Source of the DNA: Ruditapes philippinarum
Lineage: Eukaryota
Length of the DNA: 64,000 nt
NCBI RefSeq assembly: GCF_026571515.1
Contig: NW_026864408.1
Coordinates: 1-64,000 of the forward strand
Reading direction: 5' to 3'
Positions within the stretch are counted from its first letter, which is position 1. Each line of letters starts with the position of its first letter. The notes under the pieces were generated by a model that was not told the origin of the DNA, searched no databases, and saw only the letters and a list, made by a program, of their open reading frames with translations. Made by a program: the position numbers and the translations under genes. This document shows, piece after piece, positions 1 through 64,000 of this stretch.

Positions 1-619
1 CAAAAAAATAACACTGAGCCGTGTAATATCAAATCCCATCAAAAGTTCATTTGATATATTATAATAACAACCAATTCAGCATTCGTCCTGTAGACAAAAA
101 AAGTGAAATATTTGATCTTGAAATAATTGAATACAAAATAAGTATTTTCTATCTCTTAACATATGAACTTTAACTTTCTTTTAATGTATATGTATGCTAA
201 TGGAAACTGTGCGTGAAACTTACTATTTTGTTTTCGTGTAACTTACTATCCAGAAATTGTTCGTTTTACTTACTATACATTTGCAAAGAACATTTGTAGG
301 ATACAGACCTTCGAAAATATATTTTATATGAACTTCTACGATAACAGATGTCAATAAAATGATTGATTTTGTGTCTTAAGTGCAGAAAGTAAGTTTATTT
401 TCATTTATTTTGGTACCAAATTATATCGCTTCGTGCGAATTACTATCGCTAAATGTGCAATTTTCACACAATTCAAACAATGTTCTCAAAAACCACAAAA
501 CGTAGGATAATGCACTTTGTATTGTCATTTGAAGAAAATTAACGCGCATATGATACCCTAGGTTTTGTTTTGATTTAAGAAACGTTTGTCACCTTAATTT
601 AACATAAAAAGGTACTTAC

Positions 620-639
620 CGGGGCTCAGCAGTCGCCAT
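620..639 (-). CDS. Candidate first coding exon (MATAEP...) of a gene running off the left edge of the window
   Basis: Minus strand reads gaaaATGGCGACTGCTGAGCCCCG|GTAAGT: a YY1-like start context followed by a perfect donor, with an E-box GTCACGTGA at 665-673 just upstream. Confidence 0.4.
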
Positions 640-1014
640 TTTCTCGTGGGTATTACTATACAAAGTCACGTGATTCCCCCCCCCCGTGTGCATTGTAGCG
701 TAGCGAGTGCAGCAATAAGTTTTATATTTTTTAAAACATGAATTGTAACTGGCATACTCACGTATGCAGTATCGAAATTAATAAGAGTCTAGTATAATAC
801 ATGTTATGATAATACACGTTTAAATAAAAAAAATTCTTCAAAGCGGCTTAGTTTACGGTTTTTTATATATATGCTGGGATTCACAAATATTCATTTCATT
901 TGGAATTTAAAAACGGTTACAATTCAACTTGATACTCCGCGCACCGGTTACGCTACGGCCATCACACAAATCACGTGATGATGGTCTTATCACAGGATTG
1001 TTTCAAGATGGCGG
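634..1014. promoter_or_regulatory. Mirror-image, bidirectional-type promoter modules (TACGCTAC - TCACGTGA - AAATGGCG/AGATGGCG)
   Basis: The same three motifs occur in the same order pointing outward on both strands: 634-703 on the minus strand and 949-1014 on the plus strand. Confidence 0.4.
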
Positions 1015-2217
1015 ATATGCCAAAGAAATCGTTGAACAATTGTTTTATCAATATTATATCTTGAGCTTTGGTGTCTAGTCGATATGATTAGAAAAAAAGT
1101 CATTCTTGTTAAGTGTAGAACCGTAATTATTAATTACGTAAATTATTTCTTTTCGAAATTTGGAAATAAATGGTGCGATATAAAGACTATTTACATAATA
1201 TTTATGTTTCCGGAATAAGTTTTTGTTTAAGTTCACATCTGACACATTACGGTCTTGACACATAAGCAAATCTGTGATTGCTTTTTAAAAAAAAATCAAA
1301 CTTTGAAACAAAATCATATCGTCAAATTCTTGACTGCCTGAGATCTAATTCTGTTAGGGGAGATCAGTGTGTGGAGGTTGATATCGTGTCAGAATCGAAA
1401 CAACGCACTTTCGACCCCACCCCCTCTTTTAGGCCTCAAATGGTGAAAAAATGTCCTATTTGGGGCCAAAACATATGCTTTCGTTTGAAAAATGTTGCTA
1501 AAAAGTGAGCATTTTTTTCGGCGCCGCCCCCATCCAAAAGATACATCAGCGGGTTGCCAGAAGGGAGAGGTGCCCCCTTCTGTTTTGGGGGGCCTGAAGG
1601 GGGGCGGTAGTTCCCCTCATCGCCAAGAAAATTTCGGACTTGTGAGAGGCTAAAAATTACCCCAGATCGATCATAAGGTAACGTGTAACCAACACTGAAA
1701 AGCCTTTGACTCTATCACAATCCCTTGAGAAGTTGCAGCACTTAAAAATAAATTTTGATGGAAAAATCAGGGCAAAATAGTGATTTTTGGCAATTTTGAG
1801 ATGTCCCCTCGTTGCCTTGGTAACAGGAAATTTAAGATTGAGAATGTCGTTACAAAGGCAATGGTCCAGTCAACATTTGTGCCAAGTTTGATTAGCATTG
1901 AAGCATTTTTCATAGTTTCATAGCAGTTTGAACTTGTAACAGGAGGCTTTTCAATGAAAACGGCCATATTTCACAATATGCTCATGAGAGAAATGGTTAA
2001 ATAGATAATATATGATGACTTTGAGTTTAATACCATTAAATCATTAGTGACCGACATTTCCAGCTAGATAATTTATATTTCACAATCAAAAAACATGTCA
2101 AGGTAGGAGGCATTTATCAACAGCGAAAAATATTGTAATAGCCTACTTTAACCCATTTATGTAAAAGTTGATATTAATCGATAATTATGCGTGGAGATGT
2201 TGTTTAAAGACATATAT

Positions 2218-3772
2218 TCACGACGAATGATGGGCAACTAACAACAGACAGATTGCAGTCACAGAAGTGCTCGGGTGAGCTGAACACATTGACTTACCAC
2301 GTTTATGCTTGATATACCATAGCTCTGCAAGCCGACCCTCCATCTCGTTTGTGTCCTGTCCATTCTCTGAACAAACGATCAGTTCTAGCAGTTCAGTCTG
2401 CCAAGTCTTTCTTAGACGCTCCTTAAAATCCGTGTAACCTTTAGCACCTTTGGATATAACTATTTTCAATAGTGTGTCATTCTTATCAGTAAGGTCCTTA
2501 TCCTGCAATATATGTTCATTACATTATCAATACGTTTGGAAAGTCAACGTTTAATGTCAAAATTGTGGTGTACTGAAGAAGAAAAAACAAGAGCGAACGG
2601 CATTTCAGAGATTTAAACGGCTTATTGCAAGTATCGTTTATGATTTGTCTTCTTTTTTATTTAAGTTCTAATTTAGAAAATCGATCTATATAGTTCCGTG
2701 TTCAGCTGAATAAGGATAATAATAGAGTGACGCACCGGTCCAAATGTTACAGTGTAAAAGGTATCATATTGGAGAAGTTATCATTAGCCAGTCAGATTTG
2801 CGGTATACTTTTCAAATATCAAACAATATAACAACTGTCAGCGTAACGCACTTGATAAGGATCTTATCAGTCTAATTGTTTCTGGTTAAGATGCAACATT
2901 ACGGCCGGTATATATTTCGCATAATCAAAATCTTATTTAAACTTGTTTTTCCTTGCATTACATTTAAATGCCTGCCTTTGTTACACGTTGAAGAATTTAT
3001 AAAGTAACTTCGTCGTAATGCTGGTTGTTAATGCATTGTTTTACCTTTCCAATCGATTGTTAAAAACTGTTTGTGTACGCATAAAATGAAACATCTCTTC
3101 CACATTATCATGGGCAAAAGTAGGAGTGTTAGAGACTTGCAGTGATCTAAGCTGTTGAGAAAACTTTATTAAATCCGGTTAATTCCCCCCCCCCCCACAA
3201 AGTGAACGACGATTTGTTGAATATGCATCATGGTTTAAAAAGGAACAACAAATAAATAAACAAACAAACAAACAAAAACACTTAAATGAATAAGAACATA
3301 AAACTTACGGGCGTAAGATTGTCTTACAAAGCCCTTTATTTGTCAAAGCAGAAATGGTAAAAAATAATAACGAATGTAATAAATGTAACGCGACATGATT
3401 AGCAAAGAAAGCTGTATCTAGAAAATTTCGCAATCATTTGAGATGGTTTTGCAGTGATACCAAAATCGTCATATTTTCCAGTGATATATTATATTAGTTG
3501 TAGGCATGAAATAAGATTATTCCTCGAATGCCTGCCTCAGTTATTATACTACAATCAATAATTCAAGTAAAGAATTATTGTCACCCAAACATCTGCTTTC
3601 AAACTACTTAATATCGTACCTTGATACTATTTCTTTCTGTGTCGGTGAGTAATACAAAGTCTGTTTTACAATCAATTACGGGATCAGGATGCATATACTT
3701 CCTGAGTGCATCGTAATTTCTATTTATGACTTGACGTCCTATATGCATTTCAATATCAGAAGACTCTGCCAT
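2218..3772 (-). CDS. CARD (caspase recruitment domain) protein, small, possibly CARD-only
   Basis: Coding exon 3772-3620 (acceptor ttaag| before 3780, donor |gtacga) reads MAESSDIEMHIGRQVINRNYDALRKYMHPDPVIDCKTDFVLLTDTERNSIK. It joins in phase 0 to an exon starting at 2502 (attgcag|) reading DKDLTDKNDTLLKIVISKGAKGYTDFKERLRKTWQTELLELIV..., a typical CARD helix 4-6 pattern. Strong donor |gtaagt at 2297. Read-through, or a 60-nt intron 2297-2238, both end at TGA 2220-2218. Splicing to exons left of the window is not excluded. Confidence 0.7.
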
Positions 3773-4096
3773 CTCCAGTCCTTAAATAAAGATAAATAAT
3801 TCATTTATTAAATACTCTACATAATCATAATACAGTATGTGTTAATTTTAACAGTATACGTGTATAGGAAATATATCGCATTAAAAATGATCCAAATTAC
3901 GGTACAAAATATATTCTTATCTTTCTTATCTATCTTTAATCTATACCTGACTCGATATAAAAGATAAGATAATACAAGACAATTTGTTTATTTGGGTCTT
4001 TTGTACAAACGTTTAAAAATATAACGAAGTTATGAAAGAAAAAACGTAAACAATACAAATGTTAAATTGTTTCGAGAGACTAAGAAAATGTTCATA

Positions 4097-4731
4097 AACA
4101 AGAGGGCCGTGATGGCCCTAGATCGCTCACCTGACCCATCAAACTCATCAGAACAATTACCTAGACAAGCATTCTGACCAAGTTTCATGACAGGTGAGTC
4201 AAAAAATGTGACCACTAAGAGTGTTAACAAAGATTATCCATATTTGAGCAGTGTGACCTAGTTTTTTACCCAGGTGACCCATATTCGAACTTGACATAGA
4301 AATCATCAAAACAAACTTTCAGATCAAATTATCAGGATACTTGGATCAAAACAGTAGCCACTAGTGTGTTAACAAGATTTTTCTATTTTTAGCTCAGGTG
4401 ACCTAGTTTTTCATCCGACATGACCCATGTTCGAACTCATCCGAGCAATGACCTAGAAAAGCATCCTGACCAAGTTTGATGATAATTTAGTCAAAAATGT
4501 GACCACTAGAATGTTAACAAGGTTTTTCCATATTTGGGCAATGTGACCTAGTTTTTCATTTGAGATAACCCATGTTCGAACTCATCCAAGCTATCAACGA
4601 GATAAGCATCCTGGCAAAGTTTGATGATGATTGAGGCATAAATGTGACCGCTAGAGTGTTAACGAACAAGTGTGGACGGACGACAGACGACGGACATTCA
4701 ACGATCCTAAAAGCTCACCCTGAGCAAGCTC
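4097..4731 (+). mobile_element. Non-autonomous HINE/pearl-like element with ~145-bp internal tandem repeats
   Basis: Begins aacaagagggcc...gctcacctga. GTGACCTAGTTTT recurs at about 4253, 4398 and 4543. A GACG/GACA microsatellite follows, then aaagctcaccctgagc. Architecture typical of bivalve Helentron-associated elements. A truncated left end of the same family appears near 58010-58047. Confidence 0.65.
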
Positions 4732-6028
4732 AAATCATCGTAGACATGTTTCCTCTATTTCATTTTGGCAATATAACAGTTAAAGTGATTAAGTATTTTG
4801 TATGGAAGTCAAACGACCGCATACTCGTTGTTTGCTACTTTTATGACACTTTCAAAATAAGAGCTACTTTTTCAGGTCACAATCTCTTAAATTATTATGT
4901 TATCGTAATAATACTCATATTTCCCTTTTTCTTAAATTAATATTCGTATCGTAGGCATAATGTGCCTTTGAATTCACATAAAAATATGAACATTTCTAGT
5001 CCATGCCCTAGTATTAGGCTTTAGAATCTTTACCTGTGCGTCCTTGGACAATGAATCAATCAATATTCAATATGTTTCAATGACCATACACTTTGAGATA
5101 AAAAAACGATCGGCAATATTATCACACTATATCATTACACCATTATATCATTTGTGCTTTTTTGGAAAACCTGTGAAACTATTTCACGCACTGTCCTTGG
5201 ATTATTTATGTGTAGTGGTATAAAATAGAATAGTATGAAAAGTAACTAGAAGAATATGAGTCTCTGATTGTAGCTGCAGTGATTCTTCTTATATTCTAAA
5301 TCATCTTTTGATACTTCTTTCAACATTTCTACAGAAAGAAATATTCTTAATTTTTGTTATGAAAACAATCCATTCAATATGATATTAAATTATGAACCAA
5401 AAGAAATCTTCCCGGGTTGTAATTGTGAGGCGTTTATAAACATTCAAAAGTTATAGATTACAGTGATCTATAAAAAATAACAAATTTCTATAACAAGTAC
5501 ATGTACTTATTTTAATTTACTTCTTTTGAAATAATTTCATTTATATTTATAGTTTATGTGGTTGTAGAGGGGGGGAGGCTTAGGTAACGGGTACTTGTTA
5601 TACGAGGAAGCTAAGGATCCTACACATCTGGTTAAATCCAGTTGCTTTTCTGTTTTCTGTTTGGTTTTTAATATTATTTTAACTGTCCTTGGAGTCATAA
5701 TTCTATAGGCAATAAAATTCAAACATGTCTAGACTTCTCTATTTATATACTAAACATACAAGCCAAAACGTCAATCAACGAGGATATTATATTTCTGTTT
5801 TGCTTAACTACTAGTACTTTATAAGATATTATGATTTTAAAGTCAGTTATTCAATATGAGTGGTTAAATATTACGACATTAATCATTCAGAAGGAGTTCT
5901 TTGTATACGTTGCTTCATTTGGAAACTGCTTTTTGAAAATCGATGTTTAATGCTTGTATATTTTATATTTCATTTTTATTTTTTTATATTATTTTACAGT
6001 ACTAGGAGTCGACCTGCTGCAAATTAAT

Positions 6029-6349
6029 TGTCGTATGGTCCTTTCACATGTAGGGATTTGCTGTTTATGCATGTAAGGACATAAAACATGCGCCATGATA
6101 AATAAATAAACAAGATAAACAATTTCTGGCGCAAGCCAAGAGAAATATTTATATCAAAGTGCGCATGCGTGAGGTGATTTTTCCGGGAAGTTGGTAAAAA
6201 CGGAGGCCCGGCATGCAAATTATGTCGAAATGAAATATAAGAAATTAGTTGTTATAATGAGATGATGAAATGGAATGATATAGAAATGATATAATACATA
6301 AAAACGATATTAAGGATATTAAGAAAACACGAATATCGACCACATGACA
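6029..6349 (-). repeat. 3' LTR of the Gypsy element
   Basis: Direct repeat of 15218-15622 (about 17 substitutions over the first ~260 nt by eye, and ~85 nt shorter); abuts the polypurine tract. Confidence 0.95.
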
Positions 6350-7089
6350 TACTTCCCCACTTTGAGGAATGTCGCCCCGACATTCATAAAATATTAAAGA
6401 GGAAGGGCTTGAATCAGACATTGCAAGTAGTAAGCTTAAATCATAAAGTAACTAAACTACTAGGTATTACATAACTAAATCTAAATACTGAAGGCAATTA
6501 CAACCTGTGTGCAAATATATAATACCCGGGCAAAAAACCTTAAACTCAAGCATGCTCCACGAAAATACCGTATGCCGTGAATCGAGAAAAATATATGTCA
6601 CACGGAAACAAAATTTTAATTTATCAGTAGAACTGTGAATTCATTGAAGAGGTGCATTCTAAACAATAAATCCTTTATTTTTAAAGTACTGTAAAGTATA
6701 TTTATAAATTATCAAGGTAAAATATATGGTACATAGTATAAAACATAAAACGGAACACATCAGGTACCGAACAAAGCCCAACTTCAAAGCCTAGCGTTTA
6801 GGGCACACACTTTTTATTACTTGGGGGCCATATGCCGCTTTTCATGGAATGGCACGGAAGTGTCACATTGAAGGTTCCATGATAATCGCCGAATTAACAC
6901 ATCTGCGGATGTTTCTAAATTCAAATTTTTACTATATCATGTTTAAATGTTGAATTCTGCTTAAGCCGGTGCTAGGGGGCGTGGACGATAACTTGCACTT
7001 TCCAGTACCGTCCATGAACAGGCTCAATCAAACCGAGCCTGCAACATTTTCAATTTTGTTGTGTTGGACTTTCTTTAGGGATTCTGTTT

Positions 7090-8730
7090 TTCTCTATTTT
7101 TTGAGTGCTTCAATCTTCTCAGGATCTGTCTTCACACCATCAGCACTAACAATGTGACCCAAATACTGGACTTGCAGCTTAAAGAATTCACACTTGGACC
7201 CTTAAAGTTTAACATTGTGCATCTCAAGACGTTGAAAGACAGACTGAAGGCGACGGAAATGAGAATCAATAGAATCAGAAAAGATGATAATGTCATCGAG
7301 ATAAGTCAAACAGTCACGAAGGTGAAGTTCGCCCATACAACGGTCCATTAGACGCTGAAACGTTGCAGGGGCATTGGTCAGACCAAAGCCATTCTGTTGC
7401 ACTCATAGAATCCGAGAGGCCCAACACTAAAGGCAGTCTTTTGCTTATCAGATTCTTTGACTGGGACCTGCCAATAACCTGAGTGAAGGTCGAGTTTAGA
7501 GAAGATAGTAGAATCAATGAGAGAATCAATAGTTTCGTCGAAGCGAGGAAGGGCATAAGCATCCTTGATTGTACGGTTGATCAGTTTCCGGTAATCGATA
7601 CAAAAACGCAAAGACCCGTCCTTTTTTTCCTTGCTAACACAACATTAGAAGAAAAAGGGACTCTTGGACTCACGGATCGCTCCTGCCCGAAATCATGTCT
7701 CGTAAATGCTCACGTACCTCCTTAAACATCCCTGGTGGTATTCGGCGATACGGGTCTTTAGAAGGTGTGGGATCAGACAGATTGATTTCATGTTCGACCA
7801 AGTCAGTAGAACCAAGATCAGTAGGCCCAGAGGAGAAAATATGTTCCCACTGACTGAAGAAGGAAGTCACCTTAAACTTCTGTTCAGAAGTTAAAGTTTC
7901 AGTGGGAATAGAAATACCAAGGTCATTAAGAGTCTTGTCTGAATTGTGGGATTTATCAGCAACGCCCTCTGAAGGATCAATGGTGCGAACAACAGACACA
8001 TCATGTAAATTACAAAGAGTCATTCTTGGATAAATGGCGATAGATCTAGCAGTCAAGTTACAAACACGTACTGGAACCCTGCAAAAAGAACTACCAGGTT
8101 GTAATTTAACCAATCTAGGGCACACATTCAACATAAGAGGATCAGTAGACTCTGTAACACCAGAAGACATTTTGCCAATATGTCTCACCTTTCCCTCAAG
8201 TGTTGTTGTTTCGAAAGGCTTAACAATGATAGTCTAATGATGAAGAAGAGTAACAGGTTTGGTGACAATGTCAGGCAAGGAAGATATGATGTCAGAAAGT
8301 GGAGATGATGTTGACTCTGTTCCTGATGACTTCAAAACGTTCAAAATGTTGGTGCCTATTATCAAAGGGACTCTGCAGGAGTATTCTGTGTCTGGAACAA
8401 TCAGAATAGGACTGAAAAAGATTGTGATGAAAGACAAATATCAAGAACTGAATATCCAAGATATGGTACCTTAGACTCATTAGCAGAAGAAATATCCAAC
8501 ATAAAATCGAACAACTGTGACATGACAGGCTGGGGCTTTAAAGATTTGAAGAATGAAATTCCAATAGATGAAATCATAGAGCCAGTATCTATCAAAGCTA
8601 TAGTAGAAGTACCATTTATAAGAATTTCAGATTCATAAGAAGAGCCAACAAGAGGAAATGAAGAAGCAGGGTCATTAGAAGGGGAAGTATGACCTCTCAT
8701 CTGCCCTGCGATGGAGGTCGACTAGTTTAA
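7090..8730 (-). pseudogene. Gypsy pol remnant: aspartic protease plus reverse transcriptase, frameshifted; RNase H and integrase not visible
   Basis: Protease motif ALIDTGSMIS (ORF 8401-8700). RT motifs RFCIDYRKL, SKLDLHSGYWQV, KTAF, FGLTNAPATFQRLM and YLDDIIIFS are spread across ORFs 7378-7611 and 7202-7402. Recognisable similarity stops near 7090, only ~750 nt from the 3' LTR. Confidence 0.93.
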
Positions 8731-9784
8731 AGGACTGGCAGAGGTTTTGACTTACTGAGTGGAAGATCTCTCTTGTTTTAAACCCTTGAGTTCTCGATAC
8801 TAGACAGCCTGGATTCCATGCCTTCCATCTGCTTAGAAAGGGCCCTTATTACCTGAAGAAGTTTACTATCTAGAGTAGTGACACACTGCTGTGCAGGAAC
8901 AGACTCATTAGGAGTATTAGAAGTAGTAACAGAAATATTGGCCTGAGGTTGCCTGCCTAGAGGAAAGATGGACAGCTAACAAGGAAAAGCGTAAGTCTTC
9001 CTCAATGGCTGTCAACTCTTTACGAAGATTATTGAAGTTGAGGTCCTTCCGAAAAAGAAATCTAGAGGCATTCTTAAGCTGTATATCACGAAGGCCTGAC
9101 CACAACCTACCCCGCAACATCTCATCCTTGGACATGCTATCAAGATTGCAAGGTATCCTGCTTAGCAACCTCTCCAGACGCAAACTATAATCAGCAACAG
9201 ACTTATCCACCTTCTGCTGTTCATTATAAAACTGTTTCTTCAACATTTCAGTTGAATGAACATTACCATAAATGCCATCTAACTCATTCAAGATCTCATG
9301 AACAGTGGCATTTTCACCTAAAGAACACCTCCGTCACTGCCTTTCAATGATTTACGAATGGCCTCCCTGATGGTAAATGGTGGATAATTACCCTTATTTA
9401 TGTCACAATTGACATCATAGCGCCATATCTCAAACATTGACGAGTTGTATTTCCCATCTCCTGAAAAAGAAGGTAACTCAGGGATACGGCTAAGTACCAA
9501 ATCCCTATTTGTCACAAAAGACAAGTATGGTTGAGGGTTAGGCATGGATGGAGGAATGCTATAAACAGGTGGAGGAAAGTGGACCTGATGTGTATTCTAT
9601 ATGTTCTGCTGATATGTTCCCGGATAGGAGTAGGTGTAACATCAAATGTATGACTTGAGTGTATTGTATGAGGTGTACTTGCCATCACATTTACTTGAAA
9701 CTTACCAGATTTCTGTAACTGTTTAGCAAAAAATTCCAGATTTGCATCTGAATAGTCTATGGACTGAGTTGTACCATCTTCCAT
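8730..9784 (-). pseudogene. Gypsy gag remnant (PNMA/Ma-like capsid), frameshifted
   Basis: LPSFSG...FEIWRYDV...AIRKSLKG (9318-9545) and LDGIYGNV...FYNEQQK...SVADYSLRLERLL...LWSGLRD (8917-9291) are PNMA-type gag signatures, split over three frames. Confidence 0.85.
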
Positions 9785-11612
9785 GATGAAGTGAAAAAAA
9801 TTGATTGGGCAAAATACAAAATGAATGTTACTTGAAATTAAAGATTTGAAATGGCCCCAAAATGTACGCCATACACTATAAAAAGTGATTTACATCAGTA
9901 ACCAGTTTAGGTCTATATCGATGTAATAAAAAACAAACAATAGAAATAAAACAATTTTATTTCAAGAGAAAAACACAAAGACTAGAAAATAATCATTCAA
10001 CTTTATTCAAATTATGGCCCACACAGTGTACCATACATTACACACAAAATTCCAAAGTCACATGAACAGTATATTTATCTTAAAGTAGATTAGATCAAAG
10101 TTTGTCAAACAATAGATCTAATAAAACTGATATTCAGTCTCTATTATAAAGCAGTAATAAATTCAACTGAATAATATTCAGTGCTTAACTTACTTAATAA
10201 ATAACTTATTACAGACACGCTACAGGTAACAAGTCTATAAAATTCTATTCATGTGAGGTGCACAGACCCTTGTTAAGTGACTTGCTATAGTGTATAAATT
10301 TCAACTAATTTATGGTAATTGCAAGAGACACACAGGCTTGTGAAATTATATGCAGGAATTCTGTATAACAAACAATGTTCAGTCCAGTACTCTATACAAT
10401 ATCAGAAAAAAAAAATCCCAAAGACCTTACTTACATAGATTATTTATAAATTTACCTGCTCAGGCACAGACTCAACTTAATAGAAGTACACACAAAGCTA
10501 ACCGAATAAATAAATGTGTAAAGTTTCCTATCTCCTGATTAAGACAATTATTTAAATGCTAAATGTTTAATTTTTAGCTCATAAAGTAAAATAATATACC
10601 TATCAACAGACTTTTTATAATGACTAAATGAGAAGAACCCAAATTATCAACTTTTCAACTGTGATACTGAATAAATATTTCAAACCTACCTGTATACTTT
10701 ATTTATATTTAGCATTATTTACTCACAAGTCAACTACAATATTCTGTTCCTACAATAAATGCTAAACTATCCAATCTACATGCTTACTTCAGGCAAAGTT
10801 CTGGTTCAAGCCCTGGTTTTAATAAATAATAATACTATTATTATTATTATAGGTACAATAAGTAATCAGGTACAATAAGTTATCAGGATAGGATATGAAA
10901 TAATTCAGCTGTTGGATATATAATATCTAGGGTAATATTGGATTTATTGCAGTAAATGAACAATACCAGACTGGATGGAAATAATTTCAAATAGGGACAG
11001 GTGTAATATACTAGTTATTCAGACCTAGATGAAAGATAAAAGAGACAGAGTGTTAGCTCACCAACCACCTGATAGTTAAATGCTGTGTCTACATGTCTGT
11101 GAACTGTATCAATCTTCAAAATGCCAGCAACAGGATAAAAATCAATGTCACAGAAGCCTGAAGTACAAGGCTTTGTGGAATTCGACGTAAAATATACAAA
11201 GTCAAATATAAATATACATGTATATCTATGGTTCAAAACAAAAATTGATTTTCACATGTAGATCTTGATCAAGATTTTACACCGCTCAAAAAAGATAAAT
11301 GAAAAAATCAACCTAGATCTACATTTTTCAATATCTATAAAGGCACTATAAATTAAAATTAATAAGACACTTTATCCAAAATATAAGGAATGGTAGCCGT
11401 ACGGGTAGTAAGGCTAGCCAAAAATTTTACCGTACGTGAGTCACGACGACTACAGGGCCCCAAATGTATTGGCTAAATCGAAGCATTTTTAAAATTTATT
11501 GGAAGTGAAAAGATTTTTTTTAGTCTTTAAGCGAGGATTTTAACCAAGAAACAGCAATTGTCTTCGTATGTTTTAGAGATAAATCGCCTTGTTGGCTACA
11601 GTAAAAAAGTAC

Positions 11613-11750
11613 TTTGTCATCTCAAGACGTTGGGGAAAAAAAGCGTTTGGTCGCAGTTATATAACATCAATTGAAATAGTTTTTTGTCATCTCAAGGCGT
11701 TGGGAAAAAATAGCGTTTGGTCGCAGTTAAATAACATCAATTGAAATAGC
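11613..11750. repeat. Tandem duplication of a ~70-bp unit (2 copies)
   Basis: tttgtcatctcaag.cgttggg.aaaaa.agcgtttggtcgcagtta.ataacatcaattgaaatag occurs twice. Confidence 0.85.
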
Positions 11751-12289
11751 TTACAAAATTCGATGATAATCCTTTTTTGTTTCATTAACTTTAAATTATT
11801 GACACCTTTAAAATGAAACAAAAAAAACGAAAATTATTGTTGTTAGGCTCTGATAATTGCGTCAATTACCGACGGTATAGAAGTTTGTTAATATAAGGAA
11901 AGTTTACATGTTCCGTGAAACGCACTTTAAAATTATATTGTCAGTCCCTGGGTAGACTTTAAGTATGGCTAATTAATTGATTGTGCTTTTATGTTCGATA
12001 TTTATCTTGTGTATTTAAAAATTATACAATTATTTTGCTTTTCATCGTTTTTTTTTTTTTTTTTTTTTTTTCAATGTTCTTCTTATTTAATCCACTCTGA
12101 TCATTATTTATTATAAAAAATTCATCTTTCATACAAATAAAACAACAAATCATAATCATGAGGCACAAAATAACATATGCATGTTCGACTTCCATATAAT
12201 GTTGAAAAGTGCCGTACGGCTATACAATACAGCGAGTCCTGGCTAGTCAAACGCTAGAACTTTTAAATCTGGTTCCTTTTGAAGTTAGC

Positions 12290-13195
12290 GTTTTAAATAT
12301 ATCTAGAACGCCTGCCTTAAAAGGAACCAGATTTGGCTGCAGACATTTTCAGCAATTGCGACATGAAATATCTAGAACGCCTATCTCCAACGGCACTAGA
12401 TTTGACTGGAGACATTATCAAAGATTGCCACATTTAATATCTAGAAGGCCTGCTTCAAAAGAAACCAAATCTAGAACTCATTTTTCTAGAGGCAACATAT
12501 TTGACTGGAGACATTGTCAAAATGAATGCCACATTTAATATCAAGAATGCATATCTCTATATGTTCCAGATTTGGTATGATATCTTATCATAGATTGCTC
12601 ATGAAATATGTAGAACGACTATATCCACTGGCACCAGATTTGGATGGAGACATTGTAAAAGATTGCCACATGTTATATCTTAAACGCCAGTCCATATAGG
12701 TACCATATTTGGCTGGAGACACTGTCATAAATTGCCACAGGAAATATCAGGAAGGGAAATCTCAAAATGTACCAGATTACACTGGAGAAAGTGTGAAAGA
12801 GTGGCACGTGTTATATCTAAATTGCCAGTCTCTACATGTACCGGATTTGGCTTCAGACAATTTCAGAGATTGCCATAGAAAATATCTGGAACGCCTATCT
12901 CTTAAGGCACTAGGGTTGACTGGAGAAAGTGTCAAAAATTGCCACATTTATTATCAAGAACGCATATCTCTACATATACCAGATTTGGCTCGAGACATTA
13001 TCATAGATTGCTCATGAAATATAGAGAACGTCTATCTCTACAGGTACCAGATAGGACTGGAGATATTGTCAAAGACTGTCACATTCAGTATCGGGGACGC
13101 ATATCTATATATATATCTACCAGATTTGACTGGAAACATTGTCGAAGATTGCTACATGAAATATCTAAAACGCCTGTCTCAAAAGGTACCAGATA
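12290..13195. repeat. Diverged ~69-bp tandem repeat (~13 copies, alternating units)
   Basis: CCAGATTTGRCTGGAGAcatt core recurs about every 69 nt (e.g. ~12566, 12634, 12702, 12772, 12841, 12910, 12979). Confidence 0.85.
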
Positions 13196-13369
13196 AGTCT
13201 ATTTCCACTAATTCAAGGGCAATAATTCTGTCAATACTGATATGACATTATGCTAGTAAATAATTCTATTATTTATAATGAAAACATGACAATACAAAGA
13301 TGAATTTATAGTTTATTGAAACCATCTAATCGGCATACATGTATATTTTGCAAAACCTGAAAAAGTAGT

Positions 13370-13515
13370 TTGCGACACAAACTTACACTGCAGCTATATT
13401 TGCGACACATACACTGCAGCTATATTTGAGACACAAACTTTCACTGCAGCTATATTTGCGACACAAACTAACATTGCAGCTTTATTTGCGACACAAACTT
13501 ACAAGGCAGCTATAT
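13370..13515. repeat. ~30-bp minisatellite (~5 copies)
   Basis: gcgacacaaacttacactgcagctatattt repeated. Confidence 0.9.
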
Positions 13516-13796
13516 CAAGTTATATAGAAAACGGAAATACTAGAACGTGTATTACAAACAGAGCAACATCTCTTGCACATCTTCAAAACATCTATCAAGG
13601 CACAAACTGAAAATGATTTCTGAAAACAAGTAGGAGTAGTTGACGACACAAACATCAATTTCCGTTTTTATTATGTTATATGCTACCGGAAATAGCGTAA
13701 CGTTAATAACAAAACAGATTTTAAAAAATGAGTCTTAAATAAAAAAACAGATTAAAAATGAGTCTTGAATAAAAAAAAACAAATTAACAAAACGAG

Positions 13797-14014
13797 TTTG
13801 TTTGTTTGTTTTTTTCATTTTACGCCTTTTTCCAACAGTATTTCAGTCATATAGGCGGGTAGTTTCCTAACCATCGTTCCTGGAGAGTTACACCAGTACT
13901 AGACTACCTTCCTCCGCGCTAAACTACCAAAGCATCTCCCGGGGATCAAACCCACGCCAGAGAGGTAACTGGATTAGAAGTCATCGACTCTAACCCCTCG
14001 ACCACGGAGGCGGC
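13797..14014 (-). mobile_element. tRNA-derived SINE nested in the Gypsy leader
   Basis: Minus strand starts gccgcctccgtggtcgaggggttagagtc (A box), has gggtttgatcccc (B box) and ends in an (AAAC)n tail. Confidence 0.7.
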
Positions 14015-15069
14015 AACAAAATTAGTACTAATGATAACTAAGCTATCATATCCCACATGCTATGATGACCTAGGGTGTGAAAAGACTAGAGCAGAAACGT
14101 TCAGGAGCTGAAAGTTCCAGATACCGGTAACTAACAGAGCGGGATACTTGCAAACAGGACTTTTCGGCCCCTTAACCCTTTTAAAATATAATTAAAGGTG
14201 TTTTTTTCTTCTTATTTTATAAAATGAAAATAATACGTTTTCATATTTCAAACAAAAAAGCAATAATTTTTTTTAAAAATAAACTGCGTGGGTAATTTGA
14301 TATATATTGATATAGATCAGTTTGATCAATATGCATACCACTTACTGTGGTATTTGACACTGACACACGTATCAAATAACACTATTAAAAATAACATAAT
14401 AATTAAGGTGCTATTCAATAATGTTGTGATTGCACAGACCTGTACGATTTAATTACTTCGAAATCAATACCATTATAACAATTTTGAGATTGATAAGGAA
14501 CTATAGATAAATTATAGTACATAACATAACTCTTAAATGATTAATCGAACATAGTCATCGAACAGTACAATCTTTATTGTATATTACAAAATATATCTTC
14601 CATTAAGTTAATAGTTATGATTTGTTATTATCATGTATTTGTCATATTGTAGTATTATGACACTATCCACTTATTTTAAGAGTTAACGAGTCCAGTTATG
14701 ATAGAAAACATTATAATAAGTTTAAGTGGGCCGATGTGTTAAAGGGCTCATTTCATTGGGCATGAAATGTCTTGGTACCAAAATGACTAGAAATCGGATA
14801 TTTTAGTGGTGCCATACCTTTGCAAGGAATGCCGTCGTTTTGGCTAGCCGTACTTCCAATTTGTAAACACTGAATTATTCTAAAGAATTTACACTGTTTG
14901 TTTACAAATGTTCAAAGTCCACAAATATATTGTTGTCGTCTAAATGGTCCGAAGAAGTGAATAATCCAACGTTGATATATAAATAAGAATATGTATCTTT
15001 AATTAATTAAATGTTAGAGCTCTTTAAAATATAGAAAATTAACTAGCTAGTTGAACGGAGACCCGGTCA

Positions 15070-15133
15070 CCGGAAGTAAATAAGAAATATAAAAGCCGTT
15101 CTGATTGGCTGTAGTTGGGAAATCCCTACGTCA
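15070..15133. promoter_or_regulatory. Cluster of ETS, CCAAT, NF-kB and CRE-like sites inside the Gypsy 5' leader
   Basis: CCGGAAGT 15070-15077, CTGATTGGCTG 15101-15111, GGGAAATCCC 15117-15126, TACGTCA 15127-15133. Confidence 0.5.
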
Positions 15134-15217
15134 CCTCTGTGTTCGTTGTTTCGCCCCAAATAAATTCGTACCATTGAAAAATACCATCCAAACATAAAAA
15201 TCCACACTGTCCACCAA

Positions 15218-15622
15218 TGTCGTATGGTCCTTTCACATGTAGGGAATGGCTGTTTATGCCTGTGAGGACATAAAACATACGCCTTAATAAATAAATAAAC
15301 AAGATAAACTATTTCTGGCGCAAACCAAGAAAAATATTTATATCAAAGTGCGCATGCATGAGGTGGTTTTTCCGGGACGTTTGTAAAAACGAAGGCCCGG
15401 CATGCAAATTATGTCGAAATGAAATATAAGAAATTAGTTGTTATAATGAGATTATGAAATGGAATGATATAGGAATGATATGGGATAATGGATTGTATAT
15501 CGGACTGTAAAGAAACATAGATAACAGACAAATACAAGATACATATACATGTATATACAAATACAAGGACAAAATGATACATAAAAACGATATTCAAAAA
15601 CACGAATATCGACCTCATGACA
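15218..15622 (-). repeat. 5' LTR of the Gypsy element
   Basis: Direct repeat of 6029-6349; followed on the minus strand by a PBS-like TGG motif. Confidence 0.95.
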
Positions 15623-15702
15623 TAATCTTATAATAGAAATAACACGAGTAGACACATCAGTACAGATATCATATTTCTGTTTTGCTTCGCTACCAGTAGT
15701 TT

Positions 15703-16236
15703 TATATATATATATATATATATAGAAATGAGAGAATATATACACACATACCACCACATCGATATGCCAGTCCAATTACGGCACAGCGCCTAGCAGAACA
15801 GTCATGAAAGCATAGCCACTGCTCATCCACCATCACAAAAATGATGGTTTCAGAACAGCTTTATATACAGTCACAAACTGCACTACACATTGAAACAAGC
15901 TCAACATTCACAGATATAGAGTTTGTTCTCTGTTATCATATCTCACAAATCAACGATGACATTTTTATTGTCTTCTTCACTGATTGGGACCAGAGAACTA
16001 TATATCTATTTCCGACAGTCAACTGGATCACGTAAGATCAAGAAGATCCGTAGGATACAATGAATTTAGACAGATAAAGTATATATAAAGGGAGATAATT
16101 AAATTCAATACAGTTATACTTTCCCCTGCGTGGGATCACTTAAGATACAAGTGTGCAGATAAATTGATAGAAATGAGAGAATATATACACACATACCACC
16201 ACATCGATATGCCAGTCCAATATATATATATATATA
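15703..16236. mobile_element. ~500-bp element with 55-bp terminal direct repeats inserted in (TA)n; Penelope-like architecture
   Basis: atagaaatgagagaatatatacacacataccaccacatcgatatgccagtccaat is identical at ~15722-15776 and ~16167-16221. The whole unit is flanked by (TA)n on both sides. No convincing ORF. Confidence 0.5.
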
Positions 16237-16764
16237 AAAGGCCATTCAGACTGAGTGAATAAAACAATGTAATGTTCATATTAACGTGTTATGAACTAAT
16301 ATAAAAAGTATTCTAATTGGCAATGCTTTTTTTCTCACATGAATATTTCGGTTTTCATAAAACGTTGTTGAAACAGTTTGTTTTTATCTTTAAATAAATA
16401 TTTTAAAAGACATATAAGTCTTTTCTCCAAACTTAGAGAACCGCAATTCTATTCAACACACTTCTATCTTCTGACATGAATGATATCTGTAGAAAAAATT
16501 GCTCCCTTAAAAATATAATGTAGGGATCGTGAGATTTAGCGCGTTAATAATTTTATGTTTAAGACGTCTTTTTATAAAACATTAAATTGGTAAAACGGAT
16601 CAAAACAAAAATTCGTATTTTGTTATCACATTTACACTTGTATGAAGCTTGTTGGTATTTATCATGTAAATAAAACACTGAACAATGTAACTGAAACGAT
16701 TGTTTTGAAAGGACACACATCGGGTAATCATTAACAAAGAATTTGAGCGCACAAATAATTAATT

Positions 16765-17822
16765 AAAATCAAATCAAAATTTATTTATTGTCGGTATACA
16801 GTCATATATAACATTTTACAAAACATAAGCTATGTATAGCTTTTGGCCGACATACATGCATATAAACATAAAACTCATAAAAGAAGCACATTATGATAAA
16901 CTTTGAAAGACAAATGGTAAAAGACAAGTTAAATTACTATAATGTGGGATGTAGACACTAAATGTAATAGTTTAAAGTAAAATAATAATAATTAATAAAA
17001 AATAATGATATGCTAAGGATAACATTTAATTACTGTATCATAAGTGAATAAAATAATATATATCTAGATAAAAATGCGGAACATATTAGCACATACATAA
17101 AATAAGATTACATTAAAAGTTGGGTGGATTCTGCTGATCTTGACCCAGGTCTAGCCTGGACTGTTATAAAAGAAAGGAAACAAGATATTGAAAATGAAAA
17201 GGATCATAAAAATGTGACAACTAATTAGGTTTTAAAAATAAAAAATCCCCAATTCAAAATTGGCAAGAAGTGATCAGCAACCTCCTCAATAAGCAAACTT
17301 CGCAATAAGCTGACAATAAGCAAACAAAAATTCAAGCATACTGGAAAAATAATACATGTACATAAACATTTATGTTGAGAATATTAACAAAATGTAAGCC
17401 AAATAAGAATTAACAACTTTAGAGATACATGTAAGTAAGCAGTAAAACAAAAGAAAGCAGGTAAGAAACAAAACTAAAGATGGAGCTAAACTATAATGCA
17501 GGTTTATTGGCAGAAAGTACATGAGCAACTCTCTCCATTCCATGCACCAATTAAACTTTTAGATTGGTCATAATTCACTTCCAGTCTGAGGTGTTGGGGA
17601 AGTGAATTCCATAGTTTAGGTGCATTGAAACGAAAAGAGTTGCTGGTGGTTCTTACTTGAGGGATAATGGCTACATTTGTATACCTAAAATTAAAAGAAT
17701 GAGTTTTTATATTAACAAGATCATGTAAGTATGTTGGTCCTTGTTTATGAATAATTTTATGAATTTCGACGGCTATAGTTCTGATTCGTCTTAATTTTAA
17801 ATTTGGTAGCTTAGATTTTATT
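16765..17822 (-). mobile_element. 5'-truncated LINE (CR1/L2-type) 3' end
   Basis: Minus translation of ~17820-17508 gives KLPNLKLRRIRTIAVEIHKIIHKQGPTYLHDLV...SFRFNAPKLWNSLPQHLR...AWNGESCSCTFCQ*, a typical ORF2 C-terminus. 3' tail aataaataaattttgatttgattt at ~16765-16793. Confidence 0.8.
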
Positions 17823-18794
17823 ATTTATTAACATGATAAATGCAAATTATGGGGTTGGTTAATGTCAAATAATAATGACGGTCTATGGACAATCGCATAA
17901 TGAATTAAACGACTTAAATACCATGCAAATGTACCAGATTATTGTTCGAATGTTCGTTCAAAGAACTACGGGACAGCTTCAGCGCGAGCATGTGTCACTG
18001 ATTCTAATACCTTTCGTTTAAAGTTATAATGCTATATGAGCCTTTGCTTCGATTCTACATATTTGCTTCTTTGGCGTATAGTGTACAAACTAAATCAAAA
18101 TTATGTATTGCTCCTTGACCAAATAAATAAAACGAACTTATCAATTTGATATAATTTGGTAAATAATGTTATGATAATAAACTACTACTTTTAGAATTAT
18201 ATATGTTATTGCTTCACATGCTCCTGATATTACTTTCATTATGTAATGTCCAGTGCTTATTTTCTAATCATAAATATGATAATACCGCTATAAAAGTCAC
18301 ACTATCTTATGTCTCTACCTATACATTCTAAAGACAGATATATTCATTAAATGAATGATAACAACTCTTATAATTAGCCAGGTTTTGGGTAGTTCAAGAA
18401 CCTAAAAAAAGAACAAACCGAACAAAGTAAACAATATAAAGTTTGCTTAAAAACGTTAATGCTTTATCATAGTTATATGATAACATAAAGGGAACATCAA
18501 TCATTTCATTGTTTATTGATTCCGTACGTTCATGATTATCACTTCATGCACACAAGATCAAACGGCAATTTATGTATTCGTACATGTAGGACAGCAAGCA
18601 CATCTGTGTTTCAACTTTAACTCTTTTTTTAAAACAAGCAAATAATTTTATTCAGGATTCTCATTTGGCATATTGAACGCCTTTACATTTTTACAACTCT
18701 TAAGGAATATTTCAAGACCACTACAAGTCGAGCTCAGAAATCAATACATGTAAACATCTCGCCGATCACCACAATCAATAGGTTTTCGTTGGGG

Positions 18795-18825
18795 TTTTTT
18801 TTTTTTTTTTTTTGCCTTTTTTTGT

Positions 18826-18862
<37 letters not shown>

Positions 18863-18897
18863 TTGTTGTTGTTGTTCTTTTTGTGTTTTTTTTTTTG
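18795..18897. repeat. Poly-T / (TTG)n low-complexity tract
   Basis: Seen directly; explains the spurious ORFs 18734-18940 and 18812-19054. Confidence 0.95.
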
Positions 18898-19019
18898 TAT
18901 TACGAGTATCCTTTTGATTGCAATCAAAAATATTATTCATATTTATGATAGCGTATCAATAATTTCGGCGTCATGCTCGTATATTTGTTTATTTAGTACA
19001 TTGTTTCTTAATAGCAATA

Positions 19020-19300
19020 TACGAGGGGAAGTCAGAAAATATCCGGACTTTTGACTCGTTCTCACAAACCATTCAACATTTGAAAAAAAAATCTTTCTAC
19101 TCTTTTTCAAAATATTCTCCACCTACGTCTACGCACTTTTGCCATCTTCGTGGGAGCTTTTGTATTCCCGCTGTGAACCATGACCAGCAGATATTAAAGC
19201 CGCCCTGGTCTTATATTTCTTTCCAGCACGCATTTTTTTCAGTTCTGGAAACAAATAAAAGTCACAGGGGGCAAGGTCTGGGCTATAAGGAGTGTGAGCG
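19020..19300 (-). mobile_element. Mariner (Tc1/mariner) transposon 3' fragment
   Basis: PYSPDLAPCDFYLFPELKK motif in ORF 19129-19350; mariner-type terminus TAcgagggg at ~19020. Confidence 0.88.
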
Positions 19301-20988
19301 GCGTCGTCTTTTATGGAAGTCTTTTTAAAAGGTCCCTTCTTCGATTTCATTTAAAAGGGGAATAATTTGGTGGAATTTTATACATGGAAACAGGGAGTTA
19401 TCATTCATGGCTAGGAAATATGGCCGACTACAATCATGCGTGTGTGTGCGTGTGCGCGCGCGCGTGCGTGCGTGCGTGTGTGTGTGTGTCTGCTTTTGCC
19501 TTTGTAAAGAAATTGCACCTTGACCGGCAATTCTTTAACCGTCCAATTGGTAAGTGGAAATTGGAAAGAACTTAAAGTAAAATAAATGTACTTACACCAA
19601 TAATGTCGTGCTGAACGATCTGTAAGTTATTATTTTCTTAGAAAAATGATTTGTAATAACATTGTTATCGTATAAGTTGTTATCGTATAAGGTTCAACTT
19701 TTGTCCATTGTCAGTATTGTTTTTTGTTTTTTAATTAATCTTCCGGAATCATGTTTCAAATGCTTCAACTTCAAGTCCACATATCACAATGACCACAGAT
19801 AACTCAGATATGCCTCACAAATAAGTGCAATATATTCCCTTATCGGATTTGAATTTAATATGTTATGAAACATAAATGTAATTGCATTATATTCACTTCA
19901 CGGTTAAAGAAGCCGCTAACCTGTTAGCCAATGAAAATTAAAAATCAAACAACTTAAAAACTACAATATCAAATTGTCTATTTATATATAGTTTGCATAT
20001 CATTGGATAATCTAAGAAAAACAATCGTCCTTCAAAGACGAATACCGTGTTTTGTTTTGCTTTGGGAAAACACAAAAAAAAACTTAATGTGCACACTCAA
20101 TTGATCATAAATGTCTACCGTCTTTCTTTTGTTTGAGCTTGCCGTTCTGTCATATATTTGAAAGATTATTTTTCAAATGAGCATTAAGGCCCTTCTTTGT
20201 TTCCAAATGTTTTTTTTTTTAAATTTCATGCCTATAGAAGTTCCGCACAGTGGTTTTTAGTTTATGTTGACTTGTAGAGAAGAACAGTTAAAATCATGTG
20301 GAAAACTACAATATACATGCTTAGATGTTTCATATGAATCATATCTTGCATATCTTATTCTGTTTTATTTTCCATTTACTATACATTTTATGAATTTATC
20401 TATTTATTAATCTATCTTTACATTTTATCTTTATTTTTGATTTCTTGGTAAAACAATGCCAGTCTTAAATATCTAACTAATGTTCTGTTCCGTTAATGTT
20501 AATACAATCTCATTTGTTCGATCCTTGTCAACTTAGCAGAACTGCTCTGCAACACAATCTTAATTCAGGAATAAAACTAAAGTATTACTCTGTACCGTTT
20601 AAGGGGGCGTAATGCAACGATGATATCAAATTTACATTTGAAGAAATGTAAATTCTAAAAAGGAGTAACAGATTTACATACATGTATATGTATTAATGAT
20701 ATATCTTTATAACAGTTTTTTAACGAACATCAATAAATACGACCCTTTCAACTTGATTAAACAATCTAGATTTACCTTTTGTATTTGGTCGCTATTGTCG
20801 AACCGTTAAAGTTGTCCTTTTCTTTCTATTGTAACTAAATATTTAGTTGTAACTTTATATAACCTGTCATATGATCTTTGTCTTTTAGAGACGTTTCAAT
20901 GAAATTAAGAAAATTCTACAATCAAATTAACAAAACAAGTCCTGAGTAATTTCTTCATCTCAAAAATGTTATTGATTTGTTTGTTTTA

Positions 20989-21269
20989 TTAAGTTTTTGA
21001 AACCAAAACTATTAACACACAACTCTATCCAAATCATCTAAAAAAAAAACTTGAAAGATAAAACTGTTTTGCATTTGGATCAAACGTTTCGGTGTAAGAG
21101 CTATTGCATAACAGTGTCATAAAACATCTGTATCTGTCCAGATATCCATATTTTTGGCGTTTAAAACTTGGGAAACAAGTTTATTTTGAAGACATTTATC
21201 TTTCAAGTTTTGTTTTTTAGATGATTTGGATAGAGTTGTGTGTTAATAGTGTTGGTTTCAAAAACTTAA
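20989..21269. mobile_element. MITE-like inverted repeat (~80-bp arms) bounded by TTAA
   Basis: 20991-21070 is the reverse complement of ~21189-21268; TTAA at 20989-20992 and 21266-21269. Confidence 0.7.
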
Positions 21270-24099
21270 ATAGCCGCCTTTTATATAGTAAAGCGATGTC
21301 ACTCGCGTGCTGTTTTATTTTGGTTAAATTTAGTAACGTGTCTGATGTCCTTAATGTCTTAAATACTACATTTTTGCTCAAATACGATGTTTTATCGTTG
21401 GTCAATTGTTTAATAAAAGTTTATATATCGTTTAATCGGGATATAATTAATTAATGTTCATGACAATATGGGCAACACTGTATATATATATAAATAAGAT
21501 ACATTGTGTCGGATGCATGGCAAATAACGACATTTACTGAAGCGTACCCGTCATGTCACAGTATAAGAAGAGTACATGTACTACTAGTACGACGTAATAT
21601 AATTTTCGTGTGTTACCCCTTTACTTTCAACAACTGTGCAGATCTAGACAGACATTCGTCTATGTAGCATTTAATTTGGCTCCTAAAAAGGTATGCAGCG
21701 CACAGCGCAGCTATTTACGCATGCGTAAAACCTCTCGTGTATTATTGGTGACGCCTGTGAGCGGCGTCGTCTCTTATGGAATGCTTTTTATTTTGGCCTA
21801 TGGAAGGAGCTGTTATTATTAGCAGTTAATGTTATGTTGTGTTAATTAGTTTTATTTTTATTCGTAAAAATCAAGTAAACAAATATGTTGTTATTTTTTG
21901 TATTTAATAACTTTATGTAAAAAGCATGTGCATTGTGATATTATTTTTACAAAATTGCAGTCTCAGTGTAACAGTTTGTCCCGTACCTTTATTGGCAATA
22001 TTAAAACCCGGATTCCCATTATCGTTGTGGTGTACATTGTTGCCGCATTCTTTTTCATTCATTTATATATTTTCAAAATTTTCCTACAAGATTTGTTTGA
22101 AAATTTAGTGCAAAACCATTCAAATAAACGTTCATGTCGCAAAATTAAATTTCGTTTAGTTTTTTTATATAGAAGAAAGCTTGGAATTTACAAATCTCAA
22201 CCTTTCTTTTAATTTTTTTTATTTAAATACGTTTACTGTAAAAATTATATGACACATAACAGCATGTTACAACAAAACATATCAAAGCCACCATCAAATT
22301 AGACCAACTACTTGAGAACTGAGTAACTCTCAGGTACACTGTATGATATGATAAGATGATAAATCTTGGAGAGTGGAAGTCCCCTCACCAACCATGCTGG
22401 CAAACAATCGAAACCAAAACAATAATAAATAAAAAAAAAGCATAAAAACTGCGGACTCGTTTTAATAAAGCCTGTTCATGGAAGATTCTGGTAAGTGCAA
22501 GTTACCGTTCATGCCCCCTATCACCGGTTTAAGCAGTTAAGTCATATTATTATTATTTAGGCATGTTGTCCTGTTTCAATAGGATATTCATACGGTTTTC
22601 TTATGAAAGTAAAACATTCAACAAATAATAAAAACTTTAACAACGTCTTGACCAGTACATGCATTTTAAGTAACATAGTATTATGCAAGCGGCGAAGAAT
22701 CAACATAATAATAGTGTCATAAGCTTTTAGCATCAATCAGTAACTTTCTTCAAAGTCCTTACCTCCGCACGCAGTACAAAGTTGGGGTCTGTGAATCCAT
22801 CGGGTGAATATGTTCTTATGAGAGTATTTTTATTTGACAATACCAAGTGTCGTTTGATTGTGGGGGAAATCAAAGTGTTAAAGGCATAAAACAACTTTTA
22901 AAATTGATTTTATTTTATTTTTCAGATTAGAAATATGCATGATAAAATAAAATGTTAGATAATGACAAAACAATCAAATAAAAATAAACTTACTACACTG
23001 TAGTAGTCTGTGTTTACCGTGCGTGCCTAAGTTTTCCAAGATTTGTAAGAATATGCTTTCTTTGATACAAAGAATTATTCTCACTTAGAGTAATGGATAG
23101 ATGGAATTTATCTAAGTTTAACTTTAAACATGGTAATGTACTTACCATATGGCTAAACAATCTTTTGCTTTTTGGTCAATTTGACCATAAGTGAATATAT
23201 AATTATAAGCATTGTGTACAAAAGACAAAATATATTTTCATGCCCTAAGTGCATATACTTATTTTAAAAGGTTTGCCATTTCTTTAGAGCGGAAATGATA
23301 TTCATATTAACAGAAGCGTAATGTGCTTTTAACGTTTCTAAAATTTACTATGGTAGCTGAATTTCCAGGCGCTTTACTGACAACGCTTTCATATAAACCA
23401 TTTTAATAATTGATTTCACAAGAATCGAAAGCTCAAATGACATAAAATTAAAGTACGCTTTGTATTTCACGTACTATTTCTGTACAGGGCAGTTCCAAAG
23501 CTTTCGTCCAATATCTCATTCAAATGGATGGGTTCGCCGAAACACTGACTATGCCATGATTGTAGATGCAGCATAATCGGTATTGGGCTCGACTAGACGA
23601 AACAAATGAAATGTCTGTATATGAAAAAAAACGCGTGCTTCTTCCGATTTTGTAACTAGGGTTTACACTTCGGATATTTAAACAATAAACCTACAATTGC
23701 CTTAAAATAGTCTTATTGTTATTTGATGAAAGTTTTACTATCATAATAGTGTAGTCATACTGTTATTTAATAGGATAAATACACTGCAGTCAAAGTTCAC
23801 ATAAAAATCTGGAAAAGTGTGATCCCTCGCAAGCATTAATCACAACAAAATTACATGAAAATTGATTGAGTCTGTACATGAGGGATAAAGTAAAAGTGCA
23901 ACATCCCTTACGTTCCCTAGCACCGGCTTGAGCGTTACTAAATTTTCAACACCGTTTTCTCCATTTCTAACAATATCTGCTATGGAATTCCAAAGTGGAC
24001 GCATCAATCTGTGTTTCTTTCATTACACAGAGATTAATTTATTTGCGCATATCACAATTGTCCACCAACACCTCAATTACAATCACATTATAATCACAT

Positions 24100-27000
24100 T
24101 CATGAAGCGGATGACTCAATCACACATTTATCGTCATCTTTGAAGGTGTCACACAATGCCTGGTGAAATTGTTTTGTTGTTTGAGAGAAAAGGTCTACAA
24201 GATACACATGTCTTACACTGCTGTATTGCTCCTCGCGGAAAAAGTTCCTCACAGCTCCAACAATCAGAGGAGCCGCTGTCTTAGCAGGCCATCTACAATA
24301 GCAAATAAGAAATGATTTTTTTAAACATATACATTTGGTCGATGTATACGAAGTTTAAATAGATTGCATCATTTCTAAGTCAGTTTTGGCATTTTTTTTA
24401 ATTGCTTAAACTTTGATCGTGTTTATTTGAGCTTACGTGCAAAGTCCATTAAAAGTAAGACTTACTTTAAGTAATCTTTAATTCACAAATACAATTAGTT
24501 TTGTATTTTTTAAATTTGTCCATAAGCTTATGTAAAAACATATCTCTCCTAAAGACATGGGTTCGACCAATTTGTTTCTCTTTAAATAACAGCGACAGGA
24601 TCAAATAAAAATAACATTACTTTTAACGCATGTGGAAGCTGTACATTTTTAAAATACAATTTGAGACGCTTAAGAAATGTACTTGTTAACTACTTATATT
24701 ACGTTATGAAAATATTAAGTTTAGAAGTAGCAGAAATGTACAAAAACCAATTCCTCAAGGAATGTAAAAATTAGGAGGAATTGTGCACTAAAAGGCTTAA
24801 CAAGCAACATGTTCAATTAATGGGTAAAAATATATTGTATATTAGATAAAAATGGAAATATATGAATAATGTTTACGACTCCTAATACATTATACCTCAA
24901 CCAGCAATGATGAATATTTCCAGGAAAGTGCTTGGTTTTTTAAGATCAACCGGATATATTGGTCCGTTTTTCTTACCGCGTTGATCGTTTCGGCCATATA
25001 TTGAACTTCTTAGGGTCTATTTAAAATCATAACATAACATAGCCATAGCATAGTATAAGTGGTATCTTTGTATTACTCAAATTTTATCGACAAACGTGGA
25101 TTTCAAAGTGACTTTGATCATGGAAATGACCATTGGGAAAGACTACTAAGATGGCCGCAATCGTTGTTTGTCGTACATATTATGATCAATATACAAATTA
25201 CAGTCAGTTAAGAATAAAATTTGCCCGAGAAAAAGTTTAGTTGAAGTAAAGGGAAATAAATGCCACTGGAATGAAACCAGAACCTTATTTGATGCAATAC
25301 ATTTTTGACTGCTAGATGCTTGTCAAATTTTTACGTCGGGAAACTCCATCCACCGTGTTGTGCTCAAGTAGACTCTTTAAATTGATAAATCTGTTGTGAT
25401 AAACTGTTGGCTAAATATACCCAATGGCACAACAAGGATTATGAACATGCGTTCCTCAACCTCAGTTCTGATATGACTTGATTGTCTAACTGAGAAGCTT
25501 ACCACCTCCTAGTGGACAACAACATTGATACCTCAATTCTGGGGCTCAAATTTTCTGAACAGTAATTTGGATTTGACTCCATAAACTTTTTTAATAAAAC
25601 ACTGCGGACCCAATTACACCTTCAATAATACTAATGTGCTTCCTATACTTTACAATAAGCTTTATTTCTTGTGATTTGATTGCATGAATTGAATGACCAC
25701 ACGGAGGAGCCGATATAAATTTGACTCCATGTTCTTAGACACTGGTACCTTTTCATATTCTAAGATAAGTGATGACCTATACTCGCCAATAGCAACATAT
25801 CTTCTTTGTCGGAAGATGTGCCATCACAGAAAATGTACACGTATCGCAAGGCAATTGCCTCATACTGATTTCAAGCATTTTATTTTCATGTGGCAGCTTT
25901 AACTCGATGTTATGGGAGTCAATGTAAATTGTTCTTTGGCATACCAATGAATACTCAAGATACCACGATACCGCGTGTAATATAAAATTACTCTTTCATT
26001 CACAATATCTCACATACAGTCATGTCCATGAGCTAATTGTACAGATAAAGAAAAGGAAACTCAATAGATAGTGTGGAACATAATAGGTTTTAATGATACT
26101 GAAGCGGTTTCTTAAAGCGTCAAAGGAGATATAATATAAAATAACGATTAAAAACATAAAATAAATTTACCCAGAATATCCACATCCTATTGCTGGTATT
26201 GCAATGGTGCGAGCTTGTTTCCTTGACGCCTCCATTAGCACACGCCCGACCGTTTTCTTCAGTAGTGTTTCCTCCTCGGAATCCCTTTTGTCGCACACAG
26301 GACTATTCACGTGAATAACGTACTTTGCTTGTAAATCTCCGGCCTCACTTACAAACGTATCACCTTCGTCAATACTGCGCTGTGTTTGCAGAAACTGGTG
26401 ACACGCTGCTTGAATGCTAGATCCACCTGTAAAACGGGTACACAGCATTTATTCCAAATAGTTATGGAACATTTATTTCAACTGTAGAACAAACAATTAC
26501 TTCTGCATTACTTGAATGTGAAAATAAGCGTAATTATACATTTACAGTTTAATGTTGCTCGATTTCTCTAATTTTATTTGTTTGTTGATATACAGACATA
26601 CAAACTTTGATTAGCAATTAAGTGTTTCTACTGTTATATATACAAATGAAGGAATATTATCAGACGTTTTTTGTGATAAGTTCAGTTTGCTTTCAGTTTC
26701 TATTTATAAGCATGGAATATTTTCAAACAGCAATATATTCAACAAGGTATGTGTACCGAAAATACTAAACAAAATGTTCAACCTGCCAAACAAATGACTC
26801 CCAGTCGAATGCATCCTTAAGCAGTAAAAAGCCCTGTCAAGTATTATGAGAAAGAAATAGCCCATAAAGAAAATAGTCACAATTCGGTTTTAATTACTAT
26901 AGAAATGATATGTTTACCCTTATCCCTAATTGTTTTTGATATTCCGGTTTCGAAAGAAAGGCATTTGTTCGTGGTGTTGACAACAGCCTCTGCCTCAATG

Positions 27001-30000
27001 TCAACTAGTGACCCTTTCATGATAAAAATTCGCCTGCCACAAGCCATTAAACACTCTGCTATCTTTTCAGTATCTTTTGAGTTGACTATTTCCGGTTCTG
27101 ATTCAGTTTCTTTATCTTCCTCTTGTTTTTGACAGCTTTCTTTTGAACTTCTTGCCCCCGTATCTTCATCTTGGTTTTCATTTGGACAAAATGAACGTGT
27201 TGGCGTGTACACTTTTTTAAATCTTCGACCATATAAGCAATCTTTATGACTGGGTGAACTGTTATCTTTCCGGCTCATGATCTTACTCAGGTTTGGTTTT
27301 GCACATCTATTTCGTGAAACTTTAACCTGACCGAAAAGGTCTTGAAATATTTTCAGAGCGTTTCGTTTCCACATTTTTCGTTTTCGTGACCATATGCAAG
27401 CGTCTCTATATTCTTCTTTCGACAAGGATCTTAATAAAATACGTTGTTTTTCACCTTGTTTTCTCTCCGGCCAAAGTATCTTTGCGTCAATATAGATCAT
27501 TGTTTCTTCAAGTTTCTCTCTTTCTTTCTGATTACCAAGGACATACTCTAATTCCTCCTCATTAAACTCTGTATATTCTATTTCATCTTCACTGTCATCG
27601 TCTTTGTCTCTAGAGGGAATAAACTTTGGCTTTGGTTTAATTTTGGGTTTTTGTTTTTGGGCGTTACTTGAGTGTTTGATTGAACCAATACCATGATGTT
27701 GTGCTCTTTCTCGCTCTTGCGTGATTGCTGAAATTAAGAATTCGTAAAGGCATATTAAGAAGACAATTTGTTTAACTTCTTAGCATAACTTTAAATGGAA
27801 AAGCATGGAATACGCATACAATTGCCTATTTTCCGATCAGAATTCAAATGCATAATATTAATTGCATCATGAGCAACTGATAAGGTGCTTATTTGTGTAT
27901 TTACGCAATAAATTGTACAAAAATCTTCACCACAATGTTAACGTAAAAGACCTACCGATATAAAAGTCCGGATCAAGCATTTTGGCAGTATCTTCTAGTT
28001 TACAGTCAATCAAAATATTTAGGAAAGACCTGTACCAGTCCATTACGCGTCGTGGAAGATACATTAACAAAATGCAAGCAGCTCTAAGTGCACCATGATT
28101 GTTCTCTTCAGATGTTATCTCTTGTACATCCTCTTGCGTGAACACTCCTTTGCTTAAAAGATGAGGCAAAAGCTCTGATGGTCTTATTAAACCTATAAGT
28201 TCTGGGGCAAAGAGTTCGACAATTCGTACAAAGTTCCTGTCCTCAGGGTCATATTCGCCATCGAGGATTCTCACAATTTTAGGGTAGCCTAAAACAAGAA
28301 TGCTTCATATATTTAGCTCAAATTGAATCATATCTGACAATATCATTATTCAAAATGATCTTCAAATATCTTTAACAGATGTCAAACAATTCAATCACCA
28401 TTAATTAATCACTTATCATTCTGTTAATCTTTTAAAATATCTTGGATTTGTCACAATTTCGATAACAAATTATTATATTTCACGACTGATGTATATAAAA
28501 CTTGTAGCTTTTAGTGAATGAAAACAAATATAGCTGGTTGTGTTATATGTGTGAATTGAATACAGAGACCAATATTTAAGGTATAAGTGAAACGCAAGGA
28601 CATTCTTGGTGTAAATATTTAATAACAAAATGTCTGTTCTTGCCGAGACGCTTAACATCGTCAATATCAATGGGTTGATTCTTTTATGTATAAGAAATCC
28701 CTTTGAACCTACGAACCTATCAAGTTTGAGAAAGACACTGTATCTACATAAGGGTTCCTAAAATTTTAACACTTTTAACACTTTTAAGTCTCTTTTCGTT
28801 ATAAGAACTGGAAATTTGGCAATTGTTATTTCTTATCTAATCAGCGACATATCAGATATATATTTGTGTAAAAAGTACCTCCATTTTGTTCCAAAGCATC
28901 CCTTAATGCTGCAAATCTCCCTGGATCCTCTACACTGTCTAATAACATATCTAAAGCTTTTCTAGATGCTCTGATGGGACTTTTTTCCGCCAAAATGTCT
29001 GATTTTTGGTCTGAAAGAGTACAGTTTTAGTACATTTAGGAATATAACGAGTTAGTTAATTAGCATAAAGAAGGTGTGAGAGACATAATTTATGTAAACG
29101 CGTCTTTTATTTAATCTAGAATTAGTGAACTCAAGACCCATAGGGGCCTCAACTTCCTGAAAATTTTAAAGACACCAAGAAAAGTCAATTTTAGTGAATA
29201 ATGAAGTTGTATTATTGAATATTGAACTTGTATTTGTGAATAATGAAGCTGTGATAGCTGTATCAGAGAATACTAAAGTTGTACTAGTGAATAATGAAGT
29301 TTTATTAGTAAAAATGAAGTTAAAATAGTAAGTAAGGAAGTTATAATCGTAAATAATAAAATTATAATAGTGAATAATAAAGTTGTATTAGTGCATAATG
29401 AAGTAATAATAGCGAATACTGAAGTTGTAACAGTGAATGAATAATGAAGTTATAAAAGTGAATAATGAAGGTGTATTAATGAAACGTGAATAATGTAGTG
29501 AAAAATTAAGTTGTATTAGTGAATAATTAAGCTGTAATAGGGAATAATGAAGCTTTATTGGGGAATATACTGTACAGTTATATGCTATTCTTCAAAATTC
29601 AAACATTTTAATAATTTTCACACAGAATAAAGCAGAATTACGTGCCACTTTGTAAACGTTAGATTTAAGTTTTATTTTAAATCATAACACAATTCATCAA
29701 AATATTTCAGCACCATTGCCAAAACAACTAAAACATTGAAGAGAGAAAGGGGGACAGAGGGGGAAGAGGAAGAGAGAGAGAGAGAGAAAAGAGCATGATC
29801 ACAATTTTACCTGGGGTATAACATTGCAAGTATTGGATGAGAACATCTGGTTTTATACAATGGCTGATGTAGATCAAATGCTTTCTCAGGTTCTTTTCAA
29901 TTATTTCATCTCTCGAATAGTTTGTATCTTCTGCCTCTTCTTGTTCTTCTTCTTCATGTTAAAAGAGATAGAATTGAATAAAATATTTTCTTTTTTTACA

Positions 30001-30272
30001 ATTTACATATCAATCTATAATTTTTTATTAAAACCATAAAATCCTATTAAAGATAGAAATAAAGACATAAATTTTTGTATTAGCTTGACTTCAAGGGCAT
30101 GGTAATTTATTATTTTAATCTTTTATATATTATTTATTTATTTATTTCATTTATTTATTTATTTACTATCTAAATTATAAATTGATTAATTTATTAATTT
30201 TTTATTTAATTATTTATCTTTTTAAACTTATTATTTATTGTAACTTACACACTCATTCATTCATTCATTCAT

Positions 30273-30318
<46 letters not shown>

Positions 30319-33300
30319 AATACATTGATTAATTTGTTTATCAAATTATNNNNNNNNNNNNNNNNNNNNNNNNNNNNNNNNNNNNNNNNNNNNNNNNNNN
30401 NNNNNNNNNNNNNNNNNNNNNNNNNNNNNNNNNNNNNNNNNNNNNNNNNNNNNNNNNNNNNNNNNNNNNNNNNNNNNNNTTAATTTATTCATTTGTTTAT
30501 TTAATTATTTATTGTTTTAAGCTATATTTATTCATCAATTAATTAATTGATTCATTCATTCATTCTTTCATTCATTCATTCATTCATTCATTCATTCATT
30601 CATTCATTTATTTATTTATTTATTTAACTAATACATTGATTAATTTATTCATTTGTTTATCAAATCATTTATTGTTTAAAGCTTTATTAATAAATTAATT
30701 AATTAATTTATTTATTTATTTATTCATTCATTCATTTATTTTATTTATTTATTTATTATTTAACTAAAACATTGATTAATTTATTCATTTGTTTATCTAA
30801 TTATTTATTGTTTAAAGCTATTTTTATTCATCAATTAACTAATTAATTCATTCATTCATTCATTCATTCACTCACTCATTCATTCATTTATGTTTTAAAA
30901 CTTTATGTATTTATTAATAAATAATTCGTTAATTTATTTATCTATTTATTCATTCATTTATTCATTCCTAAATTTATTTATTTATTTATTTATTTATTGA
31001 CATAATCTTAAATAGCTTTTAAATTACCCTTTCAAATACTCATTTAACACTTATTATGATGGGCCTTAAGCCCGTCTCACACAAAACACGGTTGGACACA
31101 CGATTCCCATACGGTATACTCGGTTATACACGGGTTGACTGGTACGAGTTTTGAGCTTCAATCGTGCTTGTGGATTAGTTGGCACGAATTAGACTCGAAT
31201 ATAGCACGAGTATGTACGAATTGAGCACGGATATACTCGGTCAAGCAAGGTTTGAACACGATTTGCATACGAATATATACGACTGCTGTACGGTTCCAAG
31301 TACGGTCTAGTACGGTCTGGTACGATTAAACACGACTTTTACTCGATTTACTCGACTTTCACAGGGTTTACATAGGGTCCCGCCGACTTTTGTTCGAGTA
31401 AAACTCGAAATATCAAACATTTGTGTATGTTTTGATATAAATTAACCCGTTTTGATGTCTTGGCTTTCGAAATTTCAACAAAGAACACCTGTATATAGAT
31501 CATTATAAAACTGCACGTTCGTAACGTCGCTTTTCATTGGATAATCGTGACGTTTAAATAGTTTTATATACACGGCTGTTGTCGATTTATAAAGAAATCT
31601 CGCTTTATTCCTCTAAAAATGATGCTTGCTGGGTTATATTTTACAAACAGCCGTTTATATAAGGCCATATAACCTGTCAACAATCTTTTTAACTAATATT
31701 AACATCAATAAATGAATAAAAAGGTGAAGCAATGTAAAATGAATGTGTCTTTTTTCTGTTGTGCAGCGGTTGCTGGAGGGTCCACCGAGCTGGCATTGGA
31801 GTCTGAATCCCTGGGAGACACGGTTATTGCCGGTTGGTCCTCCACCTTATCAGGGTCAATAAGTTTGAGTGGTCGGTGGGCCTGGATGGTTCTTCTTGTA
31901 TTCCTTCTATGCGTCCAAGACTTCTTCTTTGGATACATTCTAGTGTGATGCAGCAAGCACTATTGGTAGGGTGGCAGCAGTTAGTTGTGTTTTTTGTACC
32001 GTTCTTGCTGAGCCGTGTTAGACCGTACGAGGCAGTGTGAGACCGTGTATACCCGTACTTTACCGTGTCGGCCATGTATGTTTCGTATATGAACCGTATT
32101 GGTCATATGGCGATCGTATGAAACCGTGTGTGCACTGTTTTGAATTACCTATCTTGTGCAATTTGGTGTTAATCGGTGTATGTAGGACTTGGGGAGGCCC
32201 CTCGAAGTTCCCAACGATTTAATACGACCTTTGAAGGGTTTGGGGCCCCCACTCGGGGAAAATGGACTTCACATTTACGGGTATAAGGCCCCCTCATACG
32301 GTCTCCAACGGCCCCTTTACGGTTTGACGGGTGCTTATACGGTTGATAAACGGACAGGGCATCCGTACCATTTTTTTTTAAAATTTTTAAAAATCATACA
32401 CGGCTTACACGGATACACTCGAATTGCCCGAGTGTAACTCGGATAACGCTACGGTTAGTTCGGTTGAATGTACGGTTTACACGGGTGGCCAACCGTGTAA
32501 GCCGTGTGTCCTGTGTGAGATGGGCTTTATCGCTTGTTCAAGGAAAAGGGATTGGGTATAGTAAGAGGGATTGCAGTATTGTGACGTAATTTTATCGTGG
32601 TACTTCCTTCATCTCATTGACAATGAAGTGTGATAAAATGAATACACTTCGAAATATAAAGTCAAGTGTCAAATTATTATTCAAACACATGCAGATATTT
32701 TAAATACAATACATATACTATACTAGGCAACATAACCTTATTAACTGAAATAGTACGGACACCTTTTTTAATCTACGATAGTACATAAACCTACTTATTT
32801 CAAACCTGGAATAGTTACTTTAACTAATGAATATCCAGCATTTGCACTAAGTGATGTCATAATGTAAATCATTTACGGCTCCAAACATCAATTTAGCTTC
32901 GATTTGTGTTGTTGTTTTTTTTCTTCTTTTTTTCTTCTTTTTTGTTGTTGTTGTTTTTTTTTTTCTTTTTTTTTTCTTTTTCTAAATAAAAAATACAAAT
33001 ATTAAATGAACATTTTACTCTATTTATCTTCGATCCAAGTCAAAACATCCATATAGACTCCATAGTGTACGCTTGCATTCTAGCCTCGTTTTTATTTTTC
33101 AGGTCCAAAAGTTCCATATCAAAAGAATATTGTACTTGTAGAAACTGTACCATTAATACAAAAAATAGGTTAAGTATGTTTTTTTCCTAGGAATATGGTT
33201 GTGCAATACATGTATGTAGCAATTTATTGAGTATCGCAATATTTATCTTGCAATATGTATTGTAAGATGTTTTCAGATATCGCAATATATTAAAGCTATA

Positions 33301-34387
33301 AAATTTAAATAAAAACATAAAATTCTTTTAAAGATAGAAGTGTAATCACATTGCATTACCTTGACTTCAAATGACATTTACAATTTTACATTAACTTATT
33401 TAAACTTTTTCATTTACAATGCCATTTTAACACATTGTGCAATCTTTCATTAAAGGCAGTGCCTCTGACATACCATATATTGGGACATAATATTAAATGA
33501 TAAACTCTTTAATTAAGTCATTTAATATAGTTAACAATATATCGCAATAAAGTTCAATATGCCTGTAAATATTGCAATATATCGCAATATGATTTTTCTT
33601 TGCAATATCCACCCCTACTTTAGAATCTGCGGTGTGAAATAAAAAAAGTCCTTTACACAGGGTTTGTGTACAAACTGATTCTTTTTGGATTTGTACACTT
33701 TGCAAAGCCATAACGGGTGGGTTACCCCCCTCGTTCAAATAAAATTTCAATATAGGTTTAAATAATTTCAGTAGCGCAACGAGTAAAAAACCTAGTTTAT
33801 ATATTACAGTATAGCTGTTCTACGTACCTGAAGTATTTAAAAGTAGTAATTTTGTAAAACTAAATTTAGAATGTATAGCCTGATTTTTTGGTGACCTGTT
33901 GAAAATGTGTTTACAAGTACACATACATACCCAGTGCGTTAAGTACTACATACCATGCTCATTGATTGCTTCATTTTTTTCATTTATCACAACTTTATCA
34001 TCTTAATTAACTGTAATGCTTTATTACTACAGTACTCAACAATAAATTAAAGCGCTTTCTTTACATGTGATTTTTTTAAGTAAGTGAATTTGCATATTTA
34101 CCCGACACTTTTGGTAATTTGCCAGTTGTATCAACGGCAAAGTCCGTCTGCGTGTTCGTAGAAGCGCGTGCAGGTGTATGTAGGTGTACGTCAGACTGTG
34201 AGCCTTGATCTTTTGTATTACATTTCGTGATTGACGAACATTTTAAATGATTACGACAGAAGACATAATCATCTGGTGACATATTTGCAAATTTTAGCTG
34301 CAAAGACACGACAGGATCCTCGTAACTTGCCTCGGCTGACTGTTCATCAAGCTCTAACTTACACGGCCTTTTGTTTTCTTGGCTCAT
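24100..34387 (-). CDS. Tandem-CARD (RIG-I-like 2CARD) + PARP14-like KH segment + macrodomain protein, 716 aa, 7 coding exons
   Basis: Exons 34387-34102, 29951-29811, 29010-28879, 28288-27956, 27727-26918, 26426-26171, 24292-24100. All introns GT-AG, phases 1,1,1,1,1,2; 2151 nt open, TGA at 24102-24100. CARD1: LRKHLIYISHCIKPDVLIQYL...DPGRFAALRDALEQNGGYPKIVRIL. CARD2: IVELFAPELIGLIRPSELLPHLLSKGVFTQEDVQEI...DWYRSFLNILIDCKLEDTAKMLDP. Macro: KGSLVDIEAEAVVNTTN...AKYVIHVNSP...IAIPAIGCGYSG|WPAKTAAPLIVGAVRNFF. Exon 1 and the exon 2 acceptor are the least certain parts. Confidence 0.85.
29190..29560. repeat. ~21-bp minisatellite (gtgaataatgaagttgtatta)
   Basis: Many diverged copies in intron 2 of the CARD-macro gene. 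Confidence 0.85.
30120..31000. repeat. Compound (TTTA)n/(TTCA)n satellite with higher-order unit; contains assembly gap 30350-30479
   Basis: The spacer taactaatacattgattaatttt recurs between microsatellite blocks. Confidence 0.85.
31069..32526. mobile_element. PIF/Harbinger non-autonomous DNA transposon
   Basis: TIRs AGCCCGTCTCACACA / TGTGTGAGATGGGCT. 3-bp TSD TTA at 31066-31068 and 32527-32529. Dense subterminal ACACGG/TACGG/CCGTGT repeats. No transposase. Confidence 0.85.
33189..33618. mobile_element. Probable decayed hAT-type MITE with subterminal TATCGCAATA repeats
   Basis: ATCGCAATA/TTGCAATAT motifs cluster at both ends; right end cacccCTA; left terminus degenerate. Confidence 0.4.
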
Positions 34388-35821
34388 TTTTAAGAATATA
34401 AACAGATAATAAACACTCCTTAGTATGTAAATTGCATCCTCAACAAATACTTTGCATTCAACGTATTCAGTGATATATATAACCTAATTATAAACTATTT
34501 GCGTAAAATATGATCCGTTTCTCCAGCTGTTAAAGATATAATGTATCATACGCCAAAAATTTGCACATTTAGCCGGGCATAAAGCAATGTTATTATATAA
34601 TTTTTATGCATATTTGCAAGTCATTTTACTCCACACAATATTAAACCTTTTTTATTTGATTAACATAGTTTATAACACAGGATACTAGATATAACGCTGT
34701 CACTTAAACACATATTATGACAATATAGATCCAGGTTAAATATATAGATTTTATGCACTACCTAACAAGAAGGTAAAGCTAGTGTTTTGTTTACGATTAA
34801 ATATGAATGAACAAATACTCGTTTCGTGGAATTGAAATTGAAATAGATTTCCATTTAAAGGTAGCTATCCGATTTAAAGTCCTATATCTTCATTCAACCA
34901 TGAAACGACGTAAAAATGGTGACCTTAACTTTTACACATTTATTATAAACTTAAAGCGGCTATTTCCTTAAGCTCTTTAAAACAGTATATAGCCTCTGTA
35001 ATTAGGGTCATAAGTCTACATTTTACATATGTTATAAAACGATTATAATCTTCAGTTATGTTTTAACATAATTGTAATAGGATATACAGGTAAACTGTCT
35101 GACATTTTAGTAAATACTTCAATCTGGTCCTATAATGTGCGTTTATCATTATCATATCATAGATGAGATAATAATAATGAAAGACTGTGTTGTAAGAGTA
35201 TCTTTAAATGATAAATTACTTTATCTTTGTCTCTCTTGAATTTTACTAGAACGCCGCTCATCGGCGGCTCTAGAAAAATCCACTAACATTAGATCAACCT
35301 ACACTTACCACATAAGTAAGTATATTAATCAACAAGGAAATAATACAACAGTGTCTGTGTGGTTAGTCTGTATATTTAAGAATCACTTAGTCAGCTCATT
35401 CACAATGCGGCAGTAAATTGTTGTACAAGAGTTCACATTAGTTAGTCATAATTTATAAAACCCTTTCCGTTTGTGACGAAAAATCTAATTTGACGGTCTT
35501 GAAGTTTATATAACATTTATATTCTTATGAATTGAATTATTAATAATTATGTTATTTTCCACAGATTTTCACTCCAGATTTTCGATTGTTTTTCCCATAT
35601 GATCAGCCCGTATTTTTTCGACCCCAAACGTCTATCGTTTTTTTTAAAAAGGGCCGAATGCGGGGCAATTTTAAAATTGCTTTTTAATCAAAATTATCAG
35701 CATGTGTTGACAAACCAATTTACCCCATATGTATAGAGCCGCTCAAACCCAGCCGCGCACCCCCACCCCGATCAGGATAAAACCCTTTCGCTTACCAACT
35801 CTATAACAAGAAGAGAAACTG

Positions 35822-35929
35822 ATAGCGAACGGCATGGATCCTGATCAGACAGCGCGGATGCGCAGGCTGGACTGGATTCATGCTGGTCGCAAACGCACTA
35901 TGTTGGTTTTGTCGCGACGCGGTTCATAT
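35822..35929. mobile_element. Palindromic non-autonomous repeat fragment
   Basis: gcatggatcc...gcgcggatgcgcaggctg...ggattcatgc hairpin followed by the terminus gttggttttgtcgcgacgcggttcata. Related decayed hairpin repeats near 43820-44040 and 46290-46500. Confidence 0.6.
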
Positions 35930-36856
35930 CTTTGTTCATAAAACAGACACAGATTTTAGCATATTGTATAATTCTATCACTTTTTTCACAACAGAAATAT
36001 ATCCATGAATCAAATTTACAACTTACAATACAAGTTCAAAATATAATTAAATCAAATATACAATATTCCATAATGAAAATGACAAATTATGTAAAACTTT
36101 TTTTTACAAGCAATGCATTATTGATTATGATTTATAAAATTTCGATATACCACACGTGACTTTTACTTCTGCTAGGTAATTTTTACTTATGATGGGGAAT
36201 ACATCTAATACGTCGAGTAAAATTACAAAAAAAAATACATTTGCAATTGTTGTTGTTGTTGTTGTCATATAGATATAAAGCTATAATACCATATTTTGGG
36301 TCTACTACAATTAATTTTGTAAAATGTTCACATTTCTTTGATTGTCCGTGTATTCCAAACAAATAGTGGGCTTGCTTGCTTGCTCTTTTTTTTCTTTTTT
36401 TTTTTTGCCTTAAACGCGGCCTTCATTTGTCTTTGAATGTAAAATTCGAGGGGATTCGAAATTTTAACCACAGAAAATTAACTAAATTTATGCGTCGGGT
36501 ATATTTTACCCACGCTAGCAAACTAGATTTCACATGAAAACTTGTGCTAAATTGTAAAATTGCGTGTATATTTTAAATTATATTTTAAGATTTTATTTAG
36601 CTTAAGATTTCACACGGATGAATAACTTGTGTCTGCCGTAGTATATCAAATATATGTAAGGTCACGTGGTCTTAGATACAATATATGATACATTAATATA
36701 ATGTAATTGATATTTTAAGGGGAATAAAAATATGTACGATTCACACCTGGCTGCACAAACAAAATATATTTCAAAAGCGTTTGCATACAATGTTGTACTT
36801 TTAAAGAAATACTTTTATTATTGATACGAAGAAGTTTCAAATATAGATAAAAAAAC

Positions 36857-36930
36857 AGTAGCATCAGCTCTTAAAAACGCTAAGTATTTTGAAAGTAGCA
36901 TCAGCTCTTAAAACGCTAAGTATTTTGAAA
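36857..36930. repeat. Tandem duplication, ~37 bp x2
   Basis: agtagcatcagctcttaaaa(a)cgctaagtattttgaaa occurs twice. Confidence 0.85.
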
Positions 36931-37449
36931 AATGTTAGATCTTTAAACATTGATCAGATTTGAGAAAATGCGAGGTATCGAACGAACGTTTATATATACA
37001 TGTACATACCTTGCAATACTTTTGTAATACTCTGAAAGTAGTTGCCTAAAAGCATCTTTCAAAACAAGTTGATTTTTGTTTATTTGTTTTTTTTCCCTCG
37101 GTCCTCAGGGATTGAGATAAATATAGCAGACTGGTAAACATTAAATCCCCATATAATAGCAGCAATGTATAATGGAGACATTTTTAAAATTAACCCTAGA
37201 AAAACAACGTTTTTCGAGCTTTTCTTACTTTTTGCATTTATCGTATGGTGCACTTTCGTCTTTTCGCTTATAATGGAAAGGCGAAACTGACACAAAACAA
37301 AAACCACAGAATATCAACACAAAGTCACAAGTTTAACAGTAAGAAATATGTTTTGGCATTATTTTATGAAAGCGTCTATATCACTTATGCGCACAACAAA
37401 CAAGCGTCTGTTTGAAAAGGCTCGCCCATATCAGGCACTATTCGGGTCG

Positions 37450-40400
37450 CTATCTCGCATTTAGAATGGCTTTAAATTCTGAAATTTAAAAACAAAAGAA
37501 CTTTTGCATATTATGATATAGGAAAATACTATGCTAATCTTTGGGTTAAATATTTTTATTGCAGAAATTTATTGAAATCTAGTAAATTCTTCTTGAATTG
37601 CGAAATGGGATGCAGTATTCCCTATTACTTGTCAAATTCATTTGGTCAATTTTAATAAAAACTCCCAGATTTTTAATGACGCGATGTGATTATATGTACC
37701 GAATTACATTAAAACATATATGTTATTGTTTAGGTATAAGGAAGAATAATACCTCTGTAGTCCACTTTGCCATCACGGTTAAGGTCAGCCTCGTTAATCA
37801 TCTTTTGAGCCTCATGCTGTCAAAACAGAACAACAATAATGTATAGTACATGAGATCAAATCCTGCTGTAAGATATGTTAGTAGTCGTTATTAAAGGATT
37901 TAACCCTTTTACAAATAATGTTGAATTTAAAGCTGCGCGCCCCCGCAAAATATATTTAAAAATCGAATTTGAAGAAATAACTAAGATATTCAAGTAATAA
38001 TTTACATGTAACGTAAGACTGAATTTTGCAGTATTTATCACTCTATTTCAACTGTGTGACTAACGCAGTAAATGCTTCTTTTGCATGTTTTGAACTCTTT
38101 TTGGTCATTTGCTTGTATTGTAAGTGCCGATTGCAATATGTAAATTACTTAGATTGTTCACCTCACAGTAGTTTACTTTTAAATACAAACTTTTATGAAA
38201 ATGAGCATGAATCTGAAGGCGTGCTGTTTTAAATATGTTATGCCCCGAATAGCCTGGTTTTCTGATTTTGTTAAATAATTTATAAAAAAATGGGGTCGGC
38301 ATAAGACGTTGACGTAAGGTGCGTCACCAATTGTCTTATTAATTAAACGTTTGTAGCGTCGATATAATCGAACCATTGCCACTAAATATCGCACTATTGC
38401 CGCTAAATGTCGCACCATTGCCGCTAAATGTCGCATAATCTTCTGCCGTTAAATGTCACATAATCTTCTGCCGTTAAATGTTGCAATTCTAACGTTAAAT
38501 ATCGCACGATTTTCCATTGCTGTCAAATTTCGCAACACTGCCGTTTAATGTCGTAATATGCATGATAAAATTAAGTAAGATGGTGGTATTTGATTACAAT
38601 AAACATTGAGTAAATGTTTGTATATATTTAGAAACTTTTGGACAGAAAGGAATGTCCCGTTCCATCTGCCGACACAAGATGAAAAATCTTTTTTAAAGTG
38701 GATTTGTCTACAATTGGTACATTTTCAAGAAATATTTCAAATATTGATAAAACAATAGAAACGTGTCATTTTGTATTCTTACATAATATTTTAGAACAAA
38801 AAATGTTTATCTAGTTCTACATGATTTAATATGACAAATACATTGTATATGTTGAATTAGTAACATTTATTTCTAGTCCATTTTATTACATTTTATTATC
38901 AGCAACCACAAAAATAATCATTTTATGGTTTGTTGTCACACATGATGCTTAAAAATATTAACATAAATATTTACGGCATTACATATTTTCCATCATAGAC
39001 CAATTCACTTTAAATGGCCTTTTTGTGTAAAAACCATTGAATTACGCCGGTATATGTTAGATGCGTGTAATACTCATCTTATAAGTGTATTGCAGTGCGT
39101 ACTTTTGCAAATTAATAACTAGACTAGTGTCCGTCTACTTGCCCATCCCCACCCCCAACCGCTGTGGGTTCGAATCCTGCTAAATCCTGCTAAGACTTGG
39201 GATTCTTTCATGTGATGAAGCTTTACAGGTAGCTTACGGAACGTCGGTGGTTCTACTTAGCTTCCCGATTGTGCACGCAGGGGCACTCCAACAGTAAAGA
39301 TGGAAAGTCGCTATATGACTTTTAGTGTGACGTTTTAATGTCTAAAAACTAATTAAGTCTTTGCATCTCCTAATTAGAAGTTTTAAAAACTGATAATGAG
39401 AAATAATTTCTTATTTGTTCTTTGAATAAAAGCCAGGTTAGTAGTTACAAAGGTCAAATTAGATTATTATCCCCTCTTTAGGGCTTACAAAGACCTAAGT
39501 AAGATTTTATTTGTTAACTCCCTATGATATTAAATATTATTTATGAGTAAAGATTCCTAGTTATTTAGTTGAAACTTGGAGTATCAAAGCTAAAGTAAGA
39601 TTTATCTTCTATTAAGATTTATAAACTTCTTATTATGTTAAACTTAAATTTCTTAAAAATATTTAGATTTTGCAACAGACGGTACCTTAACAGATGTTCG
39701 ACCATGCGACCACATACATGCATCGAGGACATGTTGGAAGGAAATGACCGTGCGACCACATACACGCATCACAGGATTCCCCTAAACAGTTGTCCGCTCT
39801 TTTATTAAAGGGCAGACCTAAAAACGTGCCATTTCCTTTTCGTAATTTATAAGGAGGCTATTTTTCACAGATATGTCTTGAATTGGTTTATATACAACAA
39901 TAATAATGCAAATCAAGTGGGGAATCAGTTTTCGTCCTTTAAGTCCGCTTTGAAATTTTAAAAAGATCATATCTAATTTCTTGGAAAAGTTTGAATTTAG
40001 AGTTTTTTCTACTTTTCATTTTGTGTATATAATAGAATTATTTCATTTTTGCAAAACATGAACGTTTCAGAAACGTTTTATATGCATTGAATATCTATTT
40101 CACACTTTGTTTGCAAAATATTAACCTGGGGGCATTTTTGTCAAAATACGCATTTAATTTCTGCATTCGACTTACGCTATTTGTAATAGAAAATTTAATG
40201 TGATGGGCTGCACGAAAAAAAAAGATTACACTTAAGCAGCCGACAATTCTGACATCATATTTACAAGCCTTGTAAAATGCACTTTCAAGCTTCCATTTTT
40301 TTAGAACTGATCAATCTTGGAATATCAAGATAGAAATTTCTAAAGTTAGCCAGCCATATGTTCAGAACCGGTTCAGTATACTGGTGAATTCATTTCAGTT

Positions 40401-43400
40401 CCAGCAGTGTCATATTTACACAACTGCTTTTGATCTAAGCGCTAAGTTTAAAAAAAATCTATTGACAGTTTTAAATCTTTATGTTTATCTTACTGTAGCA
40501 TATGCCTTTATACTTTCATTTGTTATATTTTCTCAAGATGAAAAAATTACAAAGCGAAGTAACACTTTTCAATGACACAAATTTCAAATTGCAATTGTAA
40601 TTTCAAATCAAATCAAATCCATCCATGCAATGCCATTTTACATTACATGGAATAATTCTACGTCTATGAACTCAACAGAGATGTGGCAAAATAATAATAC
40701 ATAATATTATACTATATTACCTGTTATACTCATAAAACCGTAGGCTGATTGTAGGTGAAAAGCAAACACAAAATATAAATGAATTTTCTGTTTAATTGAA
40801 TTTTTGTAGAATAAATTTCTCGGTGTGTTAGATCCATCTTAAGCTGTTGTTCTAGCTCAAATCCATGACATCTTGGCTGCTAAAGAAACCGTATACAAAT
40901 GTGTTTTATCACCAAGGAGGTCTTTGACATAAATTACAGTTATCAATTTATAATACCGACTAAGATGACTGGAGTTTCAACCACTTATTTTGTACATCAT
41001 AGGAAATTCTTCCCTATCTGATAGATAGCAAGTCCCCAGATTGACATAATACCATTTTGTGACATAAATTTATATATTTCGACATTTAACGTTAGTGTTA
41101 TGACATATAACGGTAAGGGGAAATGGTGCGACATTTAGCGTCATGATTGCGACATTTAATGGCAAAATATTTTGAGACATTTAGCGGCGGTTGCGATATT
41201 AAGCGGCAATATCGCGAAGTGCGGCATTTAGCGGAGAGTGCGACATTTGGCGGCGCCACAACGTCAAACCCCAAACTAAAGTTTGGCATATAATATAAGA
41301 AACACTCATTAAAATGAAAAGTTTGTTCAAGTTATATTTCCTTTCGTTTTTTTCCTGTTTATTTTGTTGTTCGGTGCCCCTTTTGAACGGTTTGTCCATG
41401 ACGTAACCCGATATCACTATCTGTAGTGCGACCTTGCAATACAATAGTCTGAGCCTTAAAACAATGGGCGTTCATATATATATTTTTTTTTTTACTTTTA
41501 ATAAAATACTTTTACCTTTTTAAAAAACTCAATTAGTGTATTGACTAAACTAGCTAGTGGCAGATTTAATACCGTTTGACTTGTACGGATAGAAGACACA
41601 TATATACCCCATTACGCTTTAGTTACTGTAACAATATCCAATTCTGGGCGATTTTTACGGCCGCAACTTACTTTTGTTATATGTTCACCGAGCTTGTGTA
41701 ACATCGAATAGAGTTCATCGGAGGATATAAACCCATCACCATTTTCATCAAATATACAGAACACCTCGTGCAGTTCTTTTTCCGGGTCGATTGACAACTT
41801 CGTTGAAAAAATCTTGACAAACTCCTCAAAGTCTATCGTACCGGACTCTGGAAAGGAAATATTTATTTGTGTATAACATTTTAAAAGATTTTGACAGGAC
41901 ATTAACACAGCGTGAAATTATGAAATCGTGTCATCGAGTTTACGAACGATATCTAAAAACATATCATAATTATCATGGATAAACTAGTACAATGTATTTT
42001 ATTATCATTATACAAACAAATTGTTGACATATTTTGTCAATTACGCTACATTAAATAAACATTAATCATGCGATTAAATGCATTTAGATAAATTTTTATT
42101 TGAACTTTATCCTTATAATAAATAGATAAAAAAAAATAAACTTACTATCTAGATCAACCGAATGAATAAGTGCTTGAACCTCGGAAACGGTTGGCCGCTG
42201 TCCGAGGGCGTGTAGGACCGCCCCTAACTCCTCCTTCGTTATCATACCATCCTGATTCTTGTCAAACAAGACAAACGCCTCTTGTAACTCTGTGGGAATA
42301 TTCAAAGTTTAGATGTTAATTAATATAATTATTATGGTGTTCTAAATTTAAGCTGTATTTAGTTGTTTGTCGTTGTTGTTGTTTTTTTTTTTGTTTTTTG
42401 GTTGGTTGGTTGGGTTGGGTTGGTTGGTCGGTTAGTTGGTTTTGTTTGTTTGTTTGTTTGTTTGTTTTTGGTGGGGGTGCTTTTTCTGTTTTAAGCAACA
42501 TCAACACTGTTGTAATCAAATGGCGTTACTGACGCAGGAAAAATCTCCTTACATTATTTCAGCTGGGGTTCAGTAAGATGGTTCCGTAGACTCCTTTCAC
42601 GAAAGAATTCAAAGTCCCTATCGGATTCAAACCCACAGCGGTAAGGGGCAAGTGGTTTGAAACCCCTCGGCTACGGACGCCCCCATCTACCTGGATGAGC
42701 ATGGATCAAATCAGGTATTTTTGGATAGTATTCAGTGTCAAATCTTCGGCTAATTTCGACTTCAACTGTATAAAGCTGAATATCAGGGGAGATAAATAGA
42801 GTAAAGATTTTGGACTAGTCTGTGATGAGTTGTCTTACGTAAATCAACCCAATATAAATTATATAAAACATATCTGAAAAATTATCTTCTTAAAACTCCG
42901 GATTATCTCGGTTTGACAGAAGATATGATAGGTTTAAGATACCGTTTGATTTTAAAATGTTTTTATAAGAAGATAATGTGAATTTGACCTATTTTTTCTT
43001 AAATTATTTCAAGATAGAAATTTCGAGTAATTTGTCAAAAACTGTGAGTGTTAACTCACATATTAATAAGAATTTGTTACAAACAACAATAAAAAACATT
43101 ACAAAATAACAACAACAACAACAACAGCAACTATCAATATATGTTATATACATTAAAGGCACATAACGAACAAATTGTTACTTCTTAAGAAAATTCAAAC
43201 ATGATTTTAAAACATTTAGATAATGGTTTTAGAGCATGTAAGTTGCTTGTTACCTGAAGAAAATAGCTGTTAATCATAAAAGTAAAAAAATGAAAGCATA
43301 GTAGTATTTTGACTTCCATACAAAACACTAAATCACTGTAACTAGTTTACTGCCAAAAAGCAACAGAAGAAAAAGAAAGGTCAGGTAATTTGCATTTGCC

Positions 43401-46400
43401 AATGCATATCTTTTTGGAAACTTGAAAAGTAAAGCGTTTTTGAAATAGAAATAAAAACATTCGTGGGGCATAATGGGCCTTTATGCACGTTATTGAGTAT
43501 TTTAATTGTTAAAATCTCATTTTGTTAAAGAATCACATAGGACTATGGGTTTTGTGGCCAGATTGTTAAATTTGTTGACTTCAGACCACTTACTCTTCCC
43601 CGCTGTATGTTCGAATCCCAGAGGATCTTTCGACTCTTTAAGTTGAGGAAGTTATCCTGCTAGCTTCAGAACGTCTGTGGTTCTACTAAGGTACCTGTTC
43701 GTGATAGCATAAAGCAAGAAGGGCACCTACGTTCGTCATACACCAGCAAAGATGTAAAGTCGCCATATGACCTTTTCTGTGTTGATAAATCCGACCAAAA
43801 AAGACCAAAGAACTAAGTCAACCCTTAGCCTTTTAGTGACAATGGGTGGATTTAGCCCATGTGACCAGTGCACATGCAGGTCAAGATCAGGCTGCATGCC
43901 CGTGCCTTGATCAATGTCTGCACTGATCGCCTTTAAGTCAGTTCATATCTTGAAATTTTGAAATGTTATCTATAATAATCGTTTTGTTCAGATTAAAAGA
44001 TGACGAGTTCGTGTAAGATATTAAACGTATTTAAAGGTTGAAAATAAATGTAATCACTAAAGTCATAGATTTGATGTCTAAAAGAGCAAATGATAAAAGT
44101 AAAACTGTCATAATCATATGAATAGAAATTCATAGATTTGATACCTATGAAAGAAAAGTTAAAATAATCAAAAAATAATAATTCTATGAATAAACTTAAT
44201 CAAAAATTCATAGTTTTGATATACATATATTTCTGAAAGCAAATTAAACAAGAAAGTTAAACATCACAAAATCAATGCATAAAATTCATAGATTTGATAT
44301 AACAGCATACATATTTAATATATGTAAACAAAATGGAACCAAAACAGTACTTTACTGCGAATGATTAAAAAATTATAGATTTAATAGATATTTACGTGAA
44401 AAAATCAAAATGTTACACCTTTATGAATAATGTATGTACGTAATGAAAATGTTACATCTTTAAAGAAACGTGTTTAAAAAGCAACAACAACAACAATAAT
44501 AATAACAATAACAACAACAAACTAACCTGTTCTGTCGTAATCTCCAGCCATGATTTCTCAAGGAGTGTAACAACTAACATACAAGATTGTTCTAAATCAA
44601 TGCACTTGTATATGTGATACAAGTAATCTTGCGATGATAAGTTTACCGAGGATGTGGTGATAATGTGTAGTGTTATGTCTTGTAATATCAATGGAATACC
44701 GATTATATGTAAGCTTTCTATTTATATGTAATGTCGGTAAGGTATTTATATAAAACAACTTGACATAGTCAAAACAAAAGACAGAACATAAATTCATATA
44801 CAGGTACAGTACAAAAATGTAGATATTTATTGAAGTTTCATGGCCTAATCTAAATGGTAGTAAGCATTTTATAACCAGAGCTGGTAGGAAAACGGTTATA
44901 AAATAACAAACAAACTTACATACACGACCATATCAAAAGGCTTTATAACGAATTCATTTTAAGCACAATTGCTTAAATTGATTGAAACAGATAATTCATC
45001 ATTTTTTGCAGCAGACGTGTTTATAGATAACTTAAATGTCACGATTATCTTATGAAAATAGACGTAGCAAAGGTGCAACTTATTAAGCATTTACGAAGGC
45101 TGATCACTTCCGGTGTCAGAAAATTAAGGATTAAAGATGTACATGTATCCTGAATAATAATCTAATGGATATATAAAGACCAAGACATGACCCGCGAAAG
45201 AAGACAAAATATATAGGGCATAATGATGTGCTGTTGTTGTTGTTGTGGTGTTGGTTGTTGTTGTTGTTGTTTTTGAAGTATATGTATTGTCATATTTCAA
45301 AATTTCTTTTTCTAAATTGTTACCTTGTAATTTTTCCTCAGGAAGACTGGATTTTCTATCAGATGCCGATTTCGGTGTTGGTGTCAAAGTTGCCTTTTCT
45401 TCGGTCACGTGAATTCTTTTCTTTTCCACTACAGGATGTTTAAGATTTACTAAATCCTTGTGCACTGGATTATCTTTCGGTTTACCCTTTGTATCTGTGC
45501 CAGTGGCGCCTTTACTTGCAGCCGGTTTTGGCACATTGTCAATTTTTGGTTTTGGTGCTACTTTGGGTCCTTTTTGAATCTTTGACTCAGTTGTCGTCCC
45601 TTCACTACTTTGTTGTGAAAACTTCTTGCGCAATAGTTTGAAAGCGTCCTGTAACAGAAAGAAGGGATGTAATGATAACTTGTGTTTATATGTATTTAGT
45701 AAGGGTGTGTTACTAAAAACAATAATATAAAAAATAATAAGATGTCGTTAAAAAGCAGTTTAGAAAAATGTCTTTGTGTGAAAAAGCCGTAGAAATTGTT
45801 TTTGCAGAATAAAGTGGCGAATTCTTGTACATATTTGCGTTCTGTCTTTGTTAACGTGCAAATGGAACTTCCGCTGCCATACGGGAATAATAAAAGAATA
45901 TAAGCAAAAACATTATACATGATTGTGTCGTGATAATTACTAAATCCTTAGGCAGATGAATAAATTTTTAGAACATGTGCAAGTAAAAATACAGTCTCTT
46001 TCAACACTAATTAGACTGAACAGAATGAACTCTAAGCAAAAGATGTGCATATTTCATGATTACATATTACATTGTATGTACATAAAGATACTATCTCGGC
46101 AACAGATGTTACACTGTCACAGAATACAGATGTTTTGTACTCGCGGAATATACATTCAAGATGCTGATTAACCATGCTACTGTTTGTTTTGTGTACTTTC
46201 CCAAGAACTTATCAATTCAAGAAAAATTACCGACAAGTCTATTGTTTTTCTTCCGTTATTTACCAAGAAAATATCAGTTCATAGAAAGGAGAACATATAA
46301 AGAGGTTGATGCACCAAATCGCCTCCTAGGCCTAACTATATCATGAATATCGTATTATGGTACCTGCATTGAGCGAGGTCAGCACTGTTCGTCATCTTGT

Positions 46401-49400
46401 CAGTATATTTATTTTCAAAATCATTTCAAATGATGATTGGTTATTGACCAGAATGTAAGATGGACATGTCCGTTTAACTTTAAGATATTTAGCAAGGTAA
46501 GGAAATATAAACAAAGAAGCAACATTGGTCGTCTGTAAGGAATAGTGTTTTGCAGTGTTTTAATCATAAGACAAATACCTTTTTAAATTGATCCGAGAGT
46601 ANNNNNNNNNNNNNNNNNNNNNNNNNNNNNNNNNNNNNNNNNNNNNNNNNNNNNNNNNNNNNNNNNNNNNNNNNNNNNNNNNNNNNNNNNNNNNNNNNNN
46701 NNNNNNNNNNNNNNNNNNNNNNNNNNNNNNNNNCACACCCACTTTGTTTACATAATGACGTAATCATGTGTACACTTAAACAATAGAATGGGTGACACAA
46801 ATGTTTTAATCCCGCCAAAAAAAAAAAATGGATGCCTTTATGAATAAAAAATGGCGCTGAATAACAATAGAAAGCTTAGCACACAAATTAAACCCGCCAA
46901 AAAAAATAAAAATGGTTGCCTTATTAGATTTGAATAAAAAATGGCGCACTGTTCTTCCATAACAAAAGAAAACGAAACATAATTGTAGGGGTCACATAAA
47001 TATGGTCTAAAGTACACAATAGAAAAATGTTACCATAACTAATTCGGTCAAAATATACAAAGGAAAACTATAATCAAATTATTGGTTTAAACTATGAAAA
47101 GAAAATTAGGACAAAATATTATTAATAAGTCTAGACCAGCTGTGGTCAACTCATCTAATAAGCTACTTTAGTATCTAGTATTTCTTCTTCTTGATATTGT
47201 ATTTTACTATCATCAGAAAAATGTAAAGTTTAATCAATTGTTTACATAATGACTTAAGAGTGTGTACTTTATAACAATAGAACAGGTAACACTCCAAAAA
47301 AGTCAATCTTATACATGTAAATGCAAAATTACATTTATTGTTTTCTTATAATATAATGAGGCCTGTTTTGTTATTTTTCCAAAAATTGACATGTCATATT
47401 TTTGCACATGTTGACAAGAAACAAACCTATGCCACTTGTTTTGTATATAATTCTCTTCATTAAAGTTACTATGCATCACATCCAAGGCCAGCAATTCAAC
47501 CTCTCATTGAAGGCAAGTACTTTCTCTGTGGTTCATACAATGCTTGATCTAATTAATTTACTGTGTATTTCTAAAGCAGTAAATTTGATAAAACTTGATA
47601 GTCAGGTGGGATACATACAAAACAAGTTACCTTTTATTTAGAATTCATACCCAATTATTGTTTTCTTATAAGATAATGAGGCCTGTTTTGTCAATGGTTT
47701 CAACACCTACATGTATCTTTAGAACTCATTAGAGTAAAACAAAACAATAATTGTCAATGAATAATCCTTAATAAGAAAATAAATCTTTCTTTACCAGCTA
47801 GTAAATCTTGCTTTTATCATATTTATGGTTTAAACTCTTAACCAGACAATGTGGTTACCTGATAAAACAAACAATCCTTTAAGTATGTATGACCAGTATG
47901 ACCCCAGATGTAACATATATTTCAACCAGGTAATAAATCCACAAAGGGACGCCTTTCTGTGTCGATGTTTCGGATCAGTTATGAACATTCATTTATTCAA
48001 TGGAGAAATTTTAAATGATTTGATTTACCACTTTTAAGCGAGGATAGGAATTACAACCTAAAATTATATACATTGTACTGAAACTTTTTTTTATTCACAT
48101 TCTTATTTTTTATATTTTGATCTAGCAAAGATTAAACATTTTCTGCTGTTAATTGCCAGAACGAAGAAACCAATTAAATCTTACATTTCAACACTGAAGT
48201 GATAATGTCATCACCTTGGAATTTGTATAGCAATGAACCGTCAGATTTTTAACATCTGTGAAATTGATGTCAGCGCCAAGATAAACATTGGTCCTTTTAT
48301 GACTTGATAACAGAAAGAAACAATAATTAAAAGTTTTTATTTCATGTCAATAAGTAAGCCCTTTGTATACAGGTGTGTCCCTAAATTACTCACTTCTTGT
48401 CCACTATTAAAAACGAGTTCTTCCTTATAGTTGCCACAGTATAACTATTTTCCTGACATGCTTGAAGTGGTAATATGGATTTTACTTAATATTCAAAAAT
48501 ATCATCAGAGCAAAAACAGCTATTTGGTGATAGATTTTTATGTCATGTTTTCACATACCCATGACTAGATTTCTCTCTCCAGATAACTTTTTTTTGCATT
48601 TCAACTATATACACCCAGGCGCAACATGGATTAGTTGGACGATTTAAGAAAAGGATATACATAAATTTATAAACAAAATAAAACAAAGATCTAATAATAC
48701 AGTTTAATTTATTTATTACAGACTGCATTTACAAAAAGAAATATTTAAAATAAAACGCATTTGGCATATGATAAAAAAAAATGTTCCAATCATAATGTAC
48801 CACACTAACATTTGTCCTTTTGTCTTTCCAAAATATGAATAAATAATATAAACTTTCACATGTCTTTAATAATTTGTTCATTTATTGATAAAATGTCAGT
48901 ATTTATCACTACTAGTTTCTTTTTCACTGTCATCATCATCATCATCATCATAATCATCATCATCATCATCAAATGTTTCTTCAAGTTCTGGTAATGGGTA
49001 CTTGTCCATAACACGTTCTAACATAAATTTTCTTTTTTTAACAGCATACTGTATAGCTTCATCAGTTTCGAAATTATCTTCCTCTCTCAATCTTTTAACA
49101 GTTCCCATGATCTTTTTATGTGTAGGATTGCGCTGAAGTGCATACATTTTTCCAATAAAATCCAAATAAACTTCTCTGAATGCTTTATGATACACGGAGC
49201 GTAATTTTTCAAAAGCTTTATTTCTTATTTCTTCAAGAGAGCTATCAGGGTCTTCATTACGCATTTTACTGGCTGTTTCATTTAAAACGTCATCTCCTTG
49301 TTCATATGTGAGCTCTGTAAAATACTTCCAGATGTCAATATGTTTGTTCTTGTTAACATCATCATATTGTTTGCCATTGTCATTCCCTATAGTAGAAGAT

Positions 49401-52400
49401 TCATCGTCATAATCTTGTTCACTGTTATCGTCTTCTTCGTAATGATGAGATTTGGATCTATTAGGTCTCAACCGATCGAAAATGTTTCTATATAGATAAG
49501 GTTTACGATTTGGTTCCTCATCTGATGTATTTCCATCGCTGATATTATTTTCAGACATACTGTTCTTATGTTTGAGATGCGAATGCCTATTTAAATTGTA
49601 CTTTTTATTGAATTTTTTATAACACAAAAGACATGTGAATACCATTATTTTAAGCGATCAAATGGCAAAATTAATGCCAATTCTCCTTTTTATACTCCCA
49701 ACTAATTTATTTCGTTTCTCATTTTCTCGTTTTGCTTGCTAAGTGGCTCAATTGGGTGTTCATTAACTCATTTTGCTTGCTCAGTCGCTCATTTTATTTG
49801 CTCATTTGCTTATTTTGCTTGCTCATTTGCTCATTTGGTTGCTCTTTTGCTCATTTTGGTTGCTCATTTGCTCATTTCACTTGCTCATTTGCTCATTTGC
49901 TTGCTCATTTGCTCATTTCACTTGATCATTTGCTCATTTCACTTGCTCATTTGCTCATTTGGTTGCTCATTTGCTCATTTTACTTGCTCATTTGCTCATT
50001 TGGTTGCTCATTTGCTCATTTTGGTTGCTCATTTGCTCATTTTGGTTGCTCATTTGCTCATTTCACTTGCTCATTTGCTCATTTGCTTGCTCATTTGCTC
50101 ATTTTGGTTGCTCATTTGTTGCTCATTTGCTCATTTTGGTTGCTCATTTGCTCATTTGGTCGCTCATTTGCTCTTTTGGTTGCTCATTTGCTCATTTTGG
50201 TTGCTCATTTGCTCATTTGGTTGCTCATTTGCTCATTTTGGGTGCTCATTTGGTTGCACATTTGCTCATTTTGTTTGCTAATTTGCTAATTTAGTTGCTC
50301 ATTTGCTCATTTCACTTGCTCATTTTCTCATTTGGTTGCTCATCTGCTCATTTCATTTGCTCATTTGCTCTTTTTGGTTGCTCATTTGCTCATTTAATTG
50401 CTCATTTGCTCATTTTGGTTGCTCATTTTACTTGCTCATTTGCTCTTTTTGGTTGCTCATTTGCTCATTTAACTTGCTCATTTAACTTGCTCACTTACTC
50501 ATTTGGTTCCTCATTGCTCATTTTACTTGCACATTTGGTTTCTCATTTGCTCGTTTTGGGTGCTCATTTGCTCATTTGATTGCTCATTTACTCATTTTTC
50601 CTTGCTCAGTCGCTCATTTTAGTTGCTCATATGCTCATTTTGGTTGCTCATTTGCTCTTTTTGGAGTGTTACCTGTTCTATTGTTATAAAGTACACACTC
50701 TTAAGTCATTATGTAAACAATTGATTAAACTTTACATTTTTCTGATGATAGTAAAATACAATATCAAGAAGAAGAAATACTAGATACTAAAGTAGCTTAT
50801 TAGATGAGTTGACCACAGCTGGTCTAGACTTATTAATAATATTTTGTCCTAATTTTCTTTCAATAGTTTAAACCAATAATTTGATTATAGTTTTCCTTTG
50901 TATATTTTGACCGAATTAGTTTATGGTAACATTTTTCTATTGTGTACTTTAGACCATATTTATGTGACCCCTACAATTATGTTTTCGTTTTCTTTTGTTT
51001 ATGGAAGAACAGTGCGCCATTTTTTTATTCAAATCTAATAAGGCAACCATTTTTATTTTTTTGGCGGGTTTAATTTGTGTGCTAAGCTTTCTATTGTTAT
51101 TCAGCGCCATTTTTTATTCATAAAGGCATCCATTTTTTTTTTTTTTTTTTGGCGGGATTAAAACATTTGTGTCACCCATTCTATTGTTTAAGTGTACACA
51201 TGATTACGTCATTATGTAAACAAAGTGGGTGTGGATCCCCCCCCATTCATCACATTCATTCATTCATTCATTCATTCATTTATTTATTTATTTATTTATT
51301 TATCTGCTGTTTGGCCAATGAGTGACTTTGGAAATTGTAACAGAACACTTTAGTATAAATAAGCTTTGGAAAAAACAGCAAGTTTTAGTATTAATCGGCC
51401 TGGTTATTACCAGCAAACAAGTCTGGAAATATGCAAATCAAACACTCATTACACAAAAAAAGAGAAAATATTTGATATAAGAGCTTAGCAAATACATGAA
51501 ATGTGTATACATGTAATCGTCTGCGTCTTTTGGGTTTCAGCAAGGAGGAAATTTAAAGAGCTTTAGTACCATCTTATTTTCAAAAGATTCATCAGAAAAT
51601 TATAAAGATCTTTTAACACATTTTAGACATCAAAAGGCGGGTGAAAAGATTTTAATTATTTTCCGATGAAAATATTTAACGTATTTGATAAATGGGACTT
51701 TAAATAATTTTCATAACTTTTTATACAGTGGTGTATTCTTCAGAACAAAATCTTGTTGTGAAGTTTGAAAATACCTTGCTCTTAATATCTTAAAAATCTC
51801 GAATACCACAAACGCTGCATTGTTCTTTGTATATTATACTTCTCGGTGCTTTAAATACAGGTCATGATAACGGAGGCTGGCACCATGCCGTAAATACCTA
51901 CAGCTCTGGAAATCTGCCTAAAACTTTTACCTTTACTCTAAATGTTTATTCCGGTTTAATGGCTAAATGAAACATGAAATATACAATTGAAATAAATACT
52001 TAAAGCACTAAAAACGTGCAAAAACATTTTTGGCTGAGAAACAACAAGGTAAAAAATATGTATTTATTGCATTTTATTGGTGTTCATTTTCACTAAATCT
52101 TTTACTACATCTGTATAGGATTTTCTTCCCGTATGCAAGTTTATATTATGGTTGTTTCCAGGAATACCGTGCTTAAATAAAATTGATTCCATTCTTTTAG
52201 AAATTTTTGAGGAGGGGGGGGGATTATTAATTATCATTTTTGTGTTTAAACAATTTTTGTTTCGCGTTACTCTTCCAACATAAAACTATGGAAAACGTGC
52301 ATGTGAAAAATTTAATAAAATCTGAAGACAAAATGATTTTTCGTCTGTGTCGTGTACAAACATTTGTTGATTTGTTGATATAAAATTTCGACGTGTACAA

Positions 52401-53926
52401 TCATTTGTTGATATGAATTTACGTCGTGTACAATCATTTAGTGATTTGATTATTTTTGTCGTGTACAATCATATTTTGTTGGTGATATGACTTTTCGTCG
52501 TGTACAACCATATGTTGATTTTTTTATATAGAATTTCATCGTGTACAATCATTTCTTGATTTGTTGATATGAGTTTTCATCGTGTACACTCATTTGGTGA
52601 TTTGATTATTTTTGTCGTGTACAATCACATGTTAATTTGTTGATATAAAATTTCGTCGTGTACAATCATTTGGTGATATGTATTTTTGGCGTGTACAATC
52701 ATATTTTGGTGATATGATTTTTCGTCGGGTACAGTCATTTGTTGATATGAGTTTTCGTCGTGTACTCTCATTTGGGGAATGATTATATTTGTCGTGTAAA
52801 ATTAATAGGTGATATGATTTTTCGTCGTGTACAATTGTTAGTGATCTAATTGTTCGTCGTGTATAATGTATCGATATAATATTAGCCGTTTTCTCTTGAT
52901 AAGTTCAGAACTTGATAGTCCTTTTTGATCGTACACGGCGTAGCTTATTTTCATCTTATTTATAACAACAACAAAAACGTGTTAATGTTACACACCTTAT
53001 AATATAAAAATGAACTGTCAAACGGTGATTTTGTATTTTTTTCAGCTCTATAATTGATATATGATATGATTACAAGTATCTAATGTAACATCACGCTTAC
53101 GGAGTCGTTTTGTATTAGTCCATCAAATAGGAGACTCTGGCCAATGTAAGGTAAATATTCATGTAAATTCCTATAAATTTGTATTTGTTAATTAATTATG
53201 ATATTTTATATATTTCTCTAACGCATGGACTCTGTCTGCAATCCCATTTGTTTTTGATTTATACAAGAATTAATGATATTTTCGTTTCTCGTTGATGTAA
53301 CACATTTATAAATTATTACAGATGTGGTCTTTCATACAATTGCCGATCCCTCAAAATTACAATTTCCCCGAATTACTTCTGCAAATAAACATCCGTCTTC
53401 TGAATAGAGCACTCAGTGACCTCTGTGATTATTTATCTTGATTGTCTCTTTTTTAATTTAAAAGAGTATGTTTTAAAGATATATGAACAATTATAATATT
53501 TTAAAATATTGAAAATCGGTACATTGTCTCTTTGTATATAAAGACAAAGTCAACATGTTTCAACACAGAGTATTAAACACCTTACACACTATGGGATACC
53601 ACAATATGAATACTAGCAGTTTTGTTGTTGTTGTTGTTGTTGCTGCTGCTGTTGTTGTTGTTGTTTTAGAAAGGACAAACTTTACTTGACCTGTTATAGG
53701 GAATGCAGCTTCACGTAAATAGTTTTTACATTTTTGTCTGATTCAAATTAGTCATATCCAGTAAGAATTTCATAAATTACAATAAACTTCGATCTGCAAT
53801 AAAATTATTTTACCCAAAGATGGGCTTAGTATATCTGTAATAGAAGATGAATAAAATTGTTATTTCAAGATTATTCATCAATTTTGTCCTGTTCAGTACA
53901 CAATAAAAGTATCCGTGACTCACCAT
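37450..53926 (-). CDS. Calmodulin-like 4-EF-hand protein with N-terminal extension (246-aa long form)
   Basis: Exons 53926-53924 (ATG|gtgagt, tentative), 45648-45324, 42289-42146, 41847-41672, 37816-37753, 37478-37450 (TAG); phases 0,1,1,0,1; 741 nt. EF loops DKNQDGMITKEE, DLDKSGTIDFEE, DENGDGFISSDE, DLNRDGKVDYRE. Too diverged to be canonical calmodulin. Confidence 0.88.
38352..41260. mobile_element. Non-autonomous TGT...ACA DNA element (Ginger/TDD-like termini) with inverted subterminal repeat arrays
   Basis: Left end TGTAGCGTCG plus a CCGCTAAATGTCGCA array (38370-38560); right TGCGACATTTAGCGG array (41077-41250) ending CGGCGCCACA. Flanks acgtt / acgtc. Lies in an intron of the calmodulin-like gene. 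Confidence 0.6.
39150..39335 (+). mobile_element. tRNA-derived SINE (MetaSINE-like family), partial
   Basis: B box gggttcgaatcc; core ttcatgtga.gaagc...gcttacggaacgtcggtggttctac; 3' ggaaagtcgc.atatgac. Same family as 43547-43790 and 63645-63848. Confidence 0.75.
42480..42683 (-). mobile_element. tRNA-derived SINE, internally deleted, with (AAAC)n/(AACC)n tail
   Basis: Minus strand head ggggcgtccgtagccgagggg...ccgctgtgggtttgaatcc; microsatellite tail at 42400-42470. Confidence 0.6.
43547..43790 (+). mobile_element. tRNA-derived SINE (MetaSINE-like family), diverged full length
   Basis: A box gtggccagattg, B box gttcgaatccc, core gaggaagttatcc.gctagcttc.gaacgtc.gtggttctac, 3' aaagtcgccatatgacc. 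Confidence 0.75.
44527..44551 (-). CDS. Candidate alternative first coding exon of the calmodulin-like gene (MAGDYDRT, 145-aa short form)
   Basis: atcATGGCTGGAGATTACGACAGAACAG|gttagt is phase 1, compatible with the acceptor at 42289. Confidence 0.5.
48896..49645 (-). CDS. Intronless 249-aa protein: N-terminal C2H2 zinc finger, helical C-terminal domain, acidic tail (element cargo)
   Basis: FTCLLCYKKFNKKYNLNRHSHLKH fits C2H2. TATAAAAA ~45 nt upstream (49694-49687), aataATGG start, AATAAA 10 nt after the stop (48886-48881). Confidence 0.85.
   Translation of the reverse strand: MVFTCLLCYKKFNKKYNLNRHSHLKHKNSMSENNISDGNTSDEEPNRKPYLYRNIFDRLRPNRSKSHHYEEDDNSEQDYDDESSTIGNDNGKQYDDVNKNKHIDIWKYFTELTYEQGDDVLNETASKMRNEDPDSSLEEIRNKAFEKLRSVYHKAFREVYLDFIGKMYALQRNPTHKKIMGTVKRLREEDNFETDEAIQYAVKKRKFMLERVMDKYPLPELEETFDDDDDDYDDDDDDDSEKETSSDKY
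49730..50660. repeat. TTGCTCAT-based tandem array (9-bp and ~13-bp subunits) inside the TIR element
   Basis: Seen directly; the overlapping plus-strand AHLLI/CSF ORFs are artefacts of it. Confidence 0.95.
52340..52870. repeat. ~30-40-bp minisatellite (gatatgatttttcgtcgtgtacaatcattt)
   Basis: The CGTGTACAATC core recurs about 15 times. Confidence 0.9.
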
Positions 53927-55287
53927 TTCTTTTGTGGAGTTCTAACATCCAGTTCTCTTCATCTCATTTTTTATCAATTTCTTCACGTTCTTCACTTCTC
54001 CAGTTTAGAAAAATCAAATACTAAATATAAGCACTTTCAAATCCTTCTCAACAAATTCCTTGATGAAATTTCTTATGAAAAATAACAGATAGTGAAATGG
54101 GGGTTTTCTCCGTTATATTTTCATAAGTCTACATGAAACATGTGTTACTCTCAGAGTTTACAGAAAGAGGGTTGTTACAAAAGTTCGCTAATTATAGGCT
54201 TAGGTAGAATTCGTTCTCCATTTCACTCAAGTGTTAGCATGTTGTTGTTGTTTTTTTGTTGTTGTTGTGGTTTTCGTTTTGTTGTTGTTGTGTTTTTTTT
54301 AACTGATGTTCATTATTATATGAATTTAGAAATGTTTTAATTTGAATATTATATGAAATGTATTAATATTTGCTAGTGTCTTAACTTTGTCACCTTTTTG
54401 TATGAAAATGAGTAACTATTCGCTAAATAGAGCTAGCCTTTGGGTGGTGCTTAACAAAATAAAACCCATGAGATGTACATGCTAAGTACTGAAGAAGACG
54501 GAAAAGTATGATGAGGTTCAAATCTGGAAAATTAAAATATTACTTAGTATGTGCGACTTAAACCGGGCACAAATTATAAACAGTGTAAAAAATGGCGGGA
54601 AAAGAAGACGCTGAGTCTCGCGATAACTTGACGAGAAAAAATAAGAAAATAAATAACATGTTATGCTCTCCATCACTGGATTATCTACTTTTCTTTACAG
54701 GCCCATTATGCCTAAGCATTGCTTTTCTGTTGATTTTTCAAAAGCTTTTTAAGGTGATAAGAATCTAACATGCTCTAAAACTATAATTCAACATTATAAA
54801 AAAAAATCATAGGTTTGTCCTGGAACATACGATACATTATAGTACATCCCAGGTTTGTCATTTCTAAATAAGAAAAGAAATTGTTTTTAAGGCACAATGT
54901 GCCTTTAATATATTGATGTTATATTGCATGACTAACAAGATTAAACATGGTTAAGGTAAAATCAAGACTACTAGCACCTTTGCACATGCCGATCGGTAAG
55001 CTTAACTTCTAGAATAAACATTTTGAACGACCCTCGTATTTGTTTATATACCTGTACAGAGTTTCTCGTGCCAAGCGAATCGAGATAAGGCTCATCAGCG
55101 AAACAGAGAGAACTACTCAGTGTTTTAATTATTCTTGATGCTATCTTATAATCAGTTTCACCAGTTTCAGGCCAAGTATAAATAAGTGAACAAATAAATT
55201 AAAACATTTACGTACAGATAGCGGCTTTTAGCGTTTCTCATGTTTAAAAACATAGTTTACGTCTCGGGTACCTTAAAGGAACTTCAA

Positions 55288-55436
55288 TTAGGTCCAATAG
55301 CCTTAATTCATAAAATTTGAAATTATTTCCACTGAGGTCCAAAAGATTTGAAATTCTTTCCACTGAGGTCCAATAGATTTGATATTCTTTCCACTGAGGT
55401 CCAATAGCCTATAATCATAAAATTTGAAATTCTTTC
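55288..55436. repeat. Short tandem repeat, ~31 bp (gaaattctttccactgaggtccaatagattt)
   Basis: Three copies plus a duplicated flank cataaaatttgaaatt. Confidence 0.8.
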
Positions 55437-57231
55437 ATAACTGAACTGGTATACATAAAATTTTGTACTTAAAATGAAAAACTATGCAATAGATGATATA
55501 TGCAGGTAGTAAATCAAAAATCGATTTTTATGAGATATTTTGGAAACGCAACGCTTTTCATTTTGGGGTCAATTTGTATAATGCAATTGATTGAGTAAGC
55601 GAATGACCTTAAATTTTGTACACGATTCTTTGGTCAAGACCTACATCCAGTTATACAAAAACATTAAAAAAAAATATTTCCGGTCATTTCATGTAAAAAA
55701 AGTTAAAAAACTCAATTGTCTGTCCCTTGAAACATCTCGGACAGGAACCATGTAGTTGTTTGTCATGGAATGGAATTGGAACAAACTAAATAATTCGTAG
55801 CACATGTATTTTTATTTGAACACATGAGAATCCATTGTCAACCGTATAGTATTTTTATATCTGATCACATCCTTATAAAACTAACACTAATATAATTTCA
55901 GCATTCATCATATTTTCTGAAATAATGCCTTTGCCTACGGTTCCTGTCCGGAAAATACCGGGGATAGAATTAGATATGTGGGCTCCGAGACCTGTCTCGA
56001 ATATCAGGATTTTCATTGGTCAGTCAACATTCTGTGTCGATTACTGACCAATCAAATTCTTGTGACTTGAGTTTGAGGCGAGAATATTTTTTACCTCGAA
56101 CACAGGTCTGAACAACTTCATATTTCATATAGTTTGCGTTTCCTGTGCTTCGTTAAGTAGTTCGTCTGCTAATTATTCCATTCATCTTCATACATAACAG
56201 GTAAGTTATCTGGTTGTTGTTGGTTTTTACAAGAAGTGCAGTATTTGGATTGCACAATTGTATAGGTAAATTGAGATCTTGTTTGATAAGATATAAATCT
56301 CAAGGAGTAGGGTTGCGTCTTATTTATCAGGTTGTAAATCATCTGATTAGTTTAGTTTAATCATATTTTATTGCCATTTTTCTTTCTATACGAAACAGAT
56401 ACAGTGTCACATGCAAACATTATCGAATAAATACGGTATTTATACATGGATGCTGTAGATGTTCATAAAAAGCAAAGGGGTCGTACCACAACTTTTATAA
56501 CAACATTTGAGAGTTGGCCTCAATAAAAGTAAAAAAAGATGTACATAAAGTCTGTTGTATACGAAATACAATAAATGGTACATATTAGCAATGCTTATCC
56601 ATTCTTTATTTCGCTATTTCTGTCTCTCTTTATTACTTTTTCTAATTCAAGTTTTGTCGGTATTTGATCTTTTTTTGTAAAATCAAATTATATCTATGCA
56701 AAACAGATTGGCGCATCGTGACAGTGTCATCCATGGAACACATTTTCTATTTACAAAAAATAAAATGTTTATACCGAAAGAGTGAAAACTTTGTCGGCGT
56801 CCTCACCGTGCTGTCCAGCCTTTTACTGTTCTACAATTGTTTTGTAATTAAAAAAAATGATCACGGATAGTTATTTGTTTGGGTCGTCAGACCAAACAAA
56901 TAATGGTTTAGTGAAATTTCAGACTCTAATGCTGTTAATTGCAAGTGCCGAAAGTAGTCCGCTTTTTTGAAGCGGTTACTTCCCTTTATATGTTACACTT
57001 AGGCCGAAAAATTTAGGGGAGATCACTGCATAAATACGGTCACATGACAGGCGGATTAATTTTCAAGCAAAACAATTCCCGAATAGTCGAAGATTTCAAA
57101 TATTGTTTTATTCTTCAGATATACATGCTTATAGTAAGCGCCATGATTATTTACACAAGTGTTAAACAACAGTTAGCGTCGTTACAAACCCTAACAAGAA
57201 TAATATGGTTTTCTTCAGGCCGCTAAAAGTA

Positions 57232-57307
57232 AATTTAACCGTGGCCGAGGCGTATGCGCGCTCGCTTAGGAAGCGAGAGGTCTGGAGTTCAAAACCCAGT
57301 TAAGGCA
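57232..57307 (+). pseudogene. tRNA-Pro(AGG)-derived sequence
   Basis: A box GTGGCCGAGG; anticodon arm CTCGC-TTAGGAA-GCGAG followed by AGGTC as in eukaryotic tRNA-Pro; B box GTTCAAAACC; oligo-T at 57313-57321. Acceptor and T stems are imperfect. Confidence 0.6.
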
Positions 57308-60300
57308 CCTCATTTTTTTTTCAAATTGTTTAAGTCAAATAAACATTGGATCGAATATCAGTGTTGCAATTAGTCTTATAGCCAATCTACTACAATTAAA
57401 ACGCTGGAAAGCATTGGTGGCACTATACAAAAACAAATTGTTTTATAATCTCACAACCTTCACCTTTCTGACATTCTGAGACCAAAACAAATTCAGCGCC
57501 TTCTGTGCTTTGATTTTTATATTACAGTAGTTATCTTTTATTTACAGTAGCCCAATACAGTTCATGTATGGCGAAAGCGTTAGGACAAATTTCAGATTTT
57601 TGAGCCGATGCGAGTGGTACATGTATGCTTGACAAATAATTACAGTCCTTGTGTTTCTTACTAAATGGGTTTGAGGGCAGCTTGCTGTCCAATCTCTTGA
57701 CCGTCTGTCTTTCGTTGTCTAATATTCAGTGGCAAAAACAACTGTAAGTTAACGTCAAAGTGCCATTGACAAGGCGCAAAGACAACTTAAAACATACAAG
57801 TTTTACGACATCTTTTAAACTTAAGAGGCAGTTCGAACTCTGGTTTTGCATTGTAATCGGCTTTTCGATAAATGACACCTAGATTACGATAAAAGACACC
57901 TCAGTTTTCATTACCCTAATGTTATCAACGAAAAGTTAATACCTTATTCAGTCTCATTTGTATTCAATGCCGGCACTGGTAGAGCAAATGCAACTTCTTA
58001 ATTCTTTGTTACAAGGGAGTCATTATGGCCCTGGATTGCTCAACTGAAAACTTTTGCAGAAGAATATTAAGCAAAAGGACTTATTTTCAGTCCAGATTCT
58101 GAAACCTCTGCTTGAAGGTTTTCTTACAAATGTAGCACTAGCAGCTCATAAATTACTTTTATATACTTTTATAAGAAAACAAACAGCAAAATTTCATTTC
58201 AATGTCATTTATTTTCTTTATAAGCAATTTATTTTACACCACAGCAAATAAACAACAAAATCTACATTCTATTTTATAGTTGACAACATAAACAGATATA
58301 AATAGATCATGACGTCATAAACCTAAATATAGAATCTTCAGATGATAAAACAAATCACCAACAAAATGAGGAGAAAATTCTACATGTATATAAATAACAA
58401 AAAGAACATTAAAACCCCCCTTTGTCATTAAAAATTTGAATAAAATAATGAAAATATGAGTAAAAGTTTAATAATGAGTAACTCTGAATTTCTGTTTTTT
58501 TCTTTTTTTCTCATCGTTTTCTAGTCACCATATGAATACAAATATAAATGCAAATAATACTTGAATTGTTTTAATGTAAAACCAAACAATAAAGAAGTGT
58601 CCATCATAAAATAGTGTTTCTTCCTCATAAAAGTAATGTTCAGCATACAAAGCCTAAAAAAATAATACATAAACTGGGGATAAATGAGATTTATTATTAA
58701 AAGGATATTCAAGTGTACATGTATAATATCAATTCTATATATATCTGATAATCTTATAGTCATTCAAGACCTATGGTCAAAATGGCTAAAAATAGAAACA
58801 TATAATTTCATAAAACTATTATAAATAAATAAAATAGTCACTGGTATAAAGTGGACATTTATATAAGTTTTACATTTAACATGAGAAGTAATAAAAATCT
58901 ATAAATATTGTTCAATGATTTTGTCTTGGTTTTTGAGATTCTCAAAAAGTAAATTGATTGTTAACAAATAAAAATTGGAAACCAGTCAAAAGAGATCCAA
59001 TTGGTCAATTTCAAAACCATATTAACCAATCATATGCTAGAATTTTTGACTGGTTTCAAAATTACATTTTCAAAACAAATTAACCAATCAGATTGCTAGA
59101 AAGTCTGACTGGTTCACAATCTAATTATTTTACAGCTTTTAAAAAACAAATCTTTCACATCAAATCAAATTTTCATTCATCAACTGATTAATGTAAAGTT
59201 GAATTTCATTCAAACATACATTTTTTCAGAAATAAACATCAAAATAACAAAAACAAATGAACACAGAAATAAATCTAATTTGTAAGTAACTAAAAACAAA
59301 ACCTAAGAGATTCTAAAGTAAAACCCTGAACCCGAAATTGTAGCAATGTCAAACAAAGCTTAAAATATTACATATTATACATACAATTATTATACACATA
59401 GCAGGTTCAATACAAAACAGTTTTGCTGCTCTTACTCTGGATTCAAACATTTTCCATGCCTCAAGTTGAGCCAAAATATTTCAAAAAAATCAAACTTGAG
59501 GAAAATTTACTGAGATTTTAAGAAAAAGTAAAGCGATTAATGACTTATCACCATATTCCTCAGCCATCCAGTAAGGGATGTTTTGGTTTATATTGGACCT
59601 TTTTTGAAAACAAGTGTCTTTTGCAAGATCTTAATTACCTTTTGTTCACTTCACAATATTTTAGTTATAAATACATTTTCAAAATTTTCATGAGAATTTG
59701 CAAGAATCAGGAGGCATGCTGCTTTAAAATCTGCCTTACCTTCTTCTATACATTATACAGACATAACAAGCTAGCACTCCTATTCAGCCAGATGAAACGC
59801 TGAAACTATTGGTTGCATAAATATTACCATTTTCAAACTGAAAACCCCTTTAATCAGTAATGGAAGGCTCCAAATTCAAAAGCAGGGCAATCCCATTATA
59901 ATGTACAAGGGTAAAAGTTGAAACATTTTTTTAACAAATTTTGCAATGAACCCACATAAGTTACAAAAACATACAATATACCAACTCCCACCACATACAT
60001 CTCAATTGTTATTCAAACAAGACAAGTCATAAAATTACAAAAAGAAAACATAGATAAAGAGGTGATATGATAAAGTAATGAAATAAAATAATGGTGATGT
60101 TATAAATACAAGGTGCAATAAAAATATATGATACTAAACACAATATATGATACTAAATACATAATGTGAGGGAAATTGTGCACCATAATTACTGACTCAA
60201 ATAGTATACTGGAGACAATTTTATTTCCCCAAAAAGGTGGGGGTATAACAGGGGGAGGGGACTGGAATGGAATAAACCTTATATTTAGATGAAATGGAAT

Positions 60301-61034
60301 AAGCCTAATATTCAGTTAAATGGATTAAAGCTTATATTCGGATAATTTGTATAACTAAATGAAATTAACCAAATATTCAATTCATAACAACTATTCCAAG
60401 AAGCTGACATTGGGATACTGGTCTCAGGACAATTTTGACTTGCATGTTATTTTATCTTGCCATATCAAAATTAAGGCTCCTTTAATTACAAAAGTATGGT
60501 TTTAAAAATAGTAAAACATACATTTAAATTTATTACTATATAACAGCAAAAGGAGGACTAAGTTTGGAGATAAAAAAATCAAATTTATATTCAACCAATG
60601 GATGGCCTGTTTGATTTTACATGTAGTAATAATGATAAATGTATTTTTTACATAAATATTGGTTATTTACAATATTTATTTGACACTTAAATGTAACATT
60701 ATGCTTTTATGGAAAGTAAGTCAAACAAAATAAAGATATTAAATATATCAGCATTGTTTATGAAAACCTATTTCAACAAAACATTTAATATAGGAAAGAG
60801 CATTTGCTATTTATTTCATACTCCCAGCAATATTTCAAATATTATTGTGTCTTGACAGTTTAAACTACGTAGAATAGCTAATCATTTTCATATAAATTGA
60901 GTTACAATTATCAAATTTGGGGAAAACTTTTTTCCTCAATAATGCCTCACTTTGATAATGAAATGTAATGATTATCAGTATAGAAAATGCATATTACACA
61001 ACTTAACTGTATGGAATACACAAAAATGTACACA

Positions 61035-61330
61035 TAATGCAATAATTTGTGTACTAAATGAGTGTTACACAACGCAAAAATGCATATTGTACCCCAAATT
61101 TTATACTATAAAAATTTATGTAGGAAATTAGTGTAGCACTACAAAACTATATGTAATACCTAAATTAAATTTTTCAGCGTATTGCAATAATTTGTGCATA
61201 AAAGGAGTGTTACACAACGTAAAATGTATATTGTACCCCAAATTTTATACCATGTTATTATTTATGTAGAAAATATGTGTTACACAACAATTTCTATGAA
61301 ATATCTCAATATTTTGCAAACTTATACCTG
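61035..61330. repeat. Diverged ~145-bp tandem duplication
   Basis: gagtgttacacaacg.aaaatg.atattgtaccccaaattttatac at ~61060 and ~61205. Confidence 0.75.
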
Positions 61331-61398
61331 ATAATTCATGTAGATAAATGCATGTTACACATCAAAAACATTAACAATACAATGCATTTTTCTATATA

Positions 61399-61728
61399 GA
61401 CAAGAGCTGTCAGTAGGACAGTGTGCTCAACTATTCTCAGTGTTTGATAGTAAAACAAGAGCCTGGATAATGTATAATTCAATTTTCTTAGTTCAAAAAA
61501 GGGTCATAATTCTGTCTAAATCCCTGTTAAGAGTTATGGACCTTGGATAGTGACATACTGTTATGCCTTCAAATAAATGTGTGATTATCAGAAGTTCCAA
61601 CCCATTTCCTTCAGAAGTTTTGGGGAAATCAACTTGCATGCAAAAATTTAACCAAAGTGTGATGGCGACAACAACGCCTAGGTGTGTACAATAGCTCTCC
61701 ATCTTCTTTGAATAGTCAAACTGAAAAT
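61399..61728 (+). mobile_element. HINE/pearl-like non-autonomous element
   Basis: Starts acaagagctgtc; subterminal inverted pair caactattc / gaatagtcaa; internal aaagggtcataattc...agagttatgg module. Confidence 0.55.
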
Positions 61729-61914
61729 ACATGCAACACTAACACCAATGCATGTAGTATATTACATATACATATAATAAATTATATATCAGCACATTTT
61801 TGTTTGTATTATGTACACAACTTACGTAAGATATAAATGGTTTTAAATTGAAAGACGCACTATTCATAAATCAGGTTGTCTGTGATGTGATTGTTTCCAT
61901 GTAAACAAGTTATA

Positions 61915-62075
61915 TACAAACAATGGTATAACGTGAAACAATGGTATAACAGGAAGATAAGAAAAGGTATAACATGAAAGCAATGGATATAAACATTGGT
62001 ATAACGTGAAAACAATGGTATAATATGAAACAATGGATATTACCATTGGCATAACATAAAACAATGAATATAAAC
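61915..62075. repeat. ~19-bp minisatellite (aaacaatggtataacgtg)
   Basis: Seen directly; several diverged copies. Confidence 0.8.
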
Positions 62076-63644
62076 AGTTATAAAAGTCATTGGTATGACA
62101 TGACATAAATGCAATGAGCATACCTGATATTTTCATTTTTTTACAACATAACTTGTACAACAAACAAGAATATTTGTAACTCCGAAGAAAGCTCCCAGAT
62201 GTTGCTTTAACAAAACAACAAACATGACTTTACAATAAATAGTTGGAAAATCTATTTATAGCAACAGTGACCTTGACTTTTGATCCAATCAACCTTAAAA
62301 ACACTACTAGAGTAGTAACTGTCTTTGAAAGGTACCTACACTTTAAATTTACTAACATATCAGTCAATAAATGAAGTTTTATACAAAATTTTTATTGGTA
62401 TGTCACACATGGGGACATATTGGGGCAAGAACCAACCAGCAAATATAATGCCCCCAATCAAAAAAGATTTATGAAAATATTTATGAAACATTGTATAAAA
62501 ATGCCCAAATTTCCAAATTTGATTCTGAGGCTTCATATAAACATCATGGCAAAAAGTAAACAAAATTACTAGTAATTTTAGTCATCAATAATTAAATAAC
62601 AGTGTGTCACCTTAAAAATAAATTTTCATTTGATTCATGGCATTTAGAGCATTTCAAACATTTATGGTTTTTAGACTTTTTAAAAAGCATTTTTAAAGGT
62701 TCTTGCTAAAGAAACATTTTTAAGTTCATGTTACTCAAGGAGCCCCACCCATCAGAATATGCAATACTGCAGCAAAGACGTTGGTACCCAGCTAAATAAA
62801 CTGACGATGTTGTAGACAAGTACCTGGGAACCATAGTTTCATAAATAAAGATAATTTAAAATAAATGTAAAGGTGTATGTTAGATACCCAGAGATTTTTA
62901 AGTTGTGTTTTCAATCATTCATATAACAGTTGATCCTCAAAAAAAGCAGAACAATTAGATCTAGAAATAAATAAATAAATACATTGTAAAAGTTAAAACT
63001 GAAAATTTCATTCTAATAAGTAAAGAGGTCTATTAAAAATTAATATCTTAAACCTATAACAAATGCATAAATATAATTTCAACAATTTCAAGTAAAAACG
63101 TTGTAAGTAAAAAATGAAGGCATTTCTGAATATGTCACATTTATAACGACACATTACGTTAACACTACAACAACGAAAGCTGCCTTTGGTTAGGAAGGAC
63201 ATCGTGTATTCTATTAATTGTATACACGATAAGTTTAGCGAGTATAAATGCAGTTAACACGCGAATCAAATATTCCATTCACAACAAAAAAATAATGGTT
63301 TTGATTTCAATTAATGTTCACACTTGTTTTTATCAATTGGTCGAGAAAGATGAAAATCTGTTAAAGAATTCCAGATTATCGAAGCCCTGTAGAAAATAGG
63401 AACACCCTAGAACAGCCTGTTCTACGGTGTTCCTATTTATAGAAAAAAAAATATTAACGAAGGTAGGTGGTCATTGCGACTAGAGATTCTGTATTTTGTA
63501 ACTGAATTATGCATGTCAGTGTCTTTGGTACGTGAATAATGTGACAATTGATACTTGGTCAAGTCACCTTGCAAATTTCAAGGATAAAAATTTATCTATA
63601 TTAAGAGAAATGGTCTTAGAGATGATTTCTAACTCGGGTTTTAG

Positions 63645-63848
63645 TGTGATTGATGGAGTTTTACATCACACCGACACAGTATGGGTTATATGGCGATGTT
63701 CCAGCTTTACTGGTGGAGGAAGACCTCAGGTGCCTTGCCATGCATTATTTCAGGCACAAACTGGCACCAGAGTAGAACCATCCGTGTTCCATAAACTAGC
63801 TGGATAGCTTCCTCACATGAAAGAATCCAAAGTCCCTGGAAGGGTTCT
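63645..63848 (-). mobile_element. tRNA-derived SINE (MetaSINE-like family), 5'-truncated
   Basis: Minus strand ggattctttcatgtgaggaagctatccagctagtttatggaacacggatggttctac...gggtcttcctccacca-like...cgccatataacc matches the copies at 39150 and 43547; explains ORF 63532-63807. Confidence 0.8.
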
Positions 63849-64000
63849 AGTGTACAGGTGTTTTTATATGGATATCAATATATAAACAATACTGAATGCC
63901 AATACTCCCTGATTTTGTTCTAAATGCTCGAAAAAAATACAACCAAAAAAATCTACTATATAAAACTTAAATTTTGTTCCTACAATGTAAAGGACATTCT

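Follow-up and report, generated by a model that had tools for sequence, protein, structure and literature searches.

A RIG-I-type CARD pair joined to a macrodomain of probable PARP14 origin in Ruditapes philippinarum: a possible sensor of ADP-ribosylation

Introduction

Fusions of death-fold adaptors to PARP14-type KH and macro domains are known from oysters, where DED-TRADD-N/PARP14-like proteins have expanded within the bivalve lineage; they keep RRMs, several macrodomains and an ART domain, the enzyme serving as effector (PMC8195603). PARP9 and PARP15 are likewise partial duplicates of PARP14 and retain two macrodomains and an ART-type domain, with no death-fold domain (PMC13224862). A RIG-I/MAVS CARD pathway exists in molluscs (PMC5557890). 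Among macrodomains, hydrolases carry signatures in loops 1 and 2, and the F926A result indicates that the loop-2 aromatic is needed for hydrolysis (PMC10470015); reader macrodomains do without this aromatic (bioRxiv 10.64898/2026.08.12.744356).

Here we describe a gene from a 64-kb window of Ruditapes philippinarum DNA (the window being the whole stretch analysed) that encodes a 716-aa protein laid out as CARD-CARD, KH-like domain, macrodomain. Like the oyster fusions and unlike PARP9 and PARP15, it combines death-fold domains with PARP14-type modules, but it has CARDs, a single altered macrodomain and no catalytic domain. It shares with RIG-I and MDA5 an N-terminal CARD_2-family pair and a sensor-plus-CARD layout, whereas its sensor position is taken by KH1 and the macrodomain; a profile search of the 716-aa protein found neither a DExD/H helicase nor a C-terminal RNA-binding domain. 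No description of this CARD-macrodomain family was found in the literature searched, subscription journals lying outside its scope.

Results

Gene structure and transcript support

The gene lies on the minus strand, as do all features given below, and is spliced from seven exons; our model is identical to LOC132725467/XP_060566581.1. Exon 1 (34102..34387, start codon at 34387) encodes residues 1-95, a low-confidence N-terminal region with two TQT-like motifs that matches XP_060566581.1 and has a homologous counterpart in Mercenaria paralogues. Exons 2 (29811..29951) and 3 (28879..29010) encode the first and second halves of CARD1, and exon 4 (27956..28288), phase 1 at both ends, encodes CARD2. 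Exon 5 (26918..27727) holds the KH1-like piece, a charged linker and the N-terminal part of the macrodomain, exon 6 (26171..26426) the macrodomain core, and exon 7 (24100..24292) the C-terminal helices and strand, with the stop codon at 24102-24100. The RNA check of splice joints covered exons 2-7, and five of the gene's six joints are present in RNA-type contigs, including those of exon 4, the exon 2-3 joint (three of four runs) and both macrodomain intron joints (three of four runs each). A candidate exon at ~31700-31960 was dropped, being absent from XP_060566581.1 and having no Pfam match and no fitting donor.

Relatives of the protein occur in Mercenaria and in one further source; they were recovered by searches with the linker and the CARDs, a word search with exon 6 having returned a single distant protein. 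The structure model built from a 39-row alignment (pLDDT 75) is uninformative on domain packing at a pTM of 0.46, and the single-sequence model reached a pLDDT of 36.

CARD pair and KH1-like domain

CARD2 belongs to the RIG-I/MDA5/MAVS-type CARD_2 family (Pfam E 2.4e-13, above the cut-off), and the whole protein matches CARD_2 over two stretches at 71 bits. RIG-I matches to the CARDs have an E of ~1.5e-4, and by structure the pair resembles the CARD pairs of MDA5 and RIG-I at Z 12-13 and an rmsd of ~9. CARD1, a helical bundle (aa 109-195) in the model, matches the CARDs of Apaf-1 and of RIG-I/MDA5, Apaf-1 as well as RIG-I. Atlas feature matches for the CARDs reached 0.88, below threshold, and none were returned for the whole protein.

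The linker contains a KH1-like domain (27324..27593, aa 343-432). The family profile matches KH1 of PARP14-like proteins at iE 2e-6 (reversed control, 1.1), and KH_PARP14_1 is the sole Pfam match of this segment in five of five members, the clam copy scoring sub-threshold at 14.5 of 21 bits; the region is folded in the structure model. It appears to be a remnant of PARP14 KH1, and exon 5 is read as a PARP14 segment shortened internally.

Origin of the macrodomain

The macrodomain forms the C-terminal end of the protein (Pfam Macro 95 bits against a cut-off of 22, macro fold Z 29; exon 6 alone gives Pfam Macro E 2e-18). A preliminary description had placed it at 24100..27035 and proposed that a macroH2A-type domain had been exon-shuffled into an immune protein. 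All motifs it quoted are present, at the 3' end of exon 5 and in exons 6 and 7, but the domain begins at ~27070 (residue ~518), slightly beyond that range, and the ancestry proposed for it is not supported: trees, diagnostic columns, profiles, introns and the KH1 remnant point to PARP14.

A FastTree phylogeny of 368 domains groups the family with first macrodomains of PARP14 type in a clade of 36 rows (97); in IQ-TREE it is nested in 24 rows at 98/96 and, in a second tree, in 21 rows at 99/96, with macroH2A apart at 100, the tree set containing no named clam macroH2A and its PARP14 members having been chosen by similarity to the query. All three trees nest the family among mollusc PARP14 macrodomains, largely the outcome that the preliminary description had named as refuting its proposal, but AU tests of a family-plus-macroH2A grouping (p 0.182 and 0.113) did not formally reject it. 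Diagnostic columns are PARP14-like at 36 positions versus macroH2A-like at 5, identity to the family is 30-40% for PARP14-type domains versus 24-27% for macroH2A, and size-matched eight-sequence profiles score 184-197 bits versus 115. Because the macroH2A-like columns are scattered, and the last exon has 14 PARP14-like columns to 3, there is no block of the kind that a macroH2A/PARP14 mosaic would leave, and that candidate was rejected.

The likeness to human macroH2A that first drew attention is real in a PDB alignment, but PARP14 scores equal or better. The four motifs taken as macroH2A-like fit the two groups almost equally: mean matches for bivalve PARP14-type domains and for the invertebrate macroH2A sequences used are 5.2 vs 5.2 of 11, 2.5 vs 3.0 of 6, 8.4 vs 8.8 of 19, and 3.3 vs 3.5 of 7. 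VVNTTN, which had been called PARP14-like, is matched better by macroH2A (mean 3.5 of 6, versus 1.9 for PARP14-type). The introns have the phases claimed for them (phase 1 at K-G|G, phase 2 at S-G|W-P), and neither macrodomain intron coincides with one of macroH2A: in 31/31 macroH2A loci examined, the loop-2 acceptor precedes the Phe codon by 7 nt, versus 1 nt in the clam gene, and the positions differ by two codons at loop 2 (31/31 loci) and by seven codons at the phase-1 site (9 spliced loci). The sites are probably shared with PARP14 macro 1. The best-ranked fold is macroH2A in Foldseek and in the Atlas structure search, whereas VIA places PARP14 macro 1 at the top (Z 29.4, rmsd 1.3 over 186) by a margin of only 2-3 Z; because Foldseek and VIA disagree, fold ranks were set aside as evidence of ancestry. 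The clam domain resembles macroH2A in fold, in a reader-type loop 2 without the aromatic and in some local motifs, and differs in its introns, its separate clade and the lack of a histone fold: P0152, the clam protein, matches only Macro and CARD families, with no match to the histone H2A fold, whereas controls P0161 and P0166 match Histone and H2A_C.

Compared with PARP14 and with bivalve PARP14-like proteins such as XP_053389477.1 and XP_052261029.1, the clam protein has KH1 upstream of the macrodomain, has CARDs in front, and lacks RRMs, KH2-8, tandem macrodomains (macro 2/3), WWE and the PARP catalytic domain; the stop at 24100 follows directly after macro 1, and no other PARP14 pieces were found in the window. 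The gene very probably arose from macro 1 and KH1 of a bivalve PARP14-like gene that lost the intervening KH domains and everything past macro 1, and to which a phase-1 CARD exon cassette was then joined. By its sequence it is a derivative of PARP14-like genes, not a member of that group.

An altered ligand pocket

The altered pocket noted in the preliminary description is genuine and common to the whole family, and sets the domain apart from PARP14 macro 1, in which the adenine-site Asp and the hydrolase signatures are kept. At the adenine site, G-S-L (27006..27014) puts Ser537 in place of the contact Asp; Ser occupies this position in 10/10 family rows with a residue there, Asp in 22/22 of the nearest non-family rows and in 5/7 macroH2A rows. 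G-S-L by itself does not imply a different ligand, such as the variant nucleotide suggested in the preliminary description, because some alphavirus macrodomains use Ser or Asn there (PMC7232374). In loop 1 (26940..26978, with FETGI at 26954-26940), Asn551-x6-Thr-Gly-Ile replaces N-x6-GG[VLI], the GG having become TG or SG across the family; the clam copy retains Asn551 and Gly559, whereas 8/10 family rows have Asp in place of Asn, a change that in PARP9 MD1 raises affinity and lowers activity (bioRxiv 10.64898/2026.08.12.744356). In loop 2, at the end of exon 6, G[VIA][YF]G has become GYSG, with Ser652 replacing the aromatic; Ser is found in 11/11 family rows versus Phe or Tyr in 17/24 nearest relatives. 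The loop-2 change had been overlooked in the preliminary description.

With both published hydrolase signatures broken family-wide, the earlier suspicion that the domain is not a hydrolase is strengthened, and its hydrolase activity is probably absent or weak. Binding of ADP-ribose, or of MARylated protein or RNA, may well be retained, since Ser can replace Asp at the adenine site, the family retains the Gly that corresponds to PARP14 G832, and readers, too, are without the loop-2 aromatic; tighter binding has been described after loss of the loop-2 Tyr (PMC7232374). As the residues typical of ADP-ribose erasers are missing from its pocket, the macrodomain likely reads ADP-ribose marks.

Discussion

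We tentatively posit that a PARP14 eraser domain was turned into a reader and wired to RIG-I-type CARDs, yielding a sensor of ADP-ribosylation. The macrodomain is predicted to bind ADP-ribose marks without erasing them; during infection, clam PARP14-like enzymes would supply the MARylated substrates on which the protein gathers, and the CARDs, clustered by this binding, could nucleate a MAVS-like or caspase CARD partner and emit an immune signal. This gathering and nucleation is put forward as a possibility that falls somewhat short of probable. Several points weigh against this reading: in combination, the three pocket substitutions may do away with binding entirely, F-to-I in PARP9 MD1 markedly lowers affinity (bioRxiv 10.64898/2026.08.12.744356), an active rubella hydrolase tolerates Ser at the first loop-1 Gly (PMC10878246) while the clam copy keeps Asn551, and the equal likeness of CARD1 to Apaf-1 and RIG-I would fit either kind of partner. 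In a bolder and rather unlikely version, venerid clams would possess a receptor for ADP-ribosylation itself, in which the RIG-I helicase has given way to the PARP14-derived reader together with an RNA-directed KH1, and MARylated RNA or protein, or interference by a viral macrodomain, triggers CARD signaling.

The protein could instead be an integrated decoy or protein-binding module, in which KH1 and a macro 1 devoid of ADP-ribose binding mimic PARP14, and attack on this bait by a pathogen antagonist or protease frees the CARDs. Three simultaneous pocket changes fixed in the family fit this idea, as does the positive selection reported on PARP14 macrodomains (PMC13224862); so does the excess of non-synonymous changes expected for a pathogen-facing surface (9/12 in macro exons and 15/18 overall among the coding variants listed), although these variants may mix paralogues. 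A decoy has no known antagonist, however, and the pocket substitutions are to the same residue across species in a macrodomain that is 51-57% identical between them, a pattern suggesting that binding has been maintained and not lost; we consider this explanation unlikely, if still worth weighing. Less plausible is a negative regulator, a CARD pair without a helicase that, once drawn to MARylated foci, would damp RIG-I/MAVS or caspase signaling. CARD-only dampeners exist in mammals, and the clam CARDs are RIG-I-type; against this, the Mercenaria paralogue P0159 joins the same CARD pair to a Roc-like P-loop domain, the pattern of a signaling cassette shuffled among sensors. Retained de-MARylase activity, perhaps directed at RNA and tethered to CARD complexes, is improbable: the domain descends from a hydrolase-type macro 1, Asn551 and Gly559 persist in the clam copy and a single substitution gave the PARP9 reader domain RNA de-MARylation (bioRxiv 10.64898/2026.08.12.744356), but the family-wide loop-2 Ser and the prevalent Asn-to-Asp change oppose it. 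Least credible of all is an origin by macroH2A shuffling or as a macroH2A/PARP14 mosaic, which the motif likeness, the Foldseek and Atlas ranks and the non-significant AU tests favor, and which the trees, profiles, 36:5 columns, introns, KH1 and the absence of a macroH2A-like block contradict.

The macroH2A story, the more striking one, is not supported; oysters already provide a precedent for death-fold/PARP14 fusions (PMC8195603), and the family is so far limited to a few clams. Returning to the sensor, its interest lies in the conversion of antiviral mono-ADP-ribosylation into a signal, a poorly understood process. The clam macrodomain family would offer a natural eraser-to-reader conversion for study, and, if the proposal is true, a PARP14-derived reader beside RIG-I-type CARDs would make the idea of an ADP-ribose mark as an immune trigger testable in one small protein.

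Gene and protein architecture

The macrodomain lies within the final three exons of a gene read from the minus strand. The gene's seven exons (34387-34102, 29951-29811, 29010-28879, 28288-27956, 27727-26918, 26426-26171 and 24292-24100) join into one open 716-residue protein, identical over 716/716 residues to XP_060566581.1, the 'uncharacterized' product of Ruditapes philippinarum LOC132725467. All motifs quoted in the preliminary description lie in these three exons, and both introns that it placed, phase 1 at K-G/G and phase 2 at S-G/W-P, were seen. Over 23800-30060, contigs of four runs (two recorded as RNA, two presumed) span exons 2-7 and bridge five splice joints, four of them in three of the four runs apiece; the remaining one, between exons 4 and 5, is placed to within a few bases and seen in two. 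A high-copy short repeat found in many transcript contigs lies immediately 3' of the gene's end (23800-23910); one assembly gap (30350-30479) falls inside intron 1, within an AT-rich microsatellite, and another at 46602-46733.

Pfam assigns CARD_2 (71 bits, two stretches), CARD and Macro (95 bits) to the 716-aa protein. In a structure model built on 39 aligned rows, four parts are predicted with confidence: CARD1 (residues 109-195), CARD2 (201-310), an alpha/beta-type domain (345-430) and the macrodomain (518-713). In the VIA structure search, the tandem CARDs of MDA5 and RIG-I match the CARD pair (Z 12-13, rmsd about 9), and Apaf-1 matches CARD1 equally (Z 12.2, rmsd 2.0); a Mercenaria relative has a RIG-I sequence match (E about 1.5e-4). 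Phase-1 introns flank every CARD exon, which fits a shuffled CARD cassette. The same CARD pair sits on a Roc-like P-loop (Roc E 2.7e-4, below cut-off), with no KH-macro part, in the Mercenaria protein P0159 (LOC128554300), whose LOC number is near those of two family members. The complete architecture is also present in Mercenaria mercenaria (P0002, P0153, P0005 and P0160; P0004 and P0015 are partial) and in the Logan protein P0007; insensitive word-index searches found no members beyond Ruditapes, M. mercenaria and P0007. The N-terminal exon encodes two TQT-like motifs that resemble LC8 dynein-light-chain anchors and could help the protein dimerise; they are kept in the Mercenaria paralogues and absent from P0007.

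Elsewhere, the window holds a retrotransposon remnant (7670-9333) with a gag/PNMA-like ORF at 8917-9333 and minus-strand protease-like pieces, a minus-strand exon (41612-41917) that encodes an EF-hand pair and belongs to a calmodulin-like gene, and a minus-strand ORF of 253 aa (48896-49657), with a weak C2H2 finger and an acidic tail, adjoining a tandem repeat (49675-50294, plus strand) open in several frames. Two exon-like minus-strand pieces (3772-3620 and about 2502-2298) mark a second, unrelated death-fold-like gene with a weak Pfam CARD match (E 0.057); once trimmed, they gave no Pfam match.

Origin of the macrodomain

The preliminary description had raised the idea of a macroH2A-type domain shuffled into this gene. 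Trees, identity and diagnostic columns, profiles, introns and KH1, weighed together against AU tests and fold rankings, make a PARP14 origin very probable instead. PARP14-type references came from the best 150 matches of a search by similarity to the query (eight of the closest 19 come from named bivalves), and macroH2A references from 99 loci, no named clam among them, that a motif scan picked up in metagenome contigs; two full-length macroH2A references carry Histone, H2A_C and Macro in Pfam. In a FastTree of 368 of the 383 extracted domains, those of at least 120 residues, the family (support 100) lies within a clade of 36 rows (97), made up of first macrodomains. IQ-TREE places it inside 24 rows at 98/96 (45 chosen rows) and, with 8 macroH2A among 41 rows, within groups of 19 rows (97/87) and 21 rows (99/96). 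The macrodomain is 30-40% identical to these 19 closest PARP14-type sequences versus 24-27% to 4 macroH2A, shares 36 diagnostic columns with the former set and 5 with the latter, and scores 184-197 bits (10 draws) against eight-sequence PARP14-type profiles versus 115 for macroH2A. Bivalve PARP14-type domains match the macroH2A-like motifs about as well as macroH2A does. Yet AU tests do not reject a grouping of the family with macroH2A (p 0.182 and 0.113), and Foldseek and Atlas structure searches rank macroH2A first; the VIA search puts PARP14 macro 1 first (29.4 vs 27.5).

Intron positions also speak against shuffling from macroH2A. In all 31 genomic macroH2A loci that were selected from the 99 for their motif context, the acceptor precedes a Phe codon by 7 nt; here it lies 1 nt before the Trp matching that Phe. 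Spliced alignments of nine loci put other macroH2A introns in phase 0 near the domain start, in phase 1 seven codons upstream of our gene's site and in phase 1 further on (8/9; locus L016 is unclear). Protein ends, rather than DNA, suggest introns common to our gene and PARP14-type genes: of 12 proteins whose ends lie no more than 12 residues from the loop-2 motif, 8 stop exactly at the gene's intron read-through end (its own fragment and seven others, including the RRM-KH1-macro protein P0132), and 8 of the 27 short proteins listed start immediately ahead of the same Gly-Gly. A profile built from residues 343-432 of five family members finds the KH1 of PARP14-like proteins (best iE 2e-6; reversed control 1.1) among 178 stored proteins, a set enriched for PARP14-likes. 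KH_PARP14_1 is the sole Pfam match of this region in 5/5 members (best E 8e-5), the focal copy scoring 14.5 bits, under the cut-off of 21.

The ligand pocket

Hydrolase macrodomains bear the signatures N-x6-GG[VLI] (loop 1) and G[VIA][YF]G (loop 2), and PARP14 F926A loses most activity but keeps ADP-ribose binding (PMC10470015); G832E blocks the hydrolase activity of PARP14 macro 1 (PMC10499325). We aligned 11 family rows (four are near-copies of P0007) with the 25 nearest non-family rows. The loop-2 aromatic position is Ser in 11/11 family rows versus Phe/Tyr in 17/24 others, and the first loop-1 Gly is Thr in nine and Ser in one, versus Gly in 14/22, the second being retained in 10/10. With both signatures broken, the earlier view that this is probably not a hydrolase is supported. 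The adenine site carries Ser in 10/10 family rows versus Asp in 22/22 non-family rows. Asp replaces the loop-1 Asn in 8/10 family rows (the focal copy has Asn) and also in 17/22 relatives, so this change is older than the CARD fusion.

Ser or Asn can stand in for the adenine Asp in some alphaviruses, a loop-2 Tyr-to-Ala change lowers hydrolysis and raises binding (PMC7232374), and rubella's active macrodomain has Ser at the first loop-1 Gly (PMC10878246). In PARP9, Asn-to-Asp gave a fourfold gain in affinity with reduced activity, Phe-to-Ile lowered both, and one substitution conferred RNA activity on a reader domain (bioRxiv 10.64898/2026.08.12.744356). Together with the pocket counts and the PARP14 mutants, these data make loss of hydrolysis likely and give retention of ADP-ribose binding somewhat better than even odds. 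Several bivalve-type PARP14-like first macrodomains (P0009, P0061, P0098, P0104, P0111, P0013 and P0023) are without the aromatic of loop 2 or the Gly pair of loop 1; with Asp for Asn in 17/22 relatives, bivalve PARP14 expansions may often involve loss of the eraser function. In a metagenome fragment, P0003, Asn replaces the loop-2 Tyr.

Proposed mechanism

We posit, as the most likely mechanism, that the KH1-macro part would bring the protein to mono-ADP-ribosylated protein or RNA, leaving in place marks made by the clam's own PARP14-like enzymes, and that CARD pairs, once clustered, would engage a CARD partner. A partner of this kind exists in molluscs, since oyster RIG-I binds MAVS via its CARDs (PMC5557890); a caspase is equally possible. 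Among the coding variants listed, into which paralogues may be mixed, 15/18 are non-synonymous overall and 9/12 in the macrodomain, and the window differs from RNA contigs by densely spaced non-synonymous changes at 24170-24225 and 26217-26345, in macrodomain exons. This excess favours a pathogen-facing role and keeps alive a decoy reading, in which the KH1-macro part would mimic PARP14 as bait for a pathogen antagonist whose attack frees the CARDs.

Conclusions

PARP9 and PARP15 are partial duplicates of PARP14 (PMC13224862), and in about ten proteins of Crassostrea virginica DED-TRADD-N is joined to PARP14-like KH, RRM, macro and ART domains (PMC8195603). Neither a CARD-CARD-KH-macro protein nor the LOC132725467 locus turned up in the literature searched, though the source-data supplements of PMC8195603 may list further architectures. 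The protein is thus a new version of a known type of death-fold/PARP14 fusion, a PARP14 fragment, stripped of its catalytic parts, on RIG-I-type CARDs, and its architecture offers a clean test case for ADP-ribose-triggered signalling.

What the first reader, a model, noticed from the sequence alone, without database searches (positions are those of the whole stretch)
24100..34387. Intact 2CARD-KH-macrodomain fusion: candidate ADP-ribose-sensing innate immune receptor or adaptor
Seen in sequence: seven phase-consistent exons give a 716-aa open frame that the ORF track shows only in fragments, with two adjacent CARD-like domains, a charged linker and a single terminal macrodomain followed by a stop. 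Established knowledge: tandem CARDs are the signalling module of RIG-I/MDA5 that nucleates MAVS, and macrodomains read or erase ADP-ribosylation in antiviral PARP9/14/15. Inference: the RNA helicase sensor has been replaced by an ADP-ribose-binding fold with no PARP catalytic domain, suggesting a receptor coupling ADP-ribosylation or NAD+ breakdown products to CARD signalling. I do not recognise this architecture as a named family.
Basis: partly seen in the sequence, partly recalled or inferred. Interest (0 to 1): 0.92.

Follow-up and report, generated by a model that had tools for sequence, protein, structure and literature searches.

The report
RIG-I-type tandem CARDs fused to PARP14-type KH-macrodomain
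This is a real, intact clam gene joining the signalling head of a RIG-I-like virus sensor to an ADP-ribose-recognising module copied from a PARP14-like antiviral gene; relatives exist only as unnamed predictions in the hard clam, and its function is untested.

Summary
Seven minus-strand exons with canonical GT-AG sites and matching phases give one 716-codon frame with a single terminal stop. The N gap (30350-30479) lies in intron 1, inside a tandem repeat seen on both flanks. Exon 1 matches the N-termini of homologues from Met1, and no residues are missing at the junction.

The domains are:
- CARD1
- CARD2 (Pfam CARD_2, 3.5e-13)
- a KH fold homologous to PARP14's first KH domain (hhalign E 1.6e-10)
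- one macrodomain (Pfam 2.3e-19; a homologue's macrodomain is closest to PARP14 macrodomain 1)

No helicase, WWE, PARP or transmembrane segment is present.

The gene is a chimera. Its CARDs group with RIG-I-like receptor CARDs of the same genome (support 95/98) and share their intron positions. Its macro exons share borders with PARP14-like genes.

Full-length homologues exist: Mercenaria mercenaria "uncharacterized proteins", and an unnamed 716-aa protein on short contigs that look like transcripts. All stop just after the macrodomain. No paper describing the architecture was found.

Function is inferred. It is probably a soluble adaptor that reads ADP-ribosylation and signals through CARDs. 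The pocket looks non-catalytic, and the adenine-contacting Asp is Glu here.

No RNA reads could be obtained for this gene.

The parts
34102..34387 (-). Exon 1. Start codon at 34387-34385. Encodes a disordered N-terminal region of about 95 aa with two short conserved motifs (DQGSQxD and STNTQT).
   Evidence: This is the first in-frame ATG after an upstream stop. The donor GTAAAT at 34101 is in phase 1. BLASTP against Mercenaria P0015 residues 1-90 gives 1e-7. See also the family alignment.
30350..30479 (.). Assembly gap (N) inside intron 1, embedded in a tandem array.
   Evidence: The same ATTT/ATTC array with a 136-bp period lies on both flanks. No homologue residues are missing between E1 and E2. 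The gap was not filled.
29811..29951 (-). Exon 2: first half of CARD1. Phase 1-1, 141 nt.
   Evidence: tblastn with P0004 residues 83-116 and P0007 residues 1-25 hits this exon. The donor position and phase match the RLR paralogue on C11982.
28879..29010 (-). Exon 3: second half of CARD1. Phase 1-1, 132 nt.
   Evidence: tblastn with P0004 residues 114-160 gives 3.9e-11. The model matches the CARD1 exons of the RLR gene on C11982 at 8.5e-7. hhalign of the family CARD1 against a 28-sequence CARD2 profile gives E 5.6e-4. Pfam CARD_2 scores two separate stretches in P0004, P0011 and P0014.
27956..28288 (-). Exon 4: CARD2, RIG-I/MDA5 type. Phase 1-1, 333 nt.
   Evidence: Pfam CARD_2 3.5e-13 and CARD 9.9e-8. 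The best solved relatives are RIG-I CARD1 (2.9e-5) and the MDA5 CARDs. It falls in a clade with RLR CARD2s, support 95/98.
26918..27727 (-). Exon 5: basic/acidic linker, KH domain, Ser/Lys/Glu-rich linker, and the first ~47 residues of the macrodomain (about 27059-26918). Phase 1-1, 810 nt.
   Evidence: Canonical junctions. The database holds relatives at 97% (P0001) and 64% (P0002) identity, and P0004 aligns over residues 360-568.
27330..27584 (-). PARP14-type type I KH fold, lying within exon 5.
   Evidence: AlphaFold2 with a 10-sequence alignment gives pLDDT 74.8 and the order beta-alpha-alpha-beta-beta-alpha. Foldseek and VIA top matches are mostly type I KH domains, with Z 5.5-6.5. hhalign against 13 KH_PARP14_1 exons of the same genome gives probability 96.9% and E 1.6e-10, against 0.73 for a reversed control.
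26171..26426 (-). Exon 6: core of the macrodomain (Pfam positions 21-108).
   Evidence: Pfam Macro 2.3e-19. The best solved relative is PARP14 macrodomains 1-2, followed by macroH2A1.1. The exon borders are identical to those of macro exons in PARP14-like genes of this genome.
24100..24292 (-). Exon 7: C-terminal part of the macrodomain, plus the stop codon (24102-24100).
   Evidence: tblastn with P0004 residues 659-714 gives 5.8e-15. Homologues end within 4 residues of the same point.

Best explanation
Shown. The locus is an intact seven-exon gene for a soluble 716-aa protein. Its parts, in order, are a disordered N-terminus, CARD1, CARD2, a linker, a PARP14-type KH domain, a second linker, one macrodomain and the stop.

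It is an evolutionary chimera. The tandem-CARD module descends from a RIG-I-like receptor gene, and the KH-macro module from a PARP14-like gene. Both families are expanded in this genome. Exons 2 to 5 are all symmetric in phase (1-1), which is what exon shuffling needs.

The gene belongs to a small family conserved in clams. Mercenaria mercenaria has at least four loci with the full CARD-macro architecture, and a fifth, partial model with the same CARD pair but no macrodomain.

Inferred. The macrodomain, possibly helped by the KH domain, docks the protein onto mono-ADP-ribosylated targets or onto PARP14-like complexes. Clustering there lets the RIG-I-type tandem CARDs oligomerise and seed a MAVS-like CARD adaptor or a CARD-bearing effector. 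ADP-ribosylation would thereby be turned into an innate immune signal.

The pocket residues argue for a reader rather than an eraser. Loop 1 has a single Gly and lacks the His of hydrolytic macrodomains. The position of the catalytic Asn is Asp in most family members.
For: Gene model.

Domains:
- CARD_2 and Macro by Pfam on single exons.
- RIG-I and MDA5 CARDs are the closest solved relatives of exon 4.
- PARP14 macrodomain 1 is the closest for the family macrodomain (P0004, 8.6e-35).
- KH: AF2 topology, KH-dominated fold matches, profile-profile E 1.6e-10 to KH_PARP14_1 exons, and sub-threshold Pfam KH_PARP14_1 hits in four homologues.

Origin:
- The CARD2 tree puts the seven macro-fused CARD2s in a clade with RLR CARD2s, support 95/98.
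- The C11982 gene carries CARD_2, DEAD/ResIII, Helicase_C and RIG-I_C-RD.
- It shares the 2CARD intron positions and phases; one site lies a codon apart.
- Exons 6 and 7 share their borders with macro exons that lie 2-3 kb downstream of KH_PARP14_1 exons in PARP14-like clusters.

One protein, ending after the macro:
- P0004 and three variants, each 716 aa, sit on contigs of only 2.4-4.4 kb, so they are probably spliced transcripts.
- Mercenaria RefSeq models of 739, 761, 808 and 484 aa have the same architecture and C-terminus.

Not a decaying copy: 74-77% of the positions invariant in five homologues are kept in the CARDs and the macrodomain, and 68% in the KH. The linkers diverge far more.

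No PARP, WWE or second macro on the contig. No transmembrane segment.

Background from papers: PARP14 macrodomain 1 is a hydrolase and macrodomains 2/3 are readers (PMC10499325, PMC10470015). PARP14 KH-like domains mediate protein-protein contacts (PMC11080071).
Against: Joint transcription of the CARD and macro exons therefore rests on homologues.

No ligand binding, CARD partner or induction was tested.

The Asp that contacts adenine in canonical macrodomains is Glu here (aa 544). It is Asp in every other family member aligned, but Glu also in the 97%-identical database fragment P0001. This could weaken or retune binding.

The closest solved macrodomains include hydrolases (PARP14 macrodomain 1, E. 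coli YmdB), so eraser activity is not excluded.

This protein's own KH segment does not reach Pfam's threshold, and the structural Z-scores are modest.

Evidence that CARD1 is a CARD is weaker: hhalign probability 30%, E 5.6e-4.
Confidence: 0.5

Rival explanations
1. Eraser recruited to CARD signalosomes. The macrodomain is an active ADP-ribosylhydrolase, like PARP14 macrodomain 1. The CARDs bring it to RLR/MAVS-type assemblies, where it removes mono-ADP-ribose and so tunes signalling up or down.
For: The best solved relatives of the family macrodomain are PARP14 macrodomain 1 and the YmdB deacetylase. PARP14 macrodomain 1 hydrolyses protein- and nucleic-acid-linked ADP-ribose (PMC10499325). 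The window protein keeps Asn in the NxxN motif.
Against: In the alignment to PARP14 macrodomain 1 and YmdB (mapped through), loop 1 reads S/E-T-G where they have Y-G-G and G-G-G. The preceding His is Phe or Leu. Most family members have Asp at the catalytic Asn position. This pattern resembles the non-catalytic macroH2A1.1.
Confidence: 0.2
2. Decoy or negative regulator. Lacking a helicase, the RIG-I-type tandem CARDs compete with true RLRs for the downstream CARD adaptor, as helicase-less or CARD-truncated RLR isoforms do. The KH-macro part only provides localisation or stability.
For: The CARD pair is closest to that of a genuine RLR. A Mercenaria isoform (P0016, isoform X2) skips exactly the exon-3 equivalent, which breaks CARD1. 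The genome holds many CARD_2 exons with no RIG-I_C-RD match on the same contig.
Against: The KH and macro cores are conserved as strongly as the CARDs across the family. That argues for a ligand-dependent function of the C-terminal half, not a passive tail.
Confidence: 0.15
3. Annotation artefact. Two neighbouring genes, a CARD-only gene and a KH-macro gene, or a decaying fragment of a PARP14-like gene, have been joined by an over-optimistic exon model.
For: There are no RNA reads for this species. An assembly gap lies inside the model. A prokaryote-style gene call in a public metagenome (P0001) starts inside exon 5. A diverged copy of only the last exon and its flank exists on another contig.
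Against: All six junctions are canonical and in phase. The whole frame is open. Homologues encode the same colinear protein on single short contigs and in RefSeq models. Residues on both sides of the E4/E5 junction are conserved. The gap is intronic.
Confidence: 0.07

Closest known systems
RIG-I-like receptors (RIG-I/DDX58, MDA5/IFIH1), and the RLR paralogue on contig C11982 of this genome
   Same: N-terminal tandem CARDs of Pfam type CARD_2. RIG-I and MDA5 CARDs are the closest solved relatives. The CARD2s form a shared clade, support 95/98. Three of the four 2CARD intron sites agree exactly in position and phase with the C11982 RLR; the fourth lies one codon away, in the same phase.
   Different: There is no DExD/H helicase and no C-terminal regulatory domain. 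C11982 has both, while the window gene has a KH and a macrodomain instead. RNA-sensing capacity is therefore not expected from the RLR side.
PARP14 (ARTD8/BAL2) and the macro-PARPs PARP9 and PARP15
   Same: The KH domain is homologous to Pfam KH_PARP14_1. The family macrodomain is closest to PARP14 macrodomain 1. The exon borders of the macro match those in PARP14-like genes of the same genome, where a KH_PARP14_1 exon lies 2-3 kb upstream of such a macro exon.
   Different: It has one macrodomain, not two or three. No WWE or ADP-ribosyltransferase domain was found; RRMs were not searched for specifically. It carries CARDs, which no described PARP14 has. Loop 1 of the pocket lacks the His and Gly-Gly of hydrolytic macrodomain 1.
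Oyster DED-TRADD-N proteins fused to KH/RRM, macro and ART domains (Kaur, Iyer, Burroughs and Aravind 2021, PMC8195603)
   Same: These are lineage-specific bivalve proteins that join a death-fold adaptor domain to PARP14-like KH and macro modules.
   Different: They use DED plus TRADD-N, not RIG-I-type tandem CARDs. They also keep several macrodomains and the catalytic ART domain, so they are PARP enzymes with an adaptor head rather than readers without an enzyme.
macroH2A1.1 macrodomain
   Same: It is the second-best solved relative of exon 6. It has the same single-Gly loop 1 and a similar G-x-x-G-aromatic-P loop 2, which is the pattern of an ADP-ribose binder without hydrolase activity (the last point is from my own knowledge).
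   Different: There is no histone fold, and the context is cytosolic. The adenine-contacting acidic residue is Glu in the window protein.
Mercenaria mercenaria uncharacterized proteins LOC123549651, LOC123550671, LOC128554295 and LOC128554299 (XP_045193845.1, XP_053391532.1 and others)
   Same: The first three have the same architecture: N-terminal motifs, two CARDs, KH, one macro and the same C-terminus. They are 61-68% identical in CARD2 and 53-58% in the macro.
   Different: Linker lengths differ. LOC128554299 lacks the KH segment. All of them keep Asp at the adenine-contacting position where the window protein has Glu. None is named or studied.

Membership tests
RIG-I-like receptors | Tandem N-terminal CARDs of the CARD_2 type | tested here: met
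   CARD_2 at 3.5e-13 on exon 4. CARD1 is supported by homology to RLR CARD1 exons, by hhalign at 5.6e-4, and by two CARD_2 stretches in homologues.
RIG-I-like receptors | DExD/H-box helicase core | tested here: not met
   The seven exons account for the whole 716-aa frame, and Pfam on every exon finds no helicase. The paralogue on C11982 shows DEAD/ResIII and Helicase_C exons.
RIG-I-like receptors | C-terminal regulatory domain (RIG-I_C-RD) | tested here: not met
   There are 18 RIG-I_C-RD matches in the genome and none on contig C12895.
Macrodomain-containing PARPs (PARP9/14/15) | One or more macrodomains | tested here: met
   Macro at 2.3e-19 on exon 6. PARP14 macrodomain 1 is the best solved relative of the family.
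Macrodomain-containing PARPs (PARP9/14/15) | PARP14-type KH domain | tested here: met
   hhalign against 13 KH_PARP14_1 exons gives probability 96.9% and E 1.6e-10. AF2 gives a KH topology. The window segment itself does not reach Pfam's threshold.
Macrodomain-containing PARPs (PARP9/14/15) | C-terminal ADP-ribosyltransferase (PARP) catalytic domain | tested here: not met
   There are 63 PARP exon matches in the genome and none on C12895. The frame stops at 24102-24100, and homologues stop at the same place.
Macrodomain-containing PARPs (PARP9/14/15) | WWE domain before the catalytic domain (PARP14) | tested here: not met
   There are 19 WWE matches in the genome and none on C12895.
MAVS-type CARD adaptors | Single CARD plus a C-terminal transmembrane anchor | tested here: not met
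   There are two CARDs. The highest 19-residue Kyte-Doolittle mean is 1.15, and there is no hydrophobic C-terminus.
Catalytic (MacroD / Mac1 / PARP14 macrodomain 1 type) macrodomains | Asn of NxxN, plus the His and Gly-rich loop 1 that position the distal ribose and water | tested here: inconclusive
   This test is by sequence only. Asn is kept in the window protein but is Asp in most of the family. His is replaced by Phe or Leu, and only the last Gly of loop 1 is kept (alignments). No structure of the macrodomain could be predicted for the window protein, and no assay was possible.
ADP-ribose-binding macrodomains in general | An acidic residue contacting adenine, and glycine-containing loops 1 and 2 around the diphosphate | tested here: inconclusive
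   Loop 2 (G-C-G-Y-S-G-W-P) and one loop-1 Gly are present. The Asp is Glu at aa 544. Binding itself cannot be tested with these tools.

The most novel reading that the evidence does not exclude
Clams possess a previously undescribed class of cytosolic immune sensor in which ADP-ribosylation is the input to RIG-I/MAVS-type CARD signalling, rather than RNA bound by a helicase. The ADP-ribosylation would be on proteins or nucleic acids and would be written by the expanded PARP14-like enzymes during infection. A macrodomain 'reader' clusters on modified targets and its tandem CARDs seed the downstream CARD filament. In this reading the RIG-I-type 2CARD is a portable output module plugged onto alternative sensor domains: helicase, KH-macro, and a Roc-like GTPase in Mercenaria LOC128554300.
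Probability: 0.3. Interest if true: 0.85.

Novelty: new variant of a known kind. Interest (0 to 1): 0.62.

Why it matters
In mammals, antiviral ADP-ribosylation (PARP9/14/15 against viral macrodomains) and CARD-filament signalling (RIG-I/MDA5 to MAVS) are studied as separate arms of innate immunity. No protein is known to connect them physically.

This gene, and its conserved relatives in another clam, is a natural fusion of the output module of one arm with a reader module of the other. It is small, soluble and modular. That makes the link directly testable:
- Does the macrodomain bind mono-ADP-ribose?
- Do the CARDs nucleate a clam MAVS-like protein?

The gene also shows in detail how such architectures arise: phase-1 symmetric exons, with intron positions shared with both parent families. 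Finally, it adds to the evidence that bivalves diversify immune receptors by shuffling death-fold domains.

The claim should stay modest. Domain shuffling of this kind is common in bivalves, and the family is already present, unnamed, in RefSeq.

Tried and rejected

The source samples of P0001, P0002 and P0004 and their gene neighbourhoods could not be inspected. That the P0004-type contigs are transcripts is inferred only from ORF length against contig length.

**Searches and models that gave nothing**
- AlphaFold2 on exon 5 alone, without an alignment, gave pLDDT 34. The model was discarded.
- The ESM Atlas gave no usable hit for the KH segment or for P0004.
- BLASTP of exon 1 against P0004 found nothing. 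Homology of exon 1 appeared only against the Mercenaria proteins.
- tblastn of the model against four PARP14-like loci matched exons 6 and 7 but not the KH part of exon 5. The KH link needed profile-profile comparison.
- Pfam finds no KH in the window's own exon 5. The own-genome KH_PARP14_1 search does not list this contig.
- Two homologue searches, with P0004 and with a five-sequence profile, returned only the same six proteins. No member outside clams was found, though the search is limited by word matching and a length window.
- Five literature searches found no description of a CARD-macro architecture.

**Readings considered and rejected**
- A PARP14-like gene continuing downstream: there is no PARP, WWE or further macro on the contig.
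- A MAVS-like anchor: there is no transmembrane segment.

- The joined spliced model was not sent to any search or folding tool. As a result, no structure of the window's own CARD1 or complete macrodomain was predicted.
- Complex prediction was not used, because no specific partner is claimed.


Full report
**What is in the sequence**

The region is AT-rich (about 32% G+C) and has the look of an invertebrate animal genome. The assembly holds 1.41 Gb in 15,874 contigs, and the window is the first 64 kb of contig C12895.

On the minus strand, open stretches bounded by canonical splice signals give seven exons:
- E1 34387-34102
- E2 29951-29811
- E3 29010-28879
- E4 28288-27956
- E5 27727-26918
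- E6 26426-26171
- E7 24292-24100

I located the other three by requiring GT/AG and matching phase.

Joined inside a local script from window.fa, the exons give 2151 nt, that is 716 codons and one terminal stop. E2 to E5 are all multiples of three and all begin and end in phase 1. The E2 acceptor is ambiguous by a few codons because it lies in an in-phase AAG run.

The joined model was never sent to a database or folding tool. Those searches were made exon by exon by reference, or on homologues that the tools returned.

**The gap**

The Ns at 30350-30479 lie in intron 1, 398 nt upstream of E2. Both flanks belong to the same (ATTT)n/(ATTC)n array with a 136-bp period, which is the kind of sequence that breaks assemblies.

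Whether E1 belongs to the gene was tested by homology. E1 aligns from its Met1 to residues 1-90 of a Mercenaria homologue (BLASTP 1e-7). It shares the motifs DQGSQxD and STNTQT. In the family alignment nothing is missing between the end of E1 and the start of E2.

So the frame does not depend on the gap and no exon is expected inside it. Physical continuity of the scaffold remains untested.

**Domains**

*CARDs.* Pfam on single exons gives CARD_2 (the RIG-I/MDA5 CARD family) at 3.5e-13 for E4. Among solved structures, E4 is closest to RIG-I CARD1 and the MDA5 CARDs.

CARD1 is split between E2 and E3 and cannot be scored as one piece by reference. Its support is indirect:
- It is homologous to the two CARD1 exons of a true RIG-I-like receptor (tblastn 8.5e-7 and 6.4e-4).
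- Pfam scores two separate CARD_2 stretches in the full-length homologues P0004, P0011 and P0014.
- hhalign of the family CARD1 against a 28-sequence CARD2 profile gives E 5.6e-4 over 63 columns in register.

Three lines now support it.
- A conserved ~95-residue block in E5 has invariant N, E-R, M, D, W-P, G, I-L-S-K and W positions. With a ten-sequence alignment it folds at pLDDT 74.8 as beta-alpha-alpha-beta-beta-alpha, the type I KH order.
- Foldseek and VIA-align lists are dominated by type I KH domains (vigilin, hnRNP K, FUBP1, Nova-2, PCBP2, FMRP; also entries likely to be Krr1/Pno1 in pre-ribosome structures). The scores are modest: E 0.13 and up, Z 5.5-6.5.
- The decisive test was profile against profile. 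The family block, compared with 13 exons of this genome that Pfam calls KH_PARP14_1, gives probability 96.9% and E 1.6e-10 over 84 columns. A reversed control gives 0.73.

*Macrodomain.* Pfam gives Macro at 2.3e-19 for E6. The macrodomain spans the end of E5, all of E6, and E7. For the homologue P0004 the best solved relative is PARP14 macrodomain 1 (8.6e-35). E. coli YmdB, macroH2A1.1 and PARP9 macrodomain 1 follow.

*Absences.* There is no transmembrane segment. Contig C12895 has no PARP, WWE, RIG-I_C-RD or second macro match.

**Homologues, and whether it is one gene**

A HMMER search of 1.84 billion representative proteins with E5 found eight relatives.
- P0004 is 716 aa. It and three close variants, each 716 aa, sit on contigs of only 2.4-4.4 kb. 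A 2.15-kb uninterrupted frame on such contigs is what a spliced mRNA gives, not a seven-exon gene.
- Mercenaria mercenaria RefSeq holds models of 808, 761, 739 and 484 aa, all called 'uncharacterized protein'. They carry two CARD_2 stretches and one Macro, with weak KH_PARP14_1 hits.
- All of these end within four residues of the window protein's C-terminus.
- tblastn of P0004 and P0007 on the window is colinear with E2 to E7 and respects the exon borders.

The window protein keeps 74-77% of the positions that are invariant in five homologues within the CARDs and the macro, and 68% in the KH. The linkers diverge far more. It is an intact, constrained member of the family, not a decaying fragment.

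Two further homologue searches found no member outside this set.

**Origin**

The genome holds at least 38 CARD_2 exons, 18 RIG-I_C-RD exons, 126 macro matches, 63 PARP matches and 18 KH_PARP14_1 exons.

*The CARD module.* The closest CARD2 in the genome is on contig C11982. That gene also has DEAD/ResIII and Helicase_C exons and a RIG-I_C-RD, so it is a complete RIG-I-like receptor. A maximum-likelihood tree of 28 CARD2 segments unites the seven macro-fused CARD2s with the RLR CARD2s of C11982 and C14448, at support 95/98. The positions and phases of the four intron sites of the 2CARD module agree between the window gene and the C11982 RLR. Three are at identical positions and one is a codon apart. 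All are phase 1.

*The KH-macro module.* On the other side, E6 and E7 align to macro exons of PARP14-like clusters (C5256, C351, C3262, C12507) with the same borders (model residues 568-653 and 651-703). In those genes a KH_PARP14_1 exon lies 2-3 kb upstream of that macro exon. This is the same order as in the window gene.

The gene is therefore a chimera of an RLR head and a PARP14-like KH-macro segment, joined through phase-1 exons.

One Mercenaria relative (P0017) carries the same CARD pair in front of a Roc-like GTPase. This suggests that the module is reused.

**How it probably works**

This section is inference.

The protein is soluble. It has an output module (tandem CARDs of the kind that nucleate MAVS filaments in vertebrates; my own knowledge) and an input module.

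I read the pocket from alignments to PARP14 macrodomain 1 and YmdB, mapped through the family alignment.
- The NxxN motif reads NTTN here and NTTD in most relatives.
- Loop 1 reads F-E-T-G-I where PARP14 macrodomain 1 has H-Y-G-G-L and YmdB has G-G-G-G-V.
- Loop 2 is G-C-G-Y-S-G-W-P.

The single loop-1 Gly and the missing His resemble macroH2A1.1. That domain binds ADP-ribose without hydrolysing it (my own knowledge). PARP14 macrodomain 1 is a hydrolase, while macrodomains 2 and 3 are readers (PMC10499325, PMC10470015).

I therefore favour a reader that docks on mono-ADP-ribosylated targets. Such targets are presumably made by the many PARP14-like enzymes of this genome. Clustering on them would drive CARD oligomerisation.

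The KH domain may bind single-stranded nucleic acid. Alternatively, as reported for human PARP14 and PARP9/DTX3L, it may mediate protein-protein contacts (PMC11080071).

A caution specific to this species concerns the acidic residue that contacts adenine. It is Glu (aa 544) here and in a 97%-identical database fragment (P0001). It is Asp in all other aligned members.

The rival readings are a hydrolase delivered to CARD assemblies, a decoy that competes with RLRs, and a mis-joined model. They are scored in the report sections.

**Known or new**

The parts are all known. Death-fold domains fused to PARP14-like modules have been described in oysters, but with DED/TRADD-N heads and with the catalytic domain retained (PMC8195603).

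I found no paper describing RIG-I-type tandem CARDs joined to a KH-macro module without a PARP domain. The only public names are 'uncharacterized protein'.

I class it as a new variant of a known kind: a reader/adaptor built from two known antiviral families. Interest is moderate to high for people who work on the evolution of innate immunity or on ADP-ribosylation. It is tempered by how common domain shuffling is in bivalves and by the lack of any functional or expression data for this gene.

**Limits**
- No RNA reads were available.
- Both structure-prediction jobs went to exon 5 and its KH segment, so the window's CARD1 and complete macrodomain were not modelled.
- The species was not identified. 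The closest named relatives are from the hard clam, at only 47-68% identity within the folded domains, so this is another clam or bivalve.

Noticed in passing
G000:C10420:5-2541 (locus L003), matching window 24861-22087: A second copy of only the last exon, part of intron 6 and about 2 kb of 3' flank lies at the very start of another contig. It is 85-88% identical in DNA, and the exon-7 peptide is 85% identical. No second copy of exons 4-6 was found in the assembly. It may be a partial duplicate or a badly diverged haplotig.
   Followed up: partly
G000:C11982:18797-30600 (loci L001, L002): This is a complete RIG-I-like receptor gene: two CARDs, DEAD/ResIII, Helicase_C and RIG-I_C-RD. Its CARD pair is the closest relative of the window gene's in this genome, and the intron positions are shared. 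The genome has at least 18 RIG-I_C-RD exons, so the RLR family is expanded.
   Followed up: yes
Protein P0016 (Mercenaria LOC128554295 isoform X2), against window exon 3 (29010-28879): The RefSeq isoform lacks exactly the segment that corresponds to exon 3, a phase 1-1 exon of 44 codons. The frame is kept but the second half of CARD1 is removed. This is reminiscent of the CARD1-deleted inhibitory splice variant of human RIG-I (my own knowledge). It could be a regulatory isoform.
   Followed up: no
Protein P0017 (Mercenaria LOC128554300, partial): The same clade of tandem CARDs is followed here by a P-loop GTPase segment instead of KH-macro. The segment matches the Roc domain of a bacterial Roco/LRR protein (PDB 4wnr, 2.8e-6). 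The CARD pair seems to be reused on different C-terminal modules.
   Followed up: partly
Exon 2 (2221-2523) gives only a sub-threshold Pfam CARD hit (E 0.057), and exon 1 (3608-3772) gives nothing. It is not established as a CARD.
   Followed up: partly
window about 7080-9890, mainly minus strand: Long open stretches here have the look of a retrotransposon (gag-like, aspartic-protease-like and reverse-transcriptase-like peptides). They lie between the 2CARD-macro gene and the small CARD candidate. I did not test them with any family search.
   Followed up: no
window 49675-50576, plus strand; second N gap at 46602-46733: A long, coding-looking tandem repeat is open in all three plus-strand frames, with peptide units like CSFAHL/LLICSF. 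A second assembly gap is also present. Neither was examined.
   Followed up: no
Proteins P0001 and P0009 (JGI/IMG 'hypothetical protein', contigs of 1.7-2.4 kb): These are 97% identical to window exon 5 and read on into the intron, so they are genomic DNA of this or a sister species deposited in a metagenome and called with a prokaryotic gene finder. They share the Glu at the adenine-contacting position.
   Followed up: partly

Follow-up and report, generated by a model that had tools for sequence, protein, structure and literature searches.

Non-autonomous Polintons appear in Repbase as multi-copy entries that have kept their ends and lack the enzymes. The 4.6-kb element described here occupies 46734..51305 of a window of 64,000 nucleotides, positions 1 to 64,000 of Ruditapes philippinarum contig NW_026864408.1, and differs from those entries in retaining an intact, transcribed and conserved gene together with a matching repeat array. 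Mavericks/Polintons, as described in PMC8097293, PMC10748475, PMC4028283 and PMC8502044, resemble it in having a long TIR, an intronless gene and an AG...CT end, the last of which is putative in the clam. However, they measure 13–25 kb against 4.6 kb, and the clam element is without a pPolB, integrase, ATPase, protease or capsid gene. Maverick TIRs range from 100 to 1500 bp (PMC10748475), and the clam TIR falls within this range. According to PMC8097293, (AGT)2 is the commonest end of vertebrate Mavericks, (AG)3 is also common and (AC)3A occurs as well; the flanks of Mavericks contain accessory regions, and defective copies make up 96% of those in vertebrates. Transpovirons are small TIR-bounded DNAs, Polinton-class derivatives by gene loss that depend on a larger virus (PMC5499653); they code for a helicase and travel inside mimivirus particles, whereas the clam element lacks a helicase and is part of an animal's chromosomal DNA. 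The VANC protein of VANDAL elements is encoded by the element and targets tandem repeats in the element's own non-coding DNA (PMC5735166). Its likeness to the clam protein is one of analogy only; VANDALs are plant elements, and binding was shown for VANC but is predicted in the clam. On balance, we favor the view that the clam locus is a young, transcribed TIR element, likely a cut-down Maverick and likely copied by a helper, with a protein that is predicted to bind the array.

The features of the element are collected in Table 1. The initial annotation of this DNA had described near-identical TIRs of about 570 bp, a 0.9-kb array next to one of them, a compact intronless gene running from TATA box through ORF to AATAAA, and no mobility genes, all of which our analysis bears out. 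Global alignment of the TIR arms (46734-47300 and 50658-51233) matches 564 of 577 columns, with 2 mismatches and 11 gap columns, and we infer a full TIR length of about 640–650 bp from the 567 bp that are visible. The left TIR contains a direct repeat spaced 84 bp with CCCGCCA, two TGGCGC sites and TGACGTAA, and at its inner end a 55-bp unit is repeated. A copy in run X5 has the left arm extending outward as the mirror of 51234 onward. One X1 contig carries 35 further letters, not displayed, to the left of 51311, which would place its start 30 letters before 51306; an overlap of this size is expected if the branch point is 51305, an argument weakened by the low-complexity DNA. A single ATG ORF of at least 100 aa, the zinc-finger gene, is found in the element, and the interior between the left TIR and the poly(A) site has no ORF of 100 aa. 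There is no transposase gene in the element, and of the genes of an autonomous Maverick neither pPolB nor integrase is present; a capsid profile matches nothing in the window.

Table 1. Positions of the element's features and of the adjoining gap and flank (window coordinates)
Feature	Position	Strand	Remark
Assembly gap, 132 N	46602..46733	.	hides left terminus, ~72 bp of TIR and left target site
Left TIR, visible part (567 bp)	46734..47300	+	arm alignment
Non-coding interior	47301..48697	.	conserved between copies; 2-4 letters differ in contigs of 1030-1292 bp
Poly(A) signal AATAAA (48712-48717); poly(A) site 48698, second site 48708	48698..48717	-	
Intronless intact 249-aa gene: C2H2 finger, acidic linker, helical domain, poly-Asp tail	48896..49645	-	
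Conserved helical domain, residues 105-214; without known fold match	49004..49333	-	pLDDT mostly >90
C2H2 finger, residues 4-26; recognition residues K-1, N3, R6	49568..49636	-	
TATA box TATAAAAAG	49686..49694	-	from sequence; putative function
TTGCTCAT array, 953 bp; ATGAGCA on gene strand	49709..50661	+	TRF periods 21/41/62
Right TIR including terminal (CATT)n(TATT)n tract, putative end ...ATCT	50658..51305	-	end placed by contig geometry
GCTGTT, predicted TSD if the element is Maverick-type	51306..51311	+	sequence only

The TATA box TATAAAAAG stands ~40 nt ahead of the ATG. At the other end of the gene, poly(T) loose ends were found in RNA run X17 at 48698 and 48708 (one contig each); in this one run the poly(A) tail begins 14 nt past the AATAAA, and the genomic DNA beyond 48698 is not A-rich. 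The element family is transcribed and polyadenylated, as seen in a single study in which the tail may come from any copy. RNA run X15 was not counted as expression because coding and non-coding patches are covered alike. The encoded protein has the CxxC...HxxxH pattern with a beta-beta-alpha fold. Taken alone, the clam finger is weak (PF00096, E 0.061), and its model superimposes on a Tramtrack finger with an rmsd of 0.6 Å over 27 columns (Foldseek E 0.53). For the helical domain, no Foldseek match was obtained at E<=0.001, the best VIA Z of 6.9 is background for helices, and the ESM Atlas returned generic C2H2 clusters only and none for this domain. The domain was modeled as part of the protein, so the absent matches do not show a new fold.

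The clam protein is a member of a large unnamed family composed of a C2H2 finger, an acidic linker and a helical domain, with 636 representatives at E<=1e-10, some weaker matches among which may be to the acidic linker. The C2H2 finger, helical block and poly-Asp tail reported earlier for the clam gene are confirmed, the finger being supported family-wide by PF00096-type matches at E<=0.01 in 38 of 84 members. Among the 49 fingers found in these 84 members the recognition residues are R6 in 48, N3 in 40 and R-1 in 35. None of the 84 has the LxCxE motif of the adintovirus Oncoid proteins. The ChaB profile PF06150 matched one member at E 3.4e-4 and three of the 84 at E<=0.5; kinship with ChaB is not supported by hhalign against E. 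coli ChaB (probability 0.4%). A search of viral contigs for the family gave no confirmed locus, and genome contigs gave none. The gene might be identical to an Adintoc gene numbered in PMC8502044; the searched part of the supplements of PMC8502044 and PMC11131425 has no zinc-finger label.

The array contains 71 TGCTC sites, compared with 0.83 per kb elsewhere in the window, with spacings of mostly 8 and 12–13 and a period of about 21. It abuts the right TIR, stops 15 bp from the TATA box and is present at one element end only. The finger helix, R/K-1, N3, R6, is of the GAG-binding type (PMC1920264, Table 1 of which pairs RSDNLTR, RKDNRKR and KSGNRIR with GAG), the triplet being short and the recognition code derived from engineered multi-finger proteins. 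We fixed the motif GAGCA in advance from the clam array, defined a cluster as at least four occurrences in 250 bp beside the gene, and scored 17 related loci, that is 18 minus L013, a duplicate of L014. Clusters are found beside the gene in 5 of the 17, representing about four lineages, against at most one locus in 100 shuffles, and GAGCA ranks first among 160 five-mers of equal GC. Three of these loci (L011, L012 and L017) have the cluster upstream on the coding strand, like the clam, and GAGCA recurs in arrays of other hosts with unit lengths that differ (10, 21 and 42 bp). The remaining 12 of the 17 have no cluster, L006 with its R-N-R finger and long flanks being one of them; in L017 the array is present, but the finger has T at -1. 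We predict that the clam protein binds its own GAG-rich array.

The same observations may be read as those of an ordinary Maverick internal-deletion derivative, with a gene kept only by its adjacency to the TIR and an array that expanded neutrally and has nothing to do with the finger. Such an origin would suit the flank accessory regions and frequent defects of Mavericks cited above, the broken family genes of L007 and L002, the RefSeq clam relative P0001, in which most of the helical domain is missing, and the lack of an array in L006. However, GAGCA recurs across unit lengths in other hosts and agrees with the recognition residues conserved in the family, and the clam gene is intact and polyadenylated; we consider this explanation unlikely, although it is the strongest of the alternatives.

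The Maverick motif AGTAGT terminates 5 of the 18 related loci, in three families (L002/L006, L013/L014 and L007), and is present in all relatives with a visible end. L013 and L014 agree as far as AGTAGT and diverge beyond it, as do L006 and L002. L011 has the motif only. Single AGTAGT matches were not counted because about one per 1.5 kb is expected by chance on both strands. In L007, a perfect 23-bp inverted pair, AGTAGTAGG...CCTACTACT, surrounds a broken gene copy, and this unit is without a TSD (AGAATA vs ATGCAC). Inside the unit the family gene converges on a remnant that we take, from motifs only, to be ATPase-like; the libraries searched gave no relevant match for it. The contig also carries, ~6.7 kb outside the unit, a gene from a family with a double-jelly-roll capsid fold, the model aligning with PBCV-1 over 339 residues (Z 20.9, rmsd 4.5 Å). 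No pPolB or integrase was found beside the family gene in the 18 loci, most of which are 1-2.7 kb long. L006 has inverted repeats on either side of one intact family gene and appears to share this one-gene TIR layout with the clam element. Judging by these ends, the cargo gene family occurs in Maverick-type elements of other animals. The likely link between finger and array and the recurrence of the one-gene layout in other animals had both been missed by the initial annotation.

At its putative position the clam end reads AGATAAAT, AG followed by a 4-bp microsatellite, which is none of (AGT)2, (AG)3 and (AC)3A; these are vertebrate motifs, and no mollusc standard was found. The earlier proposal of a Maverick derivative with 5'-AG...CT-3' ends stands in part: the gene family does occur in (AGT)2-ended elements and the right arm appears to run to ...ATCT at 51305, but the clam end has AG only and is neither (AGT)2 nor (AG)3. 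A terminus without the common Maverick motifs would be accounted for if a different TIR superfamily (such as Academ, Kolobok, Sola or MuDR) had given rise to this non-autonomous element, with gene and array captured from a Maverick, as would a clam TIR that shares nothing alignable with the L006 TIR except short motifs. The TSD of Kolobok is TTAA, whereas the right flank of the clam element is GCTG; this flank, the putative AG...CT end with its terminal microsatellite, and the AGTAGT of the relatives argue against another superfamily, which we regard as improbable.

With the element taken as a helper-copied, cut-down Maverick, three steps can be suggested. A helper integrase would, quite probably, cut and insert the element ends in trans. 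The protein would then dock at the array that separates the TIR from the TATA box, where the large number of GAG sites would lend strength to a single finger; we lean toward this step with less assurance than toward the first. More tentatively, docking might keep the element end open and transcribed as a self-sustaining switch, by analogy with VANC, and with such a switch the gene and array would be retained in mini-elements while the other genes vanish. The main alternative for this third step is recruitment of the helper's replication or packaging machinery. In its full form, this alternative has the protein acting at the DNA end, where array binding would bring the mini-genome to the helper polymerase or packaging ATPase in the manner of a satellite. 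The contact of the array with the TIR and the convergence of the L007 gene on the ATPase-like remnant fit such a role. We give it little credence, slightly less than capture by another superfamily, as the array is so close to the TATA box and at one end only, and as a search for longer or fused family forms at 505-2000 aa found no fused form and a single, unrelated multi-finger match.

It is conceivable, though rather doubtful, that clams and other marine animals harbor Maverick satellites, recurring 3-6 kb mini-elements with one conserved zinc-finger gene and a self-made array of binding sites that stay active or commandeer a helper and are maybe packaged in helper capsids. If true, these would parasitize an endogenous virus, their protein and array evolving as lock and key. 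No description of such elements was found in the open literature searched, which did not take in Repbase or supplements made up of figures, and the parts of the Maverick literature searched do not address an on-switch of animal Mavericks or dependent satellites. The 23-residue finger, 0.95-kb array and TATA promoter offer a compact test system for binding, and the unnamed family, with hundreds of clusters and a domain without known fold match, is pointed to as a Maverick accessory gene.

The element is young, multi-copy and without mobility genes, as had been suggested. The depth over its interior is ~17-23x that of the flanks in DNA runs X1, X2, X3 and X9, a ratio that does not give the copy number exactly; run contigs 751-1292 bp long differ from the element at 2-4 letters, and near-identical copies are present in six DNA-type runs from six studies. 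In run X13, contigs lead into the array both from the TIR (50532-50999) and from the ORF (48979-49875). That a single-copy arm was inverted at the scaffold gap during assembly, an objection named at the outset, is already largely refuted and has a negligible chance of being right: the left arm does begin at the run of N and the full element is not covered by any one contig, but indels distinguish the two arms, the X13 and X5 contigs contradict it, and other runs connect the arm to both interiors at high, even depth. No empty-site contig bridging 46601 to 51306 was found among the contigs listed, and the missing coverage of runs X2 and X9 at 51316-51599 does not prove polymorphism. The variable ORF sites among copies (3 synonymous, 5 missense, 0 stops) are too few to read dN/dS. 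Contig ends that leave the element's sequence reveal other clam families, alike to it over either the array or roughly the outermost 230 bp of the TIR and different beyond; such loose ends lie in the outer TIR at 46961 and 46981, with 30 letters visible. These families are candidates for the helper. The poly(A) signal of the element lies on the same strand in a predicted host intron and could truncate host transcripts.

The element at 46734..51305 has the anatomy claimed for it in the initial annotation, namely near-identical TIRs, an array and a single compact intronless gene. Its TIR arms, 46734-47300 and 50658-51233, align with 564 of 577 columns identical. The left arm begins at a 132-N assembly gap, and the right arm continues outward through GATCCCCCCC, then (CATT)n and (TATT)n, up to ATCT at 51305. 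From the contig geometry we infer that the element ends at this position: a flank contig from sequencing run X1 has 35 unaligned letters and thus starts 30 letters before 51306, as expected for an end at 51305. The TIR contains CCCGCCA, TGGCGC and TGACGTAA, which we take to be similar to E2F and ATF sites. In four runs (X1, X2, X3 and X13) a TIR variant, in which 58-59 bp at 46799-46858 are swapped for CGTGTGTCA(C), a short palindrome, represents a sister family.

Read alignment, which covered 8 of 24 runs, identified the element as a young multi-copy family, and its proposed youth is upheld by contigs of 751-1292 bp that differ from the window by only 2-4 letters. Interior depth was 17-23 times that of the flanks in four DNA runs, each from a different study, corresponding to roughly 10-25 copies, depth being an inexact proxy for copy number. 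The small runs X5 and X13 cover the element and hardly its flanks. Individual contigs link TIR to array and ORF to array, and in an X5 contig the left arm is prolonged outward by sequence that mirrors the right end. An assembly artefact is largely ruled out by the interior depth, the near-identical contigs, these joins and the X5 extension. Neither a contig across the whole element nor an empty insertion site was seen in the eight aligned runs. In run X3, contig depth reaches ~30,000 on the outer TIR (46772-47055) and 1,900-6,900 on the ORF (49044-49611), compared with 385-680 for the interior and 19-38 for the flanks; a chromatin-type library, amplification bias and an abundant TIR-sharing element are candidate causes.

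The element family is transcribed, as observed in one study, and any copy may be the source. Poly(T) loose ends occur in RNA run X17 before 48698 and 48708. Read on the gene's strand, the first site lies 14 nt past AATAAA, in genomic sequence that is not rich in A; the second could reflect internal priming.

The closest named protein, at 86%, is from Ruditapes philippinarum. A profile search returned 1967 representatives at E<=0.001 (636 at E<=1e-10), the best 150 of which were inspected. The recurrent layout is a finger, an acidic linker and a helical domain ending in P.H..IM.T-x13-EA...AV.KRK.L, and PF00096 is detected at E<=0.01 in 38 of 84 aligned members. The structure model is confident for the finger and the helical domain; family and fold searches matched the latter to no family or fold, and a hint of kinship with ChaB was followed and found unsupported. 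A search among longer proteins (505-2000 aa) recovered no fused form that would point to an origin from an ATPase tail. Three relatives, P0004, P0022 and P0026 (clusters of 333, 17 and 36 members), form a high-copy branch on megabase contigs, and their N-terminal extensions are repetitive (MLISMLL), which read-through of a TGCTC-type array could explain. The element's gene might correspond to one of the Adintoc genes left unnamed in PMC8502044.

One scan of metagenome contigs, using a motif that matches 46 of 152 family proteins, yielded 18 loci with relatives of the gene. Seventeen score as ORFs against the family profile; the remaining one, L002, is a broken L006-type copy. Most loci do not extend far enough for their ends to be visible, and the ends that can be seen are Maverick-like. 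Loci L013 and L014 have 6.7 kb in common up to AGTAGT, where their flanks begin to differ, and L006 and L002 have AGTAGT...TAAATTAAGGTC in common with different flanks. L007 has a perfect 23-bp inverted pair starting AGTAGTAGG, and L011 a similar motif ~300 bp before its array. The commonest vertebrate Maverick end is given as (AGT)2 in PMC8097293.

L006, whose left terminus is cut off by the contig end, appears to repeat the plan of the clam element, with inverted repeats, an extended non-coding section and a single intact copy of the family gene that faces inward from the right end. A 60-bp hairpin (L006 3296-3355) lies immediately inside the AGTAGT end of this mini-element. The AGTAGT unit of L007 has a broken family gene facing an ATPase-like remnant, which we take from its motifs to be a packaging ATPase and which none of the libraries searched confirmed. 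A second virus-like unit (7803-12459) adjoins it, with a gene of the double-jelly-roll capsid family, its fold obtained on the relative P0268, together with a Walker-A ATPase (Pox_A32 E 0.046); the capsid gene shares the contig and lies outside the AGTAGT unit. The AGTAGT-ended element of L014 (814-9162) and L013, at least 8.3 kb long, carries the family gene together with two unknown ORFs (133 aa and a 324-aa open frame), then near-duplicate downstream sequence and nested inverted repeats, with no core Maverick gene in view.

The proposed Maverick origin is supported in part and the initial reading is extended here. The relatives with AGTAGT ends argue for this origin; against it, the family gene accompanies pPolB or integrase at 0 of 18 loci, the L007 unit has no TSD, and the clam terminus offers AG only. 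The element does not qualify as an autonomous Maverick and is likely a non-autonomous derivative. Non-autonomous Polintons without genes are known from Repbase.

Among the fingers of the aligned members, position 6 is R in 48/49, position 3 is N in 40/49 and position -1 is R in 35/49; the clam finger has K, N and R at -1, 3 and 6. In Table 1 of PMC1920264, GAG is paired with the fingers RSDNLTR, RKDNRKR and KSGNRIR. On the gene's strand the clam array reads ATGAGCA. GAGCA was taken from this array and then tested at 17 other loci (L013 being left out as a duplicate), a cluster being at least 4 copies per 250 bp near the gene. Clusters were found at five, L011, L012, L015, L016 and L017, which represent about four lineages. 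GAGCA ranks first among the 160 five-mers with the same GC content. When the flanks were shuffled, 98 of 100 trials gave no locus and 2 gave one each; none of 400 random clam pieces reached 3 copies. Unit lengths vary (10, 21 and 42 bp), which suggests that the arrays expanded separately, and many approximate multiples of the helical turn. Counting against a match of finger and array are the 12 loci without a cluster (several have very short flanks, but not L006 or L007), the small number of positive lineages, and the fact that one finger alone recognises no more than roughly three bases.

The copies, the transcript, the family context and the motif recurrence are observed; beyond these, we propose that a helper Maverick integrase would move the element via its ends, and that the protein may coat the array that separates the TIR from the TATA box, keeping the element end active. 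Such coating would favour retention of the protein in mini-elements. Other clam sequences have the outer TIR or the array in common with the element and then diverge. Alternatively, the protein may act in replication or packaging. The coating model resembles the VANC proteins of plant VANDAL transposons, whose targets are often tandem repeats according to PMC5735166; the clam protein is predicted to work likewise and is not a VANC family member. The boldest reading, in which animal Mavericks have a class of satellites whose protein and array fit like lock and key, is a tentative idea that we consider rather doubtful. Our literature search found no paper on Maverick derivatives keeping a dedicated regulator and its array.

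Features of the element and its surroundings in the window
Feature	Position	Strand	Remarks
LTR-retrotransposon remnant	7670-9246	-	Retrotrans_gag E 0.007
207-aa ORF	26877-27500	-	
(ATTT/ATTC)n tract	30122-30998		around second N gap (30350-30479); repeat type same as element's end
EF-hand exons	41615-41917, 42099-42308	-	Pfam
Host-gene exon	near 45340-45649	-	predicted
Non-coding stretch	between arms		1.4 kb
ORF	between arms	-	249 aa, intronless; ORF scan
TATA box	~40 nt upstream of ORF		
Tandem array	between arms		953 bp, 71 TGCTC sites
Second tandem array	52349-52867		GTCGTGTACAATCATTT units with a period of 33-41; 1 kb to the element's right
Host-gene exon	near 53925	-	ending ATG|GTGAGT; predicted

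By its motif, the end of the 207-aa ORF would resemble a macro-domain start; Pfam gave no support for this domain. The element is flanked by predicted exons of a host gene of the EF-hand (calmodulin-like) type (41612-53925, minus strand). Both the element's gene and its poly(A) site have the same orientation as this host gene.
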